Source: Epiperipatus broadwayi (Eukaryota; Animalia; Onychophora). From it: DNA of 64,000 bases. The number at the start of each line of letters is the position of its first letter. The first letter of the stretch is position 1. Positions 1 to 64,000 of the stretch are shown here, in pieces. The notes under the pieces were generated by a model. It did not search any database. It worked only from the letters and a program-made list of their open reading frames with translations, and was not told the origin of the DNA. A program made the translations under genes and the position numbers. The stretch covers positions 19,034,001-19,098,000 of the forward strand of contig JAQFVV010000003.1 in assembly GCA_028023455.1 (NCBI GenBank), written 5' to 3'.

Positions 1-639
1 CAACATTTTATGATATTACAACATCACATGATCTTTTTTTTTTATGTTTACACAACTATTAATAGCAACTTTTTCCACACTAGTGTAATCTAATGCAAGC
101 TTTAGTAGTGAAGCAGTCAACCTAATACTCAGATCGAGCTTCACAGCCCACGCAATCTCCCACCACCAAACCATATTTAAACTCCATCCTTACGCATATA
201 TACATATTTATTAATACATATATTTTTTTTGCTTAACTAATAAAATAATAACTGACATATATAGATATCTTAATGTAACTAATTTTAATAAATACTTGAT
301 TTTATTTTAATTCATATATGTGCATAATGGATGTGTACATATTATAGATGAGGGAGATTAATTTTAAAACCTATATAAAGGAAAAATGTATTGATGTATA
401 TTTTAAAAAATTATATATAATTTGTTATTTTTTTTAGTAATAGCGCTCATAAAGGCTGACACAATCTTATAAGAATATTCTCAAATGTAATTAAGACAAT
501 TGACCAGAAATCCATTAGTCCGAATTAAAATGTTATAATTTTTTAACAGTAATGTAAAAATCCATTAGTGGAAATTTTATCCACTTCAAATTTTTTTAAA
601 AATCTTAGATCATATTTTAAAACAATCGTTCGAGAAATT

Positions 640-1130
640 CTAACAAGATTGCATTGTTTTTAAAACTTACATTAACAAAAGGTGCATCTGGTCAGCAAAT
701 TCTAGATCCACTAAGTGCATAAAGTGCCTCAGGTCTAGCAACTAAAATGCATTCCAAGATAAAGAGAAATAGTATAAATACTGCTAGATTTGAATCCTGA
801 GAGAAGACTCGCAATATTTAAACAGCAATGGTAAATATAATCCACACTTGTCGTTATAACTCCAATGTGTTGTGAGTAGTGGAAATTTTCACCTTTCTCT
901 CCGTTCAACATGATCTTCCCGCACTCATCTTCCAGGATCCTGTCACCCATGAACTTTAATGTACTGAAAGACTGAGTAATGAAATGCTATCTGCCTGACT
1001 GACCAAATCTAACTAGATCTAGTTCACTATGTCCAATGGATGCTGAAATCATCAAGAATTGCTATTAATTAACAAGGTAAAGAACTCTAGCTGCTGCCTA
1101 ATGTTTAAATTCTTAAGTTCAGCCTTCTGT
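640..1130 (-). pseudogene. Degenerate non-LTR (LINE) reverse transcriptase fragment
   Basis: Minus-strand translation KIMLNGEKGENFHYSQHIGV.. followed, after a frameshift, by PLLF-NIA. This resembles the RT motif GVRQG..LSPLLFNIA. Heavily decayed; boundaries approximate. Confidence 0.4.
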
Positions 1131-2859
1131 AAATATTTCTCATAACCCTGTATGTCGTTTAAAATAATATTATTCTCTCAGCTAGTCTTTCAACCAGAAA
1201 TTAAATATTTCGTTAAATAATTTGTAATTTACTTACCTGATATTAGGATGTACATAACTCTATATAATTTTCTTTTATCATTGAGCCTCTATTTAATAAG
1301 TGTAATATTTTCTTTCATCTTCATGCAACAATAATATTTCTTAACTTTTATTATCGTGTTTTATATATTTAAATATGCCTATAATTCCTCAAATTCGCCA
1401 GTATGTCATTTTTATTTTATTTTCCCCCTACTTTATGGGGTGACTAGATTAACTTTAATAAAAACAAGTCTTGTTATTTTTATCTTAGCGAACGCTTGCG
1501 AATTTGGGGGAAAACAAATTAATTATCTTATAATGTCATTGTAGAAAAACAAAGTCAAAATCTGTAGAAAAACAAAGTCAAAATCTATTTTTCTAAGAAA
1601 TGGTTTTTTTTATTTAAATAATAAGCGCTAATCTTAAAAACTTTATGAAATCAACTCTGTTTATGATGAAATAAATAAATTATGTTTAGTATAATATAAA
1701 AGCACTTATAACCGAATTCTCATATTTATTTAATGTTGTGGGAAGTTTATAGATAAATTAAAGGGGGAAGGGGAGTCTCTATTCCAATGATTATGTATTT
1801 TAATAATAAGTTTAAATAATCCATTACTGTTTAGTGTTTAAATATACTATTACGTTGGACATTCCCAATATATATATAGGTTATCAATCATTCGTCCTTA
1901 GTTTTTAAAATATATTCTTTCGTTCCAAGCATTGTATGCAAACAGGCCTCCATGTTCAAATACACATGTGTGTCTTCATGCTTCATTCCTGGGATTTTCG
2001 GTAATCCTTTAAAGTTCTCGCCATAACTCAAACCTATGAATGTCCATAAACCATATTATGATTCTACTAAACAGATCTATTTATTGTATTTATTAATATT
2101 TTTATATGCGTGTCTTTTTGCGATGCCATTATATATATGTCAACGAGCTATCCCACATACGTATCTCACTCAGTATAATCTGAGAGTAATTTACTTACAC
2201 CTGTAAAGTATATTTTTGTCATAAAATTATTCTAAATATTCGGTCAAGTGCTATATTTTGTTCTTTCTGGGAGTGGATTGGTATCTCGCAAAGATATTTC
2301 CTCATAGCGCTAAATCAATTGTTCATCAGTATAGTTATGAGCTAGCCGGAATAAAATAGAATAATAATTAAAGTTGTCATTTTCTAAGTTATAAACAAAT
2401 TTCATGTGGTGCCAATGACAATTAATGAAATAATAAACCAAGTATTTATGCGTATTTTATATAAATTAATAAATCTTATATATATCATAAACTTGCAGAA
2501 TCATTTTCTTTTTACTTAAAATATGAATATTTTAGTTATTAAATTATGCTCGCCCTGACTACATGATCTCCTGCTAATCCATATATATATAAATAATGTG
2601 AAAGGTCACGACCTTTAAATGGGTCAAACATTTTATACTAAAATATTCTGTTATATAATTTCAAATTAGAGTCTTTTTGTGTCTCCACTTTGCGATGCCG
2701 GCGGAGAGAGATAAATTAGATTGGTATCATCGGGATTGTTGCTCATAAGTTGGTAGATCTGGAAAATAGGGCAGAGTTCATGAGTGTTCCTGACATGTAT
2801 CTTGTGCATGATTGGACTCCAGGTACTTTTGCCTAGATTCTAGATCTTGTTATATGAAG

Positions 2860-3575
2860 AAACAAAACCGACCGGTACAGTAAACTGATGCTAGAAGGCT
2901 GTACATGTTAATTCCTATCTAGTGCCTACTCATCCAATATTTTTGGACTACTTTCTAGCTTATGACTTTCATCAGTGAATGGGTGCAGGAGTGTATTAAA
3001 TCCAAAAATTACTCTCAGATCCAAGACTCCTCCATGATGATGAAAGCCCTAAACTAGAAACTAGTCTGGGGATATTGAATGTGTAGGCATTAGATAGTGA
3101 TTAATATGCACAACCTTCTAGCATCTATTAATTATTATAGCTTGCATTAGATGGCACTATTGTGCAGAAAAAGCTGTTAAGCTTGTGTAAGCATAAAAAG
3201 TGAGTAGGAGTTGTTTTAATGGTCTAATACTAATCTTAGCCAAAGGATATTGATGATTATAGTTATTAAAAAATCAAATACAGTGAAATATATAAATACT
3301 GAACTGGATTGGACTGAAAACATTTGTTGTGATTTTAATTTAGATTCATAGTTTTATAGTTAATTAAAAAGGTGAGTGCTGGAGAAGTGCACTAAAGATT
3401 GGATGCATTGCTTTCAGATACAAGACTCCTCACTGGTAAAACTCATAAGTTAGAAAGTAGTCTGGGGATATTGGATAAATAGGTATTAGATAGGGATTAA
3501 TATTCACAATCTTCTAGTATCGTTTGATTACTATAGCTTGCTTTAGATGGTACTAATATGTGGAAAAGTTGCTGC
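2860..3575. mobile_element. Retrozyme-like family A locus: inverted partial copy (~2860-2978, minus) plus ~1.5 tandem monomers (plus)
   Basis: Homologous to the 5.4-6.7 kb repeat. HHR-like cores at 2946-2975 (minus), 3013-3082 and 3413-3476 (plus). The plus-strand GTC sites at 3064-3066 and 3460-3462 are 396 nt apart. Old, diverged copies. Confidence 0.8.
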
Positions 3576-5526
3576 CATTTTAAGATATCTATAATAATTT
3601 TTTTTGAAAATTCATTAAATCATATATTCTTTTTAAATACTAGATAGATAATAAAATTTTCCAAATAAAATGTATAAATTAATTTATAATACTTATATAA
3701 AAATAATAATAAACAATTTTAACAAGATTCGTTAAAAATAATCCAATGGTTCATTGCTTAAAAGTTTGTAAGTTCAGGCAACGAAGTGATGGACCTGTCC
3801 AATATCTATGGACCTTGAGTTCCAGTCTGCCACTCTATTACAGCAAGTACCTAAAGAAATTAATAAAAATTACTAATTAAAAACAATATTAATGAACAAT
3901 ACAGTAATATTATCTAATTATAGGGAGGGGCTTTGGAAATTTTTTCAAAAGTTCCAACTAGACTTAAGATTTTTCTCTCAAGTAGCTATCTAATATTTCT
4001 TGCTAAACTGATGGTATTAAATAGAATATAATGGTTCCAGGATAATTTTGATTGTCAGATAAGTGTAACTGCACTCACTATAAAAAATATCACAATTGTA
4101 ATATAATGTGGCCTTCTCTATAGGTGATGAAAAATGTTCTATGATTGCTGAGAAATATGGTTTACTTATATTTTTTAACAGTAATTTTAAGTTAGAATTG
4201 AAATTATATAAAAGATTATCATTTTGCTCAAATAAGAAAATTTGAAAGTTTTAAATTTCAGGTAGATATTGCTAGAAAATTTTGCATGACGACTGACACA
4301 AATTTTTTTTAAAGATATATGTAGGAACAAATGGTATTAAATGTACAAATAAAACTAGTGATTCCTAGCCAGTCCATCTTACCCAAGCATAAAGACTTAA
4401 TTGATATATGTACTCAATACATTCAAAAAGATACCTTTTCCAGAAGTGACAAAAAGTTCAAAGACCATTTAATTTTTGATAAAAGAAAAAATATATATAA
4501 TTAAAAAACCAATACTTATAAAGTGCAATTATAAATAAAGTAGATTATGGTAAAAGAATTCATAATCAACTTAATGATAATATATCTTTGAAAGAGACAA
4601 CAGATAAGTAAATTAATGAAATCATAGAAAAATTATTAGCTAGGCTTATGGTATAAAGTTTTGCATATCTTCTTGCTATAAACCGAGTTTAAAATCTGGA
4701 TGATCTTTGAGAAAAAAAATTTCCCATCATGTTTAGGATATTAACAGCCAGTCAAGTTAGTCATTCAATTATTGATAAACACATATTAGCTATTATTAAT
4801 TAAAAGATAAAGATCTCAGACTAATGTGATTATATGAGTGTCAACGAAACTGATTAAAATAAACATTTACCCAAGTAAGATAACTGTCATACCCCTATAA
4901 CTGCTGAGTCCATGATTTAAAATTTTATCTAAGGATTCATTATGTAGACAATCCAAGAGATATATTGCTTCAAATAATAGCTCTCACATTATTTAATAAT
5001 ATCATAAATATTAACTTTGTAATACTAAAGATATTACTATATTCCAACATCCAAATGACACAATCATCACTGCCATTGAAAAGCAGTGACATATAGAAAA
5101 CAATAAGTATAACAATATATATATATATATATAAACAAAATATAATAATGGAAAGTATTACATATGGAAGTGAGGTAAAGAATGAAGAGAATTGATGGCT
5201 AGAGAAATGAATAACTGAGGAAGATCAAAGACAGTATGCACAAACAGAAGTAATAAATACTGATCATACTATAATAAATGCCATCAGAATAATTGGAATA
5301 CTATTGACATGTCTGGAGGAAATCTTACCACAACACATTAAACTGGTTACCAATTCCCCCTTCCCCCAAAAAAAAGTTAGAAAGGAATAGATAGAGAAAT
5401 TGTGACAAAATTTGCAGGAAGATTCAGAGGCAAAACTCTCCATACAGTAGAGCCACTCAGTGCAAGCCAGAGTAATCAATGGATGCAGGAAGGTTTGTGC
5501 ATAAAATTCCTATCCAGTGCTTAGTG

Positions 5527-5590
5527 ATCCAATATCTCCAGACTACTTTCTAGCTTGTGGCTTTCATCAGTGAGGAGCCTTGGATCTGAG
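5527..5590 (-). ncRNA. Type I hammerhead ribozyme-like motif (family A)
   Basis: Minus strand reads ctcagatccaaggctcctca-CTGATGA-aagccacaagcta-GAAAg-ta-GTC-tggagatattggat. Stem I pairs cctca/tggag and atccaa/ttggat; stem II is agc-cacaa-gct. C15.2 is mutated to G. Confidence 0.8.
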
Positions 5591-6086
5591 AGTACTTCAC
5601 CTAGATCTTAGGATCTAATGCAACTCTCCAGCAATCACCTTTTACTTTTTTAGATAACTATAAAGCTTTGAGTACAAAATGAAAACAATGTTTTCAAGCT
5701 AAGCTTTTTAGTTCTCAGTTTAGCATTCATACTTTTTGGTGTCTGGTTTTTTAATAACCATAGTCATCATAATCTTATTGGGCAGGATTAATATTAAACC
5801 ATTAAACATCACATGATCACCATTTTTTATGCTTTTACAAGCTATTATTCACAGAGGCAAAACTATCCATATAGTAGCTCAATAGGATTATAGTGACTGA
5901 TTATTAAAGAACCAGACACCAAAAAATATGGATTCTAAACTGAGTTCAGATCTATACAAGTTAATAAGCTTTGCTTGAAAACATTATTGTGTTTTCATTT
6001 TGGACTCAAAGCTTTATAGTTAGCTAAAAAGGTAAAAGGTGACTGTTGGAAGATTGCAATAGATCCTAAGATCTACATGCAGTGCT

Positions 6087-6153
6087 CTCAGATCCAAGCC
6101 TCCTCACTGATGAAAGCCACAAAATAGAAACTAGTCTGAGAATATTGGATGAG
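6087..6153 (+). ncRNA. Type I hammerhead ribozyme-like motif (family A)
   Basis: ctcagatccaagcctcctca-CTGATGA(6107-6113)-aagccacaaaata-GAAAC-ta-GTC(6134-6136)-tgagaatattggatgag. Core intact, stem II decayed. Confidence 0.8.
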
Positions 6154-6495
6154 TAGAAACTAGATAGGGATTTTATGCACAAACATTCCTGCATCCATTG
6201 ATTACTCTGTCTTGCACTGAGTGGTGCTACAGTATGGAGTTTTGCCTGTGTGAATAATACTGTAAGCATAAAGAATGGTGTTCATGTGATGTTTGATGGA
6301 TTAATATTAATCCTGCCCAATAGGATTATGGTGACTATGGTTATTAAAGAACCAAAGACAACTGAGTTCAGATCTATACAACTATACAAGCTAATGATAT
6401 TGTGTTTTCATTTTGGACTCAAAGCTTTATAATTAAGTAAAAGGTTACTTACTGCTAGAGGGTTGCATTAGATTCTAAGATCTAGGTGCAGTGCT

Positions 6496-6561
6496 CTCAG
6501 ATCCAAGGCTCCTCACTGATAAAAGCCATAACTAGAAACTAGTCTGGGGATATTGGATGAG
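6496..6561 (+). ncRNA. Type I hammerhead ribozyme-like motif (family A), G8A mutant
   Basis: ctcagatccaaggctcctca-CTGATAA-aagccataacta-GAAAC-ta-GTC(6542-6544)-tggggatattggatgag. Stem I is well formed; the core G8 is lost. Confidence 0.75.
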
Positions 6562-7810
6562 TAGGCACTCAATAGGGATTTTATGCACAACCCTTCCTGC
6601 ATCAATTGATTACTCTAGCTTGAGTGGTGCTACTGTATGGAGAGTTTTGCCTTTGTAAATAACAGCTTGTGTAAGCATAAAGAATGGTGATCATGTGTTG
6701 CAGGAAAATTATGGATGAGTGGAGAGGCATGGCAAATGGAAGATGTTATATAGCTTTATAGACTAATGAAAAGATAGAACACAAAAATTCTGTTTTATTC
6801 CTTTATTACATTTTGACTGTTATCACACAATCTTGAGTCAAACATTTAATTTAATAATTTCCTGAAAGAAAAAAGCTTTTAGTATTGTACCTTAAATTTC
6901 TTATAAATTTAGCACTGTAATCCATGTTGAAAGAAATTGAATTTTAGTATCGTACCTTAAATTTCTGTCTAAATTTAACACTGTAATTTAGTGGTGTTAA
7001 GTGTGCTTTATAAAGTGAAATAAATATTGCATTATATCATAAAAAATATATATATTGAGGATATGTCTAAGATAATTACATTATCCTTACCGAGAAATTT
7101 TTTAGTTGAATAATGTTTCTTAAAAAAAATTATACTTTTATGTGTAATACAAATGTAGTATATTTAATTTAGTGTAAAATATTACAAATGAGAAGAAAAA
7201 TATTCTACATTTATTTTACAAACCATAAGTCAAATCTAAGACACAAAAACCAAGACAGATCAGTATCATTTTTTTAGCTTCCTTAATTATTCAGCTGAAT
7301 CTACAAGTAATTAAAATTATATATAATTTCAATATTTTAAAACTTTTTGGTTTAATAACATTGAAAGAATTTATAATATTTATATCAACACATTTAAAAC
7401 CATTAGTACTTACTGCTTATAAATTAATATGGTCATCCCATCTCCGAAAAAAAAGATATAAATAATATCAAATAGTTATAGTTAAGTTTTGCAATGCCTA
7501 TATAAACAAATCTGTGAATAACAAATATGTCCATATTAACTTTTTTTTAAAGTCCTACAATGCTAACTTGAAATTTTTCAGCAATAAACTTTTATGAAAA
7601 TTTTCTACATCTTGTGTAACTGTAATTCTCTATCCTGATATATTTCAATAAAAATAATCGACTTCTTTAGGGTTTCTTTTAAAATATTTTTTATAACATA
7701 AATTTAAGTTTATCTCTTCCACAAAAATCATGATCAAGTTAATAGTAAATTGTATTTTAAAAAGCCTGTTTAGCTTTTATAGTTGTAGAAATGGGATCTC
7801 TAAGATTTCG

Positions 7811-8020
7811 AATAAAATTTACATAACTTCACAACAAATTAAAATGAAATTGAATATAAGCAAGTATACTTAAATACTATCAATAATAGTAATGTAATAT
7901 GGCTATGATTATTATAAGCATTGTACTGAAAGCATGTCCAGCATGAATAAAGCCAATTTTTAAAATAACGTATATACTTTTTCTTTATAAATGTCTGAAC
8001 ATTTATATGTTTAAAATTGA
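7811..8020 (+). repeat. Dispersed ~210-bp repeat, second copy at ~12352-12550
   Basis: Both copies share aataaaatttacataact...gaatataagc.agtatacttaaatac...taaatgtctgaacatttatatgtttaaaat in direct orientation. Confidence 0.8.
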
Positions 8021-8109
8021 AATATATGTGGAAAAAAGGAATGAAGTTAATGTATGATTTATTAATTTTAAAATTTGAATTTAGATGTTGAAGTTAGGAG
8101 ATATAAAAG

Positions 8110-8780
8110 TTATATAATATTCAATTGTCCAAACACTTTACTACTTTTACAATGCTTTATTATCCATCCTTTCCTACAGTTAACAGTTTCGATTGCCCCA
8201 GCAATCTTCTTGAGAACTACAACATTATACAAACATACGAGTATAAATATACATGAACATATAATTTACAATCTATATACATCTTATATCTTTATTTTAC
8301 ATTATTCTTATTCATTTCTTATCCTTTTACATTCTATATTTATTAATCAAAATATTTCCTATCCTTTTATATACACACATACATATACACACACATATAT
8401 ATACATACATATATATATTTCCCATATATATATATTCTACTTTTATTCTTTATTTTATCCTATTCTCATAATATAACTCTAAGTTAATATCTTTCATATT
8501 TTACATTATTATTATTCACTTTACTAACAATTATTCAATAACTTATAATCTATTTTACTTTATAGTATAATTCTAAGCACCTTTGTTATCTCCTAACCTC
8601 AATGCTAAATTCAAATTTTAAAAATCTTAAAAAATTTAAAAAAAACCCAAAAATTATATTATAAAGTAAAATAGATTATAAGTTATTGAATAATAATAAT
8701 AATGTAAAATATGAAAGATATTAACTTAGAGTTATATATTATGAGAATAGGATAAAATAAAAAATAAAACTAGAATATAA
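8110..8780 (-). mobile_element. Non-coding PLE pseudo-LTR-like repeat with a minimal HHR and a terminal fold-back
   Basis: The reverse complement matches 11340-11630 and resembles the PLE pLTR (aataatgtaaaata...tgttgtag-HHR). HHR at 8178-8219. Inverted arms at 8431-8572 and 8652-8779. Confidence 0.7.
8178..8219 (-). ncRNA. Minimal PLE-type hammerhead motif (G5C mutant)
   Basis: Minus strand reads tagtt-CTcAAGA-a-gattgc-tggg-gcaatc-GAAAC-t-GTT-aactg, with a 6-bp stem II and a 5-bp stem I (tagtt/aactg). Confidence 0.7.
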
Positions 8781-11339
8781 ATTGTGAAGGTAGCTCAAAA
8801 TCGCTCCCACAACAAACCTTAGCCATCTGAAATGATAGATTTTATATGTAATTAGCATATAAAGATCAAGTTTTGCTAGAACACTTTTGGAGAAAATAAA
8901 TGTTTTGATATTTTTAAGTGTATTAATTACATATTAAGTATTGGGAATGATGGGTAATTTACAGTGAAAAACACATTTATATTAGTAATAAAATTTTATT
9001 GTTTAAGAAAATATAAACTTGGATAAAAATTATACATATTTATATATATTGATAATTGTGTTGTGTTGATTACGTTAAAAAGACAAGGACTTAAATAAAA
9101 AATAATCATAGCAATAAAAAAATAAACCAAGTATTGTAATATCTGAATGTAACAGGGATAATATTGCAAATTTATTTTATAATTTGTTTTTTTAAATGAA
9201 TCTATATAAAAAAATATTTTAAAAGATACAATGATAGGAATGCTAGTTTTTTTCTTTCTTATTCTGCATTTGACAAGAAAAGTCATCTTATTGAAGCAAT
9301 TATTATTTTAATATTTTTCTGCAAAATGGACATTTTTTAATGCAGCGTCTCAACAAATATTAATGTTTTTCTAGTTAATTTGGAAAAGGAGTAAAGGAAA
9401 TGAATGGAACATTATCTAATTTAGTAATCAGATAAGTTAAAGTAATTTATCAATTTAAATTTTAAAAAAAGTATTATGATTTTTGTTTAAAAGAAACTAA
9501 AAAAAGAAATCAGAACAGTTTATTTAAAGTTTATATAGCCAATATTACAAATAATAAATAGCTGTACTCTATAAATATATTTTTATTAAATGCAAACCAC
9601 ATATATATTTATATAAACCTGTGTATATAGTTAAAATATGAGATACATTGGCTAGAAGGATTGTCTTTGGGGTGGAGCATTTTTTTCGATTCACTATGGC
9701 CATGTGAAAATCAATATTTAACTGTCTACAATTTAAATGCCTGAGAAGCTGGATCCACACAAGATGGAAATCTACGTGAGGAGTAACCCAAAACTACCTA
9801 CTGTCAACTTAAATAAGTTCAAAATGTGCTATATAAAATCAATCAGGAGTTTTTCAACATCTATAATAAAAAATACATAAACCATAAGAACTGTTTGTGT
9901 AAGAAGGACTCTGAAAAATAGTGATGCTTGATTATATCAATTCATAAAAGATTGTAAAATTATGTTTATTTTCTTTTGTATAGATTTGTATTTTTATTTT
10001 ATTATCTCGATCTTATATTTGGGAAGTACTACTTTTAATCCAACATGGAACAGTTTAACGTAAGAAAATATCAAGACAGTAGGGGAGGGGAAGGTTGAAA
10101 TTTTTTTAATAAAATCTAGGTACTTTCTGCTCAAGATACTTGATTTTTCATCTATGAACATGAAATTAAGTACTTTAACAGAATAATTAAATGGTAAGAG
10201 TTTTTCTTTTTTTAAAGTCACTGAAATAATCAATGCCACAACATGACATGACTTACTTGTAGTTATAGTATGTTTTACTAACAGTATTCTTAAGATCTTT
10301 ATAATGAATGAATGTTTTTAAATTAATATTCTTTATAATTTTCTATTCTATCATATCCTGTGTTATTTTATTATTATACTTAAATTTGCATACTACATCT
10401 GAAGTTGCATTTAAGTTTTCATTGAGTTAGCAATCTCACTTTTAATTAATATTTTTATTATTTTGGATATATAGGTCTATATTATGGGTGTCTATCATAG
10501 GAAGGGCGAATAATTTTAAATTGTTTAAGAAAAGAAATGATAGATACTCATCATAGACATAAAAGCTATAAGTACATAGGGATATATTCAAATAATTTAT
10601 TTGCATTTGTAAATATGTTTCTTTTTTGAAATTTTTCTTTTTTACATTGATTGAGAATTTATTTTATGTTTGAATATATTTTATTTTTTTGTAAATAAAT
10701 ATTATGAAGTTTTGTTAATTGACAAGGTCTCTGTAGTTTTGTTGATTCAGCATTTACATTCAATCCAGCATTTACATTCCATCCTATAACCAATATTTTA
10801 CACATGCACACACCCACATTACTGTTTGATAAGCATGTGAGAAAATGTTTAATAAAGGTTATTTCTTTCTAATAGATAGGATGTATTATTTAGTTGTTGA
10901 TTAACAATTTCATAGATACATACCTGTTAAGAGAGTCAAATGCAATGGTTTTGAAAAAGAGTGGTGAGATATTATATGAACTGATTTAAATTATATGTAG
11001 ATATGATGGATAATGCTTAGACTAGTCTATTAAAGATGGATGTAATCCTGAGTCAGGTATTTCATTGTTATCGCTAGCATCCTACATGAAGACCCTAGGT
11101 CCGACAGTAGTTAGATGCGAACATGCTCTCTTTCTCCTACATATGTGGATGAACCAAACTGTTACATTTGGCACTATCAACTTTAGGATATGAAAGATAG
11201 GTGTACCAATACTTTTAGATTTGATGTAAGTTGATTATACATTGTGGTCGAACCAGCTGATTGTTGAAGTTGATAGAGGTATCCAGGTGTATTTTCGGAT
11301 TGGGGCATCTGAGTATATTCCATCAACCGTTACAATATA

Positions 11340-11830
11340 TATGGAAAATATATATATAGATGTATGTGTATATATAAGGGTAGGAAATATTTTAATTAAT
11401 AAATATAGAAAGTAAAAGGGTAAGAAATGAATAACAATAATGTAAAATAAAGATATTATAAGATGTATATAGATTGTAAATGATATGTTCATGTATATTT
11501 ATACTCATATGTTTGTATTATGTTGTAGTTCTGAAGATTGCTGGGGCAATCAAAACTGTTAACTGCAGGAAAGAGTGGATAATAAAGCTTTGTAAAAGTA
11601 GTAAAGTGTTTGGTCAATTGAATATTATATGATATACATTGGGCAATGCAATAGGAAACAGTGGTTATTATACTTCTTGAAGAAGACATAAAAGTTCTGA
11701 AGAAGATTACAGGGGCAATCAAAACTGTAAAAGAGGGTGGTAAATAAAGCATTGTGTAACAGTAATAAAGTGCATGGATGATTCAATATTATATGGTATA
11801 CATTTGGCAATGCAATAAGAAAGAGTAATT
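11340..11830 (+). mobile_element. Second copy of the PLE pLTR-like repeat with two tandem degenerate HHRs
   Basis: gtt-ctgaag(aag)att.c.ggggcaatc-aaaac-tgt at 11531 and 11697, a spacing of 166 nt. Both copies have G12A. Confidence 0.7.
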
Positions 11831-12882
11831 AGAAAAGGAATGGGAAAATATTGTAAGCTATAAAAATGTGGATTTGGAGCAAAATAGTAAAATTAGAAAA
11901 CAAGTTTAGATACATAGTTATATTGAAAAAAGTTAATGAAAAAGATTAATTATTAAAAAAATTTATAAAAGATACTGGATTGGACATGAATGTAGAATAT
12001 TTATGAAGGAAATATTTTAACTGTAGATGTGTAAACAAGTTGATGGATGGCTTTATGGAAAGTGGTAAATATGACTTAAAAAACAATGATAGTACTTTGA
12101 GAAAGTAGTATATGACCTACTTTTTGAGCAGGTATTAATAATGTTTAAATACAAAAATTAAGAAATAATAAAAAAAGTCATACATTGTGAAATTTTCTTC
12201 AGTTGACTAACTATATAATTAATAGTGTAATTTTAAATTTAGGAAGATATGAAAAAAATAAGATTATTAATTAAATTTTAAAATCCTCTTGGTCAAATTT
12301 TAATTTGATGGTGAGTGATAGATATTTTATATTAATTATATAAAGATTTCAAATAAAATTTACATAACTACAAAACAAATGAATTTGAATATAAGCGAGT
12401 ATACTTAAATACCACTAATAATAATAATATAGTATAGCTATGATTATGGTACACATTGTATTGAAAGTGTGCTCAGTATGAACAAAGCCATTTTTAAAAA
12501 TAACATCTACTTTTTCTTAATAAATGTCTGAACATTTATATGTTTAAAATAACAAGTGCAGTGAAAAGAGATGATATTAAATGAATTACATATATATTGT
12601 ATTCTTTAGCTGCATCTCCTGTTTCTCTCTTTTTTTTTATATTTCTTTTTGATATCTTTTGCTGTTGTTCTCTCTAGTTTGATTGATAGACAATCTTTGT
12701 TTAATTTTATTTGAAATTCAAACAGAATTAAATTAGAACATTACTAACTAATCGAAGCTTTGGCAAAAAAAATAAAAAATTGAAACTATAATTTTAAAAA
12801 TATATCATGATATACTATACAAAGATAGCTGGTAGAAAAAAGCAGCAATTGACTAACTACAAAAGATAAGCATAAATAACCC

Positions 12883-15800
12883 AACAATAAAAAGATTATT
12901 TTTTCATACATAAAGAAAACTCAAGAATTAAAAAAAAATTATATTACCTTTATTTTAATTCTCTAAGTGAAGGGGAAATGTAAGATGAGACCTTACATAC
13001 CATCAAAAAATCCACATGCCTACATCTATCTTAAAGACTTATCACTAATAAAAACCAATTTAGGTCACAACCTAAATATCAATACCCTTCATGCTTAACA
13101 CTAGTTGAATTAATATGCTGAATTGTGACAATTTAATGACTTCGTTTTGTAATTGAATTTATTATAGGGGGTGGGGGAATTAATTTTTTTTTGTGTGGTA
13201 AGGTTTCAATATTCAGGCATTGTATGTCCCGTGAATTTTTTCTCCACAATCTAACCAATACGCATTTGGGCCTGCACACTTGATAGTAAATGATCGTTCA
13301 TATTGCAGAACTTATGAAATATAAACTTTTATGGTTTACTGACATGTAGGCATTTTACGAACACTTTATCCCCTATTTTTAATTGGTAATTTGACTTTTT
13401 TTATTGTGGTTTTGGGTCATTTGTACCATCTTTTTGAATGTCTCCTTCCAATCTCTTTCAGAGTCTATAGGTGGTTGTGTTTTTGTGATTATTGGTATGT
13501 ATTTTTGAAATAAGATTGGAATGTTTTGGTTCAATTGTAGTCTAATGAGTATTGCAACAGAAACCAGGTTTGAACCCTATTACAAGTTAAATGGATTCTA
13601 AGTAGCCATGCATATGTAGATATGGTAATTAGACACATATTTTAAGGTATATATTTGATTATGTCAAAATGATTAAATAAACTAAAACTGGCTTAAAGAT
13701 GGAATCAAGCAGTAACAAATGCTGTGATTTCTGTTGACATCATGCTTATAATTTTTACACAATTTAAAAAAGAAAAAAATTCAACAAATCAGCTGACACA
13801 AACAAATGACTCACTACAAAGACTCAATCCGGTTAAATAAGATTCAAAGTTATCAAATATGCTTAAAAGCCAAGCCAGTAAATGGGAATTATTTTGGTTC
13901 ACTAACCAGAAAGACCAAATGAGATCTTAGCTATAAATTTTTATGGACCCTTACCTCCATCAAATAAACAAGTATCTATTACTAGCTTATGATCTCTTCA
14001 AAATTTGTGTCAGCTTACTCAATGCCCCAAACTAATATTAGACATACTATCAAAATATTAGACATCCTCCATCTTAAAGAGAGGAAAATCTAAGGTGATC
14101 TTAATCGATTGTGGTATACTTTCCTATTTAAAGAATGGAATGGGTAGAGAAACACCAAATAAAACATGCTTCTATTAGAAATCCACAGACAAACCCGTAT
14201 GAACATCTAATGTGGAAACATTAAAGGGTCGGCAAAGCACACACATAGCACAGTCGACTACATAAATTGGAGTGTTAACAAATGCAAGAGATTCACACCC
14301 TTTAGACTACAATTGAACCATTTTGGGCACCATTGTAACGGGTTACCTCCCTTTCCCAAGTGCTTGGTTGGATTTACACTATCTAAATAAAATATTTCTC
14401 TTTATATTATATTTACCAATGACAAGATTTATTCATGAGCAAAACCATTTAAACCACTGAGATGGCCTTATAAACCTGGAGGCAAGTTATTTTAAAACTT
14501 CATCTCCCAAAGAACAAAATTAAAGAGTAGACATAATGATATATGTATATAGATACTCGGCCTTAGTTTCTCATAATTACTAATTAACTTTTTCCTAACA
14601 ATATATTTATGGACATTGCCCCCCCCCCGACTCCAAATGCTGGTCCTATGCTTGCATAAGAATTATACTGAAAGTGTCGAGGAGCATAATCATAGTGTGA
14701 TAATGAATGCCTGACCTCTAGCTAGCTTATTCAGGGCAGGTAGTACTTAGACTGACAGAGACGTGATATTTAAGGTAGTATGAATCAAATTATTCAATAA
14801 CTAAAAGCATATGTACATTTTTAAACTAAATAAATAATTATGAAATATATAAATAACAGTGCTCAAATATATATATATTTACAGACAAAATTGTTAGTTA
14901 TTACAAATATTAAAGTTTATTTTTAATATTACTAGTATGATTTAATATAAAGAAATTACAATCTATAAATATAATATTGAGAATGTGCATGATTATAAGT
15001 CTGGAATAACATATGTATTACCTTTGGATCCCCAGAGAAATTAGATTGTTCAGATTCCTAAAGAAAGTAAGCATATTCAGGAAACACTATGGCCACAGAA
15101 ATTGTTCAGAAAGAATATCTTTGCCTTTTAAAATTTTCGACGGCACAATGCTGAATCAGGATACTTGCAGAGATGCAGATGGATGGATGCGTATTTTTTT
15201 TTTTGCTTTGGATAGATATAGGATCATATAGCAGCTTTTTGTTTTCTTTGTGGAGCAGTGGGATACCCAGCATGTTTAGGACTTTACCCCAACATATTCA
15301 TGTTAGCTGGCAAATATATATTTTCTTCCAAAATCATAAGTTAAAAATCTCCAATATCAATTTATACACAGTAGCGGAAATATCAGCAGAATAACTAAAT
15401 TCGGTCTCCTGATTTTTCTATTTATACCTTTTATTTTTCTAGAAAGTTCTATTCTCTTCAAAATGTTCGATATTAAAATTAAATCTTATCCTGTGTGATC
15501 TTAGGTATGGCTTCTTTTGTCTTATTCTTTTTTTTTTTACAAAGAAAACCTTTTAGCAAGTTTTTTTTCTATCTTAAAAAGTTTCATTAGACACCTTTAA
15601 AAATAACTTTAAACAATACCTACTGTAAAAGCATTCCATGGATAACATTTGTTTCATTTCACATCATTTACATATTTGCTTTTAAAATAAAATTATACAC
15701 ACAATTTAAAAAAAAATACAATATATGGTTTTCCAGAAGATTCTTTTTTGTACATTTGATTATATAATATATACATACACATATTCCATTAAAATAAATA

Positions 15801-18800
15801 AACACCCCCATTCCCACTCCTTAAAATGATATATCAAATTTGAAATCGGATAAAATTTGAATTTTTTATTAACATTTTTATTAATAGGTGCATTTAATTT
15901 TTTTATTTTCTGGTCAGTTTTCTAGCTTACCTGAGGATGATAGAGGCAGAAAATCTTTATCGGCCTTGCTATTACATAAAAGTTAAAAATACACTGATAA
16001 TTCGGATATTAAGGCCTTCAATGTGATATAAACGTAATTGCGGAATATCAGTCGTCAGTTAATTTTTTAATTATTTGAATATTTAAATTTTTTTTTTTAA
16101 TTATTGATAAACAAAATATTAATTTGTTTGCATTTGTATTGGTGTGTGAGTAGTATATAAATTATATAATATTAAATCATTTACGCTCTTTATTTTGCAG
16201 TATATAAATTTATATTCAAATATAACAAAGGTGATTTTTGTACAGTGTAATTTTGGGTCTCTGATCCAAGTTTGAGGCAACCTTATTTTATAGCATAATG
16301 ATTCTCAAAAAGTTTAATTTATTGTGTTTATATTTACCTTTGCAGTTGCATATTTGTGATATAGAGCAGTGCAATGTAAATTTTAAGACTGATTATCAAA
16401 TGACAGAAAGATTGCAGTTGATAAAGCAATCACAAAAATTACTGGGCATAGTACCATGTGAAAATATACACTTAAAAACAATAAAGAGAGATTTCAAATG
16501 GTGTGTGTGTAGAGGTAGCCACAATGGTTAAGCATATACCACATGGAATTGTTTGCAGGCAAAGAATCAAATTCTGATTCTTGCCTATGCCTTGATACTC
16601 ATGCTGTCTTGCATCACATTATTTGCAAGTCTATAGCTAGTAAATGAGCTATGTTCAAATAAATTATATCTCTGTGGGACAATAAATATAACAAGATAGC
16701 ATCACTGGTATGCATAAATATAAACATCGCTGATGTACACAAAAAATATAAAGAGATGAAACTCATTTTATCAGTGATGCAGACAGTAGCCTACAATTTA
16801 TAGTTTTAGATAGACAAGAAGCTTATTACTATAATGACAAATGCATATCCATCTTCTGGAAATGATTTGTTTTGTATCTTTTATATACCTTTGAGATTTA
16901 TTAACTTTTGGGTATAAGATAAAAATGAATTCTTATGCGAATAGTTTTGGAGATTCTGAAGCTATGGATTATCTCAGGTAAGAAGTATTATATATGATTT
17001 AAAAGATAATTTTGTGAGGAATACAAAGAAATTATCAATGAAGATGTAATTTAAACTTAGTTAATGATAAATTAGAAATTAACAAACAATAAAGTAATAA
17101 TTACGTCGGACATTAAAAAATTTTTTTCCTGATAGTAAAGTTTTTTGCTCTAATATTATTAAAACTGAAGTTATTGTGAAAATTGTCTCAGGTCAGTTTT
17201 TTTTTAAAATTCAATATGGCGCCCGGAGAATCAACAAGTTAAGATGTCTTTGTATATTCTAGGTCAATAAAACCCATTTTTCATAGTTTGTTGTTTTGTG
17301 GGCTCCATAGTGCCCATATAAATAATATACCTATTGTACAAGTGGATTTTTAATATTTCAGTTATTATTATCCTCCACCCATCTGTATCATTGTACAATT
17401 TGTATTTCAAGACCTTATTGTCTAACTTGTATTGTTAGATTATTGGCCATGTACATAATTTCCTCTTTGGTTAATGTTTTAATGATTGGGCTCAGATCTT
17501 TATCTTGATTAATGTAGGTATTATCTACCAATAAGTGTTGTTCTGATCTACATGGATTTCAACTTACATCAGCTACAATGTTTTCAGATCCCTTACAATA
17601 TTTGTCTGTATAGTTGAATTCTTGTAATACCAAGCTCCATCTAACAAGGCGAGTATTAAGTTGCTGTGATTTAAGAATTTGAAGTTTTTGTGATCACTAT
17701 TACCTCTGATCCGAGAAGTATATCAAAATTTCTGAAAAGCCCACACTATTGCCAGAACTTCCTTCTCAGTAACTGTATAATTTATTTCTGGACTCTTTAA
17801 GAGACAGCTAATAAAATAGGACTCCTGTCTAGCTGTCCTCCTGGATTTGGGATAGTTATTCCTAGTCAATAACCATAGCAATCTGTTTGGATGATAAATG
17901 GTTTATTAAAATCAGGAAAAGCTAACATGGTTTGCTTTAAAAATCATAATTTAATTTTAGTGAACGCCTCATCTTGTTCTTCAATCCAGTTCCATTTCTC
18001 ATCTTTTCTTACGAGTTTCAGTAACAGTTCATGATGAGAAAAATTTTGGTAAAAACGATTATAAAAATACATAGTCCTAAAAATGATCTTTGTTTTTGGG
18101 TTTAGAATTCTTTATAGTACTAATTTTATCAGGATGAGGTCTAATCCCATTGCAACTGATGATATGACATAAGGTTACTTCATTACATATTACAGTACTC
18201 TTCTTGAAATTGATTTTTATCCCTTTATCATAGCACTCTTTAAACAATTTTTTTTAGATGTTTTTCAATAGTAGATGATGCAATTATATCATCTATATAT
18301 ATAGTTGGTATTTGTTTGATCTCAGGAGATAGGGTTTTATCCAAACATCTTATTAGGCCAGCACCAATATCAATCCAAATGCTATCCTATTAAATTGGTA
18401 AGTAAATCCTTCATATTGGAATGCTGTATATTGGCGATCTTCTGGATTGAATGCTATCTGCCAATAAATAGAGTTAAATTGAAAGTCAAAAATATTTTTA
18501 TTTCCAAATAATTTGTGTATGGGCAGTGATATCTTATCGACCCATATTTCTTTTCCACTGTTACAATTAGGTTGCAATATAGCGAAGAGCATTTGGAAAT
18601 TATATCCCAATCAATCATTTTATTGATTTATTTGGATATTTCTTTCAGACATTGGTATGGGATAAGATAGGATTGAAATGATTGGTCACGATATAATTTT
18701 ATTATTTGTTGGAATACTCCTGGTATTTCAGAGAATATCGTATTGTACTCATCAATGATAAATCACAACTTATTTACATCATCACTTCTAATTAAATTTG

Positions 18801-21456
18801 ACTGCAATTTGTTTTTTTAAGTGCTTCAGGGATATTTGATAACATGCAATCAATTTCAGGTAGGTCATATTTTGGAAATAATGTCATCTCTCTACCCTGA
18901 CTAACTTATTTGGGAAATCAATCATACATTGGTTTATATGTAAGAAGTCTGCCCCTACAATGACTTCATTTAACAAAAAAGACATGATAGACGATTGTTT
19001 GCTGATCTTTAATTTGATCCAGATTTGTTTTTGCACTAGTTTGTCTTTTCTATTGTTAGCCATGGTCAACCTGTACTGATCTAAGCGGTAGGGTCTTCTT
19101 AATTGGATTTTTATTTAAAATTTTATCATAAACTGTATTAGAAATTACTATTTGGCTACCAGTATCTAACAAAGCCTTAACTAGTAAATCCTCAAACAAT
19201 ATTTCTATCATGGGACAACTTTGTAAAGCATAATTGGGTGCTTTATCTTCCCATGAACACATTAAGTTAGTGATTTCCCTATTTACTGTTTTACTTTTGT
19301 TCTTTTTTAATAGGGTTCCTCAAGATGAGGAACTATGCCTCAAGTATCACTTTAATTTAAGAATAGTTTTATTACACCCAGATTTTGACTGTTTTTGTGG
19401 GCTGTTGGATTTGTAATATGGTTGATATTGTCTATATATTATCATTTATTCTTCTGTAGTTGCTGTTGTGAATTTGATTTGACTTTCCCTTCTAATGATA
19501 GGGATCATTATTATTTTTCTTTTTTGTAACTTATAGCATTTACTGATATTTCTTCTTTCCTTTTTATGAGTATCTTATTTATCATATTATGATTGTTTAT
19601 GTCAATAGATCTGCAACCTGTTCAATGTTTTGGGCATTAATACAGAATAAAGATTACTCTATTTTTAATGGGAGATTATATTAACAATCCTAATTATTTG
19701 ACTTTCACTCAAATGGTAAGTATTTAAAGTTTTCAATTTTGCCGCTTGTTGCCTAAAAAAATTAGTTAAGGTTTTTCCAGGGGCATTTCTATATTTTTCA
19801 TGGAATAGTTGATACAACAATACTTCTTGTCAATCTTTATTCCAAAAAATTTTTTAATAGTAAAGCTTGGTAGTCATCAAAAATGGATGGTATTTGAAAT
19901 AATGACTCCCACCACGATAGTGCATCACCTTGTATGAGACTCTAAACTACTTATCAATTTTTCTTCTTCTGAGAGGTTAGTGTTGACTGAGAAGTATAAA
20001 TCCAGACATCTCAAATGTTCAATGAGAGCCTCATTTGTAAAGCCTTTGAACATTAAGTTTCACAAACTGATTAATAGTATTCATTTGAGCGTAGTTAATT
20101 TTATTGATTACTTCATTTGGGTTTTTATAATTGGCCATATTATTTCATCATTAATATCTCCCTTTTGTCTTCCATGCTATAGATTTGAGGTAAATTCTCA
20201 GTTTCTTGATAAATCTGGTACGGATCATTCATTTTATTTTGTTTGGCATCCATGCTATCAACTTTTTTAATGATAAGATCTACTTTTTCTCTACTTTTCA
20301 GATGTTTTACCCTTTTGAACATTCTGGATTTGTTTTTCTTTTAATATTTGTAATTTATAAGATACTTCCGATTCTAAATTTTTGATCTATTGAGCTGTTT
20401 ATTCTAATTGGGTTTGTAAATTATTTTGACTCTCAATTAACTTTTCATCATTGTTTTTATTTTGGGTGATTTCAGCTTCAATTAATTTTTGTTTAATCCC
20501 AATACACATCATTTTCTACTAAATTAATCAATTTTTTTTTTATAAATTTCTAATTTATTATCTTATTCTTTTATAGAACGATTCATTTCTAAATGTACTT
20601 TCTCTATTTCCTTATCTATCCTTTCTGGTATTGTTTCTGATTTTCTAGTATTTCAGTTTAGAAATTATAGGTTTGTATTATTTAGTTAAATTTATCAATT
20701 TGATTTCTGATTCAATAAATCTTGTTTGACATTTATGGTCTCTTTTATCAATATCTTTTTTTATTTCTGTTTTCAATTCAAAACATAGTTTAGATAAATC
20801 ATTATTTTGTTTTGTCATATCTGATATCTCATATTTTTCAATTCTAATTTCAAATCCTCACTTTGTTTTTGATCATATTCATTGATAAATTTTGTATCAT
20901 CATCATCAATTGATTGAGAACAGCATCATTTGTTTGTTCTTTCTTCCTTTTGTATCTCTATATTCATTATTATCTCTTGGGAAGAAATATTTTCCAATAT
21001 AGTACACCCAGATGTACAAGTATTTTCTTCTAGATTTTCAAGAACAGAAATATCTATATTCTAAAAGAATCAATCTCTTGTGTTTCAAATTCAATCTCAA
21101 CTTCATTACTAGTTTCTAATTCCCTCATCCCATATGTATTATAATTTTATTTAATTGTTTTTTTTTCATTTAACTTATTACTTCGCAACATTAAATTTTA
21201 TTTCTCTAATTTGTTTAATCGACTGACTATCGGACTATTTTATTTATGTTAATTAAATTTTATTTATCTATTTCCAATTCATCACACATTCGCATATAAT
21301 ACTATAACAATCTGCTTTCAACCCTCTAAAATTCGGTGCCATAACAATAAAAAGATCTTTTTCTCATACATATATAAAATTTGAGAATTAAAGAAAATTA
21401 TATTATTTTTATTTTAATTCCCTAACTGGAGGGGAAATGTAAGGTGACACCTTACA
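12883..21456 (-). mobile_element. Decayed Ty3/Gypsy LTR retrotransposon with ~115-bp LTR-like direct repeats and a rearranged integrase
   Basis: Coiled-coil gag-like region ~20.0-21.1 kb; protease ALLDTGSQ (~19170); RT YWQIAFNPEDRQYTAFQYEGFTYQFNRIAFGL (18353-18610); RNase H ~17.55-17.95 kb; integrase HHCC start GHYGAHKT..FYWPRIYKD (~17250-17320); integrase C-terminus GDKVFVK..GPNAYWL..HGTYNA.ILKPY (~13190-13540). Direct repeats at 21342-21456 and 12883-12997. PBS-like tggcaccgaa follows the 21342 end. No TSD or clear PPT seen. Confidence 0.8.
13815..14320 (+). pseudogene. Inverted integrase-core segment of the 12.9-21.5 kb Gypsy element
   Basis: Plus-strand translation, with frameshifts: SYQICLKAKP..RPNEILAINFYGPLP..GKSKVILIDCG..KEW..SIRNPQTNPYE..FTPFRLQLN, i.e. 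an rve core on the strand opposite to the rest of pol. Confidence 0.8.
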
Positions 21457-22797
21457 ATATATATATACCTACAGCAATATACATATATGATACAATATGA
21501 ATACATAAAACATATACAAAATAATAACATATAGAGTATGTACATATGCCCATAATAATTTAAAAATTAGTACTATACATATTAAATAACCATCAACATA
21601 AAAAAATAATAATGAAAATATAAAATATCTTACACAATTTTATTTAAACCATTATAAATATGGCCACTTTTTTTAATTGTGCTTCTGAATTTTTTTTAAA
21701 AAAAAATTCCTTTTAAATTTCTCTTAGCTTTTAAAATTCTTATAGCATTATCAAAATTAGTTAATTGAAAATTCAGTGGAAATCAAAACAGTGCCACACA
21801 AAATCATCTAAAGCTTTGTCTGTTCTTCCTTTGAATGTATAAAAAAAGTTTTTCAATTTTTCACAATTTTAAATAATAAATACTATATAATTAATATTAA
21901 TTTTTAAAACATAATTATTGTAATATTAAAACTATCCATAAACTGTAAATTCACATCAAATACATGTTGCGGATAATAATAGTAATTCAGGGAGATTTAT
22001 TGATACTGGGGAAGCCACTGAACCACTATTGAAAATAACAAGCAGTAAATAGAAAAAGTAACGGAAATGTTTTTTTTTTTGTTTGCAAAAATAAAGAAAA
22101 GTAATGTGGTTATATAAACAAAATTAAATAAAATGCCTAGTGTGTAATTTTTTCAGAAATACTACAACTGACAGACAGCTAGAAAATTTAGAAAGTTAAT
22201 TAAACAAATAAATGAGAACAAAAATATGAATTATTTGTGGAAATATGAATTTACTTCTACAATTTTTTTTTAAAAATTAGAGATTACAAATAAACAAGAA
22301 AAAAATATGAAATGAGTTGTTCAAAGTAATTTCTAAAAATAAAAGGCCACAAAATGTTAAAATCCTATAGTGTTGAGGGATATAGTTTTATTTTTTTGGA
22401 TTTATCACTGCTTTCAGGCCAAGCTAAATTTGTTGGTTTGTAGAATTGGTCTTTTGCAAGATTTTGTTAGTTTATAGAAGTTTTCTTTTTGAGGGTTTAA
22501 TTTAATTTAAGACGTTTTCAGGTCAAGCATCAGCTAGATTTTTTGTATCTTTACAGAGATGATAAAATAACAAAAATTAGTATGTAAAGATTTTTTGTGA
22601 GACTATAGCAGGAACAAAAAAATAAAATCAAAGAAAATGATCAATTTCTTCCTTGATCAAAATATAGTGAAAAAATTTTCTGTGTGTTTCAATTTGTTGT
22701 GTGTGTATAATTAAAACACATACATGCAACGTAATAATAAATATGAATTTAATATTTAAACGTATGTACATGTATAATTCATGTATAAAAATACTTC

Positions 22798-23941
22798 CGT
22801 TAATTTTTATGCGGTAGATAGGTTCCACAGAAAACCCGCATTAAAAAAATCCCACAAAAATACTTAACTTACATTGAAAAATGTGGGACACGTCCCTTAA
22901 TTTTCAGAAATCGCATAAAACCAAAGCAACAAGGTAAAATTACTTTAAAATTTGCATTAAAAAAAATAAGGAAATAAAGTATGAATAAAAAAAAATTTCA
23001 AATATTTGAAAAAAATTGATACAAGACAAACTTTTTTTATTAACTATTTAATTTTATTCAAAACAATATGTTTTTATGTGTAATTTATTTTACATTTTTT
23101 CATACATATTTTAATCGTTATCGCTATTTGACAACACGTGGGTTTGTTTGTGAACTGGTAAGAAATCAGATTCGTCACAAAAAAAAAAAACAATTAGTGC
23201 CAACATCAGTCTCGTGCTGTGTTAATGGTTTTCTGTCAACAATGTAATCGGTAATTAAACTTTGAGATGATGATTTTACTAATTCTTTATGAAGCTCATG
23301 ATATCCAGACTGTTATGTCTAACTGTTAGAGAATGCACTTCCACGAGTGTGTTAATAATGACTAACGATTAAATTTTCTTTTATACACATACATACAAGG
23401 AGAAACTTTTAGACAGAAAAAAGTTACAAGTAAAAACATTTAAGAACTTTTAAAGATACATTCTTTTTAAGTAGAAACTAAAAGTTCTTAAATATTTTTA
23501 CTTGTAACTTTTTAATGTCTAAAAGTTTCTCCAGGTATATATGTGTCTAAAAGAAAATATAAACATACACATACATACAACTATTTAGCTCTTGTTGGAA
23601 TTTAAGAGCTTATTCATAATTCATGTCATTAACAAAAAATGATTTTCCAATTGATATAAAGTTGAAGACTTTCTCGAATCAATTTTGCTGTGAAACGAAC
23701 ACGTTTCACGTTTCACTTCTAAATCTTTTACGGTATCCAAATTTATCGCCAAACCTTTTTCCAACAGGCATTTAAAGTATGTAAAATTTAATGCGTGTAT
23801 ATAAAATGGGGAAATTCCGATTTTAAGTGAAATATGAACTTCTTTATCGCATAAAAGAAACCCTCATAAAAAGATATTAAGAAGAAATATGAATTGCATT
23901 AAAAAAATCCACACAAAAAGAGACCTAGGTGTATTAAATAA
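22798..23941. mobile_element. ~1.15-kb unidentified insertion within the 5' LTR
   Basis: Absent from the 3' LTR, where tacttc is followed almost directly by atgaaaaagcgaa. It carries the direct sub-repeat gcattaaaaaaatcc.cacaaaaa (~22839 and ~23896) and an internal hairpin. Confidence 0.7.
23374..23557. repeat. MITE-like hairpin with ~80-bp inverted arms
   Basis: ggagaaacttttagaca..aaaagttacaagtaaaaa.atttaagaactttta pairs with taaaagttcttaaatatttttacttgtaactttt..tgtctaaaagtttctcc; spacer ~30 bp. Confidence 0.85.
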
Positions 23942-26900
23942 ATGGAAAAGTGAACTTTAATAGTTATTTTAAAACAATAAGAAAGCAAACCCTTTAGATG
24001 AGAAGTTTAGTTGAAGGAACTTTGCAGATAAACAAGGTATGTAATTAAAAAGTATTCAGGCTGCAAAGATAATTAATCGAACTAAGAATTAAGTCTAAAT
24101 CCCTACTGCACGTGAACTGGGAGTGATTGATCCGACTAGGTCGGATAAAATGTGACCAATCAAATCCAGGAAATGAGCAGAATGGAAAATGAGTGCAATG
24201 TAAAAAATTTGGGACATTAATAACTTGAAGCTCTACCACTGCAGATGGACTTTTAAAAAGGCGCTGAACATCGCTTTATACAGCACAGTATCTTCAGAGC
24301 GGACTGCTCGCATCAGAACGTCCGTCAGCATAGGGACTGTAAAGCAGGTCATATCGATTCTTTACTATAGTTTTTGTATGCCTTCGGGCTTTATGGCATA
24401 AATGTATAATTATATTAATGTGTCTGTGTAATTATATTTAATGTATAATTAATATTTCTTTTCCTCATGTTTTGTAATTAAAATTGCACTTACTAATTCC
24501 ACTACCGTTAGTCTTATTGGGTTATAAATATTGTGTACCTATATAGGCAGGGTAAGGTTAGTCCCCTGCATAGATTGTTCATCAGCAGGTATTATAACTG
24601 GTGGACATATCATTTGGCGCAGTCGAGTACAAACCTAGTTAAAACTAGTGGCGTGCATTAAAATTGCTGTTATTCGCCATTTACTCAAGCAGGAAATTTA
24701 TTAAGTACAGTGGTCTAGGTATAATGGATAAATTGAATATGGCCATTAGTGAATTCGATGTAAATGAGACGAGCAGTTGGCCATTGTATGTCGAACATAT
24801 AGAAAAATATCTCTTCATTAATAGTCGAAGATGATAAGTACAAAATAGCCACCGTATTGTTTTGTGGGTAAAATAGTTATAGAAATCGTTTAGTAGCATC
24901 TTTAACCCCTGATGCTCATACGATTTCAAAAAGCGATTGGGTAATTATTTTAACCCCACTCCTTCACATCATGTTGCTAGACTGCAGTACCACCACCATC
25001 TATAAGCTAGAAATGAAACGATCAAGGATTTTGATTGTGCAGTGCAAATGTTAGCTAAAAACTGTGTGTATGATTCTTACCTAGATGACTCTCTCCTTGA
25101 ACAGTTAAAGACAGGCATAAACAGCGACATCTTGCATCAACAGTTACTGTCGATAACAAATCTCGATTATACGGCAGCAATCAAACGTAACAAAGCCTAT
25201 GAGCTCGTTTTGGAACAATCCAACAAATATGCAGAATTCAATAAGGGGAAAATAAGCAGACCAAAGTTTACAAAATTTTCAAAACAGTGAAATAGAAATC
25301 ACAAAAAATAATGAAAGAAATGGCAATAGCAAGGAAGATAGCAATAATAGTAGAAAGCCTGTTATCAGTTTTTGTTGTGAAAAAAGAACATAAAGCCACT
25401 AATTGCTATTTTAGATGCAAACAATATAAATTATGTAATAAGAAGGGGCATAGACAAAACATGTTGGAAAGGAAAAAATGAAACCCTACACACAAAAAAC
25501 AGTCCTATCTGTAAATTGCAGGGAAAGAAAAACAGTTTACAATGATCAATAATACAGTGACAAATCATAATGATAAAATAATTATAAAAGTGAAAAGACA
25601 GTGGGAACAGTATAAACCTGATTTCACTACGCAATTGGCAGACTGTTACAGCAAATTGTAAGCAAAAACCTGCAATAGTAAAAACTGATACGAAAGCGTT
25701 ATGACGTAAATGGCAATGCTATTAAAATAAAGGGCATGGTTAAAGCTCAAGTAAACAGTCAGGGAAAAAATTGTCAATTTACCGCTATACATAGTACACG
25801 CCTGGTAAACCCATTAACCGGCCATGAGTGGTTTAACAATTTAGGGATTAGATTGACATTTGTACAAAAGGTCGAGTTAGAAAAATTAATGGAAAATAAA
25901 TTTCCAAATTTATTTAATGGGGAGCCAGGAATTACTAAAACTACACCGGTATCATTACAAATGAGCACATCAGCGCTACCCATAATTTGCAAACCTAGAA
26001 AGGTATCATTTGCCCAGAAGATAAAAGTAGAAAAAGAAATTGACGACATCATCAAGAAAAGGGTGTTGAAACCCACTGAAATCAGATTGGGCCACCTCAG
26101 TAGTCATCATAACTAAACCTAATGGTCAGATACGCTTGTGTGAGGATTACGGGGTAATGGTAAATAAAGCATTAAACAAGAGCATCTACCCTGTACCAAA
26201 CGCTAGAGAACTGATTGCTTCATTACAAAAATTTAATTTCTTTGTGAAGTTAGACCTTAACGCTGCATTCCATCAAATACCAGTTACCGAGGAAGCGTCT
26301 AGGATAATATCACTACGCATGTTGGGCTATACAAATGTTAAAGACTATCACTCGGAATAACGTCGGCCCCTGCATATTTCAGTCGGAAATCAAAACCCTC
26401 CTAAACGGATTGGATGGGGAAATACCATATTTTGATGACATCCTAGTAACAGCAACCAAAGACAAAGAACTTAGAAGCCAAATAGATATGTGAACAGCTA
26501 AATGAATTTAGCGCAAAGCTGAATACTCAAAAATGCATTTGGAAAACTAAGGAAATTAAATTCCTGGGCCACATTATATCGAGAAGTGGCACATCCCCTT
26601 CCCCAGAAAAAGCTAAATCAGTAGCAGAAGCACCAAGACTCACAAACGTGAAGCAACTACAAGCTTTCCTAGACTTCAATTTTTTTGAAATCTTTTTAAA
26701 AGGAAAAGCCCAAGTGGCCATTCCTTTATACAATCTGCTGAGGAAAAACTAAAAATGGAAATGGGATGAGCACGAAGAAGCAGCATTTATTCTCACTAAA
26801 GTGCTGCTGACGTCAGAGAAATTATTAGTACATTATAACAGTGATCTGAAAATTATTTTGACCACCAACACATCTGAATTTGGGGTGGGACAGTACTAAG

Positions 26901-29900
26901 TCACCCAGCCCAGTAAGAAGAGAGACCCATAGCATATGCTTCACGCACATTGTCCAAGGCAGAAAAAAAAACTATAGCCAGTTGGACAAGGAAGCCCTCG
27001 CAATTTTGTTTGGAATGAAAAAATTCCAATATCTATATGGGAGGAAATTTACTATTATAACAGACCACAAACCTCTGCTGGGGATATTTGGAAATAAGCA
27101 TGCACCTGACCACTTAAGCCCGCAAATGGTGTTGGCATAACATTCTCGCGTGCTGTTAGTCTGGAATGCAAAATGGGAAAACAAATTGGGCATGCAGATG
27201 CGTTTTCACACATGCCCGATCTTTGTGAAGCACCAGTATTAGAAAGAGAAATAAATTATATAGATGTACTTCAGAAGCAAAACTTAAATAGCAAAATTGT
27301 ACCTCGATGGACAAATGACGGCTATCAGTGGATAATAAATAAGATCAGAGGATGGCCGAACAAACGTCCAAGTTTTCTCAGACAATTATGGAACGCTCAT
27401 GAACAGTTATCGGTATGTAAAGGCTGCATTCTGAGGGTTGACCAAGTGCTGAAACATGTGGTCGGGAGACAACATATACTAATTTGCTGCATTATGAGGA
27501 CAAAAGCCCTAGCCTGTAGCCTTATATGGTGGCCAAACATCAATGGCGACTTAGAAAGATATATAAAGAAATGTGAGAATTGCCAGCAGTGCACTAAGGC
27601 ACCCCTGCCAACTTTTGAAACATGGCCAAAATACAGACCACTGTCCTCCACTTGAAGGCCATTTATTTCTAGTTGTAGCCTACTCTTATTCAGGGTGGGC
27701 TGAGTATAAAATAATGAAAAATATCAGCACTGATGTAACAGTTGGCACTTTGTATGAGATTTTTGCTAATCATGGGTTCCCAGAAACTTTAGTCCCAGAT
27801 AATGGAACAGGTTTCACATCAAAAAAGTTTGCAGAGGCAAATGCAAGAATGGGGGGGGGGGGAGTTACCACCCCCAATCAAATAGACTGGCTGAGAGCAG
27901 TGCAAAGCCTAAAGTCAGCTATAAAAAAAATGGGGAAAACAAAAATTCACGAAGCCACCAGCATTCTATCCCAGTGGCCAAATCAGGAAAATCACCAGCG
28001 GACATATTTAGGCAGAAAACTACCAACGAAACTTGCAAAAATAGTGACAACAAAACAATGTGATAAATAACAGTTGTTGTACAAATTCCAGCCACAAGAG
28101 TGTGGGTAAAGGACACACTAAGAAATCAATGGCTACCACAAGTTATTCACCATCTGTCAAAACAAAACATGACAGTTCACAGACGATGGGAAGATAAAAA
28201 AACATGTGAACCAGCTATTGAGAAATGAAAGTGACGACTGGATTCCAAATGTAGGCACAACAGAAACTAACGAGACACTAAATAATGATACCAAATGGGA
28301 AATTTGCGCCACCCAAGAAACTGATCTTCAATTTAATACTTGGTCTACAGAGAAGTCACCACTACAAATGGGAAATAGTTCACAAGAACTACTAAAAAGG
28401 AAAATAAAAATCCCCAAATATTTGAATAATTATATTCTAGGTTCAAGGACTAATAAATAATCTTCGAACTTGGGGGAAGTATTGTTATGTGTGTGTATAA
28501 TTAAAACACACATACACGCAAAGTAATAATAATAAATGTTGTAAATGTGAATTTAATATTTAAACGTATGTACGTGTATATAATTTATCCCACATACATA
28601 AGTTATATACACATGAAGGATAAAAAATACTTCTTTATGAAAAAGCGAATTTTAATAGTTGTGTTATTTTAGAATAGTAAGAAAGCAAATCCCTTTAGAT
28701 GAGAAGTTTAGTTGACGAAGGAACTTTGTAGATAAACAAGGTGTGTAATTAAAAATGAATTCAGGCTGCAAAGATAATTAATCAAACTAAGACTTAAGTC
28801 TAAATCCCTACTGCACGTGAACTGGGAGTGATTGATCCGACCAAGTCAGACAAATGTGAACAATCAAATCCAAGGAATGAAGACCATGGAAAATGAGTGT
28901 AGTGTAAAGAATTTGGGACACTAGTAACTTGAAGCTCTACTGCTGCAGATGGATTTTTAAAAGGCACTGAACATCACTTTATATAGCACGGTATTAGAGC
29001 GGACAGCTAGCATCCAAATGTCCAAGCATCAGCATGGGGACTGTAAAGCAGGTCATACCCATCTTTATTAGTTTTTGCATGCCTTCGGATTTTATGGCGT
29101 AAACATATAATTATATTAATGTGTTTGTGTAATTATATTTAATGTATATTTCTTTTGCTCGTGTACTGTAATTAAAATGGCACTTACTAATTCTACCGGC
29201 GTTAGTTTTATTGGGTTATAAATATTGTGTACTTGTATATGCAGGGTAAGGTTACCCACCTGCATAGATTGTCCATCAGTGGTTATTATAACTGGCAGAC
29301 ATATCACAATCAAAACAATACTACATCAAAGATGTGGTATTTAAATCAATATTCAGATTTTTCTTATCTATAAAGGAACTTTAAAAAAAAATCGATAATG
29401 GGGATTAAGTGGGTTTTTTTACAAACAAATAAATCAATTTATGTATTTTGTCAAAATAATACAGGTGATTTTTAGATAATTTTAACATATAAATAATAGC
29501 AACTATTTTTTTAAAATGTTAGCATGATGGGGAAAAGGACGGGTCACCACTATTTCTTATTGTTGTTTCCCCAAATTCTGCAAAACATCTTAATTCAAAA
29601 TTTATATCTAATTTACTGAAAAGAAATGATCATTTTTTTTGTCCAAAATCTGCAAAACAACTTCTTTCTAAAGTAGACATCAAATTTATTCAATATCTTC
29701 AGCAGTGAATGGAGACTGTTCATGACTTCTCCAAATATCAACAAATGTTCCTGAGTGCCTACTAAATAATTACCTGCGCTATGGGATTAGAAAGAGAGAG
29801 AGAAGCAATTTAACTTTTTTTGTAATTCAAAATTTATTTATAAAATAGTATTTATAAATTACTTTACTTAAAACAAAACTAAAATCTTTGATTATTTCAT

Positions 29901-30046
29901 TTATAAATAGTTCACATATTTAACTCCAAAAGTGAACATTTATAACACATTCACACCTGTTTAGATACTATTATAGTTGTGATCTCAGTTTGCATGATCA
30001 ACCATCTGGTTGGCATTGATAGAAGCAATAAAAAATTAATCGAAAG

Positions 30047-33000
30047 TGTAATGAACACAGACGTTCGTTACATTGTTTTTTTTTATTTATTAAACATGAA
30101 AGTAAATTAAAAAGTTCGCATTTAAAAATTTTCTTTAAGAATTAAAAATTGAAATTAAATATCATCTTAAACTCGTATATATTAAATCGCACAGATAAAA
30201 AAAAATTTATTAAAATAAAACTGTATTAAAAATAGAAAAGGTATTTTAAAAACAAAAACTTAATAAGATTTAGAGATAAAAATATATCTTTGATTTGGAA
30301 AACAGGTTAATTAATCAGAAATGGAAATGATTGTTAATTAGTTAAATGTAAACCAGCCTTGGGCATTTAAATGTAAAAACATCGGTCAGATAGGGAAACA
30401 ATAGAAACTTTTAGCAAATGAAATAAATCCATTGGGAAATCGGACCTCAACGAAAAGGATCATCACATCGATGACGTAATGTTAAGTCAATCTTTCAAAG
30501 TAATATAAAAGGACAAGTTTGGAAATTATTAGTTAGTGAGTTATTATGATTATTACGATGTGACAGATAGATGTTAGTGCGGAGGTGCGGGAGAAGAGAT
30601 TGAAGGACGCACGTTCAATCCCTTCAGTTTTGCTAGTAAAGAAAGAGAAATGAACTATCGTTTTTCTACATTGAGGACCAGTTAAAACAAAAACCTCCGG
30701 ATGGATAAATAAATCGGCCAACAGAATATCAATCTTAGGACGGCGTGGGAATTCACGTTCATGGCAAGCAACGGAAAAAGATGAACATTTCTAAAACCGT
30801 AAGAACTTTCTAAGATAGATATAACGAACAATATTAATTTGAAAACACTAAGAACTTTAAATTTTAAACTTTCCTAGTATTTAATTGTTACAAATAGAAT
30901 CCTATCTGACCAAACTAAATTCTTTATTAATAGTGTTATTTGATGTATTTTTTTCCTTATTTATGTAAAATCATTTCCATTTATTTATTTTTTATTCTTT
31001 AAGTTTTTATCATGATTTTTTTTTTTTTTTCCGTTAAATTAATTATATAAATGTTAAACTTAAGTCGGGCGTGAATGGCTGTATAGATTTGTAAAGTTAT
31101 ATTAGGGGAGGGTAATCTTGGGTTATTTGTTTCGTGGTTAAATTGGGTCAATGGATTGGATATATTGGTGTGATTAGTAGATGTAATATTGATTCGCTAC
31201 GGGCAGAATTGCTTCATACGCCGCACACTTCCGTTTGCCTATGGAAGGAATTATAAGTCGGATACCGCAGTTCCTTTCTATGGAGTTTTTTGTTTTATTG
31301 CTCTTCTTTGCAGATAGATGTAATATTCCTATCTCATAAGAGGCAATTTCTTCTCTTAACCTTTTGTGCTGCCGTATTTTATTACATTGAATACATCGAT
31401 ATATCAGATAAATTGATGCCAGTTTGACTACGAATTTTAGCCTAAGGTTAAATAGGGATAGAATGTTTATTTTCAAAAGCAAATTTATGTGGTCTATTCA
31501 TACTCGACCCTAAATAAAAATGCAGTAAATTTAAGTTATTGGTGACAATGCAAGTATCTTATGGTGAATACTATTGGGTTACGTATAAATTTCCCTCCGC
31601 AATTGTCAGTAATCAATAATTTTGTATTTTGATCGTTTATGTTTATTTTGAAATGTTTTTGACCATGAAATCTATGTAACCGATCTATATTCAACATTAT
31701 AAACAAGCTTTCATAAATTTATCTGTGCGAACTTAATTAAAATGTAAACTTATAATATAATAGAAATTAAAATGAAAATTAAAATCTAAGGTAAAGTTAA
31801 AAATAATGTTAAATGTTAAAATGTAAAACTAATACTAAAATAATTTTAAATCTTATATATATGTGAAATAAATAAATGTTTGTGTGTTAATTACTGGCAG
31901 TGGCTTATTTTATTTATTTTTTAATGTTGAAATCTAATTAGATAAGATATGATATTATTAAATCTCTGCTACTCCCTGAGCTAGTGACATGGGCTAACGA
32001 CCGGAATCAAAATTTAAAAAAAAAAAAAAAAATTTTTTTTTTTTTTTGACTTTCGTATCTGCCTACTTTATAAATTTTTCTAGGTTCAAATGCCTAGATG
32101 GCGCCCTGTAGTGCAGTTTACGTTAAGTCGCCTTTCTCCGAATCGTTACAAAAAAAAAATCATGATAAAAACTTAAAGAATAAAAAATAAATAAATGGAA
32201 ATGATTTTACATAAATAAGGAAAAAAATACATCAAATAACACTATTAATAAAGAATTTAGTTTGGTCAGATAGGATTCTATTTGTAACAATTAAATACTA
32301 GGAAAGTTTAAAATTTAAAGTTCTTAGTGTTTTCAAATTAATATTGTTCGTTATATCTATCTTAGAAAGTTCTTACGGTTTTAGAAATGTTCATCTTTTT
32401 CCGTTGCTTGCCATGAACGTGAATTCCCACGCTGTCCTAAGATTGATATTCTGTTGGCCGATTTATTTATCCATCCGGAGGTTTTTGTTTTAACTGGTCC
32501 TCAATGTAGAAAAACGATAGTTCATTTCTCTTTCTTTACTAGCAAAACTGAAAGGATTGAACGTGCGTCCTTCAATCTCTTCTCCCGCACCTCCGCACTA
32601 ACATCTATCTGTCACATCGTAATAATCATAATAACTCACTAACTAATAATTTCCAAACTTGTCCTTTTATATTACTTTGAAAGATTGACTTAACATTACG
32701 TCATCGATGTGATGATCCTTTTCGTTGAGGTCCGATTTCCCAATGGATTTATTTCATTTGCTAAAAGTTTCTATTGTTTCCCTATCTGACCGATGTTTTT
32801 ACATTTAAATGCCCAAGGCTGGTTTACATTTAACTAATTAACAATCATTTCCATTTCTGATTAATTAACCTGTTTTCCAAATCAAAGATATATTTTTATC
32901 TCTAAATCTTTTTAAGTTTTTGTTTTTAAAATACCTTTTCTATTTTTAATACAGTTTTATTTTAATAAATTTTTTTTTATCTATGCGATTTAATATATAC

Positions 33001-33128
33001 GAGTTTAAGATGATATTTAATTTCAATTTTTAATTCTTAAAGAAAATTTTTAAATGCGAACTTTTTAATTTACTTTCATGTTTAATAAATAAAAAAAAAC
33101 AATGTAACGAACGTCTGTGTTCGTTACA
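30047..33128. mobile_element. Foldback element with ~980-bp near-identical inverted arms, TGT...ACA termini and a 4-bp TSD (Ginger-like, non-autonomous)
   Basis: Arms ~30047-31025 and ~32150-33128 differ at only a handful of positions. Ends are tgtaatgaacacagacgttcgttaca and tgtaacgaacgtctgtgttcgttaca. aaag flanks both ends (30043-30046, 33129-33132). Confidence 0.85.
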
Positions 33129-34037
33129 AAAGAAATAAAAAAATGCAAAATAATAAAGTAATCCACATCAATTTTAATCATGGTAATGTATGACACATGA
33201 TTACTGTAACAATAAAATTATATATTTTCTTCATTTCAAAATGACACTCTTTTTAATGTTTTTAAAGCAGCAATGAATTTTTAACATTTATTGCTGGGAT
33301 AAACATTGAAAATCATGTCAATTATGAAATGATACTAAAATATTAATGCATTTATTGTGCAAAAAAAAAAACCACAGAAAATATACATTTCATAAAATGT
33401 AGGCAGTTGTAATGTTTCCACTATTTTCACATTATGTATATGTACATATAATTTGTGGTTCGGCTTTTATTTAATACAATTATCATCATCAATTATTTTC
33501 TTGTGAATTAGTTTTTGGAGTGTCTCTTGTTAAGATACTTTGGATTTAATGCACTTCGTGTTATACATTTTTCTCTTTGCAGTTGCATTTCTACTTTTTA
33601 AAAGAGGAGGGGGGGTTACATATATGCATTTTAATTTATAAGTAGACATTTAATACACTTATAATTTTTGGAATGCTTTTCTTGTTAAAAATCTTTAATA
33701 CCTTTCGGCATAAAATATAAAACAAGATTTATTCATTTTGCATTTGGATTCATACTTGCATAAAATTTGTGGATTGATTTTTTTTAACTATTTTAATTTA
33801 CTTATTGCTATTAATAACTTTCTTTTGGATTGTTTTGTATTGCTTTGCCTGCTAAAACAAGATCTACATTCAAAAAATATACCGCATATACATTATATAC
33901 TTTAAAGGATTACTTTATTTAGTTTTGCCATCAACTAATTTCTTATAGCATCCTTTTTGCATTGTTTTGCTTATTAAAAGATTACTTAGTAAATTAAAAA
34001 ATAAATAAATGCATTTTATTTGTTATGAGCTAGTTTC

Positions 34038-35150
34038 TTGATGTGATGTGATGTATTTTGGCTTCTCCTTTAAACGAAGTCAAGAATATCTCAGCAAGTG
34101 TGCCCAGATAAACCTGTTAGCCACTTTATTTTCCATTCCCCACTCTAAGACTTCCCATATTCTGCCCCATCCCATTTCCACAACATAATCTTTGTCAACT
34201 CTATAGCCTTTATATCTAAATCCCCCTTATCTTTTTGCAAACCCAGCATAAAAACCAATAACTCACTTTCTGTATAATCACTTTGTTCATATCTATTCTC
34301 CCATAACTTCATTATCTGTACCCTTTCTGCTTTCAAGCATTTACATTCAATCAACAGATGCCTAATATTTTCTATACCTTCCTTACACAATTTGCACACT
34401 ATATCACCCATAGTTTTCCATTTACATGTATATTCTCTTGTTGCTAAAGATCCCGTTCGAGCCTTAAACAATAAACTACTTTCCTTACTATTATCATAAA
34501 TTAACTCGCATCCAATATTCCGTTTACTTCTATATATATTTAAACTCTTCTTACCCTCCATACTAGTTCTCCATCTCTCCAACTCCCTATTCTTTATTAA
34601 TGCTTTTAACCCATTCCTTATCACTATAACACTCAACAATCCTCCTAACACAATCATCCCACCTTTTATACAAGTATACTGATATAAATTCTTTATCCAA
34701 ATCTTTTGCATACCGCATTAGCTTTCTCACCCATCTTGTTACCTGCCCTTTACTCATAACCCAATTAAACACTATTTTGGCTATCCTTTTACTATCCATA
34801 AACTGAAACCTACCAAACATTTTCATTTTACTTTTTGCATCTCTCATATAAAAACTTGACCATCCCATTTCTCTTTGAATTGCCTCCTTTGCTGTCCACA
34901 TCTCCCTTTGTACTTTCTCTAAATAATCTAAAACCCTTTTACTAACACATAATGCATCATTACCATATGTTAACCCTGCTACTGCAACTTCCTTCCATAC
35001 AATTCTCGCTACATCATATTTATTATATGAAAATACTATTAGTTACTTTACCAAACCCTTTCTTTTCTTTGCTTCATTTACCAATTTTTCCTCCCATTCA
35101 TCCAAGCAATTTTGCTGATTACATGCTTTCTCCTACGTGACACCATCTGG
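34038..35150 (-). mobile_element. 5'-truncated non-LTR retrotransposon, 3' part of ORF2
   Basis: AIQREMGWSSF..MDSKRIAKIVFNW, then SSLLFKARTGSL..CKLCKEGIENIRHLLIEC (C-terminal CCHC-type motif), followed by a (catca)n tail at ~34040-34055. Confidence 0.85.
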
Positions 35151-36013
35151 TGGATAGATGAACTATATTAAAATAGGATACATAATATAAAATATACTAT
35201 ATTGCTTGGTAAATATTTGTCAGTAAACATTGATTGCATATTTACGTAGTTTTATGCAGTAGAAGATAAAAATTAAAAAATTAAACATTTCTATCTAACA
35301 TTATTTAAAAACAATATGAGTTGTATTTTTAAATAAATTCATAATACATTATTAATTTGCAAATTTGAGATTAAAGAGGATTCATATGTAATTGATATAT
35401 GATATGAAACAACTGCACAAATATCTTTAATTTACTGTCACACTATGCTGATGTAATAATTATTAGCATAACATCCTTTACTGTGTGATTAAATTGAATT
35501 GTTTTCACTAGTGCTTTAAGTGCAACAGAGAAAGACAACCCCATTATGGGAGCATCTTACTTATAAATAAACACTAGATTTTGTCATTTATTATAAAAGA
35601 AACTTATACAATATGAAAATGATAAAAATAAAATCAAATAAGCAATGCTTCTCTTGCTTCTGTGAACAACATGCCATTATTACAAATAATAGATGTAATA
35701 AAAATAAAACAGAAAAAGTATAATTAATCACATGTACAGTAATTGCAATTAGATGCAGTATTTTGAATCATGGTATCAAACAGTTACAATGTAAACAAGA
35801 AAAATTTTTATTGTAATTTTTTTTAAATAAAGGTGATTGAAATAATAGATATAATAGCTCCACTTTACATAAGGAAAAAAAATTAGTCATAAGTTAAATA
35901 TTTAGCAATTTATTTGTACTTTAAAACGACAAAGATTTAATTAATTTTTTCCCTACAAATTCCAATGGCATTTCTTTTTTAAAAAAACAACCATTAACTA
36001 TTTCAAAAACAAT

Positions 36014-37742
36014 TTATAAATTATTTGTTCTTCGTTTATAAAAAAGAATATAAGCATTTTCTCGAACATACCTAGAATTACATTCAAATTCCATTGTCAC
36101 TCGAGTTACAGAATTATCATCAAACTTATACCAATTACCATCTTCACATAAACAGATGGTAATATAATGTCCAAAATTTATCTTATTGTTTCCTTTATGA
36201 AGGCAAACAGCATATAAATCATATATACAGTGGTGCTTATGATAGCAGTTCATTGTAGAATACAACTGTAAATTTACCACAGGAAATGAAATAGGTTGTT
36301 GAATTTTTTGAGAAAGTTTAGCATCATAATTGAATTTAAACCGGAGAAGTTGAATTATTAAACAATCTGGTAAGTGCCCAAACATAGTTCTTTTAATAGC
36401 ATCTGTTAAATTAATTGAATCTTGCTTTTTGGGAGTAGATGTTTTTACCATTTCCTCAAAAAATGACTTTTTGGAATCTCCTTCGATATCTGGTATTGGT
36501 GATAGTACTAGATCCAAACTATCATTTAATTTTTTATAATTGTTTATTCTATTATAATGAAAGCTTTTATTAGTCCTATTCTTTAAATTATATTGTGAAA
36601 GAGCTTTTAAAGTAGGTATAAAATTGTTGGGCGTATCTTGTGGATTACAACAATTACAGCGTAAACCATTGGAACCTTCTAAACTTTCACATACTTCTAC
36701 ATGCTGAAGGCAATCTTGTAAATCAACCATTTCAGAATTACTGCTGTTACTAACAATAGGTAACGGTAAGATCATAAACGGAGAAAATCTGATTGTTAAA
36801 TTACGACAAGCTAGACACTGAACACCATCTATAAGTTGACCAATGAAAAGATCATCAACTGGTGAAGAGTTATATTTTTTATGCTTAATCCATTCGATAT
36901 CTGATAATTGTTGAATTGTTTCTATTTTAAATGCATCATCTAAAAAACATGCTTTTTTAAGAGTGATAGTAAATTCTGTTTTTAAATTGCTAATAAAAAC
37001 ATCTGTCCAGCTATTTAATTTAAGCTTACCTTTTAAAATTGATCCTTCATTTGAGATAAGACTTTTCCAAAAAGTATTATCAAAACTATTTAAATTTTTC
37101 TCTTGACGAAGACATGAATGTATAATATCGAAAAGCCATGTAAGAAATTCAGCTACATCTTGTTGTCGTTGTAAACGAGTGTTGGGATTAGCTATTAAAT
37201 TAGGTTTCAGTTTTGATGCAGCTTCATAAAATTTATTGCCGTCTACCGTTTGTGAATTATTCCGATAACATTTTTGTAAAACATTTTGTAACGATAAGAG
37301 GAGAGCATGTTCACATCCAAAAGTAGATGACTGACTAATAGCATCTTCCAGCTTTGATAAAAACTTTGGTGTATGAGTCAAGCACTGAAGTCCAACATTT
37401 ATAAAACAAACATTCTGCCCATTATTACTTAATCCTGATGGAATGCAAACAGCAGCAGAAATTTCTGTGGATATACTGTTGCCATAATTCAAATTGCTTT
37501 TAATTTCACAAGAATGATTATACACATTATTTTCATGAAAGGAACGTGATTCAGAATATTTTTTCACTGCACAGCGAACTGCCGAAATAATCAAGTCTTT
37601 GAGAGTAACAGAAGAAAATAAAAGGGGACCAATAGTCAAGCAAATTAATCCATACGGTGTATATAAAAAATAAAAGAATGAAACAATTGTTATTCCAAGC
37701 ACATATGATTCTTTCCTGTATATTTTATATCTTTCTTGCTCT
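36014..37742 (-). CDS. Ubiquitin-specific protease (peptidase C19/UCH), main coding exon
   Basis: Uninterrupted 562-codon ORF with Cys box GLSNNGQNVCFINVGLQCL, QQDVAEFL, CxxC pairs, His box YDLYAVCLHKG..GHYI..WYKFDD and AYILFY. The frame stays open up to a ttttttag acceptor (exon starts 37742). Hydrophobic N-terminal stretch. Confidence 0.95.
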
Positions 37743-38709
37743 CTAAAAAAAATAAAAAAAATAAATACATTTCAATATATTTATAAATAAAATCATTTTA
37801 ATCAAAATAGTGCTTTTTTGAAATTAAATTCTCTGCCTGACAACAAGTGGACGTAATTAAAATAATAGAGAACTATTTATTATCATTGATTCTTACCGTA
37901 ATAACAATTTACTCCAGATTTATGAGCAATTTATGTAGTTTAAAACTTTAATAGAAGCTGTACATATGCCACAAAATAAAATAAAAAAATTGTAAAAGAT
38001 CCAATCTGAATTTTAGATTCTCAAATCAAAAACAATGCATTTATTATATTTACACCCACATTTTTTTCTAATATCAAAAATAAATCCATACCACTAAGCA
38101 TATTATCATACACATAAGAAATGGTTTTATATCACTTTATAGCAATATCAGAACTGTGGATAGTTGTTTCAAGGTATCTGAAATTAATTCCATATTCAAA
38201 TTAATTTAATTGATGGATGACACTGAATGCACCGACATAAATGTTAAATTAAAAAGACCTTTTTTTTTTTTACTTTCATAATCACCTGTCATTTCTCTTA
38301 ATTAAATTTAATTCAATGCTATAAATTGTCATAGTTGTTTTTAAGTGTTTTTGACTTTAAACTTTTTAAATTAAATTTTATCACCAAGATTAAGAAAATT
38401 GTTTTTAGTAAATAATGTAAAACATTTATAATTTGTTTTTTGAATGCATTTTTTAAATCTTAAGAATGTTTTAGCCAACAAAATAAATGGAATATTTTAG
38501 TATCTTCATACTGTGGATGAATAAGTATACATATACAGTATATAATTGAATATAATCAGAAAACAATGATAAATGTGGTGCAAAATAAGATGAATGGGTA
38601 CAAATTTAACACATTTAGATGTTTAGAGAAGATCAAGCATATTTTAAAATAGATTTTAAATCAATATTTATAATGAGCCTAAGAAATTACAGAACAAAAT
38701 ATGAATTAC

Positions 38710-38723
38710 CTGTGAGCAGACAT
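38710..38723 (-). CDS. Predicted first coding exon (ATG TCT GCT CAC AG) of the USP gene
   Basis: CAG|GTAATT donor at 38710/38709. Its phase-2 end joins the 37742 acceptor in frame, giving MSAHREQERYKIYRKESYVLGITIV... (580 aa). An in-frame TGA lies just upstream of this ATG. Confidence 0.6.
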
Positions 38724-39160
38724 GAACAGAGCAATGGCTTGGATTCAGCATCTTCAATAAACTATTCAAAAATACTATAACTATTTGAAATCAGATACAA
38801 ACAGACATAGCCTCGAAATAATAGACTAAATTAACATTAATAAACAAAAAATATAAAAATGATCAAATTCATAGTTTTAGAATGACAAAATAATGTGTGG
38901 AGGCTAATATTTTCAAAAAGGCCAAAAAATTTATACCGTTTAATTTAGGAGGTAGATTTCATTGAAATATCAAGATATTTGTTTTTCTAGTGGATCCTAC
39001 TGATTTTTCTTTAGATGAACGCCATTACATTTCAAAGGAAACATATTGAAGAGAATCAATATTGATGTTACCAATCCCAAACAAACTTTTATTATTATTA
39101 AAATGAGATCGATTAGTAAATAAATCTTTAATGTATCTATTTATATAAGTATATGAGCTA

Positions 39161-39301
39161 TCACATGATCACCATCTCATGATAGCACATAATTGTTAGT
39201 AAACAGGCAAAAACTCTCCATATAGTAGTGCCTTCTGGCATCCATTGATTACTCTGGTTAGCACAAGGTGGCACTACTATATGGAGAGTTTTTGCCTGTT
39301 T
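39161..39301. mobile_element. Family A mini-insertion made only of two inverted 3' ends (no HHR), within the USP 5' region
   Basis: Perfect 32-bp inverted repeat, 39201-39232 vs 39270-39301 (aaacaggcaaaaactctccatatagtagtgcc). The left side is extended by the family tail tcacatgatcacca (39161). Confidence 0.85.
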
Positions 39302-40599
39302 ATATAAAGCTATATTTATCACAAATTTCCATAGTAAATTCTGTTGATAACAAAAAAAAAAGTTCGACAACTCTTAAATTGATGAATTTGTACATCATAC
39401 TATTAAAGCATTGGGATGAAATATATGTATAAAATCAAAATTATCTTAAAGGCAGTTCCCGTTTTGTTTTCATCACATACACAAAGTTATATTGTAACAG
39501 GTCAGACCAATTTATGCTGAAAAAAAAAAAGCATGGAAGATCCAATTTTAAACTAATCATCAGTAAGTCATTCGCCAATTCCTAATAAAGTAAAAAATAA
39601 TAAAAAGACGAAACAATACACTAGAAATGAGTTTAATGGTGACTGTATTTTGCGATACTATCTTTTAATTCTGTAATACTTTTCTTTCTGAAAAACTTGT
39701 CCAGTGTTTGCTCATTATATTCTATCTTCAATCATATTTTCAAATAAAAGCTATTGATATTGCATTTCTTTAATGACTGAAATAATCTTTACAATGAAGA
39801 TGGGGTCTACCTCTCGCACAAAAAGCCTTCTTTTTAGGTTGTCACGTTCATTCGTTTCGCATCACCCAATCTAACACGACGTGATTTTACAGTAGTCGAA
39901 TCCATATCACATTCAACAAACTGAAACATGTAACTGTCTTATGATCATGTCATTATATTTTTAAAATTTTATTGATCATGGCTTAAATAAAATGCTTCTA
40001 ACAAAAACTTATTGGAACAATTAAATAGTATAAAACAATCATTGAAGATTAGGAAGAAAATAATGGCACGCTACCACGGAAGATGATTGTCTATCTTTTC
40101 AATTCATTGTCAGAAGACTTTGAATTTATCTAACTTTTTCTCAGCAGGTTACTTAACAAAGGTATAAATGCTATTTACAAAACAGCACTAGGTTCGTTCG
40201 GTAAACTTTCTCATAATCGACATAAACATTAAAAATAAAGCATGTCGATTCTATAGAAAAGTTGATCCAAATAGTAAACTTTTATATATAATTTTCATTA
40301 ATTTCTCCACGTTAAGTTACTTGAAGAAATACTTCATAATATTTATAAATACTTTGTTACTGCTACATTTTTCAATTAAATTTAACTCATACAGAAAACG
40401 ATTTCAACAATAGACAATTAATACTTACTTAGCTCTTTTCAGAAATTCCTTAGCAATGTAATCTATAACAAGAAAAAAAATGAACTCGATAATAAGCTTA
40501 TATATAAATACAAAAACTGCATAAACAATTTCCATTTCATTAAAAAAAAAAACCCTTAAAACTTGAAAATTATTATTTTGCTTTGCCTTAATAATCAAG

Positions 40600-40625
40600 C
40601 GAAAATGGCGGCATTTTTAGTGCGC
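40600..40625 (+). promoter_or_regulatory. YY1-like motif AAAATGGCGGC, possibly part of a promoter upstream of or divergent from the USP gene
   Basis: gcgaaaatggcggcatttt lies in a locally GC-richer patch, with a possible donor gag|gttagt at ~40725. Motif evidence only. Confidence 0.3.
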
Positions 40626-40904
40626 AGGTTTGATTGAAGAATGATGGGAACTCTGAATGAAAATGTACTAAATGGAAAGACTTAATATTCTGTCACCAGG
40701 CTATTTTAGTTGGCACTGTACTGAGGTTAGTTCTCTTTTTAGTTTTAATAATAAATACAATTACATGGCTGTCAATACATTTATTATATATTAACAAGTT
40801 CCTTATTTAATTAATAATTTTTTAAAGCCAATTTACCTTTACCCATATATTAATTCATTGAACTAAAATAAAAAATTAGCAATACTTTTACAAGTAAATG
40901 TTTC

Positions 40905-41700
40905 GATAAAGGTTTACTATAACGGTCTATGTATGCTTGCCCTCTATTTTTTAAAATTTAAACTAAAGTGCTTGCAAATCTTACGTGTATGCTATTATAT
41001 TACAAATAAATTAAAATTTAATCAAATATAAAAGATAATAATAATAAAAAAATCTTTTTAAAGAATTTGAATATTGGATTCGACATTAATTAAAAGAATT
41101 ATTTTTAATTTCTTTGAAAGTTAAGAATTTAAATTGTCTACAACTTAAGAATTTAAAATAACTACATTTATAGCACATGTTGCAAAAAAAAAACCCACCC
41201 TATGTGTTCAACGGCGCGTACAGTTTTATAGTTGGAAAAAATGTCTGATATAGCGCACATTATTTCAGATGGCTGGGCTGCGTACAATAACATCAGTCTC
41301 AACAATGGTGTGTATATGCATTCGATTGTCGTCCATCAGGACAACTTCGTGCATCCCGAAGACCAAGACATACACACCCAGAATATTGAAAACGTGGAGG
41401 AGAGCAAAGCGTAAGCTGAAATTCCAAGCTGGCACTAGCAGAGCTTTGTTTTCATCGTACCTGCATGAATTTGTCCTCCGGAGTAGATACAGCAATACCG
41501 CTTTTTTTTCCAACTTCCTAGTGTGTATAGGACATAATTATGTTTAAAAAGGTAAATGTTTTTTTATTATCTTTTACATTTGATTAAATTTTAATTTCTT
41601 TGTAATATAATAACATACATGTAAGATTCTCAAACAATTTAGTTTAAATTTTAAACAATAGAGGGCAAGCATAGATAGACCGTTATAGTACTCCTTTACC
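40905..41700 (+). mobile_element. Merlin (IS1595/ISXO2-like) DNA transposon, internally deleted
   Basis: ~150-bp TIRs (g.taaagg..tactataacggtctat..atgcttgccctctatt). Perfect 8-bp TSD aatgtttc (40897-40904, 41701-41708). Transposase C-terminal remnant IISDGWAAY..VVHQDNFVHPEDQDIHTQNIEN/WRRAKRKLK..YLHEF (41232-41547). Confidence 0.93.
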
Positions 41701-43249
41701 AATGTTTCATGTGGCTCTTATATCTTATAATAAGTTTACAAGTTATACTTTTAATTAAAAAAAAAAACATATTGTTGTTTAAATATCAGAACAAAATTTT
41801 ATCAGAGAATTTAAAAATAAATATGTTGCAAAATTTAAATTTTGAAAATTTTATAGCTATTGATATTTGAACTTTGATCTGTATTAAAGTATTTATTAAA
41901 AGTGAAAGATTACATGGGAAATTCCCTCGCTATTTCGTAATTAATATACATTAAAATTTAGGTGAAAGTTTTTTAAAAAAATATTGTTATCTAAATCTTT
42001 ATGAAAATTCTGTTCGCTGGTAAGTTTTATTTTTATAGGGTACCATAGTCGGTTCTTATACTATTTAATTTCAAATTTTATTTTGACGCTAGCCATATCA
42101 TTATCTAGAATTTTCACGTAGGGCAAATTAGTCTGTTCATACTTTCAGTAATTAATATAAAATAAATCAATTTTATCCGAAAATTTACAAAATTCATGTA
42201 CAAGTAATATCAAAATATTGCTTACACGATCGTATTAAAATTAATTTTGAAACATAATAGGTGCGATATAAATATATTGATAAAAGTAATTAATAACTAT
42301 TGTGAGAGAAATTGATTCTTTTTGACAGCATAAAAACTTCTTGTTACTTTGCAGGGTAATTCCAATCTAGTTGGAGATTCAAACTTACGATTCATTTGGT
42401 AAAACTTTCCTACTTTTTCTTTAATTTTGAAATGTCATTTGTTAGTAATAGCCTCAGTTTAATTTTTATAATTTTGGTTTTGTTTTTGCCCTAAAAAAAG
42501 TGAAAATATATATTTTAATCTTGTCTGAAAGTTTATCAAATTATTGTTAGTAAGATTTTTGTATGTTGGGATAGTTACATATTTTAATAATCGTAATAAA
42601 GTAATTACAAGTTGTATTTTTTATTTTATTTATATAATGCATTTCCAAAATAAAACTACAATATTGTAAATATTTTATTTTCAGTAATTTCCGTTTAAAA
42701 TTATTTTCAAGTTGAAACTTGTTACCGACATGTAAACTACCACCAGTCTTAATTTTTAGATTTAATTAGGCGACCGATGTATCGATTTTTAATTATCAAA
42801 GTCAATTGAAAGTTTTATATTGCGCATATATAGAAATTTAACTAGCCTTAAATATTAAGAGTAGAATTTATAATTACTTTACATCATTAGGATAAGTTTT
42901 CGATTTCATGGAAAACTTATTAACACACAATTGTCAATGCCAAAAAATTTAATTATCCAATTAGTTAGTGTTTCAATGACATTTGATTAGGCATTTTAAT
43001 CTGTTAGTAGTCTTAGTAAAATTAGAATTACCATTTATGATTGTGAATGCTTATAGACACAAATGAAGATAAAAATATTCAAGTACTAGAGGAGTAGCAT
43101 TGCCAAAATGTTTGATTGCATTCAGATAGTAGATATTTTGCACCATTAGCATAGTTGTGTGTTTAGTCATGACTCTCGAAGGGGCAAACCACAGTTAATT
43201 AATAACTAAAGCTAAATTTAGAACTAAGGGTTTATTATAAGTATTACAA

Positions 43250-43850
43250 ACACAAATCTAGAATATATATATACAAGCTTAAATATTAATATACAGACAA
43301 ATAAATGATCACGGAGTTCTTAAAGTCTTCAAACCCTCTTTCAATATTGTTCGATAATTACTGTCTTATTTAATGTATCTACACTTTCAACAACTATGTT
43401 AATAAGTACAAGTTCCCCAAGTTAAAACATAAAAACCATTTAGGTCTACATTAAAACAAAATAAGATCAGGACAATCTGCTTTAAACACTAGTCGGATTT
43501 TTATACCTTCAGATTCCGAAACATCTGAGTTTATTTTCTCACAGATGTTGATTGATTGCCAATGATACTTATTGTGAACAACATAAAGGTGAAAAAGGCA
43601 CTTAAATTTATAATCCCGAGTTTTTATAGACTGCCATTTAATTGTTCTCTTATCAGAAAAATTCCTTTATGAAAGCATTTAATTAATTTCACTTTTAGGA
43701 TCTACTATTTTCGTAAGATTTTATCTTTACACTATCAGTTCAAAATTTGCTCTTCCGTTCTTTTCATTCCAGTCTGTAGAAACCTTTTAATTATGTAACT
43801 ATTCATTTTGTTATAACTTTAACTTCTGGAGTATTCTTATTGATCTTTTT
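43250..43850 (-). pseudogene. Possible very decayed LTR-retrotransposon integrase remnant
   Basis: Fragmentary minus-strand peptides (TPEVKVI, GRANFE-like, LGELVLIN) in integrase order. Weak. Confidence 0.25.
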
Positions 43851-43879
43851 ATACTAAAATATTTCTCGAACTTAAATTA

Positions 43880-45240
43880 CTACAAGCATATAAAATTTCT
43901 CAAAGAAATAAGAGAAATTACTATGAAGGAAATTGTTGGACTTTGCAATTTGATATATAATAGTGGAGTTTGTCCTGAAGATTTCTTGAGGATTGTAATA
44001 ATTCGAAGATGTTAAGAGTATAGGACAATAAATTTGTTATCTCATGCTTCAAAAATATTGAGAATTTTAATACAAAAAATTTATGTGAAAGTGGAATATT
44101 ATATTGGAGAATAGTTTGGTTTTCAGAGAGAGAAAAGTACAAGAGATGCTATTATTGATGCAACAATTGCAGAGAGATATATTGAAAAAGATAAAAGAAT
44201 TGGTATATGTTTTATGGATTTGGAAAAAGCATTTGATAGAGTAATCTGGATTAAACTTACAACCAACTTAAAAAATAAGGGAATGTTTTGGAAAGAGAGA
44301 ACATTGATTTGAAATATGTATACTGGGCTTAGAATTAAAATCGGGGTGGAAAATAATGATGAAATTAATAAAGAAAGAAAAGGTAGACAAGAATATTGTA
44401 TGTCACTTGTGCTTTTTAATATTTATTTATTTATAAGACATGTCAGATAAATATTTGGAATATAGAGGAGCTAATATTGGAAATGGAAGTATAATGTGTA
44501 AGATTTCACATGATATGGCTCTTATAATTGAAGATGAAAAGTGTTTTCAGAATATGTTGAATAAATTGGAGGAAATGTATATGGAATGAAGATTAATGTT
44601 GAGAAGATCAATTGTTTATGGGTAGGAAGGAATACAAAAAGACTACAGTTGAAATTTATGATAATACAGTTCAACAGGTAAATGGATTTAGATATTTGGG
44701 TAGTTGCGTGAGTGAAGATGAAAGAAGTGAAAAAGAGTAGTATTGGAAAAGGAGGCATTTATTAAAAGAAAGAAAATATTTTGTGAACATTTGAAGAGAG
44801 AATTAAAGAAAATATTAATTAAATTCTGTGTATGGAATGTATTATTGTGTGGTTGTAAAACAAAGACAATAGGTAAAAAAATTAAGGACCGATTGGAAGC
44901 CTTTGTGATGTGTTCATGGTGAAAGAAGAAAAAAATTATTTAATGAAGTTTTGGAAAGAGTGAATGAAAAAAGATTGATTGAGGGAAGGTAGAGATAGAG
45001 AAACTGGATTGGGCATATATTAAGAAGGAAGAATATTTTTATGACATGTTTTAATGGGAATGGTGAATGGAAACAAGAAGAAAGGATGGAAAACGTATAT
45101 TTTGCTTGATGATATAGATGGAAAGACGTGGATTTGAAGATCTGGGTAAGGAAGAGAAAGGACTGGAGAAATGGATGAACTTGTAATGTTACTGCTTTCT
45201 GGACCTGTCTGTAGGACAGAATACTATTGATGATGAACAT
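43880..45240 (+). mobile_element. Decayed RTE-clade LINE (RT region)
   Basis: EYRTINLLSHASKIL, FGFQREKSTRDAI, CFMDLEKAFDRVIW; short (gat)n tail near 45230. Confidence 0.88.
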
Positions 45241-45344
45241 ATAATTAAAAAACTTAAGAATTATTTTTAATAAAATTTATGAATATGGTTTGTTTTTTAA
45301 AATTTCAAATATAAATGCAACATTCTTTCCATGTTACTTGCAAA

Positions 45345-46400
45345 ATATAAAGGAATACCAATGCACTATCACTATCGACCATTATCAATCCATTGCAGGA
45401 TGAAGGTCTCCAATTTCAATCCATCTTCTCCGATCTCTAGTCCCTCTTTTCCTCATCACTCCTGCACACTTATTTCATCCATCCATCTCACATGTGGTCT
45501 CTTTCTGGATCTTTTATAATCTCTTGGAATCCAGTTTGAGATTTCAATTGTCCATCTATTATCTCTTCTACCAATATGTCCAGCCCAACTCCAGTCTTTT
45601 AATTCTTTCAACGATATCAGTAACACCTGTTTTGTTCTCTTATCCATGTATTGCATTTTTGATCTCTTCTTGTTACTCCTAATATGCATCTCTCCATACT
45701 TTGAGTGGTCTGAAGTCTCTGAATTGCTCTTCTATTAAGGGTTCAAATCTCAGATCCATAAGTAAGAATTGGTAAAACACTTTTATTAAAAAATCTCCCT
45801 TTTAAAATGTATAGGCATATTTACTTTTAATATTAATTTATTTCTATCAAAAGCCTTCCAAGTTCAATTTTATTATTAATTTCATCCATTATGTAATCTG
45901 ACAAAGGCATTTGTAATTGTTAACTTTTTCTAACTCATCATAATCAATTTTTATTTTCATCTTTTGAGAAAATCCATTGAACATTACTTTAGTCTTTTTA
46001 ACATTTACCTTTAATTCTACTTTGTTACTTTCATTTAATAACTCTTGCAACATTTCCTGAAGCTCTGAAGCATTATTTGAAAAAACAACTACATCATTGC
46101 AAAATCTAAATGTCTTAAATAATCTCCATTTACTTCTGCTCCTTTAGCCTTCTGCTGTAAAAGGGTTTGGAGATATGGAGTCATCCTGTCTTACACCCTT
46201 CTCAATGTTAACCTTCCTAGTATCATTATGTAATCTTAATTGTTGCATAGTGTAGCAGAATTGCTTAAGGTTTAGCTTAATTGTGATATATCCAAGTACG
46301 TATTGCCTTATGTATGAGAAATATTTATAATTCAGATAGATGCAGGTTAACACTATTTTTACATAACAAAATAGAAACAAGAAAAGCTTCAGTCAGAATG
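45345..46400 (-). mobile_element. Decayed RTE-clade LINE, tail-to-tail with the previous one
   Basis: VNIEKGVRQDDSISPNPF (RT motif B') and WSWAGHIGRRDNRWT..WIPRDYKRSRKRPHVRWMDEI (RTE C-terminus). Confidence 0.88.
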
Positions 46401-46849
46401 ATGTAATGTAGAAAATGAAATAAAAGTTTTAGGTTATAGTATTTGCTTTTAATTTGTACACATTTTTTCGTACATAGACTATTTTCTCTTATTTAATACA
46501 TTTTTTTAATTGCGAAATGTATTTTTTGTTTCTGTATCCAAGAATAAATGCAGTTATTTACAGATTTCTACTTATGCATACGTTTTATTTTCTATCAATA
46601 TTTTTTTTTTGTTAAGTAATTGATATTGATTTTGTAAATTAATTTTTATTTACATGATTTTTTAAAACACTCGTGTAGTTGTAAATTTTGTAATAAATGT
46701 ATACACTATTTTTTATTGATTTTTTTCTTTCTCTAATTATTAGTTTAATTAAGAGATCATTATATCTATGGTTAGTGGTTTATATGGTAACATATTAGTA
46801 TGTTTATTAGTGGTATTGGCTTGAAGGGTGGACTATATGGAAGAGTTTA

Positions 46850-47350
46850 AAGTAAATTAAGTTCAAGTTTTTACCTGTTTGGTAATCTCCATGTGATTAT
46901 AGTTGGTGGGTGCAATAGCATGTCTCAGATGATAATGGCAAATAACAAGTCTGCAAGAGCATACAAATATTTATCTTCCTCATTTGGTGCAGATGATAAG
47001 AGGAAAATGCTTTCTGGGATTTTTCTTCATATATTTATGAATAAGTTTAGGCCATCAATTATAAGTTTGAATAATCAATAAATACTTCTTATAGTGTTTT
47101 TAAATTCTTATCTATTGTCATCCCCAAATTAAGTTTCTGACTTAAGGTCTTCGTCATTAAGATTTAGAATAGAATAAGTAGTTTGTTCTTTAAAAATTAA
47201 TTTTATGAGCTGAGATAATGTGAAGTTTAAATATTGGCTGAGTTTTATTTTAGAGACACATAGGAGTTCAAAGAAAAGATGGTAAGGCACAGAGGTTTTA
47301 AAAGTTATACAAGATACCACTAATAAAAATTAGCCATTTGTTAAAAAGAT
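46850..47350 (-). pseudogene. Possible decayed LINE RT C-terminal fragment
   Basis: Contains LGMTIDKNLK, resembling YLGVTID.KL. Little other support. Confidence 0.3.
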
Positions 47351-48164
47351 AAGGAAAATGTCAAGGAATGACAAAGTGTAGATTGTAGGGCCGAGATGAG
47401 GTGGAGTTCAGCTGCTAAATTTATTGTAAGCAATTTGAGAGAATATATTTAAAAACAGTGTATTATATAAAAGAAATAGCTAGACAAAGTGTTCTATATT
47501 AAGTAGCATAAGGAAAGAAGGCAGATTTTTGAAAAATGATATGAACAGTATAAGATTATGAAAAAGTAATTTACATGTAAATAATCTATCCTACAGTAGT
47601 TCAAAACTGTGAACATGAGATGTATCTACTGAAGAGATAGGGATCACTAGTAGAGTGATGACAAGAAAGTATTGAATCCTTGGTTAAGTCATAAGTGAAG
47701 TGAGTTCCACTTCGGATATAAGAGCAGTGAATAAAAAGTCCATTTTGCTTTTTGAGAATATAATAGATTCATTAACGTATGTTACAATCATTCATTAATC
47801 AGATATGATAAATTGCTATTAGCAAAAATGTTGATATTTTGTTGCGTATATGCTAAACTCACTTCCCAAAGACAGGTTCAGAAATTAGGTAAAAAAATAC
47901 CATAACCAAACAATACCATTTGATTATCATTAGTGACCATTCAACATAGTTTATAGTAGTATCTCAATTTTACATATAGCATATTTAAATTAATTTCCAG
48001 CTTTAATCATTATACAAATTTGCCACCTATAAACATTGTGAATAAGCTTGAGTAAGTTAATTTTTCATGTGTATTAATATAAAAAAAAAACTGGGCAAAT
48101 CCAATTTTCTATATAGAATTTTTAAAAAAACTAATATTTGTTTTAAATGTGCAGAATATTATGT

Positions 48165-48345
48165 AATCAAAATTACCCCAAATTCACATCTCAACCAGAC
48201 TAGCCAAAAAAAAAACAACTCTAAAACACTATCAATAGTTTCACTGCTACAAGCAGACTTCTAAAGTGTAAATAACTGCAAAATATCAATATATTTAAAC
48301 TAAACATTAGCCACAATTCTACTTTCCACATACCCTTAATATTAA
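48165..48345. repeat. Left arm of a palindromic element split by the PLE; right arm at 52697-52852
   Basis: taatcaaaattaccccaaattca..aaccagactagccaaaaa..ctctaaaacacta..cactgctacaag.agactt..aaactaaacattagccacaatt..cccttaatattaa is the reverse complement of 52697-52852, apart from one ~30-bp indel. Confidence 0.85.
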
Positions 48346-48621
48346 ATTTGAATAGAGATGGGGAAAGGAATTAGATTTATAGGTGTTAAAAGTAAAATAA
48401 AAAGGTGATAAATATATTAGAGAGTAATATAGAATGATAGGAAGAAAAAGTAAAAAATAAAAAGAAAGTAGAAACAGTAAAGAAATAATGAAAAAATAAT
48501 TGTTAGAAAAGAAGAGGGAGGTAAAGGTATAGAGTTAAGAATAAAATATCATTATGAATAATAATGTAAAATATATAATTTTATATGTATATTAATGATT
48601 ATATGATTATGTTTAAATGTT

Positions 48622-48661
48622 GTAGCTCTGATGAAGACTGCAGCACAGTTGAAACTGTTAG
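48622..48661 (+). ncRNA. Minimal HHR in the 5' pLTR; degenerate counterpart at 52409-52446 in the 3' pLTR
   Basis: ct-CTGATGA(48628-48634)-a-gactg-cagca-cagtt-GAAAC-t-GTT-ag. The 3' copy reads CTGATGA-a-gactg-cggga-tagtc-aaaac. HHRs in PLE pLTRs are established. Confidence 0.8.
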
Positions 48662-50404
48662 GAAATTAAAGGAATTGTAAAAAAAAAATTTGCATTAAAT
48701 TGTGGAGATTGATTATAAGTAGTATATATATATGAAGGAATGCAAAAAAAATAAAGAAGATATAAGAATAATACTTCTAAGAAGAAGAAAAGACACGAAA
48801 GATTGAAAAGTTAAATGACAATATTTGAATGTGTAATTACGGAGAATATAACCAATAGAAAGATGTTTATGGAATACATTAAAGGATTGGAAGGCTATGA
48901 AATCTCAAGGATGTTAAATGAAAGATGGAAATTAATATTGAAATTGAACAATGTGAATAATAGCATTAAATTTATGAAGGATTGTGTAAGATATAATGCG
49001 ATACCAAATTTTATAAAGATGAAAAAATTGAGGAGGAGATGAAGAATAAAGAAAAGATAATAAATAATATGGAAAAGAAAATTTTAGAAGAATATATAAA
49101 AAATGGATATAAAATGAAGAAAAAGTTATATAATTGTATTGAAGGAATAGAAGAAATACTAGTTAGAAGGATTAATAAGAAGGAAGAAGAATTGTTTAGA
49201 GAATTATGTAAAAAGAAGGATATTATAAATGAAAATACGAGGTTAAGATATAAAAGAAAAATGGAAAACTTGATGAAGGAGGAGGATGAAAATAAAGAAG
49301 GGTGTATAAAGAATGGAAATAAAATATGTAATTTAAGTGCTATAAAACTGAAACAAGAAGAGATGGAAATACTTAAGAAAGGGATAAAATATGTGTCATA
49401 TGGGAGGTGTAGTAATAGATGTATTAGAAATACAGGTATTAATGGAAAAGTTGGCACAGAAATATTTGGAAAATAATTATATATTATGAAAATGGATGGA
49501 AATATTAAAAGAAGAAGTAAATAATATGATATATAAAATGAAGAAATTGGAAGGTAGAGAGAGTAAAAAGGATAAGAAGAGAACAATTAATGAAAATAAA
49601 ATAACAGTAAAAGAAGTTAGGGAGATAAAAAAAAATATGAAAAAAAGATATTATTTACAAAATCAGATAAGGGTAATAAAATAGTATTAATGAAAAAAGA
49701 ATATATAGAGAAAATGAAAAAAATGTTGTCAGAAGAATTTTTTATAAAAATAAAGATGATACAAGAATAAAGAGTAAAAAAATGTATGAATTAATAAAAG
49801 GGTTGTATAATAGTGGAATTATGGATAGGAGAACATTAGGAGAATTGGGAAATAAGGATTGTGAAGTAGCAAGAATATATGGAGCACCAAAAATATACAA
49901 GGAAAGAGTGCCATTAAGACCAGTGATAAATAGTAGGGGTTCATATTTTGATAAGACATCTAAATGGTTAGCAAATAATATTTTTAAGAATTACATTAAC
50001 AAAAAAAGCAGTTCATATATTAAGAACAATAAGGAATTAATTAAAGAGATGAAAGAAAAAATAAGTAATTATGATAAGTATAGGTTGACAATGGTTAAGG
50101 TAGATATAGTGTCACTGTATACGAATATGGATGTAGAGAAAGTAATAGAAATAGCAATTAGTAAATATGAAAAGGATAAAGAAATAGAAATACCGATTAT
50201 AAAGTTGAAACATATTTTGGAAATATGTTTTAAAGAGATAACATTTGAATTTAATGGAGAATATTTTAAATAGAAAAAAGGGTTATTGATAGAAGGGGCA
50301 TTGAGTGGCATATTAAGTAATATATATATGGAAGAAATGGAAAAAGTAATGATAAATGAGGAGAATGGACCAATAATGTTAAAAAGATATGTGAATGATT
50401 ATTT

Positions 50405-50641
50405 ATAAATATTACCAAAATCACACTTTTCTTTATTTTTACCGTAATATCCTATAAATACAATTTATCCAAACCGCTTCAAACACTTTACACATACGTT
50501 TCGACTTTTTTTTTTTTTTAGAAGATCAAAATAAACTTGCTCTGAAGAAGACTGCAGTTCAGTCGAAACGTAGGTGTATGTACAAATAAAGAGTTTTGCT
50601 AAAAAGTGTTTGAAGCGGTTTGGATAAGTTGTATTTATTGG
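50405..50641. mobile_element. 237-bp HHR-bearing fold-back mini-element inserted in the PLE YVDD motif
   Basis: TSD atgattattt (50395-50404, 50642-50651). Inverted arms 50454-50489 / 50603-50638 and 50490-50506 / 50561-50578. Confidence 0.85.
50537..50577 (+). ncRNA. Minimal hammerhead ribozyme with an intact core
   Basis: tgct-CTGAAGA(50542-50548)-a-GACTG-cagtt-CAGTC-GAAAC-GTA(50570-50572)-ggtg. Perfect 5-bp stem II and palindromic ACGT stem III. Confidence 0.85.
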
Positions 50642-50782
50642 ATGATTATTTGTTAATTTTTAATAAAAGTGAAAGGCAAATAGATAGGTATTGGGAAAAA
50701 AATAATAAATTGGATGAGAATATAAAATTTACCGTAGAGAGGAAAAAAGATAATAAGTTGTCCTATTTAGATATATTATTAA

Positions 50783-51158
50783 AACAGGCAAAACTCTCCA
50801 TACAGTAATGCCACTCAGTGCAAGCCAGAATAATCAATGGATGCCAGAAGCCTTGTGCATAAAATCCCTACCTACCTAGTGCCTATTCATCTAATATCCT
50901 GAGACTAGTTTCTGGCTTGTGGCTTTTTGTCAGTAAGGAGTTTTGGATCTGAGAGCACTGCACCTAATTGACGAAAGCCACAAGGTAGAAACTAGCCTGG
51001 GATATTGGATGAGTAGGCACTAGATAGGGATTTTATACACACAAGCCTTTTGGCATCCATTGATTACTCTGGCTTGCACTAAGTGGCACTACTATATGGA
51101 GAGTTTTGCCCCTTTTAATAACAGCTATGAGCCATGGTGATCATGTGATGTTTAATGG
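50783..51158. mobile_element. Retrozyme-like family A insertion (inverted pair) inside the PLE RT
   Basis: Perfect 16-bp TSD ttagatatattattaa (50767-50782, 51159-51174). Removing the insert restores LSYLDILLTESYKKGKYSIETSVYKK. Minus arm 50783-~50965, plus arm ~50968-51158, each with a degenerate HHR. Confidence 0.93.
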
Positions 51159-52571
51159 TTAGATATATTATTAACGGAATCATATAAGAAGGGAAAATAT
51201 AGCATAGAAACATCAGTGTATAAAAAAATGAATGGGGATAGTAGTATAATGAATTGGAATTCTAATGTGGATAATAAATATAAGATAAAGTAGTATTAGT
51301 TTAAGAGTATATAGAGCTATTAATTATTGTTCAAATGAAGAAGAATATAAGAAATAGGTAGATTTAATAGTTAAAGAGAATGAATATCCAGAGAAAATAA
51401 TAGAGGAAAGTGTTAAAATATCAGAAAAAAGATATAAAGAAGAAAATGAAGAAGGAGAGATGGGAAAATGTAAGAAAGCATAAAAAAGGATGAATATATA
51501 GGTGTCAAAACATATAGTAATAATATGGTTAAGAACATTAATAAAATTATAAAAATTAATAAATATATTAAAGAAATAGAAAAACATAAATGGAGTATAT
51601 GAGATAGAATGTAGATCATGTAGGAATAATAAAATAACTAAATATGTAATGAAACGAAAAATTCAATGTACACAAGATTAATTCAGCATAGTTATGATAA
51701 AAAGTCATCAGTTTATGTGCATGCTATGGAAACAGGACATGTATTTGAGAGAGATAGCATAAGAATGATTGGACATACTAATAAAAGAAGAGATAAAAAA
51801 ATAAAAGAAGCTATATTAAGAAGATAAAACAAAATTTGAATAGAGATGGGGGGGGGATAAAGTCATTTTATTTATAGGAATATTAATAATGATAGAGAAA
51901 ATGTATACATATATATAGAATTTTGTAAAATAAAGTTTTAACATAGGGTAAATAGTTAAAGAAGTTGATAATAGAGGGAGTTGTATGAAAGGAGTATATG
52001 AAAAAGAGTCGGGATTTTGAAAAAAAATTCAGTTATAAGTTTAAAAGGAAGAGGAAGATTATGCAAGTGGTGAGTAAAATGAATAAGTGAATTATAAAAG
52101 GGAATAAAGATAGAAATAAAGATTATTAATAAAAGAAGTATAGATAAATATTAGAAAGGAAGGAAAGGAATTAGATTTATAGGTGTTAAAAGTAAAATAA
52201 AAAGATGATAAATATATTAGAGAGTAATATAGAATGATAGATAAGAAGAAACAGTAAAAGGAAAGTAGAATCAGTAAAGAAATAATTATTAGAAAAGAAG
52301 AGAAGTTAAGATATAGAGTTAAGAATAAAATATGATTATGAATAATAATGTAAAATTGTATTTTTATATATATATATTAATGGTTGTATGATTATATATT
52401 TAAATGTTGTAGCTCTGATGAAGACTGCGGGATAGTCAAAACTTAGAAAATTAAAGAAATTATATAAAAAAAGCATTGAAGTGTATATGTGGAGATTGAT
52501 TATAAGTACATATATATGAATATATGAAGGAATGCAAAAAAAAGTAAAGGAGAAGATAGAAGAATAATATT

Positions 52572-52666
52572 AATCATAAATTTTTAATAATAAAAATTCT
52601 TTAATTCTTTTTATTGCATTTCTCTCACTTAACTTAAAGAATTTTTATTATTTAAAATTTATGATT
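52572..52666. repeat. AT-rich hairpin with ~33-bp arms at the PLE 3' end
   Basis: aatcataaatttttaataataaaaattctttaa pairs with ttaaagaatttttattatttaaaatttatgatt. Confidence 0.7.
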
Positions 52667-53734
52667 CTGAAGCAATTAACTTATTTAAAAGTTATTTTAA
52701 TATTAAGGGTGTATGGTAAGTAAGTGGAATTGTGGCTAATGTTTAGTTTAACTTGAGAAGTCTACTTGTAGCAGTGAAACCATTGGTAGTGTTTTAGAGT
52801 GGGGTTTTTTTTTTTGGCTAGTCTGGTTATGAATTTGGGGTAATTTTGATTATTTATTTACTAGTTTAGCTTTATGCTTTTAATGTTTACATTTTAATGA
52901 GAATATGTGTAGCTTTATAGAAATCTTGAAGAAATAATAATGAATATTACAAAGCTTTTAAAGATGTGGAATATCTAGGAATTAGAAATATTGTCTCAGA
53001 AACTAGTCTCAGTCTTGACTCAAATTTGATGAAATAAATAGAACATTTTCATAGTTATTCTTTTGATTAAACTCACTATTTTTTAGTATTTATACTTAGC
53101 ATTATAAGTTGAAAAGACTAAATGAAGCAAAAGCCATCTAGTTTATTTCTCTATGTATTGGACAGTAATTAATACCTTTTTTCTCCACTAGCATTTAGTA
53201 GCTTTGTTAGATATTAGGTGGCAGTGTTAACAATTTCTATAAAACTTCTTACAACAAAAAGTGTGTTTGTACTTGATTTCTCAAAAATTTAAATAATAAA
53301 AAAATCTTATAGCCATTTTGTCAGGAGTATAAATAATGTTCAACCAATAAAGTAACAAGTTAAATATAATGATTTTATTTAATTGATCAAATTGAAAATT
53401 TTTGTTTTATTTTTTTGAAACTGGAAATCAATTCAGGAAACTAGCTTGACTCCATTTTTTTCATTTTTTTCCTGCAAATTGCCATTCTTTTTGACTAGGG
53501 AAAAAATCATTAACAGGAAGATTGTTTTGTATAGATAAATGCAATAGTAACTGTTTTTCTTTTAAATAAAACCTTTATTTATTTATTTTTTTATACAAAA
53601 TTTGACTATTTACAATTATATACATAAGCCATCCTTTTGATAATGTTGTATTTAATGTTCATATTGTTTGCACTTTGTATTTTTGAAAGTACCTTAAGCT
53701 GTTGTGAAAGTATGTGCTTTAATTGTTATTTAGA

Positions 53735-54480
53735 TTCCGTATGTAGAGGTTGCTATTATTTTAACAGTGGGGATCTTGTGATGTTTAGGGGTTTAATATC
53801 AGTCTTGAACATGGGATGATTGTGATTATGGTTATTAAAGAACCAGACACCAAAATGTATAGATACTGGACTGCTGAGTTCAGATCTGTATGACTATACC
53901 AGTAAATGAGCTTCGATTGAATCATTTTGGACTGACCGCTAGATGCAGAGTTCTCAGATCCAAGGTTCCTCACTGATGAAAGTCACAAGCTAGAAAATAG
54001 TCGGGAATATTGGATAAAAAGGCACTAGATAGGGATTTTATGCATAAATCTTCTTGCATCCATTGATTACAATGGCTTGCACTGGCTGGCATTACTGTAT
54101 GGAGAGTTTGCTACTGTTTTGACAGCTTGTGTAAGCATAGGAAATAGTGATCATGTAATGTTTAGTGCTTTAACATCTTAATATATAATTACTGAATATC
54201 TATATGATTATACAAGCAAGCAGGTTGATTTAGATTGAAACATTTTTATGTTTTGAAATTTTATAACTTGATAGTTAAAAAGAGAGATAAATGATGGCTG
54301 CTAGAAAGTGCATTAGATTCTAAAGGTCCAAATACATTGTCCCAAGATACAAAGCTCCTCACTGAAGAAAAGCTATAAACTTTAAACTAGTCTGGAGCTC
54401 TTGGATAGAACAGTACTGAATAAGTATTTATTAATTACTATCATCTATTAATTACTAAAGCTTACAATAAGTGCCATGGC
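53735..54480 (+). mobile_element. Retrozyme-like family A tandem (~1.9 monomers)
   Basis: First HHR: CTGATGA 53973-53979, agt-cacaa-gct, GAAAa-ta-GTC 54000-54002. Second HHR: CTGAAGA 54362, taaac-ta-GTC 54390-54392. Spacing 390 nt. Confidence 0.85.
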
Positions 54481-55000
54481 ATTGATGTCTGAAGAAACTT
54501 ATTTCAGATATTATTAGAAGTTTTTGTTGTGACCTATTTAGAGTTATAATTAGGAAAGATTTTAGTGTTGTTTGATGTCAGATAATGTCTTTGTACCGAT
54601 CACCAATTATCAGGTTAATTTAATAGTCTGAATATAGGATTCCATAAATGCATACTGATTTGAAAAGTTCTGAGAATCTTGTAATTTTTTATTGTTTTAT
54701 ATTTTTAAAATTGTTTCTAGGAATTATATTCAGAGATTAGTTAATTTAGGATTTCTAATAGATTTTATTTTAAAATTGCTTCTTTTTTTTTACATGAATT
54801 GTAGCTTCTTGAATTCTTAGGAATAAATTTACTGCTTTTTTTTATTTTTTTATTGCATGATGAGATAATAAATGTTTGTGACTTTTTTTTAGTGCTCTTA
54901 TTTTGGAATTGATATTTTCTATAGAAGTTGGTCTTATGTTTTTTAATGTTGAGTGGTCAATTTATTTTTTCATATTGATTATAGTGCTTCCATAAAGGAG

Positions 55001-55215
55001 GAGCTCAATATAATCAGCATTTATGCACTGATGATAGAATTAAGTCTGATGTTGAGTATGATTTATTCTGTGATATATTTTCTTTTTCCCTTGAGCTCAA
55101 TATAATCAGCATTCGTGCATTGATGATAGAATTAAGTCTAATGTTGAGTATTTGTATGTTCAATATCTTAAACTCTCACGTGATTTATTCTGTAGTATTT
55201 TTTTCTTTTTTTTCC
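55001..55215 (+). repeat. Two-copy ~92-bp tandem duplication
   Basis: gagctcaatataatcagcatt..tgca.tgatgatagaattaagtct.atgttgagtat at 55001 and 55093. Confidence 0.8.
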
Positions 55216-57660
55216 TGTTATGTGGCTTTCATAATGTGTTATGTCACCTTGTATATTTATAAATTTCCATTTTTAGCTTTTGCAAGTATATGCATTATTG
55301 TATAAGTCTAATTCTATATCTTCTGCTTTTATTTAAAATTATTGATTATATTTTAACTGCTGATTATATTTTGATTGGTATTAGTTTGTTTTTTTTTTGT
55401 CTGATTTTCTTAATGTATTTAGTCATGTAAGTGTCATTTTTTTTTTTTTGTAGATTTTGATTTCTTGTTCTACGTTATCTTAATGCTTATAGCATTGATT
55501 GTATGTCTTGTATTTGAGTCTCTTGACAAAAAATTTTGAAGCATTTTTATCATTTTTTTATTTTATGCCATACTATACAATTGACTAGTGTGTATTTTTA
55601 GTATAATATTAGCTAATATCAAAATACTTGATCTCATGTAAAAACAATGCTATCCTGTATGATATTTAGTAAGTGGTTAAGATTTCTCTTTTCATATCTG
55701 TCTATAAGTATTTGTTCCATAAGGCATGTTAATTCTATAGTAGTTTTGGTATTAGTTATTTTATGTCTTAAAATGAAAAATCTATTAGTGGTTTTGTTTT
55801 TTAAATAAGATCTCAAAATTTTATATCTATAAATGTGTTAAGCTAAAGAGGTTATTAAGTTTTTTTTTTTTTAGAGTTAATCCCTGTACTCTCGGTCAAA
55901 AAACCAACAACTTCATAGTATAATATTTTTCCAGTGTTTTCACTACCTTTTTATTGCTCAATGAAATATACTGGGGTGTTGTTTTGTTTTTGTTTTTTGT
56001 ACTTTTTCTTGCCTTCATAAAAGATTGCTTAATCTGCCGTCTGTATAAAAGATTTAAAAAATCTTTAATGAAAATTGCAAGTTTACCTAAAATAGAAGAA
56101 TAAAAGAGAAAAAAATTACTTAAATAAGCACAAAAAAGAGAATGGTGCCTTATTAATTTTTAAAATTCAGATTTTGATATTTGTTCACATTATTTGTGAT
56201 TATATTTGGGGATATTTAAATATTTATCTTACTTTGTATTATATTTTGCGATTAAATATGTTGGTAATTTTTGTTTGCTCTGTTTTTTGAGTCATTCAAA
56301 TTTTGTATTTCGTTCAGATAGAATTTTGGGAATATTATATAGTATATGCAATGTGGTATATAGTTACTTCCTGTATCTCTAGTCAGGTTATTCCACTGTG
56401 GTGTGCTCTATAAAACAGATGTTATTCTGTATTATAAAAAAAACAAAATTGGTGATATTTTTGGGATATAATGATTAGCTATCAATATTACTAAATAGGA
56501 AGATCTAAAATAGTATATTATACTGGTAAGAGTTTTTTTTTTTATCAGTGTTGTTTAAATCAACTGATCATAATTGTTCTTGATTTTTGGAGTGATTTAT
56601 TCTCGAGTTATGCAATACAATATTTTTATTATCTCTACATTTGGTTACTGAGAAAGCTGTAATCACTTATTGCAACTAAATCTATGATAATCCTAAAAAT
56701 ATTAGAGACTATACAAATGCATGTTGTAGATCTGAAATAAAGAAATTAGTCTTAAATAAGCATAAAAATGTTATCTTACTATTTTTGTAACAATTATGGT
56801 AATAGCACATTGCATATAGATATGTTATAGTTTAAATAATTTGTTTAAAAATTCTCATGAAAAAATTTACTGAAACATTTTATAGATGTGTAATTTTGCA
56901 AAAGTTTACAGATAGATACCAATTGAGATCAGAAAAAATACAATAAAACAAAATAAATTGAAAAGCACTATTACAGATATCCTATATACAGAGTGTGCTA
57001 GAAGTTTTGTCCTACAAACATTATAATTTGTTTATATATATATTTAAAATTGCTTTATTGCATTATGGTTTATAAATTCACAATAGAAGAAACAGTCGAT
57101 ATTGTTTCTACATAAGGACTGAACTGTATAATAATCAGTGGGTTGAAGAGTGTCAGTCATAGAATAATTGGTAAATTGATTGTTTCAGAGAGACAAGAAA
57201 TGTTTATGATTGTTAATTGAGTAACTATATGCATACTATATGTTTGGAATCAATAGTAATTTGAGATTATCATTTATTTTACTGCTTTAACTATAATAAA
57301 AAAAGAAAATCATAAACTGAGCTATTGGTTTTGATATTGATGCTTGCCACTGCTTAAGTATTTGTTATTTCCCAGTCAGTTTTACCCTCCTCCAAAAAAA
57401 AAAAAAAACAGTGACAAAGGGGCATTATTTTTATCTTTGTTTTATTTTCTAACTAAGAATAGATAGATACTGATTTGTCAACAAATAATTTAGCTGGTGG
57501 TTGTATTATCTTATTGAAAGAAAAAATCTCAAGTCTTGTTGGAGTAAAATGGAATATGTATAAAAAAATTATTGTACTAAAATAAAATGAGTGTGCTAAT
57601 AACTCTAACCAAGCTTTATCGATAAATGCCTCAAGAGAAAGCATTTAAAATCTCTATTTA

Positions 57661-57720
57661 GAAATATCCCCAAACTGGTTTCAAGCTATTGGCTATCCTC
57701 AGGAGGCGCTAGGATATTTC
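57661..57720 (-). ncRNA. Type I hammerhead-like motif (family B)
   Basis: gaaatatcctagcgcctc-CTGAGGA-tagccaatagctt-GAAAC-ca-GTT-tggggatatttc. The terminal gaaatat/atatttc pair closes stem I. Confidence 0.75.
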
Positions 57721-58068
57721 AGGTACAAGATCTAAAATATCAACTCAATGCCAGCACTTACCTAATACTTAACTATTAAGTAGAATGTGAAATTTTCAAA
57801 CCCCTATATGTCTTCAAATCCAGCTATCTAACTTAAATAACTATATGGATCTGAAAACTCTTCAGCTACACCATATATTTATGACTTGAGCAATATAACA
57901 TTGCTTAAGACTTAAAAAGCAACAATATAATAATAAATATGATCAAGCCATACATCACGTGACTTAACTTGATAAGCTTGTAATTAATAAAATAAAATAA
58001 TGAGCACGCTAATAATTCTAACCAAGCCTTATCGATAAATGCCTCAAGAGAAAATCTAGAAACATTCT

Positions 58069-58125
58069 CATCCCCAAAGCAGTTTCAAACTATTGGCTAT
58101 CTTCAGCGAGGCATTAGGATATTTC
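58069..58125 (-). ncRNA. Type I hammerhead-like motif (family B), second copy
   Basis: gaaatatcctaatgcctcg-CTGAAGA-tagccaatagttt-GAAAC-tg-CTT-tggggatg. Stem I cctcg/tgggg; cleavage triplet mutated. Confidence 0.7.
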
Positions 58126-60624
58126 AGAAACTAGACCTAAAATACCAACTCAAACCCAGTACTTATCTAATACTTAACTATTAAGTAGAAAATCTGAAAT
58201 TTTCAGACACCTATATGTCTTCAAATTCAGCTATCTAACTTAAATAACTATATGGGTCTGAAAAATTTTCAACTACTCCATAAATTAATTATTGTATTGT
58301 TTATATATATCTAGTGTTAAAAGTATTTTCTGGATTTTTAATAGGTGGAGAAATATAAAATTGTCAAATTATGATATTTCATATATAGGGAAAGAGAGGA
58401 AATCATATTTTTGTATAATATTAAATGTAAAATAAAACTTTTAGACAATTACTTTACTTAAAAAGTAAATAGATAATCAGTAGATGAAATTTAGGAATAA
58501 GATTTATGGTCTACATTCATTCTGAAATGATTTAAACAAAATAGAGATGGATTGATATAGGGTTAAGTGATAAAAACCAATAAGTCACTAGTATCATATT
58601 GCTGGACAATGACTTCCCCAGCATTTCTTTATGTAAAAGTTCACACGGAACTTGCAATGATCTCCAACTTGAATATGAATTTTAAATCATAGACATAGTA
58701 GATAGATAGATACTATTGTCATAGTTTCCTATATTTCCTTTGTTAGTAAAGATATCTTTATATTTGTAAGTGATTTTATAATGCTTGTTAAATTTCTCTT
58801 TAAGTACAGAAATAAGTATAATTTGAAAATTTTTAATATTGTTTTTTTTTCTTCTAATATCAGTATCTGTAATCAGTTAAAGGTTTTACATGCAATTTCT
58901 GAATAGAGAAATCTTCCGAATGTGCTTAAAAAAGCAATCATTATAATTTAATAAGAAAAGCGTGTTGTAATTCAAACATTTTTTTTTAGAAGAAAAGCAT
59001 ACTGTGAACTTAATTTTACAAACATTCTGTTTTATCCTCCTTCCCAAAAATTAAAAATACGTAAAAAGTTTTTTTTGTTAACATTAATGTAATTTCGTAT
59101 TATGACGCTATAATTCAAAAAATGATTTCCTAATTTTTACTTGTGACTTAGTTTTCGAAAGAATTACCATCCTTTAATTAAAATTTTGAATTTTATTTAT
59201 TACGTCTAGTGATCGGCAATTTTCCTATTTAATTTTCTAATTCTTAATAGATATTTAAATTTTTTTTAAGTTTAATGCTCGTTTTTAGCAAGCACTTCCA
59301 AATCTTGTTAATATATTAGAACAGAAGATGTATATAAGACTGAATGTTAGAAAACTGGTAGCATTCTTCTCATCTGGATTGGATAATATCATTAGAGGTA
59401 AATTTTTTATTTATTTTTTGTTGTTGTACATATGTTTATAATTAGAGTATCTTTATATAGTTTATAAATTCTTTCAGATTCAAATTGTAAGAAAATATAC
59501 ACAAGTTATGTAATCAAGTTAATTATATTACTTAATGTAATATTGCATAGACACATATAAAATGTAGCTTGCACCAACGAAGGTGTGCTTATAGTGTCTC
59601 TTCCAGATCCAGAAATAACAATAATTGTAGTTATTAAATAAAATCAGTAGCTGGTAAATGGTATTGTTTGTGACTTATAACAAATCATTAAAATATGTAA
59701 TAGTTGATCTAAGAACTATTAGCTATGCAAGCTAGTTGGTGTTGTCAGAACTTTAGTTTATTTGGATTTTCAAAAGATTGGTTTTAAGTAATAGGTTAAA
59801 AGTAAAAAGGGCCATTGAGGAAAGTTGGGGGGGGGGGGGATATTCAGTTAGTTAGAAACTGATTATAAGAATTCAATTGTTATACTTTAGTATCCATTGA
59901 GTGCTTTGATTGCTGAAGTTGGAAGAGAGATGCAAATGCTATCTAATTATAATATGCAAATAGAAAAGATCTGTGAAATTTAAATGCATTCACAAATACA
60001 AAAATTTAAAAATAACTAATTTGTCATTATTTACCAAAATAAAGCATTACATTATTCTCTCAAGCCAAATCTTCATATGATATTATTCTTTTAGTTTCCT
60101 AAATTGCTTTAAGTTCACAGTGAGCAATTTTTTCACTTATAGATACTAATGCAAACATTAATGTTTGAGGGAATTTCCTTGCTATTGCTTTCAAGTTTCT
60201 GTTAACAAATTAACACATTGAATGAAAACAAAAAAAGTTTGGTATTGCCAGGTATAAAAGGACAGTTTTGTGAGAATTTCCAAAATGTCAAAGATATTTG
60301 CATTTGATTTATAATTAAGGTTAATAAAATAAAGTGATTTTAAACTGATTTCAAACAGCAGCTAAACAAGCAATGTGACTTAGTTTAAAACTTGGTACGA
60401 GAAAGCTTTCAAGAGATTGACTTTGATAACAGAATGAGAAAAATAAGGAGTTACTTTCACGTGAATCAAAAACTTGAAAATGATTATGGGAGTCTTTTTT
60501 TTTTTTTTTGCATTACCATTTAGTAAGCTTCTGTTGACTAAATTGTTTTCATTATTAGGTATAATGTTTCTACAATAGTATTGTTTGTGCTCTTCTTAAA
60601 CATTTAAAAAACTTGCAGACTCCT

Positions 60625-60980
60625 CTGACTGAAATTTGACATTTCACTATTATTTATCCAAAATCTAATGATGGAAGTTGGAATTTTTTCATGCAACTGA
60701 AGATTCTTTAAGCAAGCCTTTGACCAACAAAACTAGTCATTAAATTTTAATGGATAAATGGTTATTTAATTATTCTTAGTTGGAGGGTAAAATAATTAAG
60801 AATAAAATGAAATCACTGCTTTCAGATTTGGCATTTCACTATTGTTTACCCAAAATCTAATGATGGAGTTGGAATTTTTTCATGTAATTGAAGATGTTTT
60901 AAACAAGCCTTTGAGCAACACAACTATTCATTAAATTTTAGTGGGTAAATGGTTATCTATTTATTTTTGGTTAAAGGGTA
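60625..60980 (+). repeat. Two-copy ~197-bp tandem repeat
   Basis: attt.acatttcactatt.ttta.ccaaaatctaatgatgga..ttggaattttt..caagcctttga.caaca.aacta.tcattaaatttta.tgg.taaatggttat occurs twice. Confidence 0.8.
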
Positions 60981-63174
60981 ATGATTCCAAAGTAATTGGA
61001 TTTGGTCAGATTTAACTAAAGCAGTATAATATTGTGGCCTTGTTAGGGAGATATCAAATTCTTAAGAAAACTGTGCAGATTAATCTTTATTTCTAATCTT
61101 GTCATCCATTGATTTGGTAGACATCATTTTGACTCAGTCTCACTATTCTCTATAATTATTATCCTGTGTGTTTTCATCTTCCATATATTCTTTTTTTTTT
61201 TTTTTGGTTTATCTCTTCTATTCCATTTTTTATTTGAACAGTATCCAAATATGCTGATCAGATATAAAATGCATTTCTTTTTACCATAATATTAATCAAA
61301 TTTTTAGTTTATTCAAAACTTCTGTGAGTTGTGATGATAAAGGGGGATTATTTCATAGTTAATATGGTATTTGCTTTTACTTTTACAACTCAAAACGCTT
61401 GCAATTTTTTTTTACCTTAATCTCTTACATTATCTAAGTTTTAAAACAGCAGAATATTTCCCAGATGTTACTTTTTATCTTTTTTTTTTTATAATTGTCA
61501 TAGATTTCTTTTTTGTCTGTGTGTGATATCAATAATCTGCTTCATATCACTGTTAAATGCAGATTAAGTTTAAGATTTTGAAATTATTGAGGTTTTTTTT
61601 TTTTTATACAACTCTACATGTCAAAAGTTTATTGCTTCTTTCTTATATTGTTTATTTAATTTCCAAGATTGACAAGTCAACTTTGTATGGACATTTTCCC
61701 ATCAGAAATATGCTTGTTTGTTTTCTCTTTTGCCTATTATAATTTTACTTTTTTTCTGTTCATTTTCTTGTATAAATAGGTATAACTAGTGCTTATACAT
61801 CTAAAATGTTAATCTTAACAGGGCTATCTTTTAGATGATTTTATTATTGAGGCTGCATAGAACTTTTAATAATGTTTTCTATATATAATGTTACTATTAT
61901 CTGTTATAATGATAAAAACCAGAAAAGCAGTTTGGGAAATTTGGGATTACATTGCACTTACCATATGATAACCAGCGATTTTATTCAAGCTTGCATTAGT
62001 TGGAGCTACAGTAAAGAAAAGAGAATTGCTCGCCTGCTTTTTATTATTTGTAATGGAAGGAGAACCTAAAAAATTGGATGTTAAGATTATACTGAAGTGT
62101 CGCATGAGTTTTATTTAATAAATTAAATATTAATTAATACTGCTTTGTACATGGAGAAAATATTGAAAACATTAACCATTATATTCAAAATGAAACTGGA
62201 AATTTATTTTGAATATATTCATTTATATAAATAGATGATTTTTTATATTTTTTCCAAACTTACTATATATGGCCCTATAGTAGAATAGATAAGAGTAGTG
62301 TGTCAAATATATAGGAAATATCTATTTCATTTAAATTTTTAAAAAAAAACTTGTACAAACTTTTAACTTAATGCAAATAATTTAAAGAGTCAATTTTTAA
62401 TAGAAGGAAGAGAAAAACAACTAAATAAAAACTGCGTAATCAGGAAAAATGAGTACTGTTTGAATAAAGTGAGTAGTACTGATATCCATTGGGATAATTA
62501 GTAAAGGGGTCTTGGCAAAAAGAATAAGTTGAATAAAGAAATCATACAGAGAAACAGATTGAATTAATGAAACAAGCTCACATAATAATAATGATCATGA
62601 TATTTCATGGAGTGAGAAAAGGATTGGAGGGTTGAAATAAGAGATGAATCTGTGATTAATCAAATCTCCAAATAAAGTAGAGCAAGTGATATATCTGAAT
62701 TATGAGAGAAATATTCAGTATAAGTCTGTCATTTCTGAATATTTTATATATAGAAAAACTTTCAAAGGAAAATATAAACTTATTCTAAACATACCATCAT
62801 CACAAATCTTCAGGTAAACATTATTCTAAAAACTTTTAATAAATAATTTAAAATTGCAAATATTTTAATATTATAAAAAGTTAATAATAGTTAACATTAT
62901 TTAAAATAATCTAATTTAAATCAATTGTATTAATTTTAGAATAGTTACTAGTCTGCAACTATTTCTGATTCCTCCTGGTGATTATTTTAAAACAAATTAA
63001 TGTTATTGAGAGACAAAAAAAAGTGGGAGAAAGAGGGACTATATTTACTTTATTGATTTTATTTTGAAAAACTATTTTATAGAATAAATTGGGTTATTTT
63101 GATGGTTATTTTGTATAGAAAATATGTAGATTAGAGGAGAGATATCTTTTAAATAAATTTCTGTGTATTAAACC

Positions 63175-63410
63175 ACTAAAAAGATGAAAGGTGGTTGCTG
63201 GAGAGTTGCATTAGATCCAAAGATTTATATGTAGTGTTCTCAAATCCAAGGCTTCTCACTGATGAAAGCCATAAACTAAAAACTAGTCTGGGATATTTAA
63301 TGATTAAACAGTAGATAGAGATTTTGATTGCACAAACCTAGTCTCCATGGATTACTATGGCTTGCACTGGGTGGCATTACTGTATGTTGAGAGTTGCTAC
63401 TATTTTAAAT
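63175..63410 (+). mobile_element. Retrozyme-like family A partial monomer
   Basis: ctcaaatccaaggcttctca-CTGATGA(63259-63265)-aagccataaacta-aAAAC-ta-GTC(63286-63288)-tgggatatt, followed by the family 3' region cttgcactgggtggcattactgtatg. G12A. Confidence 0.85.
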
Positions 63411-64000
63411 TTCTAAGTAATGGAAATATATAAATATAACTGTTGAGAATGGAGTCATAATGCCTGTATGTATATATATAAATAAAATAGCTTAAAATTA
63501 AGCAAATCAACAAGGTTTAAAGTAAATAAAATTAGGAATGTTATCTTATCGTAGTGTTAAAATAATTAATATATAAATTATTATATGAATGTAAACAATG
63601 TATACCATATACCTTGTATGTACGTTTAAAGGACAATGTGCAACATGAATTATTTCATCAACTTATATGTTAATTCATAGTATTTATTAAAATCTTAGGA
63701 AGAAGATACTTTAACTATTAGTGAAACTATTTCTAGTGTGTATAAAATTCAATTTTTAAAAAAATATCAAGCAAAATATCTATTAATTTTACTTCTTTAA
63801 ATATATGCTCACAGATAAATCGGAACCAGAAATATAATTGTTTGATTATGGAGGAGATAGTGTATTGTTTGAGAGGAACTAGAAGTTTATTAGATAAAAT
63901 AAATATTTCATTTGTGTAATTTCACATTTTAAAAAATATAAGTTAAGATTCAATTTTAGCATTGAAAAGCCAAAAGATGCATTAAGTTATTAATAATGTT

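Follow-up and report, generated by a model that had tools for sequence, protein, structure and literature searches.

A hammerhead-bearing repeat of an animal genome: a probable non-LTR retrozyme inserted as a passenger of Penelope-like elements

Positions 5425-6697 of the 64-kb stretch of DNA analysed here (the window) carry a non-coding repeat with hammerhead ribozyme motifs, which a preliminary description took to be tandem copies of a candidate retrozyme. What kind of element is this, and how did it come to be inserted? The locus is a single old, mutated insertion of an abundant, non-coding, hammerhead-bearing element, and it consists of the following parts:

5412-5424, no strand: left target-site duplication, TTGCAGGAAGATT, recurring at 6698-6710 with one mismatch
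5425-5880, minus strand: inverted arm, 5'-truncated (family-profile matches 5425-5789 and 5799-5880)
5524-5590, minus strand: hammerhead of the inverted arm (hammerhead-profile match 5527-5590), core boxes intact, C15.2 changed to G
5877-6697, plus strand: direct arm (family-profile matches 5877-6299 and 6309-6700)
6087-6153, plus strand: hammerhead 1 of the direct arm (exact pattern match at 6107-6136; predicted cut after 6136)
6137-6544, plus strand: 408-nt monomer between the two predicted cleavage sites
6496-6561, plus strand: hammerhead 2 of the direct arm (predicted cut after 6544)
6698-6710, no strand: right target-site duplication, TTGCAGGAAAATT

The outward terminus of the inverted arm is a short ("S"), tail-free 3' end, the reverse complement of ...GGAGAGTTTTGCCTCTG. 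The direct arm runs from a partial unit through one full 408-nt unit to a 3' portion, and terminates in a long, tailed ("L") 3' end, which is cut here at ...GGTGATCATGTG, as the end alignment shows. Inverted complementarity at the locus extends over 276 nt at 84% (5412-5687 versus 5990-6265). If both ribozymes of the direct arm were working, the monomer between them, with a fold of -101.4 kcal/mol (z -1.27), would be the unit that is freed and circularised. To judge from its sequence, the locus is a dead copy: its three hammerheads are each disabled, by G8A or by disruption of helix II or helix III. The palindrome of helix III in the inverted arm is broken (GAAAGUAGUC) because C15.2 has become G, and this hammerhead does not pass the full hammerhead descriptor. 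Hammerhead 1 of the direct arm retains intact CUGAUGA, GAAAC, and GUC boxes together with a mutated 3' strand of helix II (GCU to AUA), and hammerhead 2 has both G8 changed to A (CUGAUAA) and a 1-nt deletion in helix II.

Copies across the window were mapped by blastn with the monomer at 6137-6544, which matches 5425-6700 at the present locus, and the family profile yields the same map, which agrees with the six loci originally reported for the monomer. The count of 11 hammerhead-like motifs given at that time is also reproduced exactly by a profile of the hammerhead region. The remaining loci and their motifs (the latter located by the profile) are:

2870-3592, no strand: older insertion, inverted arm plus partial tandem (blastn match 2910-3541)
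2929-2979 (minus), 3014-3082 (plus), and 3414-3477 (plus): hammerhead motifs of the 2870-3592 insertion
39201-39312, no strand: mini-insertion of ~110 bp, two inverted 3'-end fragments (blastn match 39238-39307)
50767-50782 and 51159-51174: 16-bp duplication, TTAGATATATTATTAA, around the 50783-51158 insertion
50783-51158, no strand: 376-bp insertion, minus arm plus plus arm (blastn match 50774-51166)
50887-50953 (minus) and 50956-51013 (plus): hammerhead motifs of the 50783-51158 insertion
53811-54476, plus strand: same-orientation family copies with internal deletions (blastn match 53768-54392)
53953-54016 and 54345-54406, plus strand: hammerhead motifs of the 53811-54476 copies
63175-63403, plus strand: single 5'-truncated arm with a short end (blastn match 63196-63386)
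63239-63303, plus strand: hammerhead motif of the 63175-63403 arm

The older insertion, with its three motifs, has ~67% identity to the 6.1-kb monomer, and the mini-insertion is of the short type at both ends. The 376-bp insertion, which has one hammerhead per arm, one S end and one L end, splits a decayed ORF of a Penelope-like element (PLE); homology to this ORF is colinear on both sides. Hammerhead-to-hammerhead spacings within the window are 400, 409, and 392 nt. All core boxes are kept only at 6107-6136. No window copy passes the full hammerhead descriptor or has all helices intact, in line with the preliminary remark that no single copy is fully intact.

The majority sequence gives a repeat unit of about 410-450 nt (~446 nt) with 40% GC. 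ORFs in the region do not exceed 71 aa and none has a Pfam match, which bears out the description of the unit as non-coding. In a sample of 34 same-strand hammerhead pairs, the motifs lie 366-458 nt apart (median 430); of the monomer periods given earlier, 396 and 408-409 nt are seen directly, and 390 and 427 nt are within the spread of these spacings. Two loci (L004 and L015) each contain two intact same-strand hammerheads, 455-457 nt apart, and the intact relative monomer at L004:1501-1957 (minus strand) folds with z -3.05. Genome-wide, the exact 30-nt consensus core has 6,071 matches in 5.6 Gb (0 for the reversed 30-mer control), and a search with a window copy returned at least 5,583 first-look candidates with 75-83% identity. 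The exact core is kept in 3 of 75 sampled copies; extrapolation from this fraction gives a family total on the order of 10^5 motifs, a rough figure that could be well off, given a sample selected by likeness to the window copy. The family is very abundant and therefore makes up a sizeable part of the 5.6-Gb animal genome, where it needs masking or annotation. Matching assembled contigs also number in the thousands in four runs; their origin as RNA or DNA is uncertain, and ends and circles are invisible in contigs.

The motif consensus given in the preliminary description agrees, letter for letter, with the majority sequence from 75-79 copies. Taken over 75 copies, the majority sequence contains C3 U4 G5 A6 N7 G8 A9, G12 A13 A14, an A15.1-U16.1 pair, and H17, and 25 of the 71 copies that could be parsed have exactly CTGATGA, GAAA, and CTAGTC. 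The helices follow the type I order with an open-ended helix I (helix I 6+6 bp, helix II 3 bp, helix III 2 bp). Stem I indeed pairs in two 6-bp blocks around a 3x2 internal loop, and the reported exchange of a U.G pair for U-A is found at pair 18/62 (UG in 58 copies, UA in 11). Across the 75 copies, in-register pairing is present in 88% of stem cells, versus 30-43% when the 3' partners are slid. The ACUAGU of helix III is self-complementary, of the double-hammerhead type, with a duplex energy of -6.2 kcal/mol. A strict hammerhead pattern gave 1 match versus 0.00 expected by chance, and the full descriptor is passed by 9 copies in 28 other loci versus none in 200 dinucleotide shuffles of the window. 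In the majority, the AGC/GCU stem of helix II is flanked at its base by an A.A mismatch, and the canonical G10.1-C11.1 closing pair is absent from the majority of the 75 copies. This design, a 1x1 mismatch with a 3-bp helix II, is common to several families: A.A in the present one (family A), U.U in families B and C. Family B occurs in the same window and has the same design as family A, with U.U replacing A.A.

How the element moves is indicated by the anatomy of its insertions. In 26 of 38 insertions, one or more minus arms precede one or more plus arms, so oriented that the 3' ends point outward; the inverted arm is 5'-truncated, the other is a partial tandem, and the 5'-truncated ends meet in the middle of the insertion. 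Neighbouring hammerhead pairs on opposite strands number 24 in the (-,+) order versus 1 in (+,-). The two outer ends are systematically unequal (19 S/L, 1 S/S, and 0 L/L among inverted insertions): the L end has a sharp boundary at ...GATGTTTGATGGTTTA, some 50-65 nt beyond the S end, and the extra stretch forms the tail. Arms may exceed one unit, giving a same-strand hammerhead pair, but seldom contain more than two to three units, so that arrays stay short. Single 5'-truncated arms in one orientation account for roughly a quarter of insertions. The unit position of the inner junction differs widely between insertions, and arm length and unit number vary. Only 1 of 67 arm 5' starts falls in the bin of the cleavage site, where there is no pile-up. 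Thus, of the original notion of tandem repeats, same-strand partial tandems hold, but plain arrays give way to inverted arms with a one-sided tail. Copies are scattered across many contigs, with flanks that differ from copy to copy. Target-site duplications of variable length (7-17 bp) flank the whole insertion; they average 10.7 nt versus 7.7 nt in mismatched-pair controls (p = 1.4e-6), and exceed the control 95th percentile in 11 of the 19 insertions tested.

The insertion signature of PLEs combines a partial tandem with an inverted, 5'-truncated copy beside it and a tail of 30-40 bp on one side only (PMC8557442); in their insertion, both target strands are cut and extended, and reverse transcription is initiated internally at two sites, one on either side of the tail (PMC11167929). 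The same genome is rich in PLEs: GIY-YIG candidates exceed 10,000, opposite-strand neighbours are in the (-,+) order in 20 of 20 listed pairs, and intact 901-aa PLE ORFs with a YVDD box have 97.6% identity between loci. PLE-type minimal hammerheads (min-HHRs) are present within the window at 48628 and 52415. The family shares with PLEs the partial tandems, the inverted 5'-truncated neighbour, the outward 3' ends, and the tail at one end, as well as a hammerhead located in the repeated part and a palindromic 15.2-16.2/loop 3 (PMC8557442, PMC11167929, PMC4209133). It differs in having no ORF, in a tail of about 50-60 nt rather than 30-40 bp, and in the hammerhead itself, which combines a long stem I with a 3-bp helix II, whereas the PLE min-HHR has a helix II of 5-8 bp with G10.1-C11.1. 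No similarity to PLE sequence was found when the window monomer (blastn) and the family profile (nhmmer) were compared with 30 GIY-YIG loci, or the profile with 8 loci containing long PLE ORFs, 38 loci being a small sample of the more than 10,000 candidates. The sole family matches within these PLE loci look like separate insertions of the family.

Because this anatomy (arms, S/L ends, and duplications) matches the PLE signature, insertion is attributed to PLE machinery, and 5425-6697 is, with good confidence, an insertion of an animal non-LTR retrozyme, a non-autonomous passenger of PLEs. Assignment to the metazoan non-LTR retrozymes, whose non-coding repeats span about 170-450 nt and contain a type I hammerhead, was already put forward on first inspection. 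It is upheld by the anatomy of the motif, 40% GC, duplications of more than 4 bp, same-strand hammerhead pairs at distances of 366-458 nt, and coexisting autonomous PLEs (PMC7229834). The family belongs to a known kind of system, not a new one. In the proposed cycle, transcripts of source copies with at least two hammerheads would form double hammerheads by pairing at helix III and be cut after GUC; a host RNA ligase would then close the freed monomer of ~450 nt, which is highly self-paired, into a circle. A PLE reverse transcriptase/GIY-YIG endonuclease would cleave both strands of the target and prime cDNA on each, starting from two nearby internal sites of an uncleaved retrozyme RNA, whether a multimer or a circle. 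A tailed 3' end paired with a tail-free one, arms of more than one unit, no pile-up at the cut site, and duplications of variable length may all fit such double-strand target-primed reverse transcription from two internal starts. The anatomy of the insertions also suggests that the RNA template is something other than a ribozyme-cleaved linear monomer.

Self-cleavage, as predicted from the motif, is unproven, and three checks named in the preliminary description gave negative or uninformative outcomes. Rfam Hammerhead_1 (RF00163, gathering score 34 bits) has no match to the family motif at the gathering score and, at E<=10, finds nothing either on 1.5 kb or on 96 nt of an intact copy. The search itself works, since a canonical hammerhead elsewhere in the genome (L029:2485-2527) scores 29.8 bits under the same conditions; the family motif is therefore atypical, and the variant that it represents is invisible to Rfam-based screens. 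Stem covariation is no better than in shuffles (88.0% versus 87.8% paired; 119 of 500 shuffles reach the observed value). Five cells of helix II switch from A-U to G-C, probably as a single subfamily event. Core conservation, finally, when corrected for base composition, has no excess over flanking columns with the same base. Genomic copies of the family, as these alignment columns indicate, decay neutrally, and the missing covariation and core excess are no refutation because dead retroelement copies are expected to decay in this way.

The same results bear on an alternative that we regard as unlikely, namely that the family descends from a former PLE terminal repeat with a hammerhead and that its own hammerhead, with a weak helix II and an A.A mismatch, is a fossil. 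The element would then be an ordinary PLE passenger, with neither self-cleavage nor circular RNA. The blank Rfam result beside a control of 29.8 bits, the lack of covariation and of excess core conservation, and the lack of a pile-up of arm starts at the cleavage site (1 of 67) all agree with this possibility. PLE hammerhead mutants, moreover, are unaffected for insertion in vitro, and in Anolis no reads were seen to end at the cleavage site (PMC11167929). However, a fossil does not readily account for the full core, the three helices, and the helix III palindrome that are kept in the majority and in 6,071 exact copies, nor for the preservation of the same design, with U.U, in family B. Furthermore, axolotl HHR_Amex2 has U.U at the corresponding position and is nevertheless able to cleave as a dimer (PMC7229834). 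To return to the preferred reading of a retrozyme carried by PLEs, it is possible, if rather doubtful, that the anatomy provides insertion-level evidence for the movement of animal retrozymes and that the A.A/U.U design of helix II is a working, lineage-specific double-hammerhead variant overlooked by present covariance models.

A foldback or MITE-type DNA transposon, with the long arms as terminal inverted repeats and an incidental hammerhead-like motif, is highly improbable. Such an element could explain both the long inverted arms (for example, the 276 nt with 84% complementarity described above) and the presence of target-site duplications. However, the inner junctions, arm lengths, and unit numbers are all variable, the termini are unequal (19 S/L, 1 S/S, 0 L/L), and about a quarter of insertions are single 5'-truncated arms in one orientation. 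In addition, the duplications range from 7 to 17 bp, whereas those of cut-and-paste families have one fixed length, and the autonomous PLEs of the same genome obey the same (-,+) rule. Least probable of all is that unequal crossing-over and segmental duplication, without transposition, spread the family as a satellite or tandem repeat, which would suit the head-to-tail same-strand units with periods of 366-458 nt but not arrays mostly limited to two to three units per arm, dispersed copies with their own flanks and duplications (11 of 19 above the control 95th percentile), or a copy that precisely interrupts a PLE ORF.

Among known hammerhead systems, newt satellite 2, Schistosoma Sm-alpha, and cave-cricket pDo500 contain type I hammerheads (RF00163) that have a very short helix III and are active as dimers; their helix II is a canonical 4-bp stem closed by G10.1-C11.1, and they are scored by Rfam. 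The present family is similar in its type I topology and very short helix III. Unlike them, family A has neither a 4-bp helix II closed by G10.1-C11.1 nor an Rfam score.

The closest likeness is to the metazoan non-LTR retrozymes, which have a GC content below 50% and duplications longer than 4 bp and coexist with PLEs (PMC7229834). All three properties, the last as autonomous PLEs, recur here, and with the retrozymes of mussel, coral, and axolotl the family shares a non-coding unit of a few hundred nucleotides with a type I hammerhead (PMC7229834). Other common features are a highly self-paired monomer between two same-strand hammerheads and a short palindromic helix III, which implies double-hammerhead cleavage (PMC7229834). 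Axolotl HHR_Amex2 offers a counterpart to the basal mismatch of helix II, there U.U in a ribozyme active as a dimer (PMC7229834). The family differs in its own sequence, in a unit whose ~446 nt are near the maximum published, in insertions that are mostly short, two-armed, and inverted rather than long tandem arrays, in a motif that Rfam Hammerhead_1 does not score, and in being known here from DNA. A recent study of retrozymes and PLEs reached the same conclusion, that retrozymes derive from and depend on PLEs; its text makes no mention of the tail and gives no account of retrozyme target-site duplications. That study is based on co-occurrence and on the resemblance of retrozymes to PLE terminal repeats, for the most part in vertebrates, whereas the basis here is insertion anatomy: the two-armed, one-tailed insertions provide clean genomic support for the recent proposal that animal retrozymes are passengers of PLEs.

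The hammerhead-bearing repeat at window positions 5425-6697 (the main locus) is one of many copies of a non-coding family with a unit of ~446 nt, here called family A, whose sequence occurs on both strands at this site. When the 408-nt monomer bounded by the predicted cleavage sites of the main locus (6137-6544) was used as a blastn query, it matched at 2.9-3.5, 5.4-6.7, 39.2, 50.8-51.2, 53.8-54.4 and 63.2-63.4 kb, in agreement with the positions named in the preliminary description, and a profile of the hammerhead ribozyme (HHR) region returned exactly the 11 family A motifs counted there. A majority sequence drawn from 75-79 copies, taken from this window and from 28 further loci, agrees at every base with the consensus first read from the window. 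Likewise, no ORF is apparent, the longest being ≤71 aa with no Pfam match. A repeat search gives periods of 396 and 408-409 nt, plus long inverted arms.

A chance origin of the motif is excluded: a strict HHR pattern matches once in the window against an expected 0.00, the full hammerhead descriptor gives 0 matches when the window is dinucleotide-shuffled 200 times, and exact matches to the 30-nt consensus core number 6,071 across the 5.6-Gb genome, compared with 0 for the reversed control. Taken with the 3 of 75 sampled copies that carry an exact core, this count places the number of family A motifs at about 10^5, a rough figure from a non-random sample and indicative only. Since the units are only 85-95% identical to the majority (median 91.6%), the family is old. 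The 446-nt majority sequence, built on an alignment of 23 full units, has zero CpG and 40% GC (window GC is 28%), a composition consistent with strong loss of CpG and with decay towards AT in this genome. Assembled contigs from four sequencing runs (X9, X12, X14 and X20), whose RNA or DNA origin is guessed, match window 5425-6700 at 80-99% identity, with 3,600-14,000 contigs per run and many different flanks; neither molecule ends nor reliable joints are seen in them. The runs carry four different coded organism labels; thus, the family or close relatives are common to several labelled organisms or samples. An excess of A>G and T>C differences in these contigs is accounted for by AT-biased decay of the window copy and does not count as evidence for RNA editing.

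In the majority sequence, the motif consists of the stem I 5' strand, CUGAUGA, A-AGC-CACAA-GCU-A, GAAAC, UA, GUC and the stem I 3' strand, with complete core positions. Stem I contains 6 bp, a 3x2 internal loop and another 6 bp; helix II has only 3 bp, with an A.A mismatch closing; and helix III has 2 bp and a 2-nt loop. The ACUAGU of helix III is self-complementary, so two motifs could form a 6-bp intermolecular helix III (-6.2 kcal/mol). As had been noted earlier, the window holds no fully intact copy, every one of them failing the full descriptor. The HHRs of the main locus are as follows.

5524-5590, minus strand: HHR with C15.2 changed to G
6087-6153, plus strand: HHR with the helix II 3' strand lost
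6496-6561, plus strand: HHR with G8 changed to A

Because of these lesions, the main locus is a dead copy. The full descriptor is passed by 9 copies in 28 other loci of the genome, and loci L004 and L015 each retain an intact pair on one strand, at a spacing of 455-457 nt. The predicted fold of the intact monomer at L004:1501-1957 (minus strand) is markedly self-paired (z = -3.05), and that of the decayed window monomer is not (z = -1.27).

Three checks to which the preliminary description had looked came out negative. Rfam Hammerhead_1 does not match family A at the gathering score or at E<=10, including 96 nt of an intact copy, under the same conditions in which a canonical GC-rich hammerhead in locus L029 serves as a positive control (29.8 bits); weak microRNA-precursor matches in this search merely reflect the long inverted arms. 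Stem covariation does not go beyond shuffles (88.0% of cells paired vs 87.8% in shuffles), and conservation in core columns is no higher than in same-base columns of the flanks. We read these results as those of an atypical variant whose dead copies have decayed neutrally, and not as an argument against the motif. Since copies decay neutrally after insertion, the null covariation and conservation results are not taken as a refutation.

The architecture of the insertions departs from the plain tandem arrays originally described. In almost every copy at 30 loci from the genome, minus-strand unit(s) are followed by plus-strand unit(s). Profile mapping finds 26 of 38 complete insertions to be inverted with their 3' ends outward, and neighbouring hammerhead pairs are minus then plus in 24 cases vs plus then minus in 1. 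The outer ends of the inverted insertions fall into two classes: a short (S), somewhat ragged end, ...GGAGAGTTT[TGCCTCTGTGAAAAA], and a longer, tailed (L) end, which is sharp and lies ~50-65 nt beyond the S end, at ...GTGATGTTTGATGGTTTA. These ends are paired as S/L in 19 insertions, S/S in 1 and L/L in 0. Tailed and tail-free arms do not differ in length. Inner junctions are scattered over many unit positions, with enrichment just upstream of the HHR and within its 5' part; only 1 of 67 falls in the bin with the cleavage site. Insertions are flanked by direct repeats with a mean of 10.7 nt vs 7.7 nt in mismatched-pair controls (p = 1.4e-6). At the main locus these are:

5412-5424: left direct repeat, TTGCAGGAAGATT
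6698-6710: right direct repeat, TTGCAGGAAAATT

Consequently, 5425-6697 are the exact limits of the element. A SINE reading was rejected as unsupported, given that no poly(A) run follows the L ends.

Insertions of Penelope-like elements (PLEs) have three published hallmarks: partial tandem copies, a neighbouring copy that is inverted and 5'-truncated, and an extension confined to one end (PMC8557442). All three are seen in family A insertions. A PLE protein assayed in vitro cuts both target strands and extends them, with reverse transcription initiated at two internal positions in the RNA, on either side of the tail (PMC11167929). PLEs are abundant in the same genome, which contains >10,000 GIY-YIG candidates; opposite-strand neighbour pairs among the matches listed are minus then plus in 20/20. 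Tandem intact PLE ORFs of 901 aa, with a YVDD box and a GIY-YIG domain, are present with a period of 3135 bp at L061:2501-8338 (G000:C12394:20944300-20950137), L063 and L064. Because these ORFs are 97.6-100% identical between loci, they represent a young, possibly active family. An hmmscan of 875-901-aa PLE ORFs against Pfam matched no family, the 901-aa ORF giving none even at E<=10, for which extreme K/N/I-rich composition may be the cause; in the genome search PF01541 scores 39 bits in the same reading frame, and the YVDD box is visible in translation. The window itself contains a PLE.

48628-52450, plus strand: decayed PLE, recognized by tblastn homology and flanking minimal hammerheads
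48,628 and 52,415: PLE-type minimal hammerheads flanking the PLE ORF
50542: third PLE-type minimal hammerhead

In the minimal hammerheads, A9 is followed by an additional A, helix II is formed by GACUG/CAGUC and loop 3 is missing; homology to the intact PLE ORFs extends over 48,908-51,812 on the plus strand (aa 92-869). A 376-bp family A copy with a 16-bp duplication (50,783-51,158) splits the ORF, which resumes colinearly beyond it; this serves as an internal control, indicating that the copy inserted as a discrete unit into sequence already in place.

Given the PLE hallmarks of the insertions and the abundance of PLEs in the genome, the most likely route would be PLE-mediated, double-strand target-primed reverse transcription of retrozyme RNA. 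Arms may be longer than one unit, and the cleavage site is not where cDNA ends terminate; both observations suggest an uncleaved multimer or circle as the template, rather than a cleaved linear monomer. A helper PLE sharing family A sequence was not found among 38 PLE loci examined (30 GIY-YIG loci searched by blastn with the window monomer; those and 8 long-PLE-ORF loci searched by nhmmer with the family profile), the only matches being apparent separate family A insertions.

The genome contains three further hammerhead families.

57614-58289, minus strand: family B, the second family, retrozyme-like and diverged; its tandem units recur every 405-407 nt at 87-89% identity
L029:2485-2527: canonical GC-rich type I hammerhead (the Rfam control), CUGAGGA GUGCC AA GGCAC GAAAC CAUG GUC, a third family
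L018 (minus, 566), L029 (plus, 707), L037 (plus, 1169) and L043 (minus, 3082): family C, a fourth, dispersed family

The family B HHR, CUGAGGA-U-AGC-CAAUA-GCU-U-GAAAC, shares the family A design, in which a mismatch closes a helix II of 3 bp, the mismatch being U.U in B and A.A in A; the family A profile matches family B weakly (E = 2.7e-12). The family C HHR, ggaccaa CUGAUGA U-UGC-UGGUUUA-GCA-U GAAA UACGUAUA uuggu, combines a 3-bp helix II, whose base carries a U.U mismatch, with a palindromic helix III of 8 nt. In two cases family C is found on the strand opposite a GIY-YIG remnant, downstream of it by a few hundred to 1,300 nt.

Other repeats are also present in the window. A 979-nt inverted repeat (30047-31025 and 32150-33128; 99% complementary, 1124 nt between arms) resembles a young foldback or terminal-inverted-repeat element, unrelated to family A. 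Inverted arms of ~280 nt at 8112-8387 and 11355-11630 (90-95% complementary, ~3 kb apart) are possibly the ends of a ~3.5-kb transposon. Blocks repeated at a constant offset of ~4.7 kb (24047-24612 and 28752-29306; 85-92% identical) reflect local segmental duplication or belong to a longer repeat present in two copies, and a 191-nt unit is tandemly repeated at 60634-60981 (1.8 copies, 87% matching).

Judged by sequence-level definition, family A qualifies as a metazoan non-LTR retrozyme (PMC7229834), so this part of the original interpretation stands and its tandem architecture does not. Family A is a further family within a known element type, not a new kind. Metazoan retrozymes have been proposed to be non-autonomous PLE derivatives (PMC7229834; bioRxiv 10.64898/2026.07.22.740005), which the insertion anatomy fits; because a text search of the preprint found neither a tail nor retrozyme target-site duplications mentioned, its argument gains modest further support from the anatomy. 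The A.A mismatch at the base of helix II has a precedent in the U.U mismatch of axolotl HHR_Amex2, whose dimer cleaves (PMC7229834), and the palindromic helix III corresponds to the double-hammerhead design that is classical for metazoan type I motifs (PMC4209133, PMC7229834).
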